A DNA stretch of 64,000 bases from Desulfobacterales bacterium (lineage in GTDB: Bacteria; Desulfobacterota; Desulfobacteria; Desulfobacterales; YD0425bin51), in the NCBI GenBank assembly GCA_015228685.1, contig JADGCY010000009.1, positions 103,589-167,588 of the forward strand. Reading direction: 5' to 3'. The position numbers and the translations under genes were made by a program. Below, piece by piece: positions 1 to 64,000 of this stretch. The notes under the pieces were generated by a model. The model saw only the letters and a program-made list of their open reading frames with translations, ran no database searches and was not told the origin of the DNA. Every line of letters starts with the position of its first letter. Positions within the stretch are counted from its first letter, which is position 1.

Positions 1-1764
1 AATCTAACACTTTTAACAGAAGCTCAAGAAAATGCAGCATTATTTAGAGGAACTCTTTCCGGTGTTCTTTCTGCAAATAAACCAATAATTGAAACACGCC
101 TTGAGACTTTAATGAATTTAAGAGCTGGGACAATTGTAAATCTTACTTCACCAGCGCTTATTTTATCTGATAAGACAGATGAAGGAGTTAAATCTCTTAT
201 TGAAAGCCAAGATTTTAAAAAAATGTCAGAGGCTTTTCAGACAGTTATAGTAAAATCAAAGCAAGGAGATTATAACATAGATGCAAAAGATTTTTTTGAT
301 ACTGTAACTAGAATTATATCAAAAATAATTGAGATTCAAAATGAAGAAAAAAAGATATTATTAAAAGAAACAAGTAAAATTCGCAATGAATCTATAAAGA
401 CAATATGGTTAACCATTATATTTGCTTTATCCATATTTATTGGATTTAGTATTTTAACATTTTTTATAGTTCAAGGTATAATCCAACCTATAAATAAGAC
501 AGTTCTAGCCTTAAAAGATATTGCTGAAGGAGATGGGGATTTAACAAAAAGGATAGATGTGAAATATAAAGATGAACTAGGGGAGCTTGCTGATTGGTTT
601 AATATTTTTATAAAAAAGATTCAAGCTATAATTACAGAAATCCGTGTAAACAGTCAAAAGCTAACATCCTCATCTTCTTCTTTGTCTCAAGTTTCAAACC
701 ATTTGTCTTCTACTGCTGAGGAAGTTAAATCTCAGTCTTATGCTCTTTCTTCCAACGCAGAACATGTAAGTTCTCATATTTCTACAGTAGCCGCAGGAGC
801 AGAAGAAGCCAGCGCATCTGTGATAAATATTTCTCAAATGACAGAAAAGATGTCAAGAACATTTCAGGACGTATCTCAATTTGCCCAAAAAATTGTTGAA
901 AATGTAAAGGAAGTAGCACTATCAAGCGAGAATATGTCTGACGGAGAGACTCAAATTTCTGCTGCGGTTGAGGAAATGACAGCGTCTTTAAATGAAGTTG
1001 CAAAACATACTGCTGAAGCAAACAAAATTTCAAAAGATGCTAGTATACGTACAACAGGAATTAATAGCCGCATGGATACGCTGGTAAAATCTTCAAAACA
1101 AATAGGAAAAATAGTTGGAATAATAAAAAATATAGCTGATAAAACTGATATGCTAGCTTTAAATGCTACGATTGAAGCAGCAGGAGCAGGGGATGCTGGA
1201 AAAGGATTTGGTGTTGTTGCCAGTGAAGTTAAAGAGCTTGCAAGACAATCTACTGAAGCAACAGAGGAAATATCAGAACAGATTGAACAAATACAAAAAG
1301 GAATAAATGAAGCAGTATCTGCAATAGAATCTATAAATCATATTATTAAAGATATTGCCGCAATAAATGAAACAATAGCTGCTGCTGTAGAAGAGCAATC
1401 AGCAACGGCAAATGAAATAGCAAAGACAATTTCTGCAAATGTAAGGACAGTTAAAGAAGTAGCTTCAAACGCAAATGAATCATCAACCCTTGTTGCAAAA
1501 ATTGCCCAGTCAATTGAACAATCTTCACAAACAGCAATGGATGTAGCTAGAAATGTTGAAGAAGTTGCAGCAGGAGTTAATGATGTTGCAAAATCAACGT
1601 CAGAGTCCGCAAATGGAGTCAAGGAGATTTCAAATACTATTAACAAAATAAGTAATGCTGCAAAAGAATCATCAAAAAGTGCAACTCAAACTGATTTATC
1701 TTCTGCTGATTTATCAAGGATGGCATCATTGCTTTCAGAACTAGTTGCTAGATTTAAAATTTAG
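1..1764 (+). CDS. Methyl-accepting chemotaxis protein, 5'-truncated by the window edge
   Basis: The reading frame is open from base 1 and in frame with the ORF at 112. It contains a TM helix ([16 protein letters not shown]), a HAMP-like segment and the conserved MCP signalling core ([30 protein letters not shown]), plus Ser/Thr/Ala/Glu-rich methylation helices. Confidence 0.9.
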
Positions 1765-1778
1765 ATAGAAAGGTTTAA

Positions 1779-2918
1779 ATGGACGATAAGTTAAAAGTTC
1801 TTATTGTTGACGATACTGTTACATATCGTCAAATTCTTGTGGATGTTTTTTCAAGCATAAAAGATATTGAAGTGCTAGGTACAGCTTCAAATGGGAAAAT
1901 AGCTCTTACAAAAATTGAAAATTTATCACCTGATCTTGTATTTTTAGATGTTGCCATGCCTGTTATGGATGGTATTGAAACTCTTAGTGAAATAAAAAAG
2001 AGATTTCCAAATGTTGATGCTGTAATGGTTAGCGGAATAGATAAGGAAAATGCAAATCTAACTCTAAAGGCTCTTGAACTTGGAGCAATAGATTTTATAT
2101 CCAAACCAAAAAGCAATTCAATTTCTGAAAGTATTGCTGAGATTAAAATATCTATATCTCGTATTTTATCACTAGCAAAAACCAGAAAATATTCAAGACA
2201 GATTAGAAGAGCATCTGTAGTTGAAATAAAGACAGAACCTTTGGTACAAAAATCTATTTTGGTTAAACCAATAACTGCACCTGTATCTATGCCTGTCGAA
2301 CCTTTGGTTACTCAAAAAAGAAAAATTCCTAAAATAGATGTTGTAGCAATAGGCGTGTCAACTGGGGGACCAAATGCTTTAAATGAAGTCATTCCCAGAT
2401 TAGAGAAAAATATTGGAGTTCCTATCTTAGCTGTTCAACATATGCCGCCTACATTTACCGCATCACTTGCTGAACGATTAAATAAATTATCTAATATCAA
2501 AGTTGTTGAAGGAAGGGAAGGGGACCCTGTGGACAAAGGAGTTATGTATCTATCACCAGGTGGAATACATATGGTTATAAGAAAGTCTGGATTTAACATT
2601 AGTATTGGACTGGTTGATTCTCCTCCTGTAAAGAGTTGCAGACCTGCTGTTGATGTCCTTTTTAGGTCTATTGGGATGATTTATGGTGGAAATGTTCTTA
2701 CAGTTATTTTAACAGGAATGGGAAATGACGGTACAGATGGGGTTGCTATGATTAGAAGGAAAGGAGGATATTCTATAGTTCAGGATGAAAAAACAAGTGT
2801 GGTTTGGGGAATGCCAGGAGCTGTTGCGGCTGCAAATGACGCTGATGAGATTCTACCGTTAAATAAAATTGCAGATAGAATAATGGAGATAGTAAGGAGA
2901 GGGCAAGCGTCATGTTAA
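1779..2918 (+). CDS. cheB: Chemotaxis response regulator protein-glutamate methylesterase CheB (REC + methylesterase)
   Basis: N-terminal receiver (KVLIVDDTV...DLVFLDVAMPVMDG). C-terminal CheB methylesterase motifs (VVAIGVSTGGPNAL, ILAVQHMPPTFT, GMGNDGTDG). It lies 14 nt after the MCP. Confidence 0.9.
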   Translation: MDDKLKVLIVDDTVTYRQILVDVFSSIKDIEVLGTASNGKIALTKIENLSPDLVFLDVAMPVMDGIETLSEIKKRFPNVDAVMVSGIDKENANLTLKALELGAIDFISKPKSNSISESIAEIKISISRILSLAKTRKYSRQIRRASVVEIKTEPLVQKSILVKPITAPVSMPVEPLVTQKRKIPKIDVVAIGVSTGGPNALNEVIPRLEKNIGVPILAVQHMPPTFTASLAERLNKLSNIKVVEGREGDPVDKGVMYLSPGGIHMVIRKSGFNISIGLVDSPPVKSCRPAVDVLFRSIGMIYGGNVLTVILTGMGNDGTDGVAMIRRKGGYSIVQDEKTSVVWGMPGAVAAANDADEILPLNKIADRIMEIVRRGQASC

Positions 2919-3745
2919 AAATCACAGAACCTGAATTTCTTTTAATGAAACAATACATAGAAGATCACTGTGGAATTCATCTTCAAGAAGGGAAAGAATA
3001 TCTTATTGAATCAAGGCTTTCTGATTTAGTGATTGAAACAGGATCAAATTCATTTCAAGAATTTCATTTAAAGACTAGAACTGACTCTACAGGTAGATTA
3101 AAAGAACGAATAATAGATGCTATGACAACCAATGAAACTTATTGGTTCCGTGATGATTCTGCATGGGAATATATCCGAGAAAAAGCTGTTCCTAATATTT
3201 TAGATATTGCTAAAAATTCAGGTAAAGCTAGAATCTGGTCTAGTGCTGCATCAACAGGTCAAGAAGCTTATTCTTTACTGATGCTTTTAGATGAAGCAGC
3301 AAAGCAAAAGGGAAATCCTTCTCTTTTAGATAAAATAGAAATTATTGGAACAGATATATCTTCTCAAGCTCTTCTTCTAGCTCAAGCTGGAAGGTATAGC
3401 TCAATAGCCATGGGGCGAGGTTTACCAAAAGAAAAGACTAAAAATTATTTTACACAGCAAGGTACGATATGGATTTTGGATCAAAGCTTTAAAAAAAGAG
3501 TTACTTTTAAAAAGTTTAATCTGCAAGATGATTTTATGCCCCTAGGATTATTTGATTTGATTTTATGCAGAAACGTAATAATTTATTTTTCAGATAAATT
3601 TAAAAAATCGCTTTTTTCAAAACTTGCTAGGGTATTAAAACCCAAAGGAGTTCTTATTCTAGGAGCTTCAGAAACGTTAAGGGGGTTTTCAGATGACTTT
3701 GATATTCAATATTATAAAAATGCAGTATTAAACATAAAGAAATAG
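2912..3745 (+). CDS. cheR: Chemotaxis protein methyltransferase CheR
   Basis: CheR N-terminal all-helical domain followed by a SAM-dependent MTase fold (RIWSSAASTGQEAYSLLM, ILCRNVIIYF). It overlaps cheB by 7 nt. Confidence 0.9.
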   Translation: MLKITEPEFLLMKQYIEDHCGIHLQEGKEYLIESRLSDLVIETGSNSFQEFHLKTRTDSTGRLKERIIDAMTTNETYWFRDDSAWEYIREKAVPNILDIAKNSGKARIWSSAASTGQEAYSLLMLLDEAAKQKGNPSLLDKIEIIGTDISSQALLLAQAGRYSSIAMGRGLPKEKTKNYFTQQGTIWILDQSFKKRVTFKKFNLQDDFMPLGLFDLILCRNVIIYFSDKFKKSLFSKLARVLKPKGVLILGASETLRGFSDDFDIQYYKNAVLNIKK

Positions 3746-3761
3746 GAGGAAATGAATTAGA

Positions 3762-4157
3762 ATGAGGATACTTTCTGTAGATGATTCATTGACTATAAGA
3801 CAAACTATTCAAAATATGGTAGAAGTCTTAGATGTTGATTTTATTGAAGCTGAAAATGGCGATATAGCTCTAAAACTTCTAGAATCCTTAGAAGGAAGAA
3901 TAGATTTAATTTTACTTGACTGGGAAATGCCTGTAATGAATGGTTATGATTTTTTAGTAACCATTAAAAAGGATAAGCGCTTTAGATCAATTCCAGTTAT
4001 AATGCTTACTCAGGTTTCTCAAAAAGAAAAGATGATTAGTGCCATAAAAGCAGGAGCTAAACAATATATTACTAAACCTTTTACAAATGAGGACCTTATA
4101 ATAAAAATTATGCAGGCTCTAAATATTGATAATTTAGAAGATTTAAAAAAAATATAA
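3762..4157 (+). CDS. CheY-like single-domain response regulator
   Basis: 131-aa receiver domain (MRILSVDDS...LLDWEMPVMNG...ITKPF). It is the last gene of the che operon. Confidence 0.85.
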   Translation: MRILSVDDSLTIRQTIQNMVEVLDVDFIEAENGDIALKLLESLEGRIDLILLDWEMPVMNGYDFLVTIKKDKRFRSIPVIMLTQVSQKEKMISAIKAGAKQYITKPFTNEDLIIKIMQALNIDNLEDLKKI

Positions 4158-4207
4158 GTTTTTTTGTGAATTTGGCAGAGGAACAATGTCATCCATTTAT
4201 TTTATAT

Positions 4208-6100
4208 TTAAAATTTTCCTGCTACAATTTTTTTTTCCATTTCAGTTAATCCAAAGATACTGTAAACATAATTGTTTAGATTGGATAAATCATTACTCCC
4301 TGTTATATAATATTCATATAATTCTTTTAATTTTGAATGCTTGCTTAATTCAAGAATTGGTAAAGGCAAAGATTCAATATGATTCCTCAACACCTTTTTA
4401 GAGTGATATATTTTTCTATATAAGAAGGTATATAAACTCGAGTTAAATAGGATAACAATCGATTCCAATGGGTAATCAATTGTTGGAATGAAGAGATTGG
4501 CACTATTTAAAAGAAGGTAATTATTTTTATCTAAACAGCATATTAACCTATCAGAAATAAATCTGTATACTATTTTTGTTTGTCTATATAACTCGATTGG
4601 AGCTACCTGCTGATAAACATCTGGATTGAATTCGATGAAACACTCAGGAGTTCCATAAATAAAAGGTTTTATGTCTTTCCCACGAAAAATTGGTTCTGAG
4701 CTAACTGTTGGATTTGCTAAAATATGTTTTTTATTATTTCCAGTTACAATTCCCAAAGCAAATTTTGCATTATTTTTTAATAAATAATGTTTAATATTAA
4801 AGACTTTTAAAATTACATTTGCTTCTTTATCGCTTGCTGTAGCTGAAATAATGAAATCTGGATATTTTAGTGATGAATAATTAATGCGATTTAGAAGCAT
4901 ATTATCTTTTGAATAAACATCAAGATGGTCATTTTTGTCTTTTAAATCTAATTCTAGTCTAATCGATTCTGACATTACACCCGCAAATGGGTTTCCAAGT
5001 AAATATATATTCATTTTTGGCTTTTTACTTATTAAGTAATTGCGAATATTTTTATGAGAATAAACATTCAAGAAAGAGTGAGGAAGAAAGAAAATAAGTT
5101 TTCCATCATCAGATAATTTGTTTATAGAATTATAGAGAGCAATACTAAAAGATTCTGTTGTCTCTATATGAGGATATTTTCTAATGATATCTTTTTTTTC
5201 TGAACTTGAAAATTTACTCCCCCATGGAGGATTAGTTATAATAAAATCAAATTTTTGATTCTCTTTAATTGTATATAAGCTGCTATCAAATTTTTCATCG
5301 AAGATAATATCATGTTTTTTTATATTGGGCTTTATATTTGGGTCATTGAAAAATAAACAAAGATTTACTCGACATATTTTTATTGCTATCTCATCTATAT
5401 CTTGTGCATATATATGGTTCGCGTTATGTCCCTTTTGCAAAACTTTCATCAATATTCCACCACTACCACAACAAGGATCTAGAACTAATTTACCTAAGGG
5501 GATTTTTATTGCTTCTAATAAGTAGCCAGGTGTGTAGTATGAACCTTTTTTTGACTTTGATGAAATAGTTTGGATTGATTGATAAAAAGCACCAATAAAA
5601 TCTTCATTTTTAGTATTAAAAGATATTTCTTTAAAAGGATTACTATAATTCTTGAATTGAATATTTATTTCTTTAGACCATTTTAAAAGAAATATTTCTA
5701 TATTTGAATTTGGATTTAAAAACCACTTTTCGTTTATTAAATTGGCTGATTTTAGTATTTGAATAGAAAGCTCAAAAACACTTTGTTCAATTGATAATCC
5801 ATATTGTTTATGAATATCTATTGTCTCTAATAACTGATTTTTTAAAAAACTATCTTCAATTCCCAAAAAACAAATATCATTATTATCAGTCATAGAACGA
5901 TTAGCTCTTGCTTTTAATCTATTCGAGTCATTTGACGTAATCCTTTTTATAATATTTTGAAATTCAAAATTAGTAAAAATATTTTGATTACTTGGGGGAG
6001 AAATTGCTCCAGTTTTTATCCAATTATTTACTGTTGCTATTGAAACTCCAAGTCTGTTTTTAATATCATTTTTAGTTTTAAATAATAGATCATCCATACC
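4208..6100 (-). CDS. N6-adenine-specific DNA methyltransferase (Eco57I/type IIG-like gamma class MTase with N-terminal HTH), apparently solitary
   Basis: Motif I LDPCCGSGGILM and motif IV IITNPPWG (the NPPW adenine-MTase signature). There is an N-terminal HTH-like segment and a C-terminal presumptive TRD. The start was moved to the internal Met (FGMDDL) to avoid overlap with gldA. No nuclease partner is evident. Confidence 0.75.
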   Translation of the reverse strand, partial: GMDDLLFKTKNDIKNRLGVSIATVNNWIKTGAISPPSNQNIFTNFEFQNIIKRITSNDSNRLKARANRSMTDNNDICFLGIEDSFLKNQLLETIDIHKQYGLSIEQSVFELSIQILKSANLINEKWFLNPNSNIEIFLLKWSKEINIQFKNYSNPFKEISFNTKNEDFIGAFYQSIQTISSKSKKGSYYTPGYLLEAIKIPLGKLVLDPCCGSGGILMKVLQKGHNANHIYAQDIDEIAIKICRVNLCLFFNDPNIKPNIKKHDIIFDEKFDSSLYTIKENQKFDFIITNPPWGSKFSSSEKKDIIRKYPHIETTESFSIALYNSINKLSDDGKLIFFLPHSFLNVYSHKNIRNYLISKKPKMNIYLLGNPFAGVMSESIRLELDLKDKNDHLDVYSKDNMLLNRINYSSLKYPDFIISATASDKEANVILKVFNIKHYLLKNNAKFALGIVTGNNKKHILANPTVSSEPIFRGKDIKPFIYGTPECFIEFNPDVYQQVAPIELYRQTKIVYRFISDRLICCLDKNNYLLLNSANLFIPTIDYPLESIVILFNSSLYTFLYRKIYHSKKVLRNHIESLPLPILELSKHSKLKELYEYYITGSNDLSNLNNYVYSIFGLTEMEKKIVAGKF

Positions 6101-6116
6101 AAATTTAATCAATTTG

Positions 6117-7220
6117 CTATAATAAATTTGGCTGTTTTTTTCTGTATTCTCCAATAGCGTTAGCTGCAAGGATTGCATAAAAAACTTTTTCAGGAGTTAT
6201 CTTTCCTGCTTCATGATGAATCGATTCGCCTATTGCACAGGCTTTTTCCGCGACAGCTTTCAGTTTGTTGCTGTCCATATTTTTAATACCAATGTCCCAA
6301 AGAGTTGTGGGAAGTCCAACTTTTTCGCAGAATGAGAAAACGATTGCTGATTCTTCAGGTGGAGTATCAGTTAGTTGAAGACCTACTAGAACGCCAAAAG
6401 CAACTTTTTCTCCATGGTAAAACGCATGTGTTTCTTCCAGCACAGTGAATCCATTGTGAATAGAATGAGCGCTTGCTAAGCCCCCGCTTTCAAAGCCGAT
6501 TCCACTTAGTAAAATATTTGCCTCTACAATATGCTCAAAAGCTGGTGTTATGATATGTTTTTCTGCTGCAATCTTTGCAGTAACACCATATTGGAGCAAT
6601 GTATCATAACATAGCTTAGCTAAATTGAGTCCAGTCAACGTGCTGAGTCCTTTGCATACGTTTTCAGATTGTGTATTACTGCAGGATTTTGCTTCAAACC
6701 AAGTAGATAGAGCATCACCCATTCCAGCAACCAGAAAACGGACAGGAGCATTGGCTATAATTTTAGTATCTACAAGAACGGCAGCAGGATTAGATTTTTG
6801 ATAGTATACAGATTCAAAAACTCCATGCTCAGAATACAACACAGCGCATCCGCTGCATGGAGCATCTGTAGAAGCGATCGTTGGAACAATAAGTACAGGA
6901 ATATTTGCTCGGTCAGCTGCAATTTTAGCAGTGTCAATTGTTTTTCCGCCTCCCATACCTACAATTACATCCACATTTTTATCAAGAATTACTTTAGCTA
7001 TTCTTGATAGTTCTTTTTCACAACATTCTCCTTTGAATTGTTCGATTGACAAAGAGTGAGTATTTAAATCTATGCTGCTATCAGGAAGAATTTTTTGATG
7101 TGCTGTTGGTGAAGCAAGAATAAGACCTTTCATGCCAAACAGATTGATTAGGGACGGCAACTCATTGAGAGCGCCGACACCTTGAATATACTTTCCTGGA
7201 AACAAAATTTTTTTTAACAT
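6117..7220 (-). CDS. gldA: Glycerol dehydrogenase (iron-containing alcohol dehydrogenase family)
   Basis: Fe-ADH/GldA fold motifs (GMGGGKTIDTAKIAA, DAPCSGCAV, metal-binding His cluster AHSIHNGFT). Length 367 aa. Confidence 0.85.
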   Translation of the reverse strand: MLKKILFPGKYIQGVGALNELPSLINLFGMKGLILASPTAHQKILPDSSIDLNTHSLSIEQFKGECCEKELSRIAKVILDKNVDVIVGMGGGKTIDTAKIAADRANIPVLIVPTIASTDAPCSGCAVLYSEHGVFESVYYQKSNPAAVLVDTKIIANAPVRFLVAGMGDALSTWFEAKSCSNTQSENVCKGLSTLTGLNLAKLCYDTLLQYGVTAKIAAEKHIITPAFEHIVEANILLSGIGFESGGLASAHSIHNGFTVLEETHAFYHGEKVAFGVLVGLQLTDTPPEESAIVFSFCEKVGLPTTLWDIGIKNMDSNKLKAVAEKACAIGESIHHEAGKITPEKVFYAILAANAIGEYRKKQPNLL

Positions 7221-7261
7221 ATTATTTTCTCCTATATATTTATAGCTAAATTTGATAATTC

Positions 7262-7277
7262 ATTATTTCGAAATAAT
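7262..7277. promoter_or_regulatory. Perfect 16-bp palindrome ATTATTTCGAAATAAT in the gldA / EF-hand-protein divergent promoter region
   Basis: The palindrome is read directly from the sequence. It sits in the 148-bp AT-rich divergent intergenic region. Confidence 0.4.
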
Positions 7278-7368
7278 CAAGCATGATTATACCCTTGCAT
7301 TTTAAACAGTTAAAATTTATATGTATAACATAATTTATTTTAAATATAAAAAATTGGAAGGTTAGAAT

Positions 7369-9555
7369 ATGAAAAACAGTGATGATATTGAAAATATTAA
7401 ATCCCTTAAATCTTCACATATATGGCGTTTTATCAGAATTGGAGGCTTTGATCATGTTCTTCTTGATACAGGAAATGACTTATTAGCTCTTGAAAAATTA
7501 GATCAAAAGCTATGGGCTGTTCTTAGTTGTCCTACTAACGGATTGGAATTTGATTCCAAAACGTTTCAGTATATGGATACTGACGAAGATGGGCGTATTC
7601 GTGCTGCTGAAATTATTTCTGCTTTAAAATGGACACTTTCTTTAATTAATAATCCTGACGATCTTATTCGTAGTTCTCCTGAATTACCACTTGCATCAAT
7701 TAATGACAGCAGTAATGAAGGGAAAAAAATCCTTTTTTGTGCTCGTGAAATTTTAAAGAACATAGGGAAAAAATCAGCAGAAGTCATTACTATCGAAGAT
7801 ACATTAGATAGTTCAAAAATTTTTGCTAATACCAAATTTAACGGTGATGGAATTATCCCTGTCATTGCAGCAGATGATGAATCTTCTCAAAAGATAATTC
7901 AAGAAATAATTGATTGTTTTGGAGCTGAGCAAGATAGGAGTGGGCTGCCCGGCATTAATATGGAAAAGGTTGAAATCTTTTTTAATGAAGCAATACAATA
8001 TTCTGATTGGTGGCATGAATCTGAAAAAAATGCTAGTAATATTTTACCTTTTGGAGATAGAACTCAAAAAGTTTATAAAATATTTGAAGTTATTCAGGCA
8101 AAAATTGATGATTATTTTACACGCTGCAGCCTTGCTGCATTTGATAATCGATCAACTCTATCTTTAAACCCGTCTAATTCACAATATGATGAATTATCTC
8201 TAAAAATTTTATCGCGGTCAAGTAAGGAAATATCAGCCTTTCCTATTTCTAAAATAGAGCAGAACAATAGCTTGAATCTCAATGAAGGTATAAATCCTGC
8301 GTGGATTGAAATAATTTCTAAGTTTAGAGAAGAAATAGTAAGACCTTTGTTTAAAGATAAAGAAATCATAAATGCTAACGAATGGAAATTTATCAGCACA
8401 AAATTTAATGATTATAGAGCATGGTTAAGCCGTAAAAAGGAAAGTTCTGTTGAAAAACTAGGTATTAAGCGGATTGATGAAATATTATCAGGTAACAGCA
8501 AAGATATTATTAAACAACTGATTGAAAAAGATATGGCCCTTGAATCTGAAGCTAATTCTACTGAAGAATTGAATAAACTAATTTATTATTACCGGGATAT
8601 TTATATTCTTTTAAATAATTTCATATCATTGCGTGATTTTTATACACCGGGAAAAAAGGCTATTTTTCAGGCAGGAACTCTATATTTAGATGGACGAAGT
8701 TGTGACATGTGCATTAGAGTTGATGATATAGCGAAACATAGTACTTTAGCTAATTTAGGAAGAACATATCTTGCCTATTGTGAATGCAGCCGCAAAGATA
8801 GCTCTCAAAAAATTAAGATAGCCGCTGCCTTTACAGAAGGTGACTCTGATAATCTAATGGTTGGACGAAATGGTGTTTTTTATGATCGAAAAAATCGAGA
8901 TTGGGATGCCACTATTGTCAAAATTATTGAACAGCCAATAAGTATAAGACAAGCTTTCTTGTCCCCTTATAGACGATTTGCACGTATGATTACAGAGCAG
9001 ATTGAAAAAGTAGCTGTAGCTCGTGAAAAAGCTGTTGATTCAGGAACTTCAGGTACCATAACTGATATTAGCCAAAAAGCAGAAACAGGTAAGCCTATTA
9101 GTTCTCAACCTTTTGATGTAGGTAAGTTTGCGGGAATTTTTGCTGCAATTGGTCTTGCTGTAGGGGCTATTGGAACAGCTATTGCCTCAGTTGTAACAGG
9201 ATTTATGTCGCTTGAGTGGTGGCAAATGCCACTTACTGTAGTAGGCTTAATATTTGCTATTTCTGGTCCTTCAATGGTTATTGCATATTTAAAACTGCGG
9301 CAGCGTAATTTATCTCCAATTCTTGATGCTTGCGGATGGGCTGTAAACACACGTGCTATAATAAATATCCCTTTTGGAAGTTCATTAACCAGCAGAGCTA
9401 TACTTCCTGAAGGATCAAGCCGTTTACTTAAGGATCCTTTTGCAGAAAAGGAAAGACCATGGAAATTTTATATTTTTATTGTCACATTGCTTATGATTCT
9501 TGGACTCATGCTACAAAAAGGAATTTTTCATAAATTGATAGATCTTATTAAATAA
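7369..9555 (+). CDS. Large hypothetical membrane-anchored protein with an N-terminal canonical EF-hand loop
   Basis: 728-aa ORF with an RBS-like sequence upstream. It has a DxDxDGxIxxxE loop (DTDEDGRIRAAE). The C-terminus has hydrophobic helices (GIFAAIGLAVGAIGTAIASVVTGF, LTVVGLIFAISGPSMVIAY, FYIFIVTLLMILGLML). No recognisable enzymatic motif was found. Confidence 0.6.
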   Translation: MKNSDDIENIKSLKSSHIWRFIRIGGFDHVLLDTGNDLLALEKLDQKLWAVLSCPTNGLEFDSKTFQYMDTDEDGRIRAAEIISALKWTLSLINNPDDLIRSSPELPLASINDSSNEGKKILFCAREILKNIGKKSAEVITIEDTLDSSKIFANTKFNGDGIIPVIAADDESSQKIIQEIIDCFGAEQDRSGLPGINMEKVEIFFNEAIQYSDWWHESEKNASNILPFGDRTQKVYKIFEVIQAKIDDYFTRCSLAAFDNRSTLSLNPSNSQYDELSLKILSRSSKEISAFPISKIEQNNSLNLNEGINPAWIEIISKFREEIVRPLFKDKEIINANEWKFISTKFNDYRAWLSRKKESSVEKLGIKRIDEILSGNSKDIIKQLIEKDMALESEANSTEELNKLIYYYRDIYILLNNFISLRDFYTPGKKAIFQAGTLYLDGRSCDMCIRVDDIAKHSTLANLGRTYLAYCECSRKDSSQKIKIAAAFTEGDSDNLMVGRNGVFYDRKNRDWDATIVKIIEQPISIRQAFLSPYRRFARMITEQIEKVAVAREKAVDSGTSGTITDISQKAETGKPISSQPFDVGKFAGIFAAIGLAVGAIGTAIASVVTGFMSLEWWQMPLTVVGLIFAISGPSMVIAYLKLRQRNLSPILDACGWAVNTRAIINIPFGSSLTSRAILPEGSSRLLKDPFAEKERPWKFYIFIVTLLMILGLMLQKGIFHKLIDLIK

Positions 9556-9565
9556 AGTAATTCAA

Positions 9566-10615
9566 TTACTCTGAATTTAAAATAAAAATAGCTCCAAAAC
9601 AAATAAATATAATATTAGTTATCCATGCTGCTATGTATGGTGGAAGCATTTCTCCATAACCTAGCGACAAACAAAAACTATAAAAAATCCAATATGAAAA
9701 AGTGATAGCTATACCATAAGCTACACTTATAGGAAGGGCATCTTTAGTTTTTAATTTAAAAGAGATGCCACTTCCTATCACTGACATAATAAGGCAAATG
9801 AATGGAAAGGCTGTTTTTGCATAAAAATCAACCTTATAAATAACTGCATCATATCCTTCTTTCTCTATTTTTTTAATATACATAGATAATTCCATGATAG
9901 TCATTTCTTGGGATTTTTTAACCACTTGATGTAAATCTTCAGGTAAAAAATCAAGTTTTTCTTTAATTGAATCATGAGGTGTTTTATTGTCTAAAACATC
10001 ATACAAAAACCAGTACCCTTCCTTATATTCTCCTCTACTTGCATCCATTCTTCGGATTAACCTAAAATTATCATCAAAAAAATTAATGGTTATACCAAAA
10101 ATAGTTTTTTTATCAGGATTAAAATATGTAATATGTGAAATGCTTCTGTTACCTTTAATCCATATGTTTTTTTCCTTTGATTTAAAATATGATTCTCTTT
10201 TTTCAACTTCTCCTAACCATATTGCATCTGCTTTTGAAGTTGAAATTGGAATAATAGTTTCATTTAAAAAAAACAAAATTAAAGTTAAAGCTATTCCTAT
10301 GAAAAAAGGAGATTTAAGCAAATTCATAGAGCTTATGCCACAACTTTTTAAAGCTATAAGTTCATTATTTTTATTCATTAGTCCAAAAACAATGATAACT
10401 GCTAAAATAATTGCTGCAGGTGTAATTTGTCCTACAATAAATGGTATGTTCAAAAAAAAGAAAAATAATGCCCTTGTTTTTGATACACCTTTTTCTGAAA
10501 AGTTATCTATTTTTTCAAAAAAATCGACAGAGAGATATATTGCTATAACCATTATAAGAACAACAGCAAAATATTTTAGAATTTGCTTAGTCAGATATCT
10601 ATGTAAAATAGTCAT
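9566..10615 (-). CDS. LptF/LptG-family (YjgP/YjgQ) LPS export permease
   Basis: N-terminus MTILHRYLTKQILKYF...LSVDFFEKID is typical of LptF/G. It has multiple TM segments and a periplasmic beta-jellyroll region in between. The start was chosen at the internal Met. Confidence 0.7.
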   Translation of the reverse strand: MTILHRYLTKQILKYFAVVLIMVIAIYLSVDFFEKIDNFSEKGVSKTRALFFFFLNIPFIVGQITPAAIILAVIIVFGLMNKNNELIALKSCGISSMNLLKSPFFIGIALTLILFFLNETIIPISTSKADAIWLGEVEKRESYFKSKEKNIWIKGNRSISHITYFNPDKKTIFGITINFFDDNFRLIRRMDASRGEYKEGYWFLYDVLDNKTPHDSIKEKLDFLPEDLHQVVKKSQEMTIMELSMYIKKIEKEGYDAVIYKVDFYAKTAFPFICLIMSVIGSGISFKLKTKDALPISVAYGIAITFSYWIFYSFCLSLGYGEMLPPYIAAWITNIIFICFGAIFILNSE

Positions 10616-10617
10616 AA

Positions 10618-11106
10618 TCAACCAGAAATAGCAAACCATAAAACAAGGTCAGCACCACCTTTATTATTTTTCCACATAGCTGGACCTAAAAAAAGATGAT
10701 TTGAAACTTTTCGCAGTTCATCACGAATTTTTCTAATAAACCAAGGATTTTCAGGAAGATCATAGTCTAGAAGGATACAATCTCTACCATCAATTACAGA
10801 AGGAACTATTTTGGTCTTAAATGGAAACCAGTTAAACTTCAAAGTATTCATAATTTGAATACGATTAATTCCTGAACCTTCGATATTATTATTTGACTTA
10901 AAACTTTTGCCCTCCCATGGAAATAATCCTGAACCTGCAAAATATTTGATAAAAACAGATAAAGGGGTTTTATCTATATACTTTATGGATAACATCCTAC
11001 CCTTTGGCATTCCATCCAACGCTTTGAAACTTGATGGTAAAATTCCATTTCTATAAATTAAATCCAGTTCATCTACATTTTTTTCTGCTAATGTATCAAT
11101 AGTCAT
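10618..11106 (-). CDS. Hypothetical protein (162 aa)
   Basis: ORF co-directional with its flanking genes and tightly packed between them. No motif was recognised. Confidence 0.45.
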   Translation of the reverse strand: MTIDTLAEKNVDELDLIYRNGILPSSFKALDGMPKGRMLSIKYIDKTPLSVFIKYFAGSGLFPWEGKSFKSNNNIEGSGINRIQIMNTLKFNWFPFKTKIVPSVIDGRDCILLDYDLPENPWFIRKIRDELRKVSNHLFLGPAMWKNNKGGADLVLWFAISG

Positions 11107-11124
11107 AATTAAATTTCCTCCTTT

Positions 11125-14100
11125 TTATTTTAAGAATTTTTCAATTACTTCTAAAAGTTTTTTTGGGTTAATAGGTTTTGTAATATAATCATTCATTCCT
11201 GCTTCAATACATCTTTCTTTATCCCCTTGCATTGCATGTGCAGTCATGGCTACAACAGGAACATTGTGGCGCTTTACATTGGAATTTGTATCACGTATAA
11301 TCTTTGTTGCTTCAAAGCCATCCATTTCAGGCATTTGAACATCCATTAAAACTATATCGTAATCTATCATCTCAAGTGATTGTATTGCTTCCTTGCCATT
11401 TGAAACTGCATCTGCCTTAAATCCGAATTTTTTTAAATGGATAAGAGCAAGTTTCTGATTTACAGCATTATCTTCAGCAAGTAATATCCGTAAGCTTCTT
11501 TGCTTTGCTTCAACTATTGTGTGACGTGTAATAAATTCTGCTTTGGAGCCATCTACACTAATCTTTGATGTTACTCCAATGACTGCGCTCAAGCAGTCAA
11601 ATAATTGATTACGTTTAATTGGTTTTGTCAAATAAGCTGAAAAACCAATAGATTTCATACGGCTTGCTTCACCTCGCATACCTCTTGAAGAAAGCATGAT
11701 AAGAACTATATTTTTTAAAGTTGGATCGTTTTTAATCTCTTTACCTAACATCTCGCCGTCCATTTGAGGCATCATATAGTCTAAAATTGCTATATCAAAA
11801 GGCTCTTTTCTAAGCATAGATAATGCTTCATAACCATTTGAAGCTGAACGATACTTGCATCCAAAAGATTTTAAATAAGCTGATAACACTTCAATATTTA
11901 TAGAATTATCATCAACAATTAGGACAGATTTCCCTTTTAAATCAGCAGGTATAATTTGTACAGACTCTTTACTTTCAAGCTGTTTTTCAAGATTAGCTGT
12001 AAACCAAAATGTAGAACCTTTTCCTTCTTCACTGTCAATCCCGATATTCCCACCCATCATTTCAGCAAGGCGCCTTGAAATAGCAAGACCAAGACCTGTT
12101 CCTCCATATTTTCTGGTTGTAGATGCATCTGCTTGGGAAAAGGATTGAAATAATTTTATTTGGTTTTCTTTAGAAATGCCGATACCAGTGTCAATAATTG
12201 AAAAATTAATATAAGCATGGGTTTCAGTTTCGCTTTCTAAATTAACTTTTATAATCACTCCTCCTTTTTCAGTGAATTTTATGGCATTTCCTGAAAGGTT
12301 TAAAAGTATTTGCCTTAATCTTCCTGGATCCCCTTTTAATAAAGCAGGCACTTCATGATGAATAAGGCACGCAAATTCCAGCCCTTTTTCCTGTGCTTTT
12401 ATGGTCATTAAATCTACGACTTCCTCTACTGTAATTCTTAGATTGAAATCTAAAATTTCAAATTCTAGCTTACCAGCCTCAATTTTAGAAAAATCTAGTA
12501 TGTCATTTATAATTGTAAGGAGTGAATCCGCGCTGTTTTGAATAATACCTGTATATTCACGTTGCTCAGTAGTTAGACTAGTATCTAACAATAAACCTGC
12601 CATACCAATAATACCGTTCATTGGTGTTCTTATTTCATGGCTCATGTTGGCTAAAAATAAGCTTTTAGATTTATTAGATTCTTCAGCAGCTTCTTTTGCA
12701 ATCTTTAGTTCTTCATTTCGTTTTTTTTCTGTAATGTCTGATATCATTCCTTCATAGTAGATTATGTTATGGTTTTCATCATAAACTCCATGAGTATTTA
12801 AGGAAACTTCAATTATATTTGAATCTTTATTATACATTTTTGCTTCAAAATTTTTTACAGAGCCATTTTTTATTAATGTAATTTGATATTCGTGACGATT
12901 ATCTGGATCACTAAAATAGTGTAGAACATTTGAAACATTTTTTAATATCTCTTCTACTGAATTAAAGCCAAAAATTTTTGCGCAAGCTGTATTTGCAGTA
13001 AGAAGTTGCCCTAAAGCCGTAGTCTGGAAAATACCTTCAGTAGCATTTTCAAAAATACCTCTATATTTACTTTCAGCCTTCATCAAATTTATGGATAATT
13101 CTTCAACTTTTATGAAAGCTTTAGAAAATCTTAATGATAAAATAAAAGCTTGGGAAAAAATAAAAATGAAAAGGCCAAAAGGAGCAAGAAAACCTGTGTT
13201 TATAATATGGTTATCATATAAAATGTCATTTATAAAAGTTAAAAAGAAAGCAAGAAAACCAATTAAAAATACAGCAGAACCTTCACATTTATTTAAGAGA
13301 GCTAAAATAAGTATATAAATAGAATAAAGTCCTATTGTAAAAACAATAAGTTCAAACGGCATCATAAGATAAGAATATATTTTAGGCTGTGATAGCAAAG
13401 TAATTATAGAACAAATAATGCCAAGATATAAAAGAAATTTTTCTATAAGCTTTGAGGCATATTTATAAAATAAAGAACGTATAAACAGATAGAAAATGGG
13501 AACGCAAATAAAAACAACTATATAATTTAAACGGTGAAGAGCTATCCAGCTGACATTTGGAAGTAAATAATAAGAGAAAATTTCACCATTTATTAGATTT
13601 TTTATGCTAATTAAAAAGCAAATGATACTAAAATATAATGGACTTAAATCTTTTTTTCTAAGAAAAAAAAGTCCAAAGTGATAAAGTGCCATAATAAAGA
13701 TACTTCCAAATACTAACAGATCAATTCCGAGATTTTTTTCTCTTAACTCAATAATATCTTTTTCAAGGCCTAATTTAATTACATCTCTAATACCACCCTT
13801 GGGATAATTAAAGTTAGCCACATGCAATATGATTTCAAGTTTGTCATTATCAGGATAAAATACTCGTACATGTGGATGATAACATGGAACATTTTTTTCT
13901 TTATTCTTTTCAATAATACCTGAATTACTAATTTTTTTACCATTTACATAAATTGAAAATGTTGTATAAATGCGTAGAAATTTAAAAGCAAGTAACTCTC
14001 TATTATTATTATTTAATATTACTTGTAGCCTATATGTCGCATACCCTTCTTTTGGAAGTTTTTTCCCATATACTTTAACTTTATTCCAAACATCAGGAAC

Positions 14101-14328
14101 ATTCATGAACATTGTCATTTCAGGTTTAAGTTTGACAAAATCATCTGATGTTAAAAGTTCATTCCAATAAAATTCCCATTCACCTGAAAGATCAACTATT
14201 CCTTTTTCTTTAAAATTCCAACTTGTAAGATTTAAAATACCTTTTACTGCTTTTGGACAGAATGTTGGAGAAGGAGTGCAGGAAATAAAAAATAAAATAA
14301 ACAAAATGAGTAATTTTTTTAAGTTCAT
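11125..14328 (-). CDS. Hybrid sensor histidine kinase with 7TMR-DISM extracellular and 7TM domains, PAS, HisKA, HATPase and two receiver domains
   Basis: Signal peptide, ~200-aa extracellular domain and seven hydrophobic helices. PAS is followed by the H-box [14 protein letters not shown] and HATPase motifs (GGTGLGLAI). Two receivers follow (LIVDDN..., LLAEDNAVNQ...DVQMPEMDG). Confidence 0.85.
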   Translation of the reverse strand: MNLKKLLILFILFFISCTPSPTFCPKAVKGILNLTSWNFKEKGIVDLSGEWEFYWNELLTSDDFVKLKPEMTMFMNVPDVWNKVKVYGKKLPKEGYATYRLQVILNNNNRELLAFKFLRIYTTFSIYVNGKKISNSGIIEKNKEKNVPCYHPHVRVFYPDNDKLEIILHVANFNYPKGGIRDVIKLGLEKDIIELREKNLGIDLLVFGSIFIMALYHFGLFFLRKKDLSPLYFSIICFLISIKNLINGEIFSYYLLPNVSWIALHRLNYIVVFICVPIFYLFIRSLFYKYASKLIEKFLLYLGIICSIITLLSQPKIYSYLMMPFELIVFTIGLYSIYILILALLNKCEGSAVFLIGFLAFFLTFINDILYDNHIINTGFLAPFGLFIFIFSQAFILSLRFSKAFIKVEELSINLMKAESKYRGIFENATEGIFQTTALGQLLTANTACAKIFGFNSVEEILKNVSNVLHYFSDPDNRHEYQITLIKNGSVKNFEAKMYNKDSNIIEVSLNTHGVYDENHNIIYYEGMISDITEKKRNEELKIAKEAAEESNKSKSLFLANMSHEIRTPMNGIIGMAGLLLDTSLTTEQREYTGIIQNSADSLLTIINDILDFSKIEAGKLEFEILDFNLRITVEEVVDLMTIKAQEKGLEFACLIHHEVPALLKGDPGRLRQILLNLSGNAIKFTEKGGVIIKVNLESETETHAYINFSIIDTGIGISKENQIKLFQSFSQADASTTRKYGGTGLGLAISRRLAEMMGGNIGIDSEEGKGSTFWFTANLEKQLESKESVQIIPADLKGKSVLIVDDNSINIEVLSAYLKSFGCKYRSASNGYEALSMLRKEPFDIAILDYMMPQMDGEMLGKEIKNDPTLKNIVLIMLSSRGMRGEASRMKSIGFSAYLTKPIKRNQLFDCLSAVIGVTSKISVDGSKAEFITRHTIVEAKQRSLRILLAEDNAVNQKLALIHLKKFGFKADAVSNGKEAIQSLEMIDYDIVLMDVQMPEMDGFEATKIIRDTNSNVKRHNVPVVAMTAHAMQGDKERCIEAGMNDYITKPINPKKLLEVIEKFLK

Positions 14329-14768
14329 TTATTTATTATTTTTTGAATAAAATTTTCCATAACTTTTTGATCTCTAAGCGTTGATTCAGTTTCAATAGGA
14401 AGAAATGGAAAATATTCCATAAATATACGTAAGAAAATCCCATCTTTTCCACAACTTGGTGACATACTCTTAAAAATAAATCCGCAAATATTTTCTGAAT
14501 TAAGTTCAATTAAACGGCTTTTAGCCCAAATGTTTATTCTATCTGTATAGTCTATTTGGGTATGTTTGGCTATAAGACGATTTCCAATAATTATAAAAGG
14601 TTCTCTTGGTATTCCAAATCCAGATTCTACTTCAGGGCATACAGGAATATATTGTATGTTATAATCAATCAACATCTCTAATAAATATGAATCTTTTTTA
14701 TCAAGTCCATTATAACGAACTTTATATCCAGCAAGACATGAAGAAATTCCTATTTTGATTTGAGACAT
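14325..14768 (-). CDS. DUF523 (TudS-like) family protein
   Basis: N-terminal IGISSCLAGYKVRYNG matches the DUF523 signature. The start was set at the internal Met. Confidence 0.55.
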   Translation of the reverse strand: MSQIKIGISSCLAGYKVRYNGLDKKDSYLLEMLIDYNIQYIPVCPEVESGFGIPREPFIIIGNRLIAKHTQIDYTDRINIWAKSRLIELNSENICGFIFKSMSPSCGKDGIFLRIFMEYFPFLPIETESTLRDQKVMENFIQKIINK

Positions 14769-14769
14769 A

Positions 14770-15963
14770 TTAATAATTATCCACACGTATCCAGTCTGAT
14801 AATTGTTTAATCTCTCCATTTTTTTCGCATTGAATCAAACTCGATTCTCTAGAAACCCATCTAGATTTGGGATCATTTGCATTAAATTGTTCAAATGTCC
14901 CTGTGTTTAAGACTCCTTTAAATTCTTTTAAATTTTCCATTTCTTTTATAAGCCGCTCTCTTGTTAAATCACAGTTACATCTTTTTAATGCTTCAACAAA
15001 AGGCTCTAAGATACCTATTCCATATTGGTAATTTAAAGACCATTCTTCACCAGCTTCAGCATATTTGCTAAAAGCATCTTTATATTTTTTAAGAAGGGGA
15101 GTTTCCGCTAAATCAGCTTGGCTTGTTGTAATCATACCTTCCCAGAGACCTCTGCTTATTTTATACAAAAGAGGAAAATCAGAAAAAGAATTTGCTCCCA
15201 TCCATTGGGGAAAATATTCCATCTCTTTTGCTGCTTTAAGTAAACGAAGAGCTGCAAAAGGTGTCATAAATAAAAGAACTGCTTCAGCATCAGCTTCTTT
15301 TAGTTTTAGAGCATAAGGTTTCATTTGAGATTCTTTAGCTTCAACTGGGAGTTTGCTCACTAATTCAGCATTATGATGGCGTTTCATTTCATCAATTGCA
15401 CCTTCTAAAGCAAATCTGCCATAGCCATCATCTTGATAAACAATGGCAATTCTTTTTTTCTTCATGGTTTCAAAGGCATATTTGCAAAGAATTTTAGCTT
15501 CCATCCTATAAAAAGGATAAAATGTGATTAAAAGGTATTGTTTAGGGGGATCAATTAGCTCCTTAGCACCTGAGAAAGGAGATATCCATAAGACTTTTTT
15601 ATTCATTAAATAGTCCATAACAGCAAGTGATGTAGCTGTACCAACTCCTCCTACCCATGCAAAAATACCAATATTTTCTTGTAAATTTTTCACACCTGCC
15701 TTAGTCATTGCAGGATTATAGCCATCATCAAACATTCTGTATATAATTTTTTTACCGCATATTCCCCCTTCTTCATTGACAATTTTAAATAGGAGGTCAG
15801 CGCCTTTAACTACTGCACCCCATGCAGCAGCAGGTCCTGATAATGGTCCGAATTGAGCTATTCTAATTTCAGTATCTGTTATTCCTTCTTCTGACCTTGC
15901 TACAAATGATTGCAAAGCAAAAAATAATACGATACCTAATAATAGAATGTTATTCTTTATCAT
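14770..15963 (-). CDS. ABC transporter substrate-binding protein, branched-chain amino acid (LivK-like, PBP type I) family
   Basis: Signal peptide (MIKNNILLLGIVLFFALQSFVA). It shows Leu/Ile/Val-binding-protein-like architecture. The start was set at the internal Met with the signal peptide. Confidence 0.7.
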   Translation of the reverse strand: MIKNNILLLGIVLFFALQSFVARSEEGITDTEIRIAQFGPLSGPAAAWGAVVKGADLLFKIVNEEGGICGKKIIYRMFDDGYNPAMTKAGVKNLQENIGIFAWVGGVGTATSLAVMDYLMNKKVLWISPFSGAKELIDPPKQYLLITFYPFYRMEAKILCKYAFETMKKKRIAIVYQDDGYGRFALEGAIDEMKRHHNAELVSKLPVEAKESQMKPYALKLKEADAEAVLLFMTPFAALRLLKAAKEMEYFPQWMGANSFSDFPLLYKISRGLWEGMITTSQADLAETPLLKKYKDAFSKYAEAGEEWSLNYQYGIGILEPFVEALKRCNCDLTRERLIKEMENLKEFKGVLNTGTFEQFNANDPKSRWVSRESSLIQCEKNGEIKQLSDWIRVDNY

Positions 15964-16038
15964 CTTGCCTCCTACAAAAAATAAAAGGGGTATGGAACTA
16001 CCCCTTTTATAACAAAAAATTCTTATTAAAAACAAAAC

Positions 16039-16791
16039 TTATTTAAGATATTTATCAGTTATTTTCTTATATTCTTCTTTTTCCTTGAATGCTTTAAAAT
16101 TCTTATTAAATTCATCTACTATTTTTTTTATGTCTGGATTTTTTGAAGCTTTGGCAAATGCTACGTAATACATTTTTTCAACGATAGGCTTTTCAATATA
16201 GGTTATGGCATCAGCAAAACCTAGCTTTTTCAATAGAGATATTCCATTTGCAAGTTCACATGGGAAATAATTAAATCTAGCTTTTTCTAGCTTTTTAAAA
16301 TTTTCCTCATCAGAACTAGCCTCATCAGAGTTTTTCTGCTCTTTCAAAAATTTCATTAAATCATCGCTATAAGTATAACCTCTTGTAATACCTATAGTAT
16401 GACCTTTAAGATCATCAAAAGAATTAAATTTCAATTTGTCTTTATCTGCTTTGCGAATAAAAAACACATAAGTGGAAGGATGGAGTGGGGTTTCAGGATA
16501 ATAAAGAAATTCTTCCCTTTCTGCTTTCTTTGATACAGAATAAAGAACATCAGCTTCCCCTCCTTTTGCCATAGCTTCAGCCCTTTTCCATGGAACAAAT
16601 TCTACCTTATATTCTATTTTCATCTCTTTTAAAACTGCGTCAATAAGCTCAGTAGCTAGACCTGCTGGTTTTCCATTTTCCAGCATTTCATAGGGGGGCC
16701 AATCAGTTGCAAAAATTTTTAATGGTTCTGCAAAACTTATACAAGGTAACAAACAAATGATTCCAATTAAAAGCAAAAATTTTTTACTCAT
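16039..16791 (-). CDS. Periplasmic substrate-binding protein, family 3 (amino-acid ABC-type)
   Basis: Signal peptide + PBP3-like start (EPLKIFATDWPPYE). Length 250 aa. Confidence 0.65.
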   Translation of the reverse strand: MSKKFLLLIGIICLLPCISFAEPLKIFATDWPPYEMLENGKPAGLATELIDAVLKEMKIEYKVEFVPWKRAEAMAKGGEADVLYSVSKKAEREEFLYYPETPLHPSTYVFFIRKADKDKLKFNSFDDLKGHTIGITRGYTYSDDLMKFLKEQKNSDEASSDEENFKKLEKARFNYFPCELANGISLLKKLGFADAITYIEKPIVEKMYYVAFAKASKNPDIKKIVDEFNKNFKAFKEKEEYKKITDKYLK

Positions 16792-16829
16792 TTTTTATTC
16801 CTCCATATGTTTTTATTGTTAGTTTTTGT

Positions 16830-17081
16830 TTATCCATTTTTAAGGATGGAAAAACTATCATACATTTCTTTTAATAATACAACAAAATTTTGCATCTCTT
16901 GCTGAAGTTCAATTAAATTAGCTTCCATCATTAACTGAAGAACTGCCATACGATTTTCAAAAGTTACAGCCCCATCCATAAGTCTTTCAATTTCTTTTTG
17001 ATATTTAACTTTTTCTGGATTATTTTGAATTAAAATTTCCAGTTGATATAAAGCTAAATTTAGTATTTCTTCTTCATTCAT
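16830..17081 (-). CDS. Small hypothetical protein
   Basis: ORF on the same strand as its neighbours. No motifs were recognised. The start is uncertain. Confidence 0.3.
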   Translation of the reverse strand: MNEEEILNLALYQLEILIQNNPEKVKYQKEIERLMDGAVTFENRMAVLQLMMEANLIELQQEMQNFVVLLKEMYDSFSILKNG

Positions 17082-17085
17082 GTAG

Positions 17086-17415
17086 TTAAATATCTTCAAT
17101 AAGAAAAGGAATACATCGAACCCCAACACTCATTTTTTTAATCCAAAATCTTGCCATTGTAACTACTTCTCCTTCCACATTAACTAAATTAGGAAGTTCT
17201 TCAACATAAGAAATATCATCTGTTTTAAATTCGTAATAAAAGGTATTTTTGCTGTATGGCTCTGCAACTAAAATAATTTTTTCAGGATCATATGGATGTT
17301 TTTGTGGTGAACCTGAAAATGCGATATGGGTTTCTTTTAAAATTTTTAGATTTGGTGGTCTTTTGTAAGATTGTATTTCAAAGTTATTATTCTGCTGTAG
17401 TAATAATTTTAACAT
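17086..17415 (-). CDS. Hypothetical protein (109 aa)
   Basis: ORF co-directional with its flanking genes and tightly packed. No motifs were recognised. Confidence 0.4.
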   Translation of the reverse strand: MLKLLLQQNNNFEIQSYKRPPNLKILKETHIAFSGSPQKHPYDPEKIILVAEPYSKNTFYYEFKTDDISYVEELPNLVNVEGEVVTMARFWIKKMSVGVRCIPFLIEDI

Positions 17416-17430
17416 TATATATTTCCCCCT

Positions 17431-17745
17431 TTAATCAGTTATAATTTTATTTAAATGCGGCATAGTTTCTGGTTTATCTCTAATCATATAACGGCTTTCA
17501 TTTCCCCTTGCTGTGACATTTTCATATACACCGTCATCCCTTTTAACTAATTTAGTAAAACCTAAATTGCGAATATCTGTGTTTGATTTTGGAGTATTTA
17601 TATAAGTATAGGAAATAAGTTTGCGTACTTCACCTCCGCAAATAGGGCAATGGTTTAAGGCTGAATCAGTAATTGACTGTTTTATTTCAAACTCTTTGCC
17701 TATAGAGCAGGGTGTATTGATATGGCAATATTCATAAATTGGCAT
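17431..17745 (-). CDS. FmdB-family zinc-ribbon regulatory protein
   Basis: N-terminal MPIYEYxC...C and a second CPICGG pair. This is the typical FmdB putative regulatory zinc ribbon. Confidence 0.65.
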
Positions 17746-17856
17746 TGAAATCTTACCTCCTTTGTTATAAAACTAAAAATGATATCTAACTATGTCCGTT
17801 TATTCAATTTTTTTCAAGAAATTTTTGAAAAATTAAATTTAGGAGGAAAAAATAAT

Positions 17857-18870
17857 ATGAATGTAAATGAATGGAACCCGCCCAAATTACTAGAATTATC
17901 TGGAAGTTACTGGAAGACATGCACGCTTCATGCAGGAGTTAAGCTTAATATCTTTACAATAATTGGAAACAATTCTCACACCGTTCATGAGATTTCTATA
18001 AAATTAAATACATCTGAAGATGCTACTTTAAGGCTCCTTAATGCATTGGTTGCAATGAATCTTTTAATTAAAAATGGAAATAAATATGAAAACACAGAAG
18101 CATCTAAAACTTTTCTTTCAAAAGATTCTCCTAAATATATAGGCTATATTATTATGCACCATCATCACTTATTGCCGTCATGGGCTCAGTTAGATTTATC
18201 TATTAAATCAGGTAAGCCTATAAGAAATAGAAGCACTGGCGATATAACTCAGGAACAGCGTGAAAGCTTTTTGATGGGTATGTTTAATATAGCAATGAAT
18301 CTTGCCCCAATAATTGTAAAAGAAATTGATTTAAAAGGGAAAACACATTTATTAGATCTAGGAGGTGGTCCTGGAACATATGCAATACATTTTTGTTTAG
18401 CAAATCCTTCTCTTAAAGCAACTGTATATGATCTTCCAACAACAGAGCCTTTTTTTAAAGAAACCGTTAAAAAATTTGGTTTGTCTGACCGAATAAATTT
18501 TATTTCTGGTAATTATGTTAAAGACAAAGAGATTTTTGGGAAGTATGACGCAGTTTGGATTTCTCATATACTTCATGGAGAAAGCTATGATACATGTTTA
18601 CAGATTTTAAAAAAAGCATCAGAAACTCTTAACAACGGGGCAATGGTTATGATTCATGAGTTTATCTTGAATAATACATTAGATTCGCCTCTGCATCCTG
18701 CACTTTTTTCTTTGAATATGCTGTTAGGAACAGAAGGGGGAAGGTCTTATTCAGAGGGTGAACTAATGGATATGCTTAAATCTTGCGGTTTAATAGAAAT
18801 TTTTAGACATCCATTTAAAGGACCAATGGATTCAGGTATTGTTATGGGAATAATAAAATCTGAAATATGA
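17857..18870 (+). CDS. Class I SAM-dependent O-methyltransferase (family 2, with N-terminal dimerisation/wHTH domain)
   Basis: Motif I LLDLGGGPGTYAIHF. It has the family-2 O-MTase layout. AGGAGG RBS precedes ATG 17857. Confidence 0.8.
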   Translation: MNVNEWNPPKLLELSGSYWKTCTLHAGVKLNIFTIIGNNSHTVHEISIKLNTSEDATLRLLNALVAMNLLIKNGNKYENTEASKTFLSKDSPKYIGYIIMHHHHLLPSWAQLDLSIKSGKPIRNRSTGDITQEQRESFLMGMFNIAMNLAPIIVKEIDLKGKTHLLDLGGGPGTYAIHFCLANPSLKATVYDLPTTEPFFKETVKKFGLSDRINFISGNYVKDKEIFGKYDAVWISHILHGESYDTCLQILKKASETLNNGAMVMIHEFILNNTLDSPLHPALFSLNMLLGTEGGRSYSEGELMDMLKSCGLIEIFRHPFKGPMDSGIVMGIIKSEI

Positions 18871-18926
18871 TAAAAACTGTTCTGAGGCTAAATAATCCTT
18901 AATTTGAGCACGGACAGATCAAGAGT

Positions 18927-19214
18927 TTGGAATTGAGTGATAGGCTTAAATTTGAGAGAAAGTTAGAACTAATGAAAACAACAGAATATTTCAAGCATAC
19001 GAAAAAAAGAACTGATCGTTCAATAATATTGGATGAATGGATTAACCATGTCATCCAACACCCAGAAAAAATACAAATTCAATCTGACGGAAGAATAAGA
19101 AAATGGGCATATATTTCTGAGGAGGATAAATTCCTTCGGGTTATCCTATTGGAAGATGAAGAAACTATTCATAATGCTTTCTTTGATAGATCATTTAAGG
19201 AGAATCGGCAATGA
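18927..19214 (+). CDS. DUF4258-family protein (putative toxin of a DUF4258/DUF2283 TA pair)
   Basis: 95-aa basic protein. It has an ATGA stop/start overlap with the downstream DUF2283 gene. Confidence 0.55.
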   Translation: MELSDRLKFERKLELMKTTEYFKHTKKRTDRSIILDEWINHVIQHPEKIQIQSDGRIRKWAYISEEDKFLRVILLEDEETIHNAFFDRSFKENRQ

Positions 19215-19438
19215 GAGTTAAATATTTTTTAGATACTGATACCGCACTTGTTGAATTCATTGATCATGAAGTGTTCGAGACAAGAGAAATAAGCGAGAAT
19301 ATTTATTTGGATATTGATAAGCAAGGAAATATTGTAAGTATGACGATCGAACATGCTCGGGCTAATGCACAATTACAGGAGTTTTCTTATCATGAAATAG
19401 TAAATTACTCGTATGATAAAAAAAGAGCAATTGCATAA
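19211..19438 (+). CDS. DUF2283-family protein (putative antitoxin partner)
   Basis: 75 aa. It has a YxxDxDxL...EN...LDxDxxGxIVxxxIExA pattern characteristic of DUF2283. Confidence 0.6.
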   Translation: MRVKYFLDTDTALVEFIDHEVFETREISENIYLDIDKQGNIVSMTIEHARANAQLQEFSYHEIVNYSYDKKRAIA

Positions 19439-19630
19439 GAAAATTATTTGAATTGCGGATTAAACACCGCTAACCTTTTAGGCGATGATGGTTCGCTAAA
19501 CCGCTCGCAAATGGAGCAATGGGGTTGTTTGGAGCAGGAGGTAGATAAAGAAATTTATAAACATGCAATTTAAAAGACCAATGTATTCATCTATTGTTAT
19601 ATGTTATAGGAATATAAATAGGTTTTTAAA

Positions 19631-20890
19631 TTATATCATCTTAGTATTTATAAACATAGATTGATATTTTTCAGCGACTTCTTTTTGAACTTTACGCCTA
19701 TTTATATCAATAGCATCATAATTTTTTTCGAGGATATTTATACAATCACCATCTAGCGCTTTTTCATCTTTCATATTCTTTAAGATAGATAGCGTTGTCT
19801 CAGGAGGTAGTCCTCTGCGATATGGTCTATCTTCAGTAAGGGCTGTAAATACATCAGTGACAGCAATGATCCGGGAAGGAATGGAAATCTCATTTTCTTT
19901 AATCCGAAAAGGATAACCCAATCCGCTTGGTCTTTCATGATGGAATGCAGCCCAAAAAACTATTTCACCAAGTCCTTTTATTCCATTTAAGATATGATAT
20001 GTATGATAGGGATGGGATTTAATGATGTTGAATTCAAAATTTGATAACTTACCAGGTTTTTCTAAGATTTCCTTTGGAACGGAAAGTTTTCCTAAATCAT
20101 GGAGCCATCCTGCAATTTTTATTTTTATGCAGGTATCAGAATCGAATCCCATCAAAGATGCTAAAATCTCGGCACTTATCGCTACACCAGTTGAATGAAA
20201 GGTGGTAAAGCGGCTCCTAAAATCAATAATTTGATAAAACATCCCTGCAATTTCGAATATGCTTTTATCTTTTAAGGTCAATTCCTGATCGTAATAAAAA
20301 TTATATAAATGCTTTGTGATTTGGGGGGATATAAGATCAAACCAGAATGATTCCCTTTTTGATAAAGATAAAAAAGCTTTCACGAGTTCTGGAGCAAAAA
20401 TCTGCTCACAGTTTTTTTTGATTAACGTACAAAACATATCCTGCTGGCTAAGTATTTCCTCATGATCATCAATTAAACCTCCAACACGCTCAGCAATGTG
20501 AAGAATATGAGATGAAATCGGAACGTTCTGATCTTTAAAACAGACTCCTTGACCATTTTGCCAAGGCACATGATGATAGCGGATTATATTTGCTGCATCA
20601 ATTAGAGGCTCATATTCTCGAATCAATTGATATCCGATTTCAGAATGAATATGTGGATTGGTAAAATCATAGTAAAATTCATCCAGACTCTCATCCAAGG
20701 ATAACGCTCCTGAATCATGGAGCATTCCAGCAAGAATAAGATCGTTTATCATTTTGTTGTTAAATCCGATTTCCTTACCAATTTGCATTGCGATAAAAGC
20801 AACCCTGTGGTGATGATCCATAAGGATTGGAGAAACCAAATCAATAGCTAAAGATAACCCATTTACAATATCAAATAATTTGATATTCAT
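19631..20890 (-). CDS. HD-GYP domain protein (c-di-GMP phosphodiesterase family) with an additional N-terminal degenerate HD-like domain
   Basis: C-terminal HDLGKLSVPKEIL...HPYHTYHIL...HHERPSGLGYP motifs match HD-GYP. The N-terminal half has a second H...HD-like pattern (HHHRVAFIA...GMLHDSGAL). Confidence 0.85.
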   Translation of the reverse strand: MNIKLFDIVNGLSLAIDLVSPILMDHHHRVAFIAMQIGKEIGFNNKMINDLILAGMLHDSGALSLDESLDEFYYDFTNPHIHSEIGYQLIREYEPLIDAANIIRYHHVPWQNGQGVCFKDQNVPISSHILHIAERVGGLIDDHEEILSQQDMFCTLIKKNCEQIFAPELVKAFLSLSKRESFWFDLISPQITKHLYNFYYDQELTLKDKSIFEIAGMFYQIIDFRSRFTTFHSTGVAISAEILASLMGFDSDTCIKIKIAGWLHDLGKLSVPKEILEKPGKLSNFEFNIIKSHPYHTYHILNGIKGLGEIVFWAAFHHERPSGLGYPFRIKENEISIPSRIIAVTDVFTALTEDRPYRRGLPPETTLSILKNMKDEKALDGDCINILEKNYDAIDINRRKVQKEVAEKYQSMFINTKMI

Positions 20891-21039
20891 ACAATTTTAT
20901 CCTTGTTGGTATTTATTTTTTAGAATATATGTAATATATATAAAATATATTGGTATTGAACTCAACCATAAAAATCATCAATGCTTTAAAATTTAAAATT
21001 ATTTCCACACAATAAATGTGAGGGTATTTGGAGGGTATT

Positions 21040-21831
21040 ATGAAAGTTGAACTTTTAATTATAGATCCACAAAATGATTTTTGTAATTCAAAAGGAGCGT
21101 TATATGTACCTGGAGCTGATAAAGACATGAATAGGCTTGCAATAATGATTGAAAGATTAATAGATAAAATTGATGATATTCACGTAACATTAGATAGTCA
21201 TCATTATATTGATATTGCTCATCCTATTTATTGGATAGATTCAAATGGAAAACATCCAAAGGTCTTTACTATTATATCAGAAAGCGATGTAAAAGATGGT
21301 AAATGGAGGACATATAATCCAAGCTATCAGAAGAGAGCAGAGGAATATGTTACTAATTTGCGTGTAAGCAATCGTTATCAATTATGTATATGGCCCCCTC
21401 ATTGTTTAATTGGAAGCTGGGGATATCAGGTGGAGATAAGATTGTTTCAAGCTTTACTGCAGTGGGAAAAAACTTTTGCAATGGTTGATTATGTTACTAA
21501 AGGCTCTAATCCCTATACAGAACATTATTCAGCAGTTCAAGCTGATGTTCCTGATCCCTGCGATCCTAGCACAATGCTTAATACCAGATTAATTGAGACA
21601 CTGGAAAATGCAGATATTGTGGTTTTGTGTGGTGAAGCATCAAGCCACTGTGTTGCTAACACTGTTATGGATATTGCTAATAAATTTGGGGAAGAAAATA
21701 TTAAAAAAATGGTATTGCTTGAAGATGCAACTAGTCCAGTTCCAGGATTTGAGAATCTATCTTCAGATTTTATTCAAAAGATGAAGGGAAGGGGTATGAA
21801 GATTTCAAACACTAGAGATTTTCTAAAATAA
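21040..21831 (+). CDS. Nicotinamidase/pyrazinamidase-like cysteine hydrolase (isochorismatase superfamily), divergent and extended
   Basis: PncA catalytic triad context: IIDPQNDFC (catalytic Asp), WPPHCL, and VLCGEASSHCVANT (nucleophile Cys). It is about 80 aa longer than canonical PncA. GGAGGG RBS lies 5 nt before ATG 21040. Confidence 0.8.
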   Translation: MKVELLIIDPQNDFCNSKGALYVPGADKDMNRLAIMIERLIDKIDDIHVTLDSHHYIDIAHPIYWIDSNGKHPKVFTIISESDVKDGKWRTYNPSYQKRAEEYVTNLRVSNRYQLCIWPPHCLIGSWGYQVEIRLFQALLQWEKTFAMVDYVTKGSNPYTEHYSAVQADVPDPCDPSTMLNTRLIETLENADIVVLCGEASSHCVANTVMDIANKFGEENIKKMVLLEDATSPVPGFENLSSDFIQKMKGRGMKISNTRDFLK

Positions 21832-21841
21832 GGAGAAAAAT

Positions 21842-22603
21842 ATGCCAAAACTAATGAATACAGATAATATGCAAAATATAAATATTTCAGGTCCTGGTAG
21901 TTTTCAGTTTTCATCGGTTAGAATTGAAAACCTTGAAGCAACTGAATATACGATAGTTACCATAGTTGTTGATGAGACAGGGAGTGTAACTAATTTTGCT
22001 GGAGAACTTCTAAAATGTGTTAAATCTATTATTGAATCCTGTAAAAAGAGTCCAAGATCTGAGAATTTACTCATTAGATTAGTTGCATTCAATGATAAAA
22101 TAAGAGAAATTCATGGATTTAAACTATTAAAAGACATAAATATAAATGATTATAAACCATTTAAACCTCAGGGAGTGACAGGTCTTTATGATGCAGCTTA
22201 TTCAAGCATTTGTGCAACACTGGAACAAGCCAAAAGATTAATTGATCAGGATTTTGATGCAAATGGAGCTGTATATATTATTACAGACGGTTTAGACAAC
22301 TGTTCAAAGATGAAGCCTCAAGATATTGCAAAGCGTTTGGATGAGGCGCTTCATAATGAAAAAGAAATTGAATCTATCATAAGCATATTAATTGGACTGC
22401 ATGATATTGGAATTAGTTCAAGTAATGACGTGCAAAGGGGATTATCCTATTTTCAAGCAGAAGCAAATATATCCCAATTTATTGATGTGGGTGATGCAAC
22501 ACCTGCTAAACTAGCAAAGCTTGCTGGATTTGTAAGTAAGAGCATATCGAGCCAATCTCAGGCTTTAGGTACAGGTGGACCTAGCCAACCTTTGACATTT
22601 TAA
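21842..22603 (+). CDS. von Willebrand factor A domain protein, TerY-like
   Basis: MIDAS motif DxTGS (VVDETGSV) and a later ITDGLDN. Size ~250 aa as for TerY. It lies 10 nt after the upstream gene. Confidence 0.8.
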   Translation: MPKLMNTDNMQNINISGPGSFQFSSVRIENLEATEYTIVTIVVDETGSVTNFAGELLKCVKSIIESCKKSPRSENLLIRLVAFNDKIREIHGFKLLKDININDYKPFKPQGVTGLYDAAYSSICATLEQAKRLIDQDFDANGAVYIITDGLDNCSKMKPQDIAKRLDEALHNEKEIESIISILIGLHDIGISSSNDVQRGLSYFQAEANISQFIDVGDATPAKLAKLAGFVSKSISSQSQALGTGGPSQPLTF

Positions 22604-22609
22604 AAACAT

Positions 22610-23383
22610 ATGAGTAAGTATATAGTAAACTCTGATAGCTACTTTTGCATGGGCAGCACTCATAAAATCTGCGAGGATTATGCCATTTCAGGTTTAACTC
22701 CTCGCTCCTACGTTATTTTATCAGATGGATGCTCAAGTGCAAAGCATACAGATGTAGGATCTCGAATATTATGCCATCTTACTGAAAAGATTTTGGTAAA
22801 AGAAAATATTTTTAATCCTGATGTTTTTATTAAAAATATTCTTAAATCAATGGAATCGGCTCTTAATCTTCTGGGTATGCAAACAAATAATTTTTATGGG
22901 ACATTAGTTCTTGCTTATGAAGAAAATGATATGGTTAAAGTTGTTATTTTTGGAGATGGATCTGTCATAACAGTAGATAGAGAAGGGCATGTTATGTTAC
23001 ATAATGTTTTATTTAACACAAATGCTCCAGATTATTTAGCATATCATTTAGATGAAAAATTCAAAAAAGCATACCAAATGACTAATACAATAAAATCAAT
23101 TAACCAATATGAATATGAATTGTTTAAACCAATAGTTATGAAATTTCCAATGTCTAATTTTGAGACTATAGCTATAGCTTCTGATGGACTCAATTCTTTT
23201 ATCCCAAAGGGTAAATTATCTGATGTTGAAATTGCAAGAAAGTTTGTTTCATTTAAGAATTTTAATGGAGAATATGTCAAAAGACGTGCTGCCAAAGCTA
23301 TAAAAGAAATTGAAAAAGAAGGCTTAGTTCATTTTGATGACCTTTCAATTGGCTCAATTCATATTAAGCAATCAGGAGATTAA
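22610..23383 (+). CDS. PP2C-family Ser/Thr protein phosphatase
   Basis: Metal-binding Asp motifs ILSDGCS, FGDGS and IASDGL are typical of bacterial PP2C (PP2C_2). It lies 6 nt after the vWA gene. Confidence 0.8.
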   Translation: MSKYIVNSDSYFCMGSTHKICEDYAISGLTPRSYVILSDGCSSAKHTDVGSRILCHLTEKILVKENIFNPDVFIKNILKSMESALNLLGMQTNNFYGTLVLAYEENDMVKVVIFGDGSVITVDREGHVMLHNVLFNTNAPDYLAYHLDEKFKKAYQMTNTIKSINQYEYELFKPIVMKFPMSNFETIAIASDGLNSFIPKGKLSDVEIARKFVSFKNFNGEYVKRRAAKAIKEIEKEGLVHFDDLSIGSIHIKQSGD

Positions 23384-23385
23384 AT

Positions 23386-25104
23386 ATGGAAGTCTTTATT
23401 AAGGGAAAGGGAAATATAATAAAACTACTTGATAGCGACTATATTGGAGAAGGAGGAGAGGCTAAGGTTTATGGGAAAGATGGTATTGCTTATAAAATCT
23501 ATCATGACATACAAAAACTAATACCAGAAGCAAAAATTAAAGAGCTTTCTCTACTTGATAATTCTTGTATTATAAGACCAGAAAATGTACTTATAAATAA
23601 AAATAAATCTTATATCGGTTTTACAATGAGATTACTTCCTGAAAATTTTGTATATCTACCTAAAATATTTATTAATGATTTTAGAAAGAGAATTGGATTT
23701 ACGGATCAAGATGCATTATCTCTAGTTGAAGCCATGAAAGAACTGCTCATTTTTATACATGAAAAAAATTGTTTAGTTATTGATGGAAATGAGTTTAACT
23801 ATCTTCTCAATGATAAAAAACTTACAGAACCTTATATTATTGATGTAAATTCTTTTCAAACTCCTTCTTTTCCTGCAACAGCAATAATGCCCTCAATACG
23901 TGACTGGAGAAATATTGGATTTTCTGAGCTGACAGATTGGTTTAGTTTTGGAATAATCGCATGTCAAATATTTATTGGAATACATCCGTATAAGGGTAAG
24001 CATCCAGATTATAAGAATGATCAGGATATTCTCAAAAAACGTATGATGGACTCGATTTCGATATTTAATCCGAAAGTCAGCTTACCTAAAGTAGTAAGAG
24101 ATTTTAATTGCATACCAGATAATTATAGAGATTGGTTTATACAGATATTCGAGCATGGGGATCGAACACCTCCGCCAACAAAAGCAGGTCTCCCAACTGG
24201 TCCATCTGCAGTTATAATATCTCTTAAAATAGGGACTAATTACTTTGATATAAAAGAATTAATGAAATATGATGATGAAATTTTATACCATAAATCTGAA
24301 ATGGGAAAAACAGTTACAAAGACTAAAAAGAAGATTTTTATTAATAATCATGAAGCTTCACTAGAAGATGTTCTTAACACCGAGGTTTTATTTACATCGC
24401 AAAGTCTTTACCCTGTTTTTGTTAATATTAAAGAAAACAGCGCACAAATCTGGAGTCCAAATAAAGAGATAAAATATTCAAAAATCGAATGTTCTGAAAA
24501 AATGATTTGTAATAATACCCTGTATTTGAGAAATCAAGGAATGCTTCTTGAGATAATAATTAAGGAGATTGGATTATCCCTTATTGCATCAGTGAAGGAG
24601 GTTTGGAATATTATGCCTAAATCGAGTAAAATGTTTGCCGGATTGATTTATAGTGATGTACTAGGTGAACCATTTTTAGGTATTCCAATTCCAAGTGTAG
24701 ATGGAAAAAGCGGATTTGCAAACATTAAAATTCCTGAAATAAAATCATTTAAAGTGGTTGAAGGAAAAAATGACAATAGAATTTGCGTACTGATTTTATA
24801 TAAAGATGACTTGTATTATAGAGCTATAATCAAGTTTAATAAAGATTATTCAGAATATAAAATAAGAATAAGTCATGATATTGGTTATTCATCTGTTAAT
24901 TTCGTGACTTTAGATAATGGAATATCTGTTCTTATCAATGAAAGAAATCAGGTTGAAATATTTTCAAACGACTTCCAAAATGATAAATCAAATGTTGTTC
25001 AGGATCCAGATATTGATGAATCCATGAAGCTATGTAAAGAAGGAGTAAAAACTTTGTTTTACAGAGCTGACAGCCTATATAGTATTAATATTAAGAGAAG
25101 TTAA
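23386..25104 (+). CDS. Ser/Thr protein kinase-like protein with a ~300-aa uncharacterised C-terminal domain
   Basis: Gly-rich loop [11 protein letters not shown], Lys in AYKIY, catalytic-loop-like D(x4)N (IDGNEFN) and a DFG-like IIDVNSF. It lies 2 nt after the PP2C gene. Confidence 0.7.
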
Positions 25105-25114
25105 GTTTTACAGG

Positions 25115-27949
25115 ATGATAAAATTCCTAACAGAAATAAAACCCTGTATCCGTTCTCAGGATTATAGAGTTTATATTCTTTTAAGTTTAGGTACTAGCCT
25201 AGCCATAGTTCTTCACTCATTTTATTCTATTCTGTTTTGGTCGTTTGGTATACATGAAATGGTGATAGTCAATATAATCAGTTTACCTACTTATATGGTT
25301 GCTTTTTGGTCTAACAGGAAAGGAATGTATCTATCTGCAGTTATCTTAGCAGAAATAGAGCTATGTGCTCATCAAGCATTTTGTGTTTACTATATTGGCT
25401 TGAATGCAGGTTTTCAGTACTACATAATCGTAATTACATCTCTTGTTTTTTTATTGCCTAATGGTAGAACCATTTTAAAGATTTTATTATTAGCAGCAGC
25501 AAATGCTATCTACATTTTTTTAATCTCATACTTTAAAGAATATCAACCAATTTATTCTATAAATCAATTTATACTAAATATTCTTAACTATATTAACATT
25601 ACCTGCGTTTTTGGGCTGCTGGGTTTTTTTGCTTTCAATTACAGACAATCTGCTGAAACCTCAGAACTTAGCCTCATTAAACATCGCCAATTAGCAGAGG
25701 AAGCTACGCAAGCAAAAAGTGAATTTTTAGCTAATATGAGCCATGAGATAAGAACTCCAATGAATGCCATAATCGGTTTTAGTGAACTATCACTTACTAC
25801 TGATTCAGTTTTAAAACAGCGAGATTACTCAAAAAAGGTACTTATGTCAGCACGTTCACTTTTAGGAATAATAGATGACATATTAGATTTTTCTAAAATT
25901 GAAGCTGGCAAGATGAAATTAGAAACTATAGAATTTTCTTTGAATGAAGTTTTAGGGGCTATAGCTGATATGTTTTGCGTAAAAGTTGCTCAAAAGCAAA
26001 TTGAGTTGATTATTGAGGTAGAGTCCAATTTACCTACAGCTCTTTTAGGTGATCCATTAAGGTTAAGGCAGGTTCTTATTAATTTGGTCAACAATGCAGT
26101 CAAATTTACGGAAAAAGGGGAAATAGTAATAAAAGTTGATATTATGGAAAAAGTTTTTGATAAAGCCAAATTCAATTTCTCAATAAGTGATACAGGAATT
26201 GGATTAACACAAGAACATATAAAAACGCTATTTTCTGCATTTACTCAAGCAGAGACATCGACTAGTAGAAAACATGGTGGAACAGGTTTGGGCCTTGCTA
26301 TTAGTAAGCATTTAGTTGAGATGATGGGGGGTAAAATTGGCGTGGAAAGCCCAGCAGATTCTACTGGTAAGGGGAGTACTTTTTATTTCACTGCAGATTT
26401 TGGTGTGCAAAGTGATGACAAACAATTTAAGTTTGATATACCTAAAGCTCTTTCAGGTAAAAAAGCTTTAGTGGTAGATGATAATGAAAAGCTGGTCAAA
26501 AGTGTCGTAGAATTATTAAAATCTTTTTCATTTAGTGCTGAATCTGCAGCTTCTTTAGATGAGGCAGTTAAAAGGATGGAGGAAGCTAATAATAGTAACA
26601 TGCCTTTTGAACTCTTAGTTATAGACTCGATGATACAGGAAATTGGCTTTACTTATTTTGTACAAAACATAAAAAAGAACCCTTTATTTAGTGATTTAAG
26701 AATTATTCTCATGACTCCTTTTTGTCGAAGGTCAGAAGACAAAAAAGAAATTGATAGTGCTGGGGTTAAAACTTTTTTAATTAAGCCTATAATTCCTTCT
26801 ATTTTGTATAATTCCATTTTAGATATTTTTGGGTATTCATCTTCTAAAGAAGAAAGACTTGAAGATTCTTTAACAGTACAACATAAACTCATTGATAAAA
26901 TTAGAGGTGCAAAAATTTTATTAGTAGAGGACAATTCCATAAATCAGCAGGTAGCTTTAGAAATGCTTCAATATGCTGGAATAAATGTAGATATAGTAGA
27001 TAATGGTAAAGCTGCAATTCAAATACTTAAGGAAAAATCTTTTTATGATGCAATTCTTATGGATGTGCAGATGCCAGAAATGGATGGATATACAACTACT
27101 CAGGCAATACGTAGCGATCAAAGCTTTAATACTTTGCCAATTATTGCCATGACAGCACATGCTTTACAGGGAGAAAGAGAAAAATGCTTCAAAGCTGGTA
27201 TGAACGATTATTTGACTAAACCTATAGAAATAGATAAATTGTACTCCACCTTGTCTAATTGGGTAAATCCAGTAAAAAAAGAAATAGATAGTTTTATTCC
27301 ACGAGTAATTACAGTTAATGAAGATATGGAGGAAGAAATACCAAACAATCTTCCTGGAATTGAAGTAAAAGAGGCTTTAAGACGATTACTTGGCAACAAA
27401 CTATTGTTTAAGAAACTTTTAATAGAATTTTGTAGAGATTACAATGATATAAAAAATCAAATTGCGCAAATGCTTGAAAATGGAGATATTGAGTCTGCTA
27501 TAAATTTAGCTCATAAAGTCAAAGGAATAGCAGGGAACCTTTCAGCTAAAGATTTACAAAAAGCTGCACATGAAATAGAAACAGCTATTAGGAGTTTGAA
27601 TTCAAGAGATATGATTGATTTTACATATCTCTTGAATAAATTTGAGATAGCTTTGAATTCAGTTTTGGAATCAGCAAGAATTCTGAATAGCGAAGATAAA
27701 TGCAAACAATCCTCTAAAAAATTCTTAAAACCTGATGAAGTCATGCCCATGCTTATAAAACTGGATGAACTTCTCAAATTAAATGATATAGATGCTGAAT
27801 CATATTTTAATAGTATTAAAGAACATATTTGTGAAAAAAAAATATCTGAGGAAGTAAAGATTCTTGAAGAATCTATAAACAATCTAAACTTTACTATTGC
27901 TCAGCAATATATAAAAAAAATAATGGAAACAATAAAAAATTTTCCTTAG
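25115..27949 (+). CDS. Hybrid sensor histidine kinase (multi-TM sensor, HisKA, HATPase, two receiver-like domains, C-terminal HPt)
   Basis: Five to six N-terminal hydrophobic helices. H-box [14 protein letters not shown] and HATPase GGTGLGLAI. It has a degenerate receiver plus a canonical receiver ([10 protein letters not shown]...DVQMPEMDG). HPt motif [12 protein letters not shown]. Confidence 0.85.
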
Positions 27950-27954
27950 ATAAG

Positions 27955-30414
27955 TTAAACATTCCAAATATTTTTTGCATACTCTAAAATTGCCCGGTCA
28001 CTTGAAAATTTACCCATATTGGCAGTGTTTAAGATTGACCTGCGAGTCCATTCGGCTTTATTTTCATAAACCCTATCTACCTCTTCCTGCATCTCTACAT
28101 AATGACGGAAATCCGCAAGAAGACAATATTTATCCCCTTCATCTAATAAGACTCTGCGAATTGGCTCAAAAAGTTGTGGATTTTCTGTTGAAAAATACCC
28201 AAAGCTTATCATGTCAATTATTTTCTTCAACTCTGGATCTTTTTGATAATATTCCCATGGAGAATATCCATTTTTCTTTAATCCTTCAATTTCATCAGCA
28301 GTAAGTCCAAAAATAAAAATGTTTTCTTTTCCAACTTCTTCCATAATTTCAATATTGGCTCCGTCTAATGTACCAATAGTTAAAGCACCGTTTAAAGCAA
28401 ACTTCATATTTCCAGTGCCAGAAGCCTCCATTCCCGCAGTTGAAATCTGTTCTGAAAGATCTGCAGCAGGAATTATTTTTTCTGCTTTAGAAACACAATA
28501 ATTAGGCATAAATATTACTTTTAACCTTTTATTAACTGTTGGATCGTTATTTATTACATCAGCAACAGAGTTAATTAATTTAATTATTAATTTAGCTAAA
28601 AAATAACCAGGTGCTGCTTTACCAGCAAATATTATAGTTCTCGGAATAAAATGTTTGGAAGGATTTTCCCGCATCTTATTATATCGGTAAATAACATGTA
28701 AAATATTCAATAATTGACGTTTATATTCATGGATACGTTTCACCTGAATATCGAACATTGTATCAGGATCAACTTTCCATCCATGTTTTCTAAAAATATA
28801 CTGTACAAGGAGTTCTTTTTTCTTCTTTTTAATAGACTCCCATTCTGAGCAAAAAGAAGGTTCTTCCACATATGGAATTAATTTTTTAAGTTCAGAAAGA
28901 TTACATATCCAATCATGTCCAATAGTTTTTGTTATTAATTCAGATAACTCTGGATTTGCCTGAAGCAACCATCTACGAGGTGTAATTCCATTAGTTATGT
29001 TTTTAAATTTGCCAGGAAAGAATTCATGAAAATATTTAAAAAGCTTAGTTTTTAAAATATGGGTGTGGAGTTCTGCTACTCCATTTACAGAATGGCTCCC
29101 TACAATAGCCAAATTAGCCATTCGTACTTTTGGTTCTTTTGTCAGTTCAATAATCGACATACAAGATAAGATCTCTGGATCACAAGGAAAGCTCTCTTTT
29201 ACAGATTTTAAAAATCTGTTATTAATTTCATAAATGATTTCTACATGTCTTGGCAAAAGCCTTCTTAATAAATCTACTGGCCAAGTCTCCAAAGCTTCAG
29301 GCATAACAGTATGATTAGTATATGCAAAAGTTCTAACACATATATTCCATGCATGCTCCCATCCTAATCCTTCTTCATCCAAAAGGATACGCATTAGTTC
29401 AGGAATGCTTATTGCTGGATGTGTATCATTAAGCTGTACTGCTACATAATCAGGAAGAATATTAAAATCAGTAGATTTTTTTTTGAATCTACGTAAAATG
29501 TCTTGAAAGGTTGCTGCCACAAAAAAATATTGTTGTTTAAGCCTTAGTTCCTTACCTTGTTCGCGTTCATCGCTTGGATAAAGAACTTTGGAAATATTTT
29601 CACTTATGGTTTTAGATTCCATGGCTCTAATATAGTCACCTTGATTAAATATCTGCAGATTAAAATCCTGACAAGAGAGTGACGCCCATAAACGCATATT
29701 ATTAACAGTATCGTTTCCATAACCAGGTATTAGGATATCACATGCTAAAGCCATTATATCATCTGTATCCACCCACCTGTAGCAAAGTTTGCCATTATTA
29801 TCTGTATATCCTTCAGATCTTCCATAAAATTTTACTTTATACAGATAACCTCTGCGAAGGAATTCCCAAGGATTTCCATATCTGACCCAATTGTCACATT
29901 GTTCTATTTGGTACCCATTGATAATATTTTGAAAAAATATACCATAATCATATCTAATACCGTAACCATAGCCTGGAATATCTAAACTTGCCATTGAGTC
30001 CATATAACATGAAGCAAGCCTACCAAGTCCACCATTGCCTAAACCTGCATCCCATTCTTCCTCTTCCAATTCTTCCATAGTGAAATTAACGTCAGAAATT
30101 GCTTTTTTAACTTCCTCTTTTATCTTCATGTTGGTAATGTAATTCATCAAAAAGCGGCCCGGTAGAAATTCTAAAGAAAGATAATATACCCTTTTTCTTT
30201 TACTATTATAATGAGCACGCTGCCCTTTTACCCATCTTGCAATAAGTCTGTCTCGTACAGCATGTGCCAGTCCTGAATAATAAGTATCTTTTCGAGCTGG
30301 GTAAAAGTCATTACCCATAGTGCATAAAATATGCTGATGGATATCTTCTTTAAGCGTATCAGAAGCTACATTTTCATCTTTCCAGATATTCGGATATTGA
30401 TTTGTACCAACCAT
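27955..30414 (-). CDS. glgP: Glycogen/alpha-glucan phosphorylase
   Basis: 819 aa with the PLP-site motif EASGTGNMKFALNGALTIGTLDGANIEI. It has GT35 family architecture. Confidence 0.9.
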   Translation of the reverse strand: MVGTNQYPNIWKDENVASDTLKEDIHQHILCTMGNDFYPARKDTYYSGLAHAVRDRLIARWVKGQRAHYNSKRKRVYYLSLEFLPGRFLMNYITNMKIKEEVKKAISDVNFTMEELEEEEWDAGLGNGGLGRLASCYMDSMASLDIPGYGYGIRYDYGIFFQNIINGYQIEQCDNWVRYGNPWEFLRRGYLYKVKFYGRSEGYTDNNGKLCYRWVDTDDIMALACDILIPGYGNDTVNNMRLWASLSCQDFNLQIFNQGDYIRAMESKTISENISKVLYPSDEREQGKELRLKQQYFFVAATFQDILRRFKKKSTDFNILPDYVAVQLNDTHPAISIPELMRILLDEEGLGWEHAWNICVRTFAYTNHTVMPEALETWPVDLLRRLLPRHVEIIYEINNRFLKSVKESFPCDPEILSCMSIIELTKEPKVRMANLAIVGSHSVNGVAELHTHILKTKLFKYFHEFFPGKFKNITNGITPRRWLLQANPELSELITKTIGHDWICNLSELKKLIPYVEEPSFCSEWESIKKKKKELLVQYIFRKHGWKVDPDTMFDIQVKRIHEYKRQLLNILHVIYRYNKMRENPSKHFIPRTIIFAGKAAPGYFLAKLIIKLINSVADVINNDPTVNKRLKVIFMPNYCVSKAEKIIPAADLSEQISTAGMEASGTGNMKFALNGALTIGTLDGANIEIMEEVGKENIFIFGLTADEIEGLKKNGYSPWEYYQKDPELKKIIDMISFGYFSTENPQLFEPIRRVLLDEGDKYCLLADFRHYVEMQEEVDRVYENKAEWTRRSILNTANMGKFSSDRAILEYAKNIWNV

Positions 30415-30453
30415 AAGATCTCCTAAATTAAAATTAGATTAGGTATTAATATT

Positions 30454-32076
30454 TTAATATTTTTTTTTCGATTCAAGTAAATAAAGAAAAGATATAAGAA
30501 TACTTAACGCCAAATATCCTGCTGTGAAGTGCCATCCCATAGCAGAATAGGGTTCCCATGGCCAGTATAACGCACCTTGAGGTGATACTGAATGAATGAA
30601 ACCAAAAGAGGTCATAAAAGCAGAAATAAGAGCAAATAGAGCCGCTTGTAATAGTTTACGATCAATAATTAAAGCCCCAATTGAGCCCCACAACATTCCT
30701 GTTAAGATAAATCCTTGTCCAAGCCCTCTTACTATCTCAGCATCCACATGTAAACTTACCTCTGAAATAACTGCATGTATTGTTTTGACATTGTCACCTA
30801 ATGTTCCGGCTATGGCATCAATTGACCCTCGTAATTTACCTAATAATGTATCTTGTCTTATTAAAAGCAGATCCATAACAATAGGCAAAAAAGCCAATGT
30901 AACTGCTGGCGAATATTTTTTTTCGGTTTCATGATAAGCTTGTTCTGTAATATTCAATCCAATAAATAATAAAATAGGAACTACAGCAGCAATAGGCAAA
31001 GCCCCAACTATAAAAGATACATAACCTAAAATTCCTCCTAAACCAACAAAAAGGCCTGTTGCTAATGTATATCCAGCGCTAGCTCCCATTTGCTTATAAG
31101 CAGGATGGCCAATATAGGGAGTTGATTGAACAACGCCGCCAAACAATCCAGCAATTATTGTTGCAAAAGCCTCCACTAGTAAGATATTGCGTGTTGAATA
31201 GTCATCTCCTGCAACTTTAGCGCTTTCAGTGTTGTTGATACCTCCAATAATGGTAAGTAAACCAAAAGGGATTGCCAGTGCAAGATATTTAATAGCTAAA
31301 GGAATAGAAGTAAACCCTATAAGTGTTGGTATTGGTAGAGCAAAGTGAACTTCAAGTTTTGGCATAACAAAATGTAAGCTTCCTAACAAACCAAGTGGAC
31401 CTAAAATATAGTATAAAATAGTTCCTAATAATACAGCGGCAGCAGCGCCAGGAATATTATAAGGAAGAGAACATTTAGCAACTAATGTATAAAAAATAAG
31501 TCCAAGACAAACAAGACCAATAACTGGAGCTTTAAACATTTCAATTAATGGCAATATAGAGAGCAATGCTAAACCAATTCCTCCGAGAGAACCTAATAAA
31601 CCTGCTTTAGGAACATGCTTTCGAATAGTTTCTCCCAAAAAAGAGGACAAAAGTTTGATTATACCCATCATCCACATTACTGCCATTCCTACAACCCATG
31701 CACCATGAGCAGCTTGTTGAGTAGCATTTGCTATATCCAAGCCCTGAGATACTAAGTCCTGTTTTAATCCAATGAAAGCAGGACCTAAAATTGCCATTGC
31801 AATTCCAATTGTAGAAGGGGTATCTAATCCTAAAGGCATTGCTGTAGTCTCTTTGTTAGTCTTTTTAGCTAACCTGACAGCCATATAAGTGTAGGCAACA
31901 TCTCCAAAAAGAACTCCTAAAGCAGTACCAGGAATCATGTATTTATATATGAATTCTAAAGGAAATCCGAATACTTTTGATAAAATACTGGCAAGTACTA
32001 CAAGGTTTAGCATGTTATCCAACATGAGAGCAAAAAATGCGTTCCAATCACCTCTCGCGAATATTCTATAATTCAT
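30454..32076 (-). CDS. Polytopic inner-membrane permease (family uncertain; possibly NCS2/AzgA-like)
   Basis: 540 aa with more than 12 hydrophobic helices, Gly-rich. No diagnostic motif was recognised by eye. Confidence 0.45.
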   Translation of the reverse strand: MNYRIFARGDWNAFFALMLDNMLNLVVLASILSKVFGFPLEFIYKYMIPGTALGVLFGDVAYTYMAVRLAKKTNKETTAMPLGLDTPSTIGIAMAILGPAFIGLKQDLVSQGLDIANATQQAAHGAWVVGMAVMWMMGIIKLLSSFLGETIRKHVPKAGLLGSLGGIGLALLSILPLIEMFKAPVIGLVCLGLIFYTLVAKCSLPYNIPGAAAAVLLGTILYYILGPLGLLGSLHFVMPKLEVHFALPIPTLIGFTSIPLAIKYLALAIPFGLLTIIGGINNTESAKVAGDDYSTRNILLVEAFATIIAGLFGGVVQSTPYIGHPAYKQMGASAGYTLATGLFVGLGGILGYVSFIVGALPIAAVVPILLFIGLNITEQAYHETEKKYSPAVTLAFLPIVMDLLLIRQDTLLGKLRGSIDAIAGTLGDNVKTIHAVISEVSLHVDAEIVRGLGQGFILTGMLWGSIGALIIDRKLLQAALFALISAFMTSFGFIHSVSPQGALYWPWEPYSAMGWHFTAGYLALSILISFLYLLESKKKY

Positions 32077-32078
32077 AT

Positions 32079-32483
32079 TTAATGACCATGTTTATTATGA
32101 TGCTTATTATGTTTATCCCAATTTTTTTGATTACCATTTTCATGATTACCATAGTTGGGTTCATACTCTTTTGATTTGATGAAATATACAGGCTCATTAC
32201 ATGCATTATACCTATGACAATGTTTGCTCCATTTTTTTTGATGTCCTGGCGGAACATGTAAATATATTGGTTTTTTGTGATGTTTATGAGTTTGTGGCAT
32301 TATAATAATTGGATTAGTATTAATTATAGGTGGCGGTGGATTATTACCAATAACAACTCGTCCGTAAACACCTGGCTTTACTTCTCCTTCAATACTGACA
32401 CCAACATTTAAGTCAGAAGCAAATGCAAAACCTGAAAAGAATGTTATTGATGCTATGAAAATAATAAAAATAAATTTACACAT
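32079..32483 (-). CDS. Small secreted His/Lys/Pro-rich protein (putative metal-binding)
   Basis: Signal peptide MCKFIFIIFIASITFFSGFAFA. It has a poly-Pro stretch and a His-rich C-terminus (HKHHKKP...HCHRYN...NKHHNKHGH). Confidence 0.5.
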   Translation of the reverse strand: MCKFIFIIFIASITFFSGFAFASDLNVGVSIEGEVKPGVYGRVVIGNNPPPPIINTNPIIIMPQTHKHHKKPIYLHVPPGHQKKWSKHCHRYNACNEPVYFIKSKEYEPNYGNHENGNQKNWDKHNKHHNKHGH

Positions 32484-32589
32484 AATAGTTTTCCTTTTTA
32501 ATTGTTTAATTAATCAGATATAAGAAATATTACAAAAATAAAGGTACATGTCAAATATATATATTTGAGTAAATATTTTGGGGGTTTTT

Positions 32590-33075
32590 ATGAATAATAG
32601 AATTGAAATTTTAATTAAAAATCTTAGACTATCACCACATCCTGAGGGTGGATATTATCGGGAAGTATTTAGGTCTGAAGCTAATGTTCTACGTAAAGAG
32701 AATGGCTCAGAGAGACAAGCTATTACAGCAATATATTTTTTGCTTACAAAAGGTCAATATAGCAGATGGCATAGTGTACATTCAGATGAAATATGGAGCC
32801 ATATTGAAGGTTATCCCATTGAACTTTCCTGTTTTGATGAGAAACAAAATAGTATCAATAGATTTAGACTAGGAACATATGACTTTGAAACAGAGCCTAT
32901 AAGAGTAATATCAAGAGGTCTGTGGCAAGCTGCAAAGCCTTTGGGAGAGTATTCATTGGTAGGATGCTATGTTGGACCTGGTTTTGATTTTAAAGATTTT
33001 AGGTTTGCTGCAGAGTACCCTGAAATATCTGCAGCTATTAAGACACACGGGACTTATTTTGCTGAATTGCTATAA
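32590..33075 (+). CDS. DUF985 cupin-family protein
   Basis: The motif LSPHPEGGYYREVFRS matches the DUF985/cupin_5 N-terminus. Confidence 0.6.
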   Translation: MNNRIEILIKNLRLSPHPEGGYYREVFRSEANVLRKENGSERQAITAIYFLLTKGQYSRWHSVHSDEIWSHIEGYPIELSCFDEKQNSINRFRLGTYDFETEPIRVISRGLWQAAKPLGEYSLVGCYVGPGFDFKDFRFAAEYPEISAAIKTHGTYFAELL

Positions 33076-34377
33076 TTTAGGAATAATAAGTGGTATATTA
33101 GCCTTTGTACCTTTAAATTTTGCAATTATTAATAGTTTTAATGATTCTATTATGCCAATTGGCACAAGATTTAAAGGTGAGATATTCATCCATTTTGTAA
33201 GACTGTTTATAGTTTCAGCAAGGTTATTACAACCAGTTGATACAGTTATATTATGTTTTCCTAACTTGTAGCTTAAATACTGGTACCATTCACTAATGGC
33301 GCAATCTCCAGCAATATGTACTTTTTCTTTAATGTTCTCTATTTCCTTTTTATCAATTCCTTTACCCATTAAAATTGTAAATCCACCAGTCCCTTTAAAG
33401 TCTTTTGCAAAAACTTCCAATACAGCTTCAGTATTTCTTTTGCATCCTTCTCTGCAGCATCTTTTTTTGCCGCGAATAATTGTTATATCAGAAGGGAATT
33501 CTTCTAAAAGCTCACAGCTAAATTTTTGTTTTCTTTCTTTAAAAATGAAACTATTCTCTATTTCTATTTTTTCAAAATTTGATTCTCCTATTTTATATTG
33601 AGCGCATAATTTTAGATGTTCAACTTCCTCTATATCAAATCCTAAAAATTTTGCTCCAACTATATCTACAGCTAAAGAGTCATTACCGCCAAAAATGACA
33701 TTCATAGGAATTACACATTTCTCTTTATCAGCAAAAGCTGGATAATGTCCGTAATTTGTAGCAAAAATTCCATCAACCAAAGTAAAATCAGGTTGAATAT
33801 TTGCATAGATATCTGCTAATTTTTGATGGAGCCGAAAATTATGATCATGAATACGACTCATATGATGTATTAAGCCAAATTGATTTTTTATTCCTAAGGT
33901 AACGGTTGTCATGGAATGAGTTTTTAGTTTAGGTATAGAAATATACAGATTATCTTTTCGATTTTGTATCAGATGTTCATTAACGAAATCAGGAATTTGA
34001 ACAAAACTTTGAAGGATAGGGAGAAACATTGGAATTTGATCTGTTTCATCTAAAAAAATAGGAATAGCTCCTATTTTTTTACACATCGTATTCATTCCAA
34101 TAATATCAAAAACCAATCTAGTTATATTTCCCTGGGTACTATTTTCGATAATATAGACATTTTTTGCCCCACAGTTAAAAAAATACTTAGCAGCAGCTTC
34201 AACTACTTCAACAGAAGTATAAACATAAGGCTTGAAATCAATGGCGTTTACTTTTAAATAAACATTTTGAGATGATTTAAGCATTCCTTTGCCACCGCCA
34301 AAAGCTTCAAATACATCTGATACTGCATTATAAATGCTCTTATTTTTTAATGAATCTTGAAAAACAACTTTTGTCAT
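33070..34377 (-). CDS. DUF362 domain protein with C-terminal Cys-rich extension
   Basis: The N-terminal region resembles DUF362 (VYLKVNAID..., putative Fe-S). The C-terminal third has a CC..C..C cluster (KKRCCREGCKRN, IAGDCAISEW). Confidence 0.6.
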   Translation of the reverse strand: MTKVVFQDSLKNKSIYNAVSDVFEAFGGGKGMLKSSQNVYLKVNAIDFKPYVYTSVEVVEAAAKYFFNCGAKNVYIIENSTQGNITRLVFDIIGMNTMCKKIGAIPIFLDETDQIPMFLPILQSFVQIPDFVNEHLIQNRKDNLYISIPKLKTHSMTTVTLGIKNQFGLIHHMSRIHDHNFRLHQKLADIYANIQPDFTLVDGIFATNYGHYPAFADKEKCVIPMNVIFGGNDSLAVDIVGAKFLGFDIEEVEHLKLCAQYKIGESNFEKIEIENSFIFKERKQKFSCELLEEFPSDITIIRGKKRCCREGCKRNTEAVLEVFAKDFKGTGGFTILMGKGIDKKEIENIKEKVHIAGDCAISEWYQYLSYKLGKHNITVSTGCNNLAETINSLTKWMNISPLNLVPIGIIESLKLLIIAKFKGTKANIPLIIPKL

Positions 34378-34475
34378 TTCTTGTTACCTCTTTTTTCATG
34401 ATTTTTTTTGCGAATTATGTTAGTCTTATTAGCTTAATATGACAATAACTTTCTAATTAAGAGGAACAAAAAATT

Positions 34476-36008
34476 ATGAAAAAAATTATGTTTATTACTA
34501 TTTTTATTTTGATGGGAAGTTCTTTAGTATCATGCTTTGCCTGCACAACGATTATAGTAGGGAGTAAAGCTACAAATGACGGTTCTATTATTATTGCAAG
34601 AAATGAGGACAGCAGTACTGCTCATGATGCTCAAAATATGATATATCATCCAGTTCACAAAGAAAGTTTTCTTTTTAATTCAAATTCAATTGATAATCCA
34701 AATTCTAATAAATTTACTTATAAATTACCTAAAAATTCCTTATCATATATAGCTTTTCCTCATTGGTCATCAAGCTTAAAAGAAAATTATTCTTTTGAGG
34801 AAACCGGAATAAATGAATATGGAGTAGCAATATCTGCTACTGAAACAATTTTTAATAGCGATAAGGCTTTGAAAATAGATCCATATCTTTTAATAACAGG
34901 CACAACTGAAGATTCAATTACGTCTGTTGTATTGCCACAGGCAACATCTGCTAAAGAAGGAGTAAGAATATTAGGAAATATTGTTGAAAACATAGGAGCA
35001 GGGGAAGGTTTTGGCGTAGCATTTAGCGATAGGAATGAAGCTTGGTATTTAGAAACAGCATCAGGTCATCATTGGCTTGCAATGAGAATACCTGATGATT
35101 CATATTTCGTTTCTGCAAATCAAGGAAGGTTCCAAGAGGCAGAATTAAATGATACAATGAATGTTTTATCTTCAAAAGGATTATTGGATTTTGCAATATC
35201 AAATAAATTATTTGATCCTAAACAAGAACCCTTTAATTTTTTTAAGTGTTATATCTCAAATACTCCACATGACATAACTTACAATTATCCAAGAGTTAAA
35301 ACATTATTACAAATATATTCAAATTATAATTATGATAAAAATGATGGTTTATATCCTGTATTTATGCAGCCTAAAAAAAAGATGACAGTATGGGATGTTG
35401 CTGCAGGTTTAAGAAACAAATACAACGGTACACCAAATGATCCTTATCAGACTAAAAATCCAAAAGAGATTAATCGACCTATTTGCGTACTTAGAGCATC
35501 TCTTTCACATATAACTCAAACCAGACCAGATTTACCTGATGATATAGCTTACACTCAATATATCGCTTTAGGCATGACTGATTTGTCAGTATATATACCA
35601 TTTTATAAAGGTATAACAAATATTCCAAAGGAATATCAGGGAGCAAAAGATAAAGCAGACAATGATTCTATGTTTTGGAAGTATCGTAAAATGCAAGTTT
35701 TGGTTTTGCAGGATTATCCCCGTTTCTCACCTATGGTTCATGCATCTATATCAAAATTTGAAAAGGATATTTCACTTAAACAGGCTGAAATGGAAAAAAA
35801 ATATTTAAATATATATCTAAAAGATCGTGCTTTGGCTAAAAAAATAATTCAGGACTTTACTAACACAATTATTGCTAAAGAAAGCAAGATGGTCTCAGAT
35901 ATTACTACTAAGATAGCTAAAGCTTTGGGAATGGAAAATCTAACAAATGAACAGTACACAGATTTATTAAACAAAACAGAAGCAACATACCATTTCCACG
36001 GAGCATAA
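34476..36008 (+). CDS. Peptidase family C69 dipeptidase (Ntn-hydrolase), secreted
   Basis: Signal peptide, then CTTIIVG with the N-terminal nucleophile Cys as in C69 dipeptidases. Length 510 aa. Confidence 0.75.
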   Translation: MKKIMFITIFILMGSSLVSCFACTTIIVGSKATNDGSIIIARNEDSSTAHDAQNMIYHPVHKESFLFNSNSIDNPNSNKFTYKLPKNSLSYIAFPHWSSSLKENYSFEETGINEYGVAISATETIFNSDKALKIDPYLLITGTTEDSITSVVLPQATSAKEGVRILGNIVENIGAGEGFGVAFSDRNEAWYLETASGHHWLAMRIPDDSYFVSANQGRFQEAELNDTMNVLSSKGLLDFAISNKLFDPKQEPFNFFKCYISNTPHDITYNYPRVKTLLQIYSNYNYDKNDGLYPVFMQPKKKMTVWDVAAGLRNKYNGTPNDPYQTKNPKEINRPICVLRASLSHITQTRPDLPDDIAYTQYIALGMTDLSVYIPFYKGITNIPKEYQGAKDKADNDSMFWKYRKMQVLVLQDYPRFSPMVHASISKFEKDISLKQAEMEKKYLNIYLKDRALAKKIIQDFTNTIIAKESKMVSDITTKIAKALGMENLTNEQYTDLLNKTEATYHFHGA

Positions 36009-36017
36009 TAATAATTT

Positions 36018-36055
36018 GGGTAGTCTTCCACGTTGGTGACTACCCAAAAATTTTT
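36018..36055. terminator. Bidirectional intrinsic terminator-like hairpin between convergent genes
   Basis: GGGTAGTC-(12 nt loop)-GACTACCC perfect 8-bp stem followed by AAAAATTTTT. It lies between the convergent stops at 36008 and 36074. Confidence 0.5.
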
Positions 36056-36073
36056 GTCATTAATTCCTTCAGT

Positions 36074-37444
36074 TTAAAGAGCTTGAGAATCCATTTTCGT
36101 TATACGCCCGCTTTGGGAATAATAATATAGATCAACGTATTCAGCCGAATCATTTTTTTTGGGGGTTGTTATTACGACAAAAGTCATTGTCGGAGATTTG
36201 TTTTTATCAATCCATGTTCCTGAGTTAGCATAAATCGTTTTTTGAGATTTATGGTTTTTAGAAGGAATAATTCTGGCTTCGTGAGAATGCCCGAATACGA
36301 CGATTCTCTTGTCGGAATTCTTGTTAGCAAAGTATTGTACCACTGCCTGATCGTCAGTACCGCTAGCCGAATCCGCTTTGATAAGAGCTTCTTTTACTGG
36401 AATTTTGACTGCTACTCTGTTTAGTATTTGCCTTTCATCCCATGTATCCTGAATACCTTTATATAGCGAAAATTCAATAAATCCGCCAGGAGATAATTGA
36501 TACGGCATTATATCGTTTATCGAATAAGTACTGGTGAATCCGTCTATATTGGTTTGTATAATTTTTTCGTCAAATCTTTCTTTTATAGGTAACTCAGTCA
36601 TTAGCTTATTCCAGATATTCCAATATATATAAGCAAGTGTTTGGCTTTCGCCCAGTTTATTTGGGGTTACAGGCGGCATTGTGCTGCCAGCTTTTGGATG
36701 TCTTTCCACAACAGAAGTTGTCGCAATTCTTGTAAAAAAATACCCTGGTGGAAGTATAGAGCCTGCTGCTATGGATTTGTTCGAAATTGGATCAGGTGCG
36801 CAGAAAAAATTATAACGGTGTCCGTGTTCAATTATTATTTCGGAATGACCGTCTGGCGAATATGCGCCCAAGCCATTAACATCTCTAGCTTCCGATATTC
36901 CTGGTAGAATACTCTGAATATCCTCCGAGGATATTAATAAATCGTGATTTCCCGGTACATACGTAACTTTAATTTTACCATCTTTAATTATACTGTTAAA
37001 GGCGTCTATTACAGTTTTATTGTTCAGAGCTATAGATTTAACGAAGTCTAATTGTGTCTTTCCCTTAAAAGTGTTCTCTGCCGCAGGGATAAACCATTCA
37101 TCGAGAAGATCTCCTGCTATCACAAGTTCTTTGACATTTGGAGATAATCTAATTTGATTAAGAAACTTCACAAGCGCTCCACGGTTTTTGTTACACTCCG
37201 TATAGTTATCGTTTGCGCCTAAATGAATATCGCTGATACAGACTATCAGTGTCCTTTCTTTGTTCAGCTTTGCAGTGCTTTTACTTTCAAGAATAAAAGG
37301 ATTATAAGCTTTATCTGATACTGGTCTGATTGATTTTGTAGTTAAAATAGGTGTTGATTCCTTTGTAGACTCAGCCCATGCAAAACACCATAGAGATGTA
37401 AAAAAAGAGATTAGGAAGAGTGTAAAATTAATTTTTATTTTCAT
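36074..37444 (-). CDS. Secreted calcineurin-like metallophosphoesterase
   Basis: Signal peptide. MPE motifs GDLLDEW, VPGNHD and GHSHEA. Confidence 0.75.
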   Translation of the reverse strand: MKIKINFTLFLISFFTSLWCFAWAESTKESTPILTTKSIRPVSDKAYNPFILESKSTAKLNKERTLIVCISDIHLGANDNYTECNKNRGALVKFLNQIRLSPNVKELVIAGDLLDEWFIPAAENTFKGKTQLDFVKSIALNNKTVIDAFNSIIKDGKIKVTYVPGNHDLLISSEDIQSILPGISEARDVNGLGAYSPDGHSEIIIEHGHRYNFFCAPDPISNKSIAAGSILPPGYFFTRIATTSVVERHPKAGSTMPPVTPNKLGESQTLAYIYWNIWNKLMTELPIKERFDEKIIQTNIDGFTSTYSINDIMPYQLSPGGFIEFSLYKGIQDTWDERQILNRVAVKIPVKEALIKADSASGTDDQAVVQYFANKNSDKRIVVFGHSHEARIIPSKNHKSQKTIYANSGTWIDKNKSPTMTFVVITTPKKNDSAEYVDLYYYSQSGRITKMDSQAL

Positions 37445-37719
37445 TTTGAACCTCGCTAAGTAAAATAGTTATAGTTAATAAACTTTCTTTATACATACTT
37501 TATAAATACTTATTAAGCAAAGTAAAAAAACTGACATCTAAATAATGTTTTTCTTTTTTTGTAGATTTTTTTATTATAATTATTATATGATATTTTAATA
37601 TAAAAAGAGATATTAGGAGATATCATGGGGTATCATAGTATATTAGATACATTATTTCCTATGGTATTTCATAAATTTACACAAATTAATGTTGTCAATG
37701 TTATGATATAAGGTGGTGA

Positions 37720-38997
37720 ATGATATTTTTATATAATTTAATTATCGTTCTATTTTTAACTATTAGTTTTCCTTTTATTATATTAATAATGTTTTTCTCA
37801 AAAAAAAGACGGAAAACATTTTTGCATAGACTTGGAATTAAGCCGTTTTTTATTGACAATAGATGTCATAACAAAAAAAATATCTGGATACATGCCTTAT
37901 CAGTTGGGGAAGTTTTATCTGCTGTTCCTCTTGTGAAAGCAGTAAAAACAAATTTTCCTGAAGATAATATTCTTTTTTCCATGTCAACTCAAACTGGTTT
38001 TGAAGTAGCAATAAATGAGCTTAAAGAAGTTGCTGATACTCTTTTTTTCTATCCTTATGATCTTTTAATCTCTGTAAAGCATATAATTAAAAAAATAAAT
38101 CCAAGTATTGTCATAATTGTTGAATCCGATATATGGCTGAATTTTCTAAATGAACTTAAAAATAAAAATATTCCTGTAATACTTATAAATGCAAGATTGT
38201 CAGAGAGATCTTTTTCACGATATAGAAATTTTTCCAAAACAGCATCTAAGATATTTAATTATTTTTCAAGTATTTGTACTCAATCTTATGAAGATTTAAA
38301 AAGATTTAATGCTCTAAATATTCCATCGCATAAGGTTAAGATAACAGGAAATATCAAATTTGATCAAACAGTTAAAGCTTTAAATAGCGATGAATTAGAA
38401 AATTATAAATTATTATTTAAAATAGAGCCAAATCAAAAAGTTATTTTAGCTGGAAGCACTCATAAAGGAGAGGAATTGATTTTATCAGATGCTTTTTTAA
38501 AGTTAAAACATTTTAATATTAAATTCATTGTTGTTCCAAGAGATCCAACTCGTTCTCTGGATGTTTTTAATATATTTAAATCCAAAGGTTTTTCAGTTTC
38601 TCTAATGAGTGAAATAGATAAAAAAAATAGTTCAGATGTTATTATTGTAAATGTTATAGGAGTTTTAAGAAATCTTTATGCTTTAAGTGATATAGCATTT
38701 GTGGGAGGGAGTTTAGTTAACTGCGGAGGGCATAATCCATTAGAGCCTGCGTTTTTTTCAAAGCCTATTTTGTTTGGTCATGATATGAGCGATTTTAGGG
38801 ATATAGCTCGGTGTTTACTAGAATCAGGCGGAGCTGTGGAAGTTAACAGCATAAACATCTATGATACATTAGAAGCTCTTATTTCTAATCCTCAAAAAAT
38901 AAAAAAAATGGGTATAGATTCTTATAAGGTTTTTTCACAAAACAAAGGGGCAATAGATAATACTTTAAAGGTTATACAGTTATGCAAAATAGAATAG
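37720..38997 (+). CDS. waaA: 3-deoxy-D-manno-octulosonic acid (Kdo) transferase
   Basis: N-terminal TM, then IHALSVGEVLSAVPLV (KdtA signature) and a GT-B C-terminal domain. Confidence 0.85.
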   Translation: MIFLYNLIIVLFLTISFPFIILIMFFSKKRRKTFLHRLGIKPFFIDNRCHNKKNIWIHALSVGEVLSAVPLVKAVKTNFPEDNILFSMSTQTGFEVAINELKEVADTLFFYPYDLLISVKHIIKKINPSIVIIVESDIWLNFLNELKNKNIPVILINARLSERSFSRYRNFSKTASKIFNYFSSICTQSYEDLKRFNALNIPSHKVKITGNIKFDQTVKALNSDELENYKLLFKIEPNQKVILAGSTHKGEELILSDAFLKLKHFNIKFIVVPRDPTRSLDVFNIFKSKGFSVSLMSEIDKKNSSDVIIVNVIGVLRNLYALSDIAFVGGSLVNCGGHNPLEPAFFSKPILFGHDMSDFRDIARCLLESGGAVEVNSINIYDTLEALISNPQKIKKMGIDSYKVFSQNKGAIDNTLKVIQLCKIE

Positions 38998-39992
38998 AAC
39001 AAATAATTAATAATCAAGATAGCAATCGTTATCTATTTTTTTATCTTATATCTCTTTTGTATGGTTATGTAATGAATATCAGAGCTAAATACTATAAAAA
39101 ACATGGAACAAAATCTCTTCCTTGCAAGGTGATTTCCATTGGCAACTTGACTGTAGGAGGAACAGGTAAAACTCCTACAACAATATATATTGCAAAATTA
39201 GTTAAAGACTTAGGATATAAAACAGCAGTTATCAGCAGAGGTTATAGAGGATCAAAAGAAAAAACAGGCGGGGTAGTAAGCAACGGCAAAAATATTTTTA
39301 TGTCAGTCGAGGAAGCTGGTGATGAGCCTTTTATGATGGCAAATATATTAGAGGGAATACCAGTTTTTATTGGGAAAGATAGGTTTAATATCGGAATGTT
39401 GGCTTTTAAAACTTTTAAACCAGATATTATTATTTTAGATGATGCATTCCAACACCTTAAAGTTATGAGAGATATTAATCTTTTGCTCTTGGATTCTAAT
39501 AAACCATTTGGTAACGGATATATCCTTCCAAGGGGTACTTTAAGAGAGCCAATATCATCAATAAACAGAGCTGATGCAATTATTTTTACAAGATATAACA
39601 CAAAATATTTGTTACCAGCTTTTAACACGGAAAAAACTTTTAAGTCTTTTTATATTCCAAATATTCCTGACTCTTTAGAATCACATAAAATTTTTGTTTT
39701 TTCAGGAATAGCTAAAAATAAAGATTTTAGAGAAATGTTATCGAATTTTGACATCAAAGGATTTATGGAATATCCAGACCATCATACATATAGCGAAAAA
39801 GATATCGAAAATATTATAGAATCTGCAAAAAAAAATGGGGCAGATATGTTAGTTACAACAGAAAAAGATTATGTAAAGATTGAAAATAAACTTAACATTT
39901 CAATCCCTATTATAAAAATAGGGATTGAAGTTTCCTTTGGAAATGATAACGAAAGGTTCAAAGATTTTATTAAAAAAAGGCTTTCTTTTTAA
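38982..39992 (+). CDS. lpxK: Tetraacyldisaccharide 4'-kinase
   Basis: P-loop GNLTVGGTGKTP typical of LpxK. It overlaps waaA by 16 nt. Confidence 0.85.
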   Translation: MQNRIEQIINNQDSNRYLFFYLISLLYGYVMNIRAKYYKKHGTKSLPCKVISIGNLTVGGTGKTPTTIYIAKLVKDLGYKTAVISRGYRGSKEKTGGVVSNGKNIFMSVEEAGDEPFMMANILEGIPVFIGKDRFNIGMLAFKTFKPDIIILDDAFQHLKVMRDINLLLLDSNKPFGNGYILPRGTLREPISSINRADAIIFTRYNTKYLLPAFNTEKTFKSFYIPNIPDSLESHKIFVFSGIAKNKDFREMLSNFDIKGFMEYPDHHTYSEKDIENIIESAKKNGADMLVTTEKDYVKIENKLNISIPIIKIGIEVSFGNDNERFKDFIKKRLSF

Positions 39993-41080
39993 GCAGATGG
40001 CATTATTAGAGGCAAAAATCCTTCTAATTTTCCCTTATCCTGAAGTACTTTTAACCCCATATCCCGTGTAGAAGCAGCTACTTCTTTAATATCTTGTCTT
40101 CTTATAAGTTCTATTGCATTCTCTTTGCATCCGGTTACACAAAGACCGCATCCAATACATAGTTTGTCATTAAATATTGGCATATTATCTTTCATTTCTA
40201 TTGCGGCCATTGGACAACGTTCATTTGCGCATATTCCGCATCCAGTACAAGATGTTTCATCACATTTAGGAATAAAACTTGAAAACATTACTACGTGTGG
40301 ATTTTTTTCTATAGTATAAGCACGTAAAAGTCCACAGCAGCATGGACAGCAATTACATATGAAAGTCAAACGATCCTGAGCATTGTTTATTTGGTGGACT
40401 AGTCCAAATTTATCAAATTCTTTCAATTTTTCTTTCATTTCTTCTTTTGTAATATATCTTCCAAATCCCCTTTCAACTAAATAAGTACAAGTATCATCAA
40501 AAAGCATACATGATTCACGAGGACTCTCGCATTTTTGTTCTACTTCACGACACGCGCATTTAGCAATACCTAAAACCTGTGATTTCTCAATCATTTCATA
40601 AACTTTTTCATATGTTAAAACACCTGGCTTTGACTCTATGGATTCCTGAATTGGAATGATCCTTGAAAAAGAGGTAGACTTGGAGCCAAATTCTCTGCTA
40701 GCTACTTTTAAATATACTTTCCATAAGTCTCTAAGCTTATCTAAATTTTTATTAGATTCAGGTTTCATATATGGGAATTCAAATAAACCAGGCATAATAG
40801 GAAGAAGAGCATAGTTCCATTCTCCATCCTTTTTTTTTGCAAAAACAACTCCTTTATTAGCAAGGGACTCTAAATGTTTAAAAGCTTCGTTATTTTCAAT
40901 ATTCATTTTTTTTGCAATTGATGGCAATGGAATTGGACGAAAAGTAAGGTTAGTTGCAATTTTTGCCTCTTCACAGGAAAAAAGTAATTTTAGGATTTCT
41001 ATTATTTCAGGAGAACTAGGACATCCTGTTGGATGACGATCAAGTAATTTTCTTAGTTCTTCATAAATTAAATCAGACAT
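39989..41080 (-). CDS. 4Fe-4S dicluster (ferredoxin-type) domain protein with additional Cys-rich region
   Basis: Two CxxCxxCxxxCP motifs (CTGCGICANERCP, CIGCGLCVTGC) plus a CNCCPCCCG cluster. Confidence 0.6.
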   Translation of the reverse strand: MSDLIYEELRKLLDRHPTGCPSSPEIIEILKLLFSCEEAKIATNLTFRPIPLPSIAKKMNIENNEAFKHLESLANKGVVFAKKKDGEWNYALLPIMPGLFEFPYMKPESNKNLDKLRDLWKVYLKVASREFGSKSTSFSRIIPIQESIESKPGVLTYEKVYEMIEKSQVLGIAKCACREVEQKCESPRESCMLFDDTCTYLVERGFGRYITKEEMKEKLKEFDKFGLVHQINNAQDRLTFICNCCPCCCGLLRAYTIEKNPHVVMFSSFIPKCDETSCTGCGICANERCPMAAIEMKDNMPIFNDKLCIGCGLCVTGCKENAIELIRRQDIKEVAASTRDMGLKVLQDKGKLEGFLPLIMPSA

Positions 41081-41209
41081 TTTTTTTGCCCCCCTGTTTT
41101 ATATTGTTATTATTATTTTCAAATAGATTACATTTTAGAATAATATTATGATTGACTTAAATGCAATATAAAATTAAATAATTCCCAAAATCATAACTAA
41201 AAAAGAAGA

Positions 41210-43150
41210 TTGGATTTAATTTTTATGAACGGTTATAAAAAAGATACTCTTGAAAGATGGACTTATGATAAGTCTGCAGATTTATATGGAATTCAAAATT
41301 GGGGAGCAGGATACTTTGACATCTCAGAAAAGGGCGATGTAGTTATAATGCCAAATAGAGGGAATAAAAACATTAGAACAAGTATTATGGATATTGTCTC
41401 AGGTCTAAAAGATAGAGGCTTTGATATGCCTGTACTCCTTAGAATTGAAAATATTTTAGATTCACAGCTTACGCGAATACATGAAAACTTTAAAAAAGCT
41501 ATAACTACATTTGGATATAAAGGAATTTATAAAGGAGTCTATCCAATTAAAGTTAATCAACAAAGAGAAGTAGTTGAAGAGGTTACACAATTTGGCTCCT
41601 GCTATCATCATGGCTTAGAAGCAGGGAGTAAAGCAGAGCTTACAGCTTCTCTTGCAATGTTGAAAGACCCTGAAGCATGTCTTATATGTAATGGTTATAA
41701 AGATGAAGAATTTGTTGATTTAGGTCTTTATGCAACAAAAATGGGCTTTAATTGTTTTTTTGTTTTAGAGATGCCAAGTGAACTTTCTTTGATATTAGAA
41801 AGAGCTGAAGCATTAAATATTAGACCTCTTATTGGCGTAAGAATCAAGCTGTCATCAACTGCAAGCGGACATTGGATAGAATCATGCGGTGACCGAAGTA
41901 TATTTGGTTTAAATACAACTCAGCTTGTAGCAGTTATAGATTGCCTTAAAGAAAAGAATATGCTTGATTGCCTTCAATTACTTCACTACCATATTGGTTC
42001 ACAGGTTCCAAATATCAGGGATATCCGTTCTGCAGTTCTTGAGGCATCCCAGGTTTATATTGGACTTGTTGCTGAAGGAGCTAAAATGGGATATTTAGAC
42101 CTAGGAGGAGGTTTAGCAGTTGATTATGACGGCTCTCACACAAATTATATGCATAGCAGAAATTATACTCTATACGAATACTGTGCTGATGTAATTGAAA
42201 CTATTATGGCAACTCTCGATGAGAAAAATATTGACCATCCTACAATAATAACTGAATCAGGACGAGCAACAGTTGCTTATTATTCTGTACTTTTATTTAA
42301 TATTCTTGATATAAGCCAATTTGAAGCCTTGCCACTTCCAGATAAGTTTTTAGAAACAACCCCAGAGCTTATTGTAAATTTATTTGAAGTTTTAACTTCA
42401 ATGAATTTAAGGAATATTCAGGAGTGCTACAATGATGCTCTATATTACAGAGATGAAATCCGTCAGCTTTTTAAGCATGGTGATATTAGTTTAAGAGAAC
42501 GTTCACTAGGAGAAATGATATTTTGGCACATTATCAAAAAAATTGCAGAAGAGTGTAAAAAACTAAAATATATTCCCCAAGAACTTAAAGATATTGATGT
42601 TGTTTTGGCAGATATTTATTATGGTAATTTTAGCGTATTTCAGTCTCTCCCTGATGCATGGGCAATAGATCATCTATTTCCTGTTATGCCAATTCATAGA
42701 TTAAATGAAGAGCCGACCCGTCAAGGTATTTTAGCTGATATTACTTGTGACTGTGATGGAAAAATTGATAAGTTTATTGACATTCATGGCGTAAAACGTG
42801 CCCTTCCTTTACATGAATTTAAAGCTGATGAAGAATATTATCTTGGAGTTTTTTTAGTTGGAGCGTATCAGGAAACTCTAGGAGATTTACATAATCTTCT
42901 TGGAGACACAAACGTAGTTACAATAAGGATAGGAGATGACGGAGACTATAGCTTTGTAAGGGAAAGTGAAGGAGATTCAGTTGCTGATGTTTTGACTTAT
43001 GTTGAATATGATCCCAAACAGATGATCATTGAATTTAGGAAAACAGCAGAAGAAGCTGTTAGAAAAGGTCTTATTACGCCCCATGAGCGAAAGAAAATTA
43101 TGGAAGCGTATGATGCTGGACTTAGAGGATACACATATTTCGAGAAATAA
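41210..43150 (+). CDS. speA: Biosynthetic arginine decarboxylase
   Basis: The N-terminal SpeA signature (WTYDKSADLYGIQNWGAGYF) and a PLP-dependent fold III decarboxylase layout. ~640 aa. Confidence 0.9.
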   Translation: MDLIFMNGYKKDTLERWTYDKSADLYGIQNWGAGYFDISEKGDVVIMPNRGNKNIRTSIMDIVSGLKDRGFDMPVLLRIENILDSQLTRIHENFKKAITTFGYKGIYKGVYPIKVNQQREVVEEVTQFGSCYHHGLEAGSKAELTASLAMLKDPEACLICNGYKDEEFVDLGLYATKMGFNCFFVLEMPSELSLILERAEALNIRPLIGVRIKLSSTASGHWIESCGDRSIFGLNTTQLVAVIDCLKEKNMLDCLQLLHYHIGSQVPNIRDIRSAVLEASQVYIGLVAEGAKMGYLDLGGGLAVDYDGSHTNYMHSRNYTLYEYCADVIETIMATLDEKNIDHPTIITESGRATVAYYSVLLFNILDISQFEALPLPDKFLETTPELIVNLFEVLTSMNLRNIQECYNDALYYRDEIRQLFKHGDISLRERSLGEMIFWHIIKKIAEECKKLKYIPQELKDIDVVLADIYYGNFSVFQSLPDAWAIDHLFPVMPIHRLNEEPTRQGILADITCDCDGKIDKFIDIHGVKRALPLHEFKADEEYYLGVFLVGAYQETLGDLHNLLGDTNVVTIRIGDDGDYSFVRESEGDSVADVLTYVEYDPKQMIIEFRKTAEEAVRKGLITPHERKKIMEAYDAGLRGYTYFEK

Positions 43151-43166
43151 AATTTAGGAGGTTGAT

Positions 43167-44345
43167 ATGTCAAAAGTTTTGATTATTGGTGCAGGCGGAG
43201 TAGGGCAGGTGGTTGTCCATAAGTGTTTGCAAGTTCCAGAAGTTTTCACAGAAATTTGCTTGGCAAGCAGAACAATAGAAAAATGTAATAAAATTGCATC
43301 ACAGCTTTCAAAGCCTATTAAAACAGCCAAAGTTGATGCTGACAATGTTCATGAACTGGTTAGTTTGATTTATGATTTTAAACCTGAACTAATTATAAAT
43401 GTTGCTTTGCCCTACCAGGACCTTTCAATAATGGATGCATGTTTAGAAACAGGAGTTGATTATTTAGACACAGCCAATTATGAGCCAAGAGATGTTGCAA
43501 AATTCTGTTATAAATGGCAATGGGACTATCAAGAACGATTCAAAAATAAAGGGATAATGGCTCTTCTTGGTTCAGGTTTTGATCCCGGAGTTACCAATGT
43601 TTTTTCTGCATGGGCACAAAAACATCATTTTGATGAAATAGATGAGTTAGATATCATAGACTGCAATGCTGGAGATCATGGACAGCCTTTTGCAACTAAT
43701 TTCAATCCAGAAATAAACATAAGAGAGGTTACTGCAAAGGGAAGATATTTTGAAATGGGAAAATGGATAGAAACAGATCCTTTATCTGTCTCAAAGATAT
43801 TTGATTTTCCTGAAGGAATTGGAGCAAAAAAGATATATTTGCTTTATCATGAAGAATTAGAGTCCCTTGCAAAAAATATCAAAGGTTTAAAGCGTGCTAA
43901 CTTCTGGATGACTTTTTCTGATAATTATTTAAAACATTTAGAAGTGTTACAAAATGTTGGAATGACAAGAATCGATCCTGTCTTATACAATGGTCAGGAA
44001 ATAATTCCTCTACAGTTTTTAAAAGCTTTGCTCCCTGATCCATCATCACTTGGTCCTCTTACAAAAGGGAAAACTTGTATTGGTTGCTTAATAAAAGGAA
44101 TAAAAAATGGAAAACAAAAAACATATTATATCTATAATATTTGTGATCATGAACAGGCTTATAAAGAAGTAGGCTCTCAAGCAATATCTTATACAACAGG
44201 TGTGCCAGCAATGATAGGCGCAATGATGATGTTAACTGATAAATGGCGCGGAAAAGGTGTATTTAATATGGAAGAACTTGATCCTGACCCATTTATGGAA
44301 AAATTAAATATTTATGGATTGCCATGGAAAGAAATTATCCTGTAA
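43167..44345 (+). CDS. Carboxynorspermidine/carboxyspermidine dehydrogenase (saccharopine dehydrogenase-like)
   Basis: Rossmann motif KVLIIGAGGVGQVV. Length 392 aa. It is immediately upstream of and overlapping nspC, as in CANSDH-CANSDC operons. Confidence 0.8.
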   Translation: MSKVLIIGAGGVGQVVVHKCLQVPEVFTEICLASRTIEKCNKIASQLSKPIKTAKVDADNVHELVSLIYDFKPELIINVALPYQDLSIMDACLETGVDYLDTANYEPRDVAKFCYKWQWDYQERFKNKGIMALLGSGFDPGVTNVFSAWAQKHHFDEIDELDIIDCNAGDHGQPFATNFNPEINIREVTAKGRYFEMGKWIETDPLSVSKIFDFPEGIGAKKIYLLYHEELESLAKNIKGLKRANFWMTFSDNYLKHLEVLQNVGMTRIDPVLYNGQEIIPLQFLKALLPDPSSLGPLTKGKTCIGCLIKGIKNGKQKTYYIYNICDHEQAYKEVGSQAISYTTGVPAMIGAMMMLTDKWRGKGVFNMEELDPDPFMEKLNIYGLPWKEIIL

Positions 44346-45481
44346 AACTTAATTTAGATCTTGTCAAAACACCAGCTTTTATTGTTGATGAGAGTCTAAT
44401 TAAGCGTAATTTAGAAATTCTAGATTTAGTACAAAAAAGAACAGGCGCTAAAATTCTCCTTGCTTTAAAAGGGTTTGCTATGTTTAGCCTATTTAGCCAA
44501 ATAAAAGAGACCTTACACGGAGTATGCGCAAGTTCTCCTCATGAAGCAAGGCTTGGATATGAAGAATTTGGAAGAGAGATCCACGCTTTTGCACCAGCTT
44601 ACAGCGAAATAGATATAAAAGATTTATCTTATTATTGTGACCATATTATTTTTAATTCTTTTCCTCAATGGAAAAGGTTTAAAAACCTTATTTATGAATT
44701 AAAACCTAAAATGGAATGCGGAATTAGGATTAATCCTGAATATTCTGAAATAAAGGTTAAACTTTATGACCCATGCGCTCCAAATTCTCGTCTTGGAGTA
44801 AGACTTAATTCATTTGAAGAAGAATATTTAGAAGGAATTTCTGGAATTCATTTTCACACCATGTGCGAGCAAAATGCTGATACCTTGATGCGTATTCTTG
44901 AGATTGTTGAGAATAAATTTGGAAAATATCTTCATAAAATGAAGTGGGTAAATTTTGGAGGGGGAAATCATATAACAAAATCAGATTATAATATCAATCT
45001 TCTTTGCGAAATTATTTTAAAATTTCGTGATAAATATAATGTCCAAGTTTACTTAGAGCCAGGAGAAGCTGTTGCTTTGAATACTGGTATCTTAGTCGCC
45101 TCAGTTTTAGACATTATAAATGATAACATTAAAATCGCAATCTTAGATACATCTGCAGCAAACCATATGCCTGATGTATTAGAAATGCCATACAGACCTA
45201 AAATTGTAGGAGCAGGAGATGCTTATGAAAAAGCTTATACATATAGACTTGGAGGTCTAACATGTCTTGCTGGAGATGTTATTGGTGATTATTCTTTTGA
45301 TGAACCTTTAGCTATTGGTTCAAAGATCATATTTTTAGATATGGCTCATTATAGCATGGTCAAAACAAATACATTTAATGGGATAAAACTTCCATCTATA
45401 TGTATATATGATCCTTATAAAGATGAATTAAAAGTTATTCGTGAATTTGGATACGAAGACTTTAAAGGGAGGCTTTCATGA
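44324..45481 (+). CDS. nspC: Carboxynorspermidine/carboxyspermidine decarboxylase
   Basis: PLP fold III decarboxylase with the NspC-like N-terminus. It overlaps the upstream dehydrogenase gene by 22 nt. Confidence 0.85.
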   Translation: MERNYPVKLNLDLVKTPAFIVDESLIKRNLEILDLVQKRTGAKILLALKGFAMFSLFSQIKETLHGVCASSPHEARLGYEEFGREIHAFAPAYSEIDIKDLSYYCDHIIFNSFPQWKRFKNLIYELKPKMECGIRINPEYSEIKVKLYDPCAPNSRLGVRLNSFEEEYLEGISGIHFHTMCEQNADTLMRILEIVENKFGKYLHKMKWVNFGGGNHITKSDYNINLLCEIILKFRDKYNVQVYLEPGEAVALNTGILVASVLDIINDNIKIAILDTSAANHMPDVLEMPYRPKIVGAGDAYEKAYTYRLGGLTCLAGDVIGDYSFDEPLAIGSKIIFLDMAHYSMVKTNTFNGIKLPSICIYDPYKDELKVIREFGYEDFKGRLS

Positions 45482-46170
45482 ATTTTAATAAAATACTGTT
45501 TATGATTTTAGTAGTTCTTATAGCTTTAGCATCTCTATTGATTTATTTTAAAAAAAATGATGCTGTTACAGAAAATAAACTATTAGAACAAAATAAGGCT
45601 ATCTCTTCAATGAAAATTGAAACAACAACCTATATCCCTGCCCATAAGAATAATATTTCCAAAGATAAAAAAGAAGAAAAAAAAGAAGCAACTTCTGAAC
45701 AGAATGATGAAGAAGATATTTCATCCGTAACTCCTCTTCCTGAAGAGGCTGCTCCATTTATTCCAAATTTAGGTGAAGCCAAATCTATTGATAAAGATGC
45801 TTATAAAAAAGAAATAGAGCAGATGAAAGAAGTCCTTCCAGGAAATATGATGATTCCTTATGAGCTTTCAGCGCCAGAAAGCAAAGAGCAGAATAAATTA
45901 TTTAGTGAAATATTTATGTTAGAAAAGAAAGTAAATGAAGGTTTAGCTACAAAAGAAGAGAAAAAAGAATACTATGCCAATAAAATTAAAATGGCAAAAG
46001 ATCAGATAGATATTATCAAATACTACCAAGGAAAAATAAAAAAAATAGAAACTGAAAATGGGAGTAAACATTTATCACAGGATGATTTAAAAGATGCTGA
46101 TAAAAAAATTGAAGAACTAAATAAAGAACTTGAGGAATTTAAAGCAAAGATAGCATCTTTAAACCAATAA
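45478..46170 (+). CDS. Hypothetical membrane-anchored coiled-coil protein
   Basis: N-terminal TM (ILFMILVVLIALASLLIYF), then a Lys/Glu-rich low-complexity coiled-coil. It has an ATGA overlap with nspC. Confidence 0.45.
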   Translation: MNFNKILFMILVVLIALASLLIYFKKNDAVTENKLLEQNKAISSMKIETTTYIPAHKNNISKDKKEEKKEATSEQNDEEDISSVTPLPEEAAPFIPNLGEAKSIDKDAYKKEIEQMKEVLPGNMMIPYELSAPESKEQNKLFSEIFMLEKKVNEGLATKEEKKEYYANKIKMAKDQIDIIKYYQGKIKKIETENGSKHLSQDDLKDADKKIEELNKELEEFKAKIASLNQ

Positions 46171-46198
46171 CTATTTTTTTTACCAGGAGACTATATAA

Positions 46199-46357
46199 AT
46201 GAAGAATGAAAAAAATGAAAATAATAAAGATAAAAAAGAAGATAAAGCTAAGCCTAAATATGTTCCTCCAAATATAATTACCTATACTGAAGAAGAGCTA
46301 TTGGAACAAATAGGACCAGCACAGGCCTGCACTGGACAGCCTTGTGGAATAAATTAA
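46199..46357 (+). CDS. Candidate RiPP precursor peptide (52 aa, unannotated)
   Basis: AGGAGA RBS sits 8 nt upstream of ATG 46199. Translation: MKNEKNENNKDKKEDKAKPKYVPPNIITYTEEELLEQIGPAQACTGQPCGIN. It has a charged leader-like N-terminus and a C-terminal core with two Cys. It ends 31 nt upstream of the rSAM/SPASM gene and is below the 60-aa ORF-track cutoff. Confidence 0.45.
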   Translation: MKNEKNENNKDKKEDKAKPKYVPPNIITYTEEELLEQIGPAQACTGQPCGIN

Positions 46358-46388
46358 ATGTTCCATAATTCTAAAAAATATTTTATTT

Positions 46389-47714
46389 ATGATATACCAT
46401 GTATGTAGTAAAGAAGAATATGTTTTTTTACACGAAAATAAGCCAAAATGGCTTATTTTGAATAAAACTGCAAGAGAGATTGCATTAAGCTTATTAAATG
46501 ATAAATCTATTGAAAATATAGCAAAAACATTAATCAAAAAGTATGGTATATCAAATGAAGTTGCAGAAAAAGATATAGCTTATGTTTTAAATGAGCTAAT
46601 ACAAAAAGATTTTATCAGTAAAGATAACTCTCCTTTATTTCAAAGAATTCCTGCATTAGAATCAGTATATTTTCATTTAACAAATAGGTGTAATCTTTTA
46701 TGCCCACAATGTTATATTGCTTTTGGGAAAGATCAAATAATAGATTTAAATATAGATCATGTTATTAAATTAATAGATGAATTAGTAGAGATTGGAGGTA
46801 AAAAGATTACACTTTCTGGTGGAGAACCTCTTCTATATCCATTCATAAAAAATGTTATTGATTATTCTTCAAAACATCTTGAAATTACAATGTTAACTAA
46901 TGGAACTCTTTTGGATAAAGAATGGGCTGAATATTTATCAGATAAACCATTACATATTCAAATCAGTATAGATGGCTCAAACAGTAATATTCATGATAAT
47001 ATTAGAGGCAAAGGTACTTTTGATAAAATAGTTAAAAGTGTTGGATACCTTCAAAATGCAGGTCTTTCAAAACATATTAATTTTTGCACCACTATTATAA
47101 AGCAAAACATGGATGATTTAGCTAATATAATAAAGTTAGCAGAAAAATTAGAAATCCCTCTTACTCGTTTTTTACCGCTTAGGAAAATTGGCAGAGCTAA
47201 TGAAAAATGGGATGAAATATCTGGCATGAATACAGAGGAATATGAAACATTATTTAACTACATGATAGAAAAGCAAAAATATAGCAAAGTAAAAATTACA
47301 TATGGGTCAAGTGGATTTCTCCTTCACATTCCTGATGATTCTTTAAAAGATTATATTTGGTGTCCAGTAGGTAAAATGATTACAATAGATATTCATGGAA
47401 ATGCTTATCCATGTGTTTTAATGATGCGTGATGAATTTAAACTTGGAAATATTTTTAAAGATAATTTATTTCAGATAATTAATTCTGATAAAATGTTAAA
47501 TACATGTTATGCACTTTCTAATAGGCGGAATAAAATATTAAAATGCGCGAAATGCTATTGGCGAAATTTTTGCCAATCAGGCTGTATGAGTCATGCTTTG
47601 GATTATAAAGGAACTGTGTGGGATACTGATCCTTTTTGCAATTTTCGTAAAAATGCTTATAAAAATGCTTTTGAAACTATATCAAAGATTGAAGATGAAA
47701 AAAGAAGTCAATAA
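46389..47714 (+). CDS. Radical SAM/SPASM-domain peptide maturase with fused N-terminal PqqD-like RRE domain
   Basis: CxxxCxxC (HLTNRCNLLCPQCY) and a SPASM Cys array (CPVGK...C, CAKCYWRNFCQSGC). The N-terminal ~85 aa resemble a PqqD-like winged helix (LILNKTAREIALSL...ISNEVAEKDIAYVLNELIQKDFI). Confidence 0.85.
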   Translation: MIYHVCSKEEYVFLHENKPKWLILNKTAREIALSLLNDKSIENIAKTLIKKYGISNEVAEKDIAYVLNELIQKDFISKDNSPLFQRIPALESVYFHLTNRCNLLCPQCYIAFGKDQIIDLNIDHVIKLIDELVEIGGKKITLSGGEPLLYPFIKNVIDYSSKHLEITMLTNGTLLDKEWAEYLSDKPLHIQISIDGSNSNIHDNIRGKGTFDKIVKSVGYLQNAGLSKHINFCTTIIKQNMDDLANIIKLAEKLEIPLTRFLPLRKIGRANEKWDEISGMNTEEYETLFNYMIEKQKYSKVKITYGSSGFLLHIPDDSLKDYIWCPVGKMITIDIHGNAYPCVLMMRDEFKLGNIFKDNLFQIINSDKMLNTCYALSNRRNKILKCAKCYWRNFCQSGCMSHALDYKGTVWDTDPFCNFRKNAYKNAFETISKIEDEKRSQ

Positions 47715-48225
47715 ATGGCAAGATATAATTCTTGAAATTTGGAAAAAAGAAAACCGCAAGATAAAACTTATTGTAAAAGGTTTTAGTATGGAACCTTATA
47801 TACATGCTAATGATACAATTCTTATAAATCTCTTGCCATATGATAAAATTAAAATTGGAGATATTACAGCATTTTTACAGAATGGTAAGATAGTTGTTCA
47901 TAGGATTATAAAGATAAAGAAGTATAAAGGTAAACTTTTATTTTGCCAAAAAGGTGACAATTTAACTGGATATAGCTGGATAGAATCAGATCAGATTATT
48001 GGCAGAGTTGATATAATAGAACGAGATAACAGAAAAATTTATTTTAAAAAACCGTCTAATGCTTTGCTAAATTTGTTTTTAGGAATATCAGGATTAGTAT
48101 TTATAAATATTTTTGAATTGTTAACTCCTTTAAAAAAATCATTATTTGGAAACCAAAGCTTACCAATTATTAAATTAATTAACTTTTGGAACCGCCTAAT
48201 ATATAAGTTTTATGTATTACAATAA
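47695..48225 (+). CDS. S26/S24-fold signal-peptidase-I-like serine peptidase
   Basis: GFSMEP (the GxSMxP nucleophile motif), GDI, and VVHRIIK aligning with KR(I/V)IG of SPase I. The start was chosen at the in-frame ATG overlapping the rSAM stop, as translational coupling. Confidence 0.6.
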   Translation: MKKEVNKWQDIILEIWKKENRKIKLIVKGFSMEPYIHANDTILINLLPYDKIKIGDITAFLQNGKIVVHRIIKIKKYKGKLLFCQKGDNLTGYSWIESDQIIGRVDIIERDNRKIYFKKPSNALLNLFLGISGLVFINIFELLTPLKKSLFGNQSLPIIKLINFWNRLIYKFYVLQ

Positions 48226-51217
48226 GTTTTTGTTTTTATTGTTATTTTTAGTGAATACGTTTTTTTTTACTGAAATTTCTGCAAATGATCTTAATATTCT
48301 GCATGAGGATGAAAATGAACTTACGATAGAGTTGCTATTGCCTAATTTTGAATTGCAAAAAGATTATATTCAAATATCTGGATGGGCATTTATGACCCAA
48401 ATTGGCTCTCCAGAACTTCCTATAAAAAGCTTATTGCTAAAAACCCCTCAATCATCAACTATTAAAATAGAAATTATTCAAAATGATAATTATAAAATTT
48501 CAAATTGCTATATTAAACCTGTTCAACCTTTAACAAGAGTCAGCCCTATATTTGAAAATGATGAAATCATTAATGAATTTAAATTTGATAAAGCTATTTA
48601 CAATAGCGTAAAGTTTTATCCTGGAAAGTTAGCAGAAATAGAATCTCAAGGTTTTTTTCGAGGAACCCCGTTTGCTAGATTAATGATTTATCCATTTCAA
48701 TGGAATCCCACAACAAAGGAATTAATCTATAGTAAGAGGCTGATATTTAAAGTTTCGTTTAAAAAAAAAATTAATAATACTTCCTATTTTATCAATAATA
48801 TGAATTCATTTAATAACATATATGATCAAATAAAAGAAAACCTTTTTATTAATAAAGAAAACCTTTTAAAAAATAATGCTGCTTCTATAATAAAAGATAA
48901 ATCTTCTCAATCAGAAGATTTTAAAGAAGGACTTAAAATTATAATTAAAAAAGAAGGAATATATCGTCTAACATATGATGATTTAAAAACAATTGGAATT
49001 GAGCTTTCATCAATTGATCCAAAAACTTTTCAGATATTTAATCAGGGTAATGAAATTGCTATTAAAGTAATTTCATTAAAAGAGCAATTTGGCGAAGGTG
49101 ATTATATAGAGTTTTTTTCAACAAAAATTGATAACCAGTATACAGATACTAACGTATATTGGCTTTATTGGAATAATAATTATGGCAAACGTATCGAAAG
49201 TATAGATGGAAAAATAACAGGACAAGGTAAAAAAGTTGATACTTTTTATGAAACCCTTCATTTTGAAGAGAATCATACAATATGGGAAAGCACACCAGGA
49301 TCTCCAGACAAGGATTACTGGTTCTGGGAAAAGATGAATGGTAATGTAACAAAAAATTACACAATATCTGTGCCATCACCTTTAAATGATTCATCTCAAG
49401 CATTAATGCGAGTTCATTTTCAAGGATGTTCTACTGCAAGCTCTCATCCTAATCATCATACAATTATTTCTATGAATAATATTTCAATGGGCAATAATTT
49501 TTGGGATGGTGATAAAGAATATATTCAAGAGGCAAGTTTCTCTGTAAATAATCTAATAAATGGCAATAACACATTAACAATCAAATCTCCAGCAGATACA
49601 GGTGCTTCAGTAGATGTAATTTACTATAATTGGATTGAGCTTAATTATTGGAGAGTTATGAAAGCAAATCAAGATCTGCTCAATTTCATAATTGAAGGAG
49701 ATGATAAAATTGAGGCACGTGTAAGCGGTTTTAGCCAGTCAGATGTTAAAATTTATGATATTACTGATCCTTTATATGTAAAAGAAATTTTAAATGCTCA
49801 GATTGAAAATACAGAAGGTGCTTATAAATGTATTTTTGAGGATCAAATCGAAACTAAAAAACAGTTTTATGTTATTGGAAGTTCAAACATAGAAAAACCA
49901 TCTGAAATATCTTTATGGCGTTCTGAAAATTTGAAAAGCGAATCAAATAGCGCTGATTATATTGTGATTAGCCCAAAAGAATTTCTATCTTCTATTCAGC
50001 CCTTATGCGATTTTAGACAAAATCAAGGTTTAAGGATAAAAAAAGCAGCTATAGAGGATATTTATAATGAATTTAATTATGGAATATTTGATCCAAAGGC
50101 AATTAAAGACTTCTTGAAATATACTTATCAAAATTGGGCAAAACCAGCTCCTACATTTGTATTACTTGCTGGAGATGCAAATACTGATTACAGGGATTAC
50201 TTTGGGACAGGTAAAAAAACAAAGATTCCAGCACATTTAACTTATTTTTCAGATTCAGGATTAAGACCAGATGATAACTGGTATGTTTGTTTAGAAGGAG
50301 ATGACCCTTTAACAGAAATGATGTTAGGAAGAATTCCTGGAAAAGATAATGATACAATTTCTCAAATTGTAAATAAAATGATAACCTTTGAAGATATTAA
50401 AAAAAAACCTAAAAGCGTGTTACTGGCTGCTGATAATGATGAAATATCATTTGAAAATTTATGCGAAAATCTAATTCCACATATTCCATCAGATTATACT
50501 ATTGATAAAGTATATCTAAGACTTTATCAAGATGCAGATGATGCAACTCAAGATATTCTTTCAAACATGGATAAGGGTAACCTTATAAGCAATTATGTTG
50601 GACATGGAAATATTAAAATTTGGTCTGGAGAACCTTTGTTTGAATCTTCCAATGTAAATTCATTAAAAAACAATGGCAATAAATTAACATTTGTAATTTC
50701 GATGAGTTGTCTAAATGGTTATTTTTCTCATCCTAATTATTATTGTCTTTCTGAAGAACTTATTGCAGCTAAGGACAAAGGCGCACTTGCTTGTTTATCT
50801 TCTAGTGGAAGCTCATATCAATCAGAAAATGAGGTTTTCAACAAAGAAATTTTTTCTGTTATTTTTAATAACAAAAACTATACAATAGGATCAATTGTAG
50901 CAGATTCAAAGAGTGCCGCATATTCAAAAGGTGTTTCATATGAAAGTATATTGATCTTTCATTTATTAGGAGATCCTGCATCTCAGCTTATGGAAAAGGA
51001 AAATAGCACAAGTAGCACTACAACAAGTATTTCGACTACTACTATGTCATCAAGTTCTACAACAACATCAGAATTAACAACTTCTGTCATTACAAGCACA
51101 ATAAGTAGTACAACTTCACAACCAACTAGTTCTGTTGAACAACAGTCAAATGATAATAAATCTGGAGGTGGCGGTGGATGCTTTATTTCAATAGCAATAA
51201 ACAGCAAGATCTTTTAG
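48212..51217 (+). CDS. Secreted peptidase C25 (gingipain-like, caspase-fold) domain protein with Ser/Thr-rich C-terminal stalk
   Basis: Signal peptide. His motif NYVGHGNIK and Cys motif ISMSCLNGYF resemble C25 catalytic dyad contexts (compare gingipain ...ACVNGDF). It overlaps the S26-like gene by 14 nt. Confidence 0.6.
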   Translation: MYYNKFLFLLLFLVNTFFFTEISANDLNILHEDENELTIELLLPNFELQKDYIQISGWAFMTQIGSPELPIKSLLLKTPQSSTIKIEIIQNDNYKISNCYIKPVQPLTRVSPIFENDEIINEFKFDKAIYNSVKFYPGKLAEIESQGFFRGTPFARLMIYPFQWNPTTKELIYSKRLIFKVSFKKKINNTSYFINNMNSFNNIYDQIKENLFINKENLLKNNAASIIKDKSSQSEDFKEGLKIIIKKEGIYRLTYDDLKTIGIELSSIDPKTFQIFNQGNEIAIKVISLKEQFGEGDYIEFFSTKIDNQYTDTNVYWLYWNNNYGKRIESIDGKITGQGKKVDTFYETLHFEENHTIWESTPGSPDKDYWFWEKMNGNVTKNYTISVPSPLNDSSQALMRVHFQGCSTASSHPNHHTIISMNNISMGNNFWDGDKEYIQEASFSVNNLINGNNTLTIKSPADTGASVDVIYYNWIELNYWRVMKANQDLLNFIIEGDDKIEARVSGFSQSDVKIYDITDPLYVKEILNAQIENTEGAYKCIFEDQIETKKQFYVIGSSNIEKPSEISLWRSENLKSESNSADYIVISPKEFLSSIQPLCDFRQNQGLRIKKAAIEDIYNEFNYGIFDPKAIKDFLKYTYQNWAKPAPTFVLLAGDANTDYRDYFGTGKKTKIPAHLTYFSDSGLRPDDNWYVCLEGDDPLTEMMLGRIPGKDNDTISQIVNKMITFEDIKKKPKSVLLAADNDEISFENLCENLIPHIPSDYTIDKVYLRLYQDADDATQDILSNMDKGNLISNYVGHGNIKIWSGEPLFESSNVNSLKNNGNKLTFVISMSCLNGYFSHPNYYCLSEELIAAKDKGALACLSSSGSSYQSENEVFNKEIFSVIFNNKNYTIGSIVADSKSAAYSKGVSYESILIFHLLGDPASQLMEKENSTSSTTTSISTTTMSSSSTTTSELTTSVITSTISSTTSQPTSSVEQQSNDNKSGGGGGCFISIAINSKIF
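51001..51170 (+). repeat. Ser/Thr-rich low-complexity coding tract (mucin-like linker)
   Basis: STSSTTTSISTTTMSSSSTTTSELTTSVITSTISSTTSQPTSS is translated from this tract. It is ACN/AGY-rich. Confidence 0.6.
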
Positions 51218-51240
51218 TAGAAGAAAAGCTTACAATTTTG

Positions 51241-52410
51241 ATGTGTAGAATTAGTTTAGATGATGAAGAATCTAAGCAATTGCATATCCTTTTATCACAG
51301 CCTTTAAATTGGAGTTTGCTTCTTGAAATATCTCAAAGAGCCATAATTTTGCCTCTTTTTTTTAAACATTTATCTCAAGAACAATTTTTAAAATATGTTC
51401 CAAAAGGTGTTTTAACAAATTTAAATACAATATATCGTAATATTGCTTTACAGAACTTAAGAATACAGAGCCAAATAAAAGAAATTTTAAAATCAATGCA
51501 AGAGTCTAATATTCCTATTATTTTACTGAAAGGTGCATATTTATCAAACTGCCTCTATGATGACATTGCGATTAGACCAATGGGTGATATTGATATTCTA
51601 TGTCAAAAGTCTGATATGGAAAAAGCAAGTGAAAAAATAAAGGAAATAGGATACAAACAATTCAAATTTCCACAAAGTTCTCTTCACTTTACAAATTCCA
51701 ATCATTTAATTCCTTTTGAAAAAACAAATAAGCTTTCTATCGAAATACATGATTATATTTTTTCAGCTAAAGATAAAAATTTTGAAGTTATGAATAATAT
51801 TTGGGAGTCAGCAGTTCCAAAAAAAATATATGGATTTCCCATTTTATCCCTATCTGTTGAAGATGAAATTTTACATTTATCTTGTCACTTATATAAACAT
51901 TTGAGCACATATGAGAAGAAATTTTATTGGTTTTGTGATATTCATGAAATTATAAAACAGAATAAAAATCAAATAGATTGGGATAAACTGTATTATAGGG
52001 TTCAAAATTTATATATAGATAAGCAAATTGGCACTATATTCTATTTTATGAAAGATGTCTGGCATTCTCCTATACCAGAAAATTTTTTAAGTAAGAAAGA
52101 CGAGAAAAAAGAAAAAAATTTAGCAAAAGAAATATTTAGTAATAATATAAATTATTTTAAATATTATCTAAAAATTTTTAATGATGTTTGGAGTTTTAAA
52201 GGTCTGAAGACCCCAATTATTTATTTATTAAGATGTTTTTTTCCTGATAGGTCACATCTAATCAATAGATATGAAGTAAAAAATAACGCTATTAATTGGA
52301 TATTACTTTTACTAATTCATCCTTTTATAGTTATATTTAGAGCATTCGGGAGAGTTATAACTACTATTTACTATGAGCAAAAAAATAGATTCCTATCAGT
52401 ATTTTTATAG
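51241..52410 (+). CDS. Nucleotidyltransferase-family protein (PF14907/NTP_transf_5-like)
   Basis: ILLKGAYLSNCLYDDIAIRPMGDIDIL fits the uncharacterised-nucleotidyltransferase signature (hG[GS]x9-13Dh[DE]h). The start was set at the internal Met to avoid overlap with the upstream gene. Confidence 0.6.
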   Translation: MCRISLDDEESKQLHILLSQPLNWSLLLEISQRAIILPLFFKHLSQEQFLKYVPKGVLTNLNTIYRNIALQNLRIQSQIKEILKSMQESNIPIILLKGAYLSNCLYDDIAIRPMGDIDILCQKSDMEKASEKIKEIGYKQFKFPQSSLHFTNSNHLIPFEKTNKLSIEIHDYIFSAKDKNFEVMNNIWESAVPKKIYGFPILSLSVEDEILHLSCHLYKHLSTYEKKFYWFCDIHEIIKQNKNQIDWDKLYYRVQNLYIDKQIGTIFYFMKDVWHSPIPENFLSKKDEKKEKNLAKEIFSNNINYFKYYLKIFNDVWSFKGLKTPIIYLLRCFFPDRSHLINRYEVKNNAINWILLLLIHPFIVIFRAFGRVITTIYYEQKNRFLSVFL

Positions 52411-53437
52411 AATTTTAGATGTAGATGTCTGTTTGAGATCTGAAAAAATTGAACTTTTTAATTTGTTTATGGATGATTATGATTGGTTTAGAACCAAGTA
52501 TTTATCAAATGAAAATATATTAGATTTTTCAATTACATCTTATAATGGCAAAGATGAGCTAGTAGTACTTCCATATAATGATATTTATGATATTTCTGCA
52601 CACCCAAGTCCTAATAATTATATTTATCAAATAATTTTACGAGAATTGTTTGATAAATTTAAAGATTTCTTTGTTTTGCATGCTGGAGTTGTTTCTATTG
52701 ATGAAAATGTATTAGCAATTTCTGGTTCACAAGGTATTGGGAAAACTACTTTTATTTTAGAGTTACTTAAAAATAATTGTATATTTTTTTCAGATGATTT
52801 TTGTCCAATTCACAAAGCGACAAAGTTGGTTTATCCTTTCCCAAGAAATTTATGGATAAAAAACAAAAACAAAAAAAATCCAATTAGAATAAAAGAGCTA
52901 TCATCAGCTATTTCAGACATTCCACAAAAATTAAAGTGGTTAATATGCCTTAAAGAAATAAATAATAAAAATGATTTTTGTCATATAGAAGTTATTTTAA
53001 AGGATGAAGATAATTGTTTTATTCAAGAATTATATAAAATTGGTTATATTACAATTAATAATTCTTTTAATGAAAATTTTCCCTTATTGTCAATTAGCTA
53101 TCCAAAAGGTAGAGGAATAACATTAAAAATTAAAGAATTATTGAAAAAACATAAAGATAATATATGGAATTTTTATCGCATTGATAGAAATGCTCCCCCA
53201 GACTTTTTAAAAGAAGCTGAACTTAAAGCAATGAGTACAAATGATGCAGCATTTTTTTTGCTTCATGAACTTAAAAGTAAAGTTAGTTTAGATAATATAG
53301 ATATAAAACCAATGAGCGTTTTTATGAAATTATTTGAAATTTTAGAAGGTATTCAGTGTTATTCTCTTAATGTAGGTAAAATAGAATCAATGCGCAAATT
53401 GGTTCTAAGTTTAATAAATGGAAAAATGGAGGTATAA
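52373..53437 (+). CDS. HprK-related P-loop kinase
   Basis: LHAGVVSIDENVLAISGSQGIGKTTFILELLKNNCIFFSDD aligns with the HPr kinase C-domain P-loop region (LHG..V...GVLITGDSGIGKSE.ALEL...G..LVADD). Confidence 0.7.
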   Translation: MSKKIDSYQYFYRILDVDVCLRSEKIELFNLFMDDYDWFRTKYLSNENILDFSITSYNGKDELVVLPYNDIYDISAHPSPNNYIYQIILRELFDKFKDFFVLHAGVVSIDENVLAISGSQGIGKTTFILELLKNNCIFFSDDFCPIHKATKLVYPFPRNLWIKNKNKKNPIRIKELSSAISDIPQKLKWLICLKEINNKNDFCHIEVILKDEDNCFIQELYKIGYITINNSFNENFPLLSISYPKGRGITLKIKELLKKHKDNIWNFYRIDRNAPPDFLKEAELKAMSTNDAAFFLLHELKSKVSLDNIDIKPMSVFMKLFEILEGIQCYSLNVGKIESMRKLVLSLINGKMEV

Positions 53438-53442
53438 GAAAT

Positions 53443-53688
53443 ATGAGCCAATTTATTATTAAAAAAATTAATAATGAGTTGATGTTTTATGATACAAAAA
53501 TGAATAAAGTCCACATTTTAAATGAATCTGCACAATTGATTTACAATCTTTATATAAAAGAAAAATCTTTGGAAGATATTGAAAATGAAATAAGTAATAA
53601 TTTTCAAATAGAGGAAAATTATAAGACAATTCATTATGATATAGAAAAATGTATAGGAATTATGAAGGAAAAGGGTCTGATAATTTAA
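53443..53688 (+). CDS. PqqD-family protein (stand-alone RRE-like peptide chaperone)
   Basis: 81 aa. LMFYDTKMNKVHILNESAQLIYNL...SLEDIENEISNNFQI...DIEKCIGIMKEKGLI fits PqqD. It lies 5 nt after the kinase. Confidence 0.7.
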   Translation: MSQFIIKKINNELMFYDTKMNKVHILNESAQLIYNLYIKEKSLEDIENEISNNFQIEENYKTIHYDIEKCIGIMKEKGLII

Positions 53689-55145
53689 TTTAAGAATGAT
53701 TTCAGATCATCAACTATTATTTTATAGGATTTTAAAGCAACCATTAATTCTTTAATATTAAAACTGTCAGCAAAAGTTAATAATTCATTTCCATAATTAG
53801 AGAGCTTTTTTATTCCATATAGTGTGCCTATTTCTTTTATTTTTTTCCCAAAAGATTCTATAATAGTTAAGTTTTGAGACTCCAAAGATTTTTCACATTC
53901 ATTATATAATTCATTTTCAAGTAAAAAAATGATTTCTGGCAATTTTTCTTTTGTTTTTATAGAGATTTCTTCTAATTTTAGATCGTTTATTTTTTTCTCT
54001 TCTTCAAAGTTGCTTTTATATCTACTATTTTCTCCATACTCATATTTTATGGTAAAGAAGAAAGAGCTTCCTTTATCTTTTATGCTTTCTACCCATATTT
54101 TACCATTCATCATCTCTACCAAATTTTTTGAAATTGCTAAACCAAGACCTGTTCCACTATATTTGTGACTATTAAATTGAGTAAACTTTTTAAAAAGATT
54201 TGGAATGTTATTTTCTGATATACCTATACCTGTGTCTTTAACTGAAAAAAGAAGCGTATACTCCTCTTGCTTTATAACACTAATATCTATGTTACCTTCA
54301 TCTGTAAATTTTACAGCATTGCTGACTAAGTTTTTTAAAATTTGATCAAGTTTATGAGAATCTGTCTTTATATATTCTGGAACTGCAGGATCGATATTAA
54401 CATTAATTTTTATGTCTTTATTATAAGCTATTGAATGTGTTATTTGAATAATGCTTTTCATTAAATTATATATATTAAAAGTCTCAACTTTTAATTCAAA
54501 TGCTCCAACTTCTATTTTTGAAAAATCCAAAATATTATTTATCAAATTTAGAAGTTTTGTACCGCTTTGAATTATATTATCAATATATTCTATCTGCTTT
54601 CTATTAAGTTTTCCTATATTTTGATCTTTCAATATGTGTGAAAATCCAAGTATCGAATTCATTGGAGTTCTGATTTCATGGCTAATCGATGCCAAAAAAT
54701 CAGTTTTAGCAAGATTTGCAGTTTCTGCTTCATCTCTTGCTTTTTGCAGTTCAGTTTGTAAATTTTTTATCATCAAATGCTTTTTTATACGAGCAATTAG
54801 TTCTTCTGGGTGAAATGGTTTTGTGATATAGTCTAAAACATTCATTTCAAGCCCTTTAAGTTTGTCTTGAATATCTCTATGAGCTGTCAAGAATATTACA
54901 GGGTTATAAGCTTTGTTAAAATGCTCTTGTAACTTAGCACATACATCAAAACCATCAATATCTGGCAGAGTAATATCAAGAAGAATAATATCTGGCGAGT
55001 TATTTAAAAATTTTTTTATTCCATCAGTTCCATTTTCAGCAACTAAAATTTTAAAATTTTCTCTCTTCAAATGAAAAAGCACAAGTTCTCTATCTAATGG
55101 ATCATCCTCTATAAATAATATTGTAGCTTTTTTATCTTCACCCAT
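53685..55145 (-). CDS. Response-regulator/histidine-kinase hybrid (REC-HisKA-HATPase + C-terminal helical domain)
   Basis: N-terminal REC (ILFIEDDPLD...LLDITLPDIDG), H-box [14 protein letters not shown] and HATPase GTGLGLAI. Confidence 0.85.
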   Translation of the reverse strand: MGEDKKATILFIEDDPLDRELVLFHLKRENFKILVAENGTDGIKKFLNNSPDIILLDITLPDIDGFDVCAKLQEHFNKAYNPVIFLTAHRDIQDKLKGLEMNVLDYITKPFHPEELIARIKKHLMIKNLQTELQKARDEAETANLAKTDFLASISHEIRTPMNSILGFSHILKDQNIGKLNRKQIEYIDNIIQSGTKLLNLINNILDFSKIEVGAFELKVETFNIYNLMKSIIQITHSIAYNKDIKINVNIDPAVPEYIKTDSHKLDQILKNLVSNAVKFTDEGNIDISVIKQEEYTLLFSVKDTGIGISENNIPNLFKKFTQFNSHKYSGTGLGLAISKNLVEMMNGKIWVESIKDKGSSFFFTIKYEYGENSRYKSNFEEEKKINDLKLEEISIKTKEKLPEIIFLLENELYNECEKSLESQNLTIIESFGKKIKEIGTLYGIKKLSNYGNELLTFADSFNIKELMVALKSYKIIVDDLKSFLN

Positions 55146-55147
55146 TT

Positions 55148-56653
55148 TTATTCTTCCTTGTGATTATTATTTAAAGGTAAATATATATAAAAAATAGATC
55201 CTTCTCCAACTTTAGAGTCTACAGAAATATAACCATTATGTTTTTTTATTATGGAAAAAGAAGTGCTAAGACCAAGACCAAGACCTTTTTGCGAGTATCT
55301 TTTCTTTGTTGAATAATAAGGATCAAATATAATTTGAATATCTTTTTCAGGAATACCAATCCCTTGATCCTTAATGCTTATCTCAATATATTTACCGGGT
55401 AGGATGGGTGATTTTTCTTCTCCAAAAATTTCAATATTTTTTATATTGATTTTAATTTCTCCTTCTTTTGGCATGGCTTCTTTTGCATTCAACAAAATAT
55501 TATAAATAACATTTTTTATCTGCGTCTCATCAAATTCAACTTTCCAGATCTTGTCATCAGAAGAAAAGCTTACCATAGAAGTTGAGTCTCCTAAAGCCAA
55601 ACTAATTGCCTCTTGTATTGTTTTTTCGATATTTCCTATTTTTTTTGAGGGTCTTATTCCTTTTGATAGATTTAATAGATATTTAATCAAATCTTTAGAT
55701 TTTAATAATCCGCTTTTAGCCTCACTCAATAGTTGATATAGTTCTTCATTAAACTTTATTTTTTCTTTTGTCAGTTCAATATAACCAAGAATTGCAGCAT
55801 TTAAATTATTGAAATCATGGGCAATACCACCTGCAAAAATTCCAGCAGATTCAAGCTTTACAATTTTTAACATTTCTTCTTCTCTTTTTTTTCTATCTGT
55901 TATATTTGTTGCAATCCCTTCAATAATTGTATCATTATTTTCTATTTTGTTTACTATAGACTTATCAGAAAGCCAGAGCCATTCACCATTAGCATCTTTA
56001 ATCCTATATTCAACTTCAGACTTTTTATTTTTTTGAAGTGATTTAAGTATATTATTATATTTTTCTATATCATCAGGGTGAATTAAATCAAACCATAAAA
56101 ATGGGTTTTTGTGGAAATCAGAGCTTTTATATCCCAAAATTTTTTCCACTCGACTTGAAACATAAAATTCTTTTTTTTTTTCTGAAAATGAGTAAATAAT
56201 ATCTGAAGTACCTTCTAAAAGACGCCTATACTTTGCTTCACTTTCCTGAAGATTTTCTCTTGATCTTTTTAAAGCAAGCTGTGTTTTTACCCTGGCTAAT
56301 ACTTCTGCAGGGTGAAAAGGTTTTTGAATATAGTCTACAGCTCCTACTTCAAAACCTTGCATAATACTTTCGATATTTGTTTTTGCTGTAAGAAACATGA
56401 TAGGTATCTCTTTTGTTATAGAGTTATTTTTAAAATGTTTGCATACTTCAAAACCATCCATTTCTGGCATCATAATATCTAATAGAATCAAGTCAAACAT
56501 TGACATAGAAGCAAGTTTAATAGCCTGTTTGCCATCAGTTGCAAAAGAAAGTGAATAACCTTGTTCTCTTAAAGTATTACCTAAAACCTGAATGTTTTCA
56601 GGTATATCGTCAACTATAAGGATTTGAAAATTTTTATTATATTCATTCTCCAT
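55148..56653 (-). CDS. Response-regulator/PAS/histidine-kinase hybrid
   Basis: REC (ILIVDDIPEN...LLDIMMPEMDG), a PAS-like segment, H-box GGIAHDFNNL and HATPase GLGLGLS. It lies 2 nt upstream of the preceding hybrid kinase on the minus strand. Confidence 0.85.
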   Translation of the reverse strand: MENEYNKNFQILIVDDIPENIQVLGNTLREQGYSLSFATDGKQAIKLASMSMFDLILLDIMMPEMDGFEVCKHFKNNSITKEIPIMFLTAKTNIESIMQGFEVGAVDYIQKPFHPAEVLARVKTQLALKRSRENLQESEAKYRRLLEGTSDIIYSFSEKKKEFYVSSRVEKILGYKSSDFHKNPFLWFDLIHPDDIEKYNNILKSLQKNKKSEVEYRIKDANGEWLWLSDKSIVNKIENNDTIIEGIATNITDRKKREEEMLKIVKLESAGIFAGGIAHDFNNLNAAILGYIELTKEKIKFNEELYQLLSEAKSGLLKSKDLIKYLLNLSKGIRPSKKIGNIEKTIQEAISLALGDSTSMVSFSSDDKIWKVEFDETQIKNVIYNILLNAKEAMPKEGEIKINIKNIEIFGEEKSPILPGKYIEISIKDQGIGIPEKDIQIIFDPYYSTKKRYSQKGLGLGLSTSFSIIKKHNGYISVDSKVGEGSIFYIYLPLNNNHKEE

Positions 56654-56673
56654 AAAACCTCCTTTTAAATCCC

Positions 56674-56708
56674 TGCAACTTATATTACAATGGTAAACTT
56701 AAGTTGCA
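56674..56708. promoter_or_regulatory. Inverted repeat TGCAACTTA-N17-TAAGTTGCA upstream of the REC-PAS-kinase operon
   Basis: 9-bp perfect arms read from the sequence. It starts 21 nt upstream of the minus-strand start codon at 56653. Confidence 0.35.
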
Positions 56709-56832
56709 ATTATATATATAAAAGATAAATTATTTATAAAATAAAATCAATTAGATATTTATTTTTTTCTAATGGTATAATTATTGCTTGATATTTATAA
56801 TATATAATAACTTTTTAAATTGGGGGTATACA

Positions 56833-58128
56833 ATGAAAAAGCACTTTTTGATTTTATTATGTTTTTTAGTAATACTATTTATAAGTAGTATTACTTTAGC
56901 AGGAGACGTTGATACTTATCAAAGCAATTGGATTCATAAAGCGTTAGTTTTGCAAAGAAATTTAGATGCTAATGCTTCCTTGTCTCAAGTTCTATTTCAG
57001 TCAACTCATAATTCTTATAACTCTGCTGCATATAGGACACTTTTTAGATATATTGATCCAAATCACAAATATTCGCTAAAAGATCAACTAAGAATGGATA
57101 CCAGGGAAATAGAATTAGATGTACATAGATATTTTAGTATGAAAGGCTGGCCATGGCAATGGAAGGTTCAACTTTTACTTTCTCATGGTACAGATAAACA
57201 CATAGGAGTTGGCGCATTTGATAGAACCATTGATGAAGGGCTAACCGAAATCCGAGACTGGGCTAATATGGCAGAGAATAAAAATGAAATATTAATAATT
57301 GATATTGAAGATCATATGGATGGAGAATACGCACGAGCAGTAAAAAGTATTGAATCAATACTTGGAGCTTTAGTCTATAGACCAACTGATGCTAGATCTT
57401 CAAAAATTCCAATGAATATAACAAAGACTGACATATTAAAAACAGGTAAACGTATTCTTTTCATTTCTAAAGAAGGGAATAACAGCTCATGGAATAATTT
57501 AGTATTTAATGGCGTAGGAGACAGAACTGGTTTTATTCAATATAAACCTGGTGTTTTTAGATCATATCCTGACTGCGGATGCTATTCAGGAGAGTTAATA
57601 AGACATGAATATGACAATTATCTAATTAGATTTTATGAAGACAGCACAAATTTAAGCAAACTTTTTTCAGACCCTGGACCAAGGATAATTCCTAGTATGC
57701 TAAGAGAAATGGTTAGATGCGGTGTGAATATACCATCTGTTGACCAATTGGAACCTTATGATGGCAAATTGCAAAGCAGCGTTTGGAGCTGGGATGTAAA
57801 TAAACCTGATAGCAGCGGGCTTGGTAAAGATTATGTTGCTCAAAATGGAAATGGTCGTTTTGATAATTTAGCAGGAAACACAGAGTTGCCATGCGCATGT
57901 AAAAATATTTATACTAATGAGTGGTATATTTCAGATGAATCTGCTACATGGGATAAAGGAAATGAAGTTTGCGTAAAAGAAGCAGGAATATACTTTAAGT
58001 TCGGATTACCTATAAATGGTTATGATAATGAAAAGCTAAAAGAGGCAAAATCACAAAAAGGTGTTGATAAAGTTTGGATAAACTATGGATATCAAAAAAC
58101 ATTAGGTAAATGGATGTCATCTAATTAA
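56833..58128 (+). CDS. Secreted PLC-like phosphodiesterase (PI-PLC X-domain-like) protein
   Basis: Signal peptide MKKHFLILLCFLVILFISSITLAG. LFQSTHNSYNSAAY resembles the PI-PLC X-box catalytic His context. Confidence 0.55.
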   Translation: MKKHFLILLCFLVILFISSITLAGDVDTYQSNWIHKALVLQRNLDANASLSQVLFQSTHNSYNSAAYRTLFRYIDPNHKYSLKDQLRMDTREIELDVHRYFSMKGWPWQWKVQLLLSHGTDKHIGVGAFDRTIDEGLTEIRDWANMAENKNEILIIDIEDHMDGEYARAVKSIESILGALVYRPTDARSSKIPMNITKTDILKTGKRILFISKEGNNSSWNNLVFNGVGDRTGFIQYKPGVFRSYPDCGCYSGELIRHEYDNYLIRFYEDSTNLSKLFSDPGPRIIPSMLREMVRCGVNIPSVDQLEPYDGKLQSSVWSWDVNKPDSSGLGKDYVAQNGNGRFDNLAGNTELPCACKNIYTNEWYISDESATWDKGNEVCVKEAGIYFKFGLPINGYDNEKLKEAKSQKGVDKVWINYGYQKTLGKWMSSN

Positions 58129-58142
58129 AAATGATGTAAATA

Positions 58143-58173
58143 GATTTGACAACTTTTTAAAAGTTGTCAAATC
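58143..58173. promoter_or_regulatory. Perfect 31-bp palindrome (15-bp arms); terminator hairpin and/or operator
   Basis: GATTTGACAACTTTT-T-AAAAGTTGTCAAATC verified base by base. It lies between the PLC-like gene stop and the next gene's RBS. Confidence 0.5.
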
Positions 58174-58194
58174 TTTAAAATAAGGAGGATTTAT

Positions 58195-58752
58195 ATGGAT
58201 ATTTCAAAGATTCAAACTTATTCGTCAGTTATGAATTTGAAGAAAGCACAGAATAGTAATAAAAATTATCAGCTTGAATCAAAGGGAACAGAAGCAAAAA
58301 ATAAATTAGAAACTCAAGTAGCTGAATTTAAGCGTACTCTACAAGTTCAAATGCTGAACAACGTTAAAGAACAGGCTGGTGTTAGCCAAATAACAGGTCT
58401 CACAGAATCACAGTATAACCTAATATCTGATATAGAATATAATGGCAAACCCCTAACTGAATTATCTCAACCAGAAGCTTTAGAACTTGTAAGTGAAGAT
58501 GGTTATTTTGGGATTAACAAAACTTCAGATCGCATTGCTGATTTTGTAATAAAGGGCGCAGGAGATGATTTAAACCAATTAAAAGCAGGGAGAGAAGGTA
58601 TAATAAAAGGATTTAAAGAAGCAGAAAAATTGTGGGGAGGAAAACTTCCAGATATAAGCTATAAAACATTTGAAAAGTCTCTCGAAAAGATAGATAAACA
58701 GATATCTCAAGTTTCTGGCACCACAGGTGCAGTTATGGATATCGCAGTTTAA
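58195..58752 (+). CDS. Hypothetical protein (185 aa)
   Basis: ORF with AAGGAGG RBS. No motif was recognised. Confidence 0.45.
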   Translation: MDISKIQTYSSVMNLKKAQNSNKNYQLESKGTEAKNKLETQVAEFKRTLQVQMLNNVKEQAGVSQITGLTESQYNLISDIEYNGKPLTELSQPEALELVSEDGYFGINKTSDRIADFVIKGAGDDLNQLKAGREGIIKGFKEAEKLWGGKLPDISYKTFEKSLEKIDKQISQVSGTTGAVMDIAV

Positions 58753-58928
58753 AATATCTCATATTTATTGCCTCCTAATTTTTGTCATAGAGATTTCCTC
58801 TATCCTTAATATCCCTTATTAAAATTTACGTTAAAAACTATAATAGAGTTGCTTTTAAAGCCTCCTTACATTATATTTAAAAAATATTAAAATAAGAAAA
58901 AAATATAAAATATAGGAGGATTATTAAA

Positions 58929-60215
58929 ATGAGAGACGTTGTTATAGTAAGCGGCTGTAGAACTGCAATAGGTTCATTTGGAGGTTCATTAAAAGATATA
59001 CCAGCAATTGATCTTGGAGCTATTGTCATTAAAGATACTTTGAAAAAAGTAGGACTTAAACCTGTATCAGGTGATAATGCTTTAGAAAATGCGCCTGATA
59101 AGTTAAAGGGTCAAGGAATAATTCAAGTTGAAAAAAAAGGATATGATTGGGATGAAAATTTAACGCCTATTGCTGTTGATGAAGTTATAATGGGTAATGT
59201 TCTTCAAGCAGGGCTTGGTCAAAATCCTGCAAGACAGTCAATGATCAAAGCAGGAATTCCTAAAGAAACCCCTGCTGTCACAATAAACAAAGTGTGCGGT
59301 TCAGGTCTTAAAGCTATTGCAATGGCAGCTTCAAGTATCATGAGTGGGCAAGCAGATGTTATAATAGCTGGCGGACAGGAAAATATGAGCCTTGTTCCTT
59401 TGGCATTACCTAAAGCTAGATGGGGACATAGAATGGAAATCACTGGAATTGGTGAAGTTTATGACCTTATGGTTTTTGATGGATTATACGAAATTTTCTA
59501 TGGCTATCACATGGGAATTACAGCTGAAAATATTGCCGAAATGTATGGAATATCAAGATCAGAACAAGATGATCTTGGTGTTTTAAGTCATAATAGAGCA
59601 ATGAAAGCCATAAAGGATGGAATATTTGCACCAGAGATTTCTGGAATTACAATAAAGACCAAAAAAGGGGAAACAATATTTAATATTGATGAAAGGCCAA
59701 TGGAAACAGACATGGCAAAAATGGGAAAACTTAGACCAGCATTTAAAAAAGATGGGACTGTTACTGCTGGTAATGCTTCTGGTATAAATGATGCCGCTGC
59801 TGCAGTTTTAATGATGACATCAGATAAAGCAAGGGAGCTTAAATTAGAGCCGATTGTAAAGATAAAGGGATTTGCCTCAGGCGGTCTTGATCCTGCATAC
59901 ATGGGACTTGGACCAATTCCAGCGATTAAAAAAGTTCTAAAATCTACAAATCTAACAATAAATGATATAGATATGATAGAATTAAATGAGGCTTTTGCAT
60001 CTCAGGCAATAGCTTGCATGCGTGAACTTAAAATTGAAGTAGATAAACCAAATGAACTAGGAAGCGGCATATCTCTAGGCCATCCAATAGGCTGTACTGG
60101 AGCAAGGCAGATGGTAACAGGTATGTATCAAATGAAACGTAAAGATTATAAAACAGGTTTAATTACCATGTGCATTGGCGGTGGTATGGGAATGGCAATG
60201 ATAATTGAGCGTTAA
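58929..60215 (+). CDS. Acetyl-CoA C-acetyltransferase (thiolase II) with a ~35-aa N-terminal insertion
   Basis: Thiolase motifs MRDVVIVSGCRTAIGSFGGSL, VNKVCGSGLKAI (active Cys), NASGINDAAAA and GHPIGCTGAR. Confidence 0.9.
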   Translation: MRDVVIVSGCRTAIGSFGGSLKDIPAIDLGAIVIKDTLKKVGLKPVSGDNALENAPDKLKGQGIIQVEKKGYDWDENLTPIAVDEVIMGNVLQAGLGQNPARQSMIKAGIPKETPAVTINKVCGSGLKAIAMAASSIMSGQADVIIAGGQENMSLVPLALPKARWGHRMEITGIGEVYDLMVFDGLYEIFYGYHMGITAENIAEMYGISRSEQDDLGVLSHNRAMKAIKDGIFAPEISGITIKTKKGETIFNIDERPMETDMAKMGKLRPAFKKDGTVTAGNASGINDAAAAVLMMTSDKARELKLEPIVKIKGFASGGLDPAYMGLGPIPAIKKVLKSTNLTINDIDMIELNEAFASQAIACMRELKIEVDKPNELGSGISLGHPIGCTGARQMVTGMYQMKRKDYKTGLITMCIGGGMGMAMIIER

Positions 60216-60234
60216 ATATAGGAGAATTTAAAAT

Positions 60235-60393
60235 ATGAATATGAGCAGAAGACTTTCAATATTGGTTTTTAGCGGTGTTCCAGCTATTGTAGGAGGTGGG
60301 ATTGTTTATGCCTTATTTAATCATAATTATTCCGCAGTCTTCATTTATGAAGTTATTCTTATTTTAATAGTAATTGGATTTGCAAGTAAATAA
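60235..60393 (+). CDS. Possible small membrane protein (52 aa)
   Basis: AGGAGA RBS. Translation MNMSRRLSILVFSGVPAIVGGGIVYALFNHNYSAVFIYEVILILIVIGFASK has two hydrophobic helices. It ends 2 nt before the AI-2E transporter gene. Confidence 0.3.
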   Translation: MNMSRRLSILVFSGVPAIVGGGIVYALFNHNYSAVFIYEVILILIVIGFASK

Positions 60394-60395
60394 AA

Positions 60396-61490
60396 TTGAA
60401 TAACATTGAGAATAAAAATATGGTAAACAAAATATATAACCCTTTGATATTAAAATTTTTTTTAGCTCTTTTTTTAATCTCTTTTTTCCTTTTGGGCTGG
60501 CTTTTTTTTCCTTTTTTATCAATAATTATAATGTCTTGTGTTGTAACTGGAATTTTTAGCCCTGTATATAGGTTTTTAAAAAAACGTTTAAATCAATATG
60601 TAGCTTCATTTTTAACATGCACTATCATATTTTTAATTCTTTTTATACCTATTATTATTTGTCTAGCACTTCTTTCTAAAGAGGCTTATGGTGTTTATTT
60701 AATGGGTAAAGATGCAGCTTCTGGAGAGCAGCTAAAGAATTTTTTACAAACTAACAGACTTATTGAAAAAGGTATACAGCTTGCAAAAAATCTTCACTTA
60801 AATATTAATGCCCAGCAAATATATGACGGAATTGCTGAAATAGGCAAAACCATTGGTTTTTTCATTTTTAAGCAATCGAGTGCTATTGTTTCTAATCTAT
60901 TTCAGTTTTTTGTTAATTTTTTCTTTATGCTCCTTATTGTTTTTTTTCTTTTAGTTGACGGTCCAAGCCTTGTATCTTTTATAATTGACATTTCTCCTCT
61001 TCCCAAAGAAGAGGATGAAAAGCTAATTCAAAAATTTAAAGATATGGTTGGAGCAATGATTGTTGGAAACGGAGCTGCTGGTTTAATTCAAGGAATTGGA
61101 GGTGGAACTTTATTTGCATTATTTGGATTAGATTCACCTTTTTTATGGGGAGTTGTAATGGTTTTTCTTGCTTTTCTTCCCCTAATTGGAATAGGACTAA
61201 TCTTTGTACCTGCAATAATTTATTTATTTTTAAATGACCGTGTTATTTCTGCTGTATTTTTTATAATTTCCTATGTTGTGCTTTCTATAGGAAGTGAAAA
61301 TATTTTAAAGCCAAAGCTTATTGGCGATCGTGTCCAAATGCATACCTTACTGGTATTTTTATCCATAATAGGGGGTCTCAAACTATTCGGCATAGCTGGT
61401 ATAATTTATGGTCCTCTAGTTGTTACGGCATTTTTAACGCTAACTGATATATATCAAGCTAATTATCAAAAAATAGTTGAACCGGAGTAA
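60396..61490 (+). CDS. AI-2E family (UPF0118/PerM-like) transporter
   Basis: ~360 aa with 7-8 TM helices and the typical AI-2E layout (long N-terminal hairpin helices, a cytoplasmic loop, conserved C-terminal helices). Confidence 0.7.
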   Translation: MNNIENKNMVNKIYNPLILKFFLALFLISFFLLGWLFFPFLSIIIMSCVVTGIFSPVYRFLKKRLNQYVASFLTCTIIFLILFIPIIICLALLSKEAYGVYLMGKDAASGEQLKNFLQTNRLIEKGIQLAKNLHLNINAQQIYDGIAEIGKTIGFFIFKQSSAIVSNLFQFFVNFFFMLLIVFFLLVDGPSLVSFIIDISPLPKEEDEKLIQKFKDMVGAMIVGNGAAGLIQGIGGGTLFALFGLDSPFLWGVVMVFLAFLPLIGIGLIFVPAIIYLFLNDRVISAVFFIISYVVLSIGSENILKPKLIGDRVQMHTLLVFLSIIGGLKLFGIAGIIYGPLVVTAFLTLTDIYQANYQKIVEPE

Positions 61491-61495
61491 ATTAA

Positions 61496-63985
61496 ATGAT
61501 TACAGAAGATACACAGACACTTACTGAAAGAACACCTCAAATAAGCATTGATGTTGAGATGAAACGCTCATATCTTGATTATGCAATGAGCGTAATCATT
61601 GGAAGAGCCTTACCTGATGTTCGAGATGGTCTAAAACCTGTTCATCGTCGTGTGCTATTTGCAATGCATGAATTAAAAAATGATTATAATAAGCCCTTTA
61701 AAAAAGCTGCCCGTATAGTTGGAGATGTTATAGGTAAATATCATCCTCATGGAGATACAGCAGTTTATGATACCATTGTCAGGATGGCACAAGATTTCAG
61801 TTTAAGATATACGATAGTAGATGGACAAGGTAACTTTGGCTCTGTAGATGGGGATCCTCCAGCTGCAATGAGGTATACTGAAATAAGAATGACAAAACTT
61901 GCACATCAAATGCTTGAGGACCTCGAAAAAGAAACAGTTAATTTTGTGCCAAACTATGATGAATCTTTAACAGAGCCTTCGGTTTTGCCGTCTAAAATTC
62001 CCTGTCTTCTAATAAATGGTTCATCAGGTATTGCTGTTGGAATGGCAACGAATATACCTCCACATAATTTAAATGAAATTATTTTAGGTATAAAAGCTCT
62101 TATTAATAATCCTGATATTACTTTTGAAGAATTGTTAAACTATATTCCAGGTCCTGATTTCCCTACAGGAGGAATTATATGCGGAACTCAAGGCATTTAT
62201 GAGGCTTACAGAACTGGAAGGGGTATTATTAAGATTAGAGCAAAAGCTTTAGTTGAAAAGGATAAAAAAACTGGAACTGAAACAATTATTATAAAAGAAA
62301 TCCCTTATCAGGTCATAAAAGCTAAAATTATTGAAAAAATAGCTGAACTGATGAAAGATAAAAATCTTGAAGGAATAAAGTATGTAAGAGATGAATCTGA
62401 TAGGGAAGGAATGCGTATAGCAATAGGGCTTAAAAAAGATCAAAACTCTGATGTAATTTTAAATCAACTATATAAAAATACTCAACTTGAAACTAGTTTT
62501 GGGATTATCTTCCTTGCTATTGTAAATAACAGGCCTGAACTTTTAAGCATAAAAGAGCTTTTAGAGCATTTTATAATTCATAGGAAAGACATTATAACAA
62601 GGCGCACACAATATGAGCTTAAAAAAGCTGAGGAAAGGGCACATATATTAGAAGGCTTAAAAATTGCAATAGATCATCTTGATTCAGTTGTTACACTAAT
62701 TAGATCGTCAAAAACACCTGCTGAGGCTAAAGAAAGACTTCTATTAAAATTTAAATTAACACAAATTCAGGCTCAAGCTATTTTAGAGATGAGACTTCAG
62801 AGATTAACTGGTCTTGAGCGGGATAAAATAATAGAAGAATATGAAAATGTTTTAAAAGATATCGGAAAATATAAAGAAATTCTTGGTAATGACAAACTAG
62901 TCTTGAAAATTATAGAAGAAGAGATAACAGAAATACAAAATGAATTTGGAGATGAGAGAAGAACATTAATAGTTAAAGAAGTTCAAGATATAAAAATTGA
63001 AGATTTGATTCTTGAAGAAGATATGGTTGTAACTATTACTAATAGCGGTTATATAAAAAGAAGTCCAAGCAGTATATATCAAAGCCAGAGACGTGGCGGC
63101 AGAGGCAAAATAGGTATGGCAACCAAAGAAGAAGATTTTATTTCAAATCTCTTTATTGCTTCTACACACCACACTTTTTTATTTTTTACAAACTTAGGAA
63201 GAGTTTATAAATGCAAAGTTTATGACATCCCTCAAGCAACAAGACAAAGTAAAGGTAAAGCTATTATAAATCTTTTAAATTTTCAGCCAGAAGAGCGTTT
63301 AAGTACTGTTCTTGCTGTACCTTCCTTTGACAAAGGTCAATATATCTTTATGGCAACCAGACATGGAACAGTTAAAAAAGCTGATCTTATGTCTTTTGCT
63401 AACATTAGATCTGGAGGAATCATTGCTATAGGTCTTGATTCAGATGATGAACTTATATCAGCTAGACTTACTGATGGTAATTTAGATGTTTTTATGTGTT
63501 CTTCAGATGGTCAGGCTGTTCGTTTCCATGAGTCAGATGTTAGGTCAATGGGCAGAAATGCTGTTGGAGTTATAGGAATGAGACTTGATAAAGGAGATTA
63601 TATTGTTGGCATGGAAGTTTTAAGTCATGGCAAGGCAGTCCTTGCTGCTACTGAAAATGGATATGGAAAAAGGAGTTTGCTTGATGAATACATTATACAC
63701 AAACGAGGGGGCAAGGGAGTCATAACTATTAAAACAAGTGAACGCAATGGGAAAGTTGTTGCAATACTTCTTGTAGAAGAAGATGATGACATTATGCTAA
63801 TAACAGACAGAGGCAAAATTGTACGAACACCAGTAAAAGGAATTTCAGTTATTAGCAGAAATACTCAAGGAGTAAAACTTATTGGTATGGAAGAAGGGGA
63901 AAAGTTAGTTTGCATAGCAAGGCTTGCTGAAAAGGAAGAGGATGCACCTTTGTCTGAGGAAATTTTTGAAATAGAAAATGAATAA
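61496..63985 (+). CDS. gyrA: DNA gyrase subunit A
   Basis: [21 protein letters not shown], the active-site Tyr region (AAMRYTE), and C-terminal beta-pinwheel repeats. Length 829 aa. Confidence 0.95.
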
Positions 63986-64000
63986 AGGAGAAGGTCATAG

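Follow-up and report, generated by a model that had tools for sequence, protein, structure and literature searches.

A His-type S26 peptidase beside a radical SAM maturase in a Desulfobacterales bacterium is a probable RRE-guided leader peptidase of a RiPP-like cassette

The closest known system to the one considered here is that of the linear polyphosphorylated peptide (LPP) clusters of Bacillota, in which the leader peptidase is LppS, an SpI-like (SipW-homologous) enzyme that depends on a RiPP recognition element (RRE) (Popov et al., Nat Commun 2026, PMC13381572). The leader motif bound by RREs of the LppS type was defined as [Y/W]xxPx[L/V/I], and the catalytic triad of the enzyme is Ser29/His68/Asp93, of which His68 was found to be experimentally essential while the D93A substitution inactivated LppS (PMC13381572). 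Cleavage by LppS occurs 16 residues beyond the Tyr of YxxP, after F-E-T, with Thr at −1 and Phe at −3 (PMC13381572). The concept of a SipW-like RiPP leader peptidase has therefore been known since 2026; signal peptidases went unmentioned in a 2023 review of RiPP leader proteases. In a paper on ruminococcin C, the term "signal peptidase" was used loosely for the proteases of the sactipeptide cluster, with no evidence there for an S26 enzyme. Leader removal is the most frequent block to the heterologous production of genome-mined RiPPs.

The peptidase gene analyzed here lies on the forward strand at positions 47695 (ATG) to 48225 (stop) of a 64,000-nt stretch of DNA, hereafter called the window, and encodes an S26B-type (His-type) signal-peptidase-like protease of 176 aa. 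With a probability of about 0.75, we propose that it is the dedicated RRE-guided leader peptidase of a RiPP-like cassette, built as a minimal S26B domain with Ser31 and His69 in the active site, working most likely on the cytoplasmic side and cutting its precursor most probably after an Ala-x-Ala sequence. The GenBank protein "MAG: signal peptidase I [Desulfobacterales bacterium]" was identical to the product in both sequence and length. The 3' end of the preceding ORF (46389..47714, forward strand), assigned by profiles to a radical SAM (rSAM)/SPASM peptide maturase whose N-terminal part is a PqqD-like RRE domain, overlaps the ATG of the peptidase by 20 nt, and translation of the two genes may be coupled. 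This overlap is peculiar to the window locus and was not kept in other loci, and just a weak purine-rich stretch was present upstream of the ATG. A longer ORF from the ATG at 47593, which would add a hydrophobic N terminus, was rejected on the grounds of a 122-nt overlap with the rSAM gene, the GenBank start at 47695, and the lack of any counterpart of this hydrophobic extension in the homologues.

The product passed the archaeal-type signal peptidase I model TIGR02228 (sigpep_I_arch) with 62.4 bits (E = 4.4e-17; cut-off, 51.85), whereas it reached only 25.5 bits on the Lys-type model TIGR02227, below the cut-off of 47. Pfam Peptidase_S24 was matched with an E value of 1e-6, and the best sequence matches in the PDB were human SEC11A/C (E about 2e-7). 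Because of these E values, the assignment to the peptidase family is far beyond chance. The AlphaFold2 model (pLDDT, 89.4) showed the S24/S26 fold (clan SF) and was matched by Foldseek to the LexA C-domain, SEC11A/C, SpsB, and SipA. Its predicted layout consists of an N-terminal helix (aa 2 to 18), a beta core (aa 22 to 116), and C-terminal helices (aa 120 to 150 and 158 to 175). The S26 fold with a Ser nucleophile, as put forward in the original prediction, was thus borne out by profile, PDB, and fold searches. A homologue search based on a word index returned, apart from the protein itself, a single relative, suggesting that the peptidase was rare; this was rejected because an exhaustive search gave 134 representative clusters at E<1e-10.

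The predicted nucleophile, Ser31 (codon at 47785..47787), is located in the motif GFSMEP (residues 29 to 34) and aligned with Ser56 of SEC11A and Ser29 of LppS. This column of the homologue alignment contained Ser in 145 of 146 residues. The predicted general base, His69 (codon at 47899..47901), is located in VVHRIIK (residues 67 to 73). VVHRII was placed opposite IVHRV of SEC11A (His96) in the HMMER alignment and opposite VAHRF of LppS (His68) in the BLASTP alignment, and the dipeptide His69-Arg70 was kept in all homologues (151/151). Together with the scores on the two signal peptidase models, these alignments support the suspicion, raised from the DNA, that the general base is His rather than Lys. 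Asp88 of the KGDN motif in Box E (codon at 47956..47958; all three codons on the forward strand) aligned with Asp116 of SEC11A and Asp87 of LppS and was kept in 150 of 151 homologues. The second Box E Asp, which in SEC11A is D122, six residues beyond the GDN Asp, was missing from the peptidase, which reads LTGYSW. Counted from the GD motif, no Asp occupied positions +5 to +7 in 119 of 141 family members, and G-W-x-W replaced it in the clade. The position of LppS D93 corresponded to Tyr93/Ser94 in the window peptidase and to Trp in the clade consensus. Hence, while the Ser and His of the LppS triad have counterparts, D93 has none, and activity is not to be taken for granted because the clade has lost this catalytic residue.

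An N-terminal 19-residue segment with a KD value of at least 1.6 was found in 0 of 144 family members, in which the Ser is located at about residue 32. Since no family member has an N-terminal membrane anchor, the peptidase is, judging from its sequence, not a secretory signal peptidase and, most likely, acts on the cytoplasmic side. It may be held at the membrane through its C-terminal helices; the topology is not settled because the C-terminal helix (KD, 1.94) is hydrophobic enough to span a membrane. The helix predicted at residues 2 to 18 carries a conserved L13 and W16 and was compared with the alpha-1 helix of LppS, which contacts the RRE-leader sheet. The earlier description of the enzyme as Sec11/SipW-like therefore holds for its chemistry but not for its cell biology, because the membrane anchor and one of the two Box E Asp residues are missing.

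Downstream of the peptidase, and all on the forward strand, profiles identified a secreted peptidase C25 of the gingipain/PorU-like type (48212..51217; 1001 aa, with a signal peptide, a Ser/Thr-rich linker, and the C terminus GGGGGCFIS...), a nucleotidyltransferase-family protein (NTP_transf_5; 51178..52410), and an HprK-like/ScmC-like P-loop protein with the motif GSQGIGKTT (52373..53437), a putative peptide kinase. The next gene (53443..53688) encodes a discrete PqqD-like RRE of 81 aa, recognized by profile and from homologous loci, that is likely to be the leader-presenting partner of the peptidase. Related loci were retrieved with an alignment of 8 peptidase sequences. Of 25 distinct loci, drawn from several phyla, about 22 had the peptidase gene next to genes for a precursor, an rSAM/SPASM protein, a discrete PqqD-type protein, an HprK/ScmC-like kinase, NTP_transf_5, and usually a secreted C25 protease. 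In loci found via the peptidase alone, from phyla that include Desulfobacterota, Myxococcota, and Planctomycetota, it adjoined a precursor, rSAM, discrete PqqD, or C25 gene, in at least four gene orders. Loci retrieved via the rSAM protein also had the peptidase beside cassette genes; the rSAM homologue with the closest match (53% identity) is solitary and has no peptidase. Distant relatives of the peptidase were still grouped with PqqD, rSAM, NTP_transf_5, and ScmC, even where C25 was absent. These neighborhoods, and the precedent of LppS, strongly support the putative role as leader peptidase of a RiPP operon that had been proposed for this gene. It had also been considered uncommon for rSAM RiPPs, in keeping with a literature search that found no paper linking such a peptidase to radical SAM clusters: nothing was returned for S26, C25, or HprK with radical SAM, nor for a signal peptidase with an RRE and SPASM.

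The precursor peptide of 52 aa is encoded upstream of the rSAM gene (46199..46357, forward strand) and was recognized as an ORF and from homologous precursors. It has a Lys/Glu-rich N terminus, the RRE-binding motif YVPPNI, the conserved block ITYTEEELLEQIGPAQA, and the core CTGQPCGIN. The motif (YxxPxI, Y21 to I26; 46259..46276, forward strand) is of the type bound by PqqD-like RREs (motif definition in PMC13381572). Across loci, the precursors followed the pattern YxxPx[IV]...GPAxA-C[ST]PxPC. YxxPx[IV] was present in 22 of 22 homologous precursors and was represented by WxxPxL in distant cassettes, and the 24-residue block from the Tyr to the Cys contained zero indels across the 22. A hydrophobic core like that of signal peptides is missing from the leader, which is hydrophilic, and this too argues against a secretory signal peptidase. 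The peptide is probably cut after Ala-x-Ala before the first Cys, that is, after Ala41-Gln-Ala43 and before Cys44 (AxA|C; 46319..46330, forward strand), where sequence comparison gave an invariant Ala at −1 and either A or V at −3 in the 22 precursors. The LppS cut site is not simply transferable to AxA because LppS cuts after F-E-T.

The following pathway would account for these genes. By analogy with LppS, the discrete RRE would bind YxxPxI of the precursor leader, and the N-terminal helix of the peptidase would dock onto the RRE-leader sheet. The peptidase, with Ser31 as nucleophile, His69 as general base, and Asp88 nearby, would then cut the precursor, most probably after the Ala-x-Ala ahead of the first Cys, and the short core C[ST]PxPC... 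would be freed. Modification by the rSAM/SPASM protein would occur before or during this release, and the HprK-like kinase and the nucleotidyltransferase perhaps also modify the core. The fold, the His-type active-site motifs, the missing anchor, the gene neighborhood, and the homology to LppS were established by the analysis, while the substrate, the need for an RRE, the cleavage site, the topology, and the sequence of events are inferred.

Three other explanations were weighed. That the enzyme is an active cassette peptidase cutting elsewhere than at AxA|C is considered rather unlikely; cleavage would then occur after TYT, leaving a longer core, or serve to remove the variable C-terminal tail, with C25 providing a second, extracellular trimming. 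The AxA is located 23 residues past the YxxP Tyr compared to 16 for the LppS site, the whole block TYTSEEILEQIGPAxAC is as strongly conserved as would be expected of a core, and RiPP leaders are commonly removed in two steps (PMC10885120). On the other hand, an Ala directly ahead of the first Cys recurred in the unrelated leaders of distant, divergent cassettes, and the residues past the second Cys were short and variable. The Ala at −1 and A/V at −3 also fit the small-residue rule of S26 enzymes. It is less plausible still that the protein has reduced or no catalytic activity and serves as a scaffold, in the manner of the signal-peptidase homologue SipA of Streptococcus pyogenes, holding the RRE-precursor complex while C25 or a host protease performs the cut. 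The loss in this clade of the Asp equivalent to LppS D93 and SEC11A D122 would be compatible with such a role, given the effect of D93A on LppS, as would the presence of SipA among the fold matches and the conservation in the cassette of a second protease, C25, that might instead be the one that removes the leader. However, Ser31, His69, Arg70, and Asp88 were invariant or nearly so over 151 divergent sequences, which is unexpected for a noncatalytic scaffold, and proteases with a Ser/His dyad exist. Furthermore, C25 is exported, whereas the rSAM protein, kinase, and RRE are cytoplasmic, and related cassettes keep the peptidase without C25.

A specialized secretory signal peptidase like SipW, which serves TasA/TapA, was judged very improbable. 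Such an enzyme would free exported proteins, the neighboring C25 protease or others, from their Sec signal peptides, and it would suit the 14-nt overlap of the peptidase gene with the start of the C25 gene, the typical signal peptide of C25 ending in ISA|ND, the co-occurrence of C25 and the peptidase in many loci, and the passing of the archaeal-type model. Against it, the N-terminal anchor that puts the active sites of Sec11 and SipW outside the membrane is the very element that the family lacks, the peptidase was retained in cassettes devoid of C25 (L008, L033, and L034), and its tightest gene linkages were to the precursor and the discrete RRE. The family HMM was also unfavorable, with true SipW lowest at 43 to 46 bits, SEC11A at 54, and LppS much higher at 98, within the range of the other RRE-linked SpI clusters (62 to 136).

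A more far-reaching version of the leader peptidase proposal can be offered only tentatively and is, in our estimate, doubtful. The enzyme would be an Asp-less, Ser/His-dyad, ER-type signal peptidase that is cytoplasmic, guided by a PqqD-type RRE, and cuts at AxA|Cys a two-Cys peptide that is cross-linked by rSAM and possibly phosphorylated. The cassette would represent an uncharacterized RiPP class in Desulfobacterota, Myxococcota, Planctomycetota, and others, in which a secreted PorU-like C25 protease further processes the exported peptide or attaches it to the cell surface. Already under the main proposal, a small, portable, RRE-guided peptidase specific for a site of the Ala-x-Ala type would be a useful tool, and the LppS principle is extended from phosphopeptides of Bacillota to radical SAM pathways of several anaerobic and environmental phyla. 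The window clade also provides a natural experiment on whether an ER-type signal peptidase can function without the third catalytic residue.

Several known systems share parts of this arrangement. SodX, the nickel superoxide dismutase maturation protease, is a small soluble enzyme of the S26 family that acts in the cytoplasm to take off an N-terminal leader, and the window peptidase is likewise a small S26-family protein and putative N-terminal leader remover. SodX, however, relies on a Ser/Lys pair, acts on a single protein, and is not known to use an RRE, and its model TIGR02754 gave 17 bits on the window peptidase, far under the cut-off of 63. With the S26A (LepB and SpsB) and S24 (LexA/UmuD) enzymes, the peptidase shares the clan SF beta-barrel fold and an equivalently placed Ser nucleophile. 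It differs from them in having an invariant His in place of the Lys general base and in having neither a DNA-binding domain nor a periplasmic domain II. The members of S26B (Sec11/SEC11A, archaeal SPase I, and Bacillus SipW) have in common with it the fold, the SM(E)P Ser motif, the HR His motif, and the KGDN motif. In contrast to these, the window peptidase has no N-terminal transmembrane anchor, lacks the second Box E Asp together with its loop, and has as its putative substrate a hydrophilic RiPP leader rather than a Sec signal peptide.

At the level of the cassette, the same combination of rSAM/SPASM, PqqD-like, and HprK-like ScmC-type proteins is found in SynChlorMet (Scm; NCBIfam/TIGRFAMs), in which ScmC is HprK-like, ScmD is PqqD-like, and ScmE/ScmF are rSAM/SPASM proteins, and the kinase-like gene of homologous loci was matched by PF27840 ScmC. 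Membership in SynChlorMet was rejected because the scores were under the equivalog cut-offs: no window protein reached an Scm cut-off, the rSAM protein scoring 113 bits against ScmF (cut-off, 400) and the kinase-like protein having no match to TIGR04249, and the distant cassettes were below as well. To our knowledge, the Scm definition contains no S26 peptidase, C25 protease, or NTP_transf_5. No paper containing the term "SynChlorMet" was found in a full-text literature search. The window cassette, a relative of SynChlorMet, is here assigned a conserved precursor.

By sequence, the nearest characterized relative of the peptidase is LppS (BLASTP, 31% identity, E = 2e-11). The LPP clusters belong to Bacillota, carry an MsbA-type transporter, of which none was found within the 64,000-nt window, and encode long variable cores and a peptidase with an essential D93, whereas the window cassette occurs in Desulfobacterota, Myxococcota, Planctomycetota, and others and has a short two-Cys core and no Asp corresponding to D93. 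It further encodes an rSAM/SPASM maturase that carries an RRE of its own and, in most cases, a secreted C25 protease. Both peptidases are anchorless proteins of about 150 to 180 aa, composed of an N-terminal helix, an S26B core, and C-terminal helices, with Ser and His motifs that align. The precursors of both carry a YxxPx[VI] leader motif, and the partners in both are a discrete PqqD-type RRE, an HprK-like kinase, and an NTP transferase, a set that recurred across the window-type loci.

The reading frame at 47695..48225 (+) was confirmed as real and encodes a peptidase of 176 residues; an identical GenBank protein of the same length is annotated 'MAG: signal peptidase I [Desulfobacterales bacterium]'. 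It carries GFSMEP at residues 29-34 and VVHRIIK at residues 67-73, and the original prediction took it for an S26-fold enzyme that uses the Ser of GFSMEP, possibly with a His rather than a Lys as general base. The only Pfam match was to Peptidase_S24 (28.8 bits). The protein passed the NCBIfam model TIGR02228 for archaeal/ER-type signal peptidase I (62.4 bits; cut-off, 51.85) and failed TIGR02227, the bacterial Lys-type model (25.5 bits; cut-off, 47). Its top relatives of solved structure by sequence were human SEC11A and SEC11C (E about 2e-7), and in the alignment with SEC11A, Ser31 matched Ser56, His69 matched His96, and Asp88 (in KGDN) matched Asp116. The AlphaFold2 model, built from an alignment of 23 homologues, was confident (pLDDT 89.4, pTM 0.81) and had a beta core (residues 22-116) with one helix before it at the N terminus (2-18) and two after it at the C terminus; Foldseek matched it to the LexA C-domain, SEC11A/C, SpsB, and SipA, which have the clan SF fold in common. 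An exhaustive homologue search returned 134 representative clusters at E<1e-10, and Ser31, Met32, Pro34, His69, Arg70, Gly87, Asp88, and Gly103 were invariant or nearly so among 151 aligned homologues. Since none of these 151 showed a conserved Lys at the general-base position, the general base was deduced to be His. Fold and type were thus as predicted, and the choice between Lys and His, for which comparison with S26A and S26B profiles had been proposed, was settled as His.

N-terminal membrane anchors are present in Sec11, SipW, and archaeal signal peptidases. None was found in the 144 members of the peptidase family, where the Ser lies near residue 32, and the leader of the putative substrate is Lys/Glu-rich with no hydrophobic core. 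The peptidase is therefore deduced not to be an ordinary secretory signal peptidase; nor is it a LepB paralogue, the grouping named beforehand as contradicting the prediction. At the C terminus the window protein has a clearly hydrophobic helix (KD 1.94), but a KD of 1.6 was reached there in only 27 of the 144 members. A longer frame starting at ATG 47593, with a hydrophobic N terminus, was rejected on account of a 122-nt overlap with the radical SAM (rSAM) gene and the lack of a counterpart among homologues. The 34 extra hydrophobic residues (47593..47694), which mimic a signal-peptidase anchor inside rSAM coding sequence, are probably an artefact of an AT-rich alternative frame.

The peptidase ATG lies 20 nt inside the 3' end of the rSAM/SPASM gene (46389..47714), and the junctions downstream of the precursor (46199..46357) and rSAM genes overlap by 20, 14, 40, and 38 nt, the final one being a 5-nt gap. 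Such tight, mostly overlapping packing argues for co-transcription. The cassette (46199..53688) has a G+C content of 27% versus 31% for the window, a slight bias that might reflect horizontal acquisition. Directly upstream lie an arginine decarboxylase, a saccharopine-dehydrogenase-like enzyme, and an Orn/DAP/Arg-decarboxylase-family enzyme, all of polyamine-pathway type, with Kdo transferase and LpxK genes further upstream (41210..45481 and 37720..39992); a LIC_20245-like lipoprotein gene (45478..46170) separates the polyamine-type genes from the precursor. Two hybrid response-regulator/histidine-kinase genes (53685..56653, -) converge on the cassette end. In the window the cassette has no transporter gene next to it; ABC transporter genes occur near it on L004 and L005, two long contigs found via rSAM homologues.

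These two contigs hold the same gene set as the window: a small precursor, rSAM/SPASM, a peptidase annotated Peptidase_S24, Peptidase_C25, PqqD, NTP_transf_5, and an HprK/ScmC-like gene. Scans of genomes and metagenomes with the peptidase alone gave 26 loci, whose six-frame ORFs were searched with the window proteins. The cassette was present at nearly every locus with sufficient flanking sequence. Its genes occur in four or more orders, most often S26-precursor-rSAM-kinase-C25-PqqD...NTP; also seen are precursor-rSAM-kinase-C25-S26-PqqD, precursor-rSAM-S26-C25, shared by the window and L004, and C25-S26-PqqD-precursor-rSAM-kinase. Hosts include Desulfobacteraceae, other Thermodesulfobacteriota, Myxococcota, Phycisphaerales, and Syntrophaceae. 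Where it was missing, the contig was very short or came to an end (L014/L031, L028). Next to the sole close homologue in the first search, on an 832-bp contig, a PqqD gene begins downstream with an overlap of 4 nt; it is a homologue of 53443..53688. Three distant relatives (L032, L033, L034) still adjoin PqqD, rSAM, NTP_transf_5, and ScmC-like genes, and two of the three loci lack C25, so the peptidase is deduced to be a core component and C25 an accessory one. A caveat is that the rSAM homologue closest to the window enzyme (53% identity, Candidatus Magnetomoraceae) occurs on its own. It adjoins a PCC-domain gene and FeoAB (L002 10001..11347; L003 4802..6148); gene calls for the surrounding 10 kb included no peptidase, C25, PqqD, or kinase, and searching there with the precursor gave no match.

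Several loci show further variation. L033 (2255..4426) and L034 (7065..9543) have the order PqqD, S26-like, rSAM, with NTP_transf_5 and ScmC-type genes nearby. Downstream of its peptidase, L005 (same as L021) encodes an extra 321-residue SPASM-only protein with no radical SAM core match (17258..18223) and a second discrete PqqD (18722..18973). L010 (4552..4797 and 6753..7547) has an additional S26-like fragment about 2 kb upstream, and its peptidase and precursor share one stop-free frame, which could be a fusion or a sequencing error. At its end (51100..51217), the window C25/PorU-like protein has a linker rich in Ser and Thr and then SGGGGGCFISIAINSKIF. The terminus GGGGGGCFI[ST] is common to the C25 homologues of L005/L021 (about 15700..15772 in L005) and L007 (about 8000..8077) and absent from the others; it resembles a tag for sorting or anchoring at the C terminus, in which the Cys is invariant.

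In all 22 homologous precursors the same block recurs without gaps, P-x-Y-x-x-P-x-[IV]-x-T-Y-T-[SG]-[DE]-E-[IL]-L-[EK]-[QE]-I-G-P-[AV]-x-A-C-[ST]-[PG]-x-P-C, followed by a short variable tail. Upstream of the first Cys, Ala at -1 is invariant, and -3 is Ala, once Val. Small residues at -1 and -3 are the classical pattern of S26 enzymes. The L033 and L034 leaders are unrelated to the window type (WxxPxL...EExVL[LG]A; in full W[CV]xP[QK]L...RSxPEExVL[LG]A-C, with Cys-rich cores), and Ala again immediately precedes the first Cys. Given this pattern and the Ala that recurs before the first Cys in distant cassettes, AxA|C (46319..46330) is the candidate cleavage site, with roughly even odds of being correct.

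The peptidase is proposed, with a probability of about 0.75, to be the cassette's dedicated leader peptidase acting on this putative substrate. This reading, put forward originally for an S26-like enzyme in a RiPP-like operon, is supported by the conservation of the cassette around the peptidase and by the precedent of LppS, the RRE-dependent leader peptidase of Bacillota LPP clusters. The discrete RRE (53443..53688) would capture the leader at YxxPxI, a match to the YxxPx[IV] motif bound by PqqD-type RREs (PMC13381572). The core C[ST]PxPC would be modified by the rSAM enzyme through its own RRE, perhaps also by the HprK-like kinase (52373..53437) and nucleotidyltransferase (51178..52410); by analogy with LPP and paeninodin, an obvious candidate for phosphorylation is the Ser/Thr conserved at position 2 of the core. 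The peptidase would dock by helix 2-18 and cleave behind AxA, either in the cytoplasm or on the inner side of the membrane, and C25 (48212..51217) could trim the peptide extracellularly or attach it to the cell surface. A SipW-like secretory peptidase serving C25 is very improbable, as the anchor is missing and cassettes without C25 exist. An active enzyme with another cut site, C25 being a second protease, partly overlaps with the proposed role and is a minor possibility.

The active site bears on whether the protein is instead an inactive scaffold. LppS mutants S29A, H68A, and D93A are inactive (PMC13381572), and D93 (SEC11A D122, six residues past the GD Asp) is kept by the LppS and SipW types as well as by other RRE-linked clusters. 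The window clade reads G-W-x-W there, in a segment one residue shorter, and Asp is missing at +5 to +7 in 119 of 141 family members; the L033/L034 peptidases retain this second Box-E Asp. Its loss would suit a scaffold, but Ser and His are invariant, which makes that explanation unlikely. As the GD Asp is invariant as well, activity is expected, through a Ser/His dyad or with an acid that could come from Asp88 or the frequent acidic pair 98/99.

A signal-peptidase-like leader peptidase is no longer a new concept. A review from 2023 on the proteases that remove RiPP leaders says nothing of signal peptidases; Popov et al. (May 2026) described LPP clusters in which LppS, an archaeal-type, SipW-homologous peptidase, removes the leader only with the discrete RRE LppB present, and mutagenesis backs a predicted contact of its N-terminal helix with the RRE-leader sheet (PMC13381572). 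Compared using the LppS-family sequences of Supplementary Data 1 (PMC13381572), the window protein and LppS share 31% identity across 102 residues (E=2e-11), and their Ser and His residues align. The window family HMM gave 98 bits for LppS and 62-136 bits for other RRE-linked SpI clusters, versus 54 bits for SEC11A and only 43-46 bits for genuine SipW, and the window protein and LppS are therefore judged by sequence to belong to the same broad group. Observation and interpretation in the original prediction are both supported. Its view that such an enzyme is uncommon among rSAM RiPPs agrees with our literature search, which found no paper tying such peptidases to rSAM, C25, or Scm-type cassettes; the LPP paper never mentions radical SAM enzymes (PMC13381572). 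Unlike the LPP clusters of Bacillota, with their YxxPxVLxHQxIxFET leader motif (PMC13381572), the window cassette occurs in other phyla, includes an rSAM/SPASM maturase that carries an RRE of its own at the N terminus, usually adds a secreted PorU-like C25 protease, and has a short two-Cys peptide as its core. The novelty lies in the setting among radical SAM and C25 genes, the range of taxa, and an active site that lacks the Asp.
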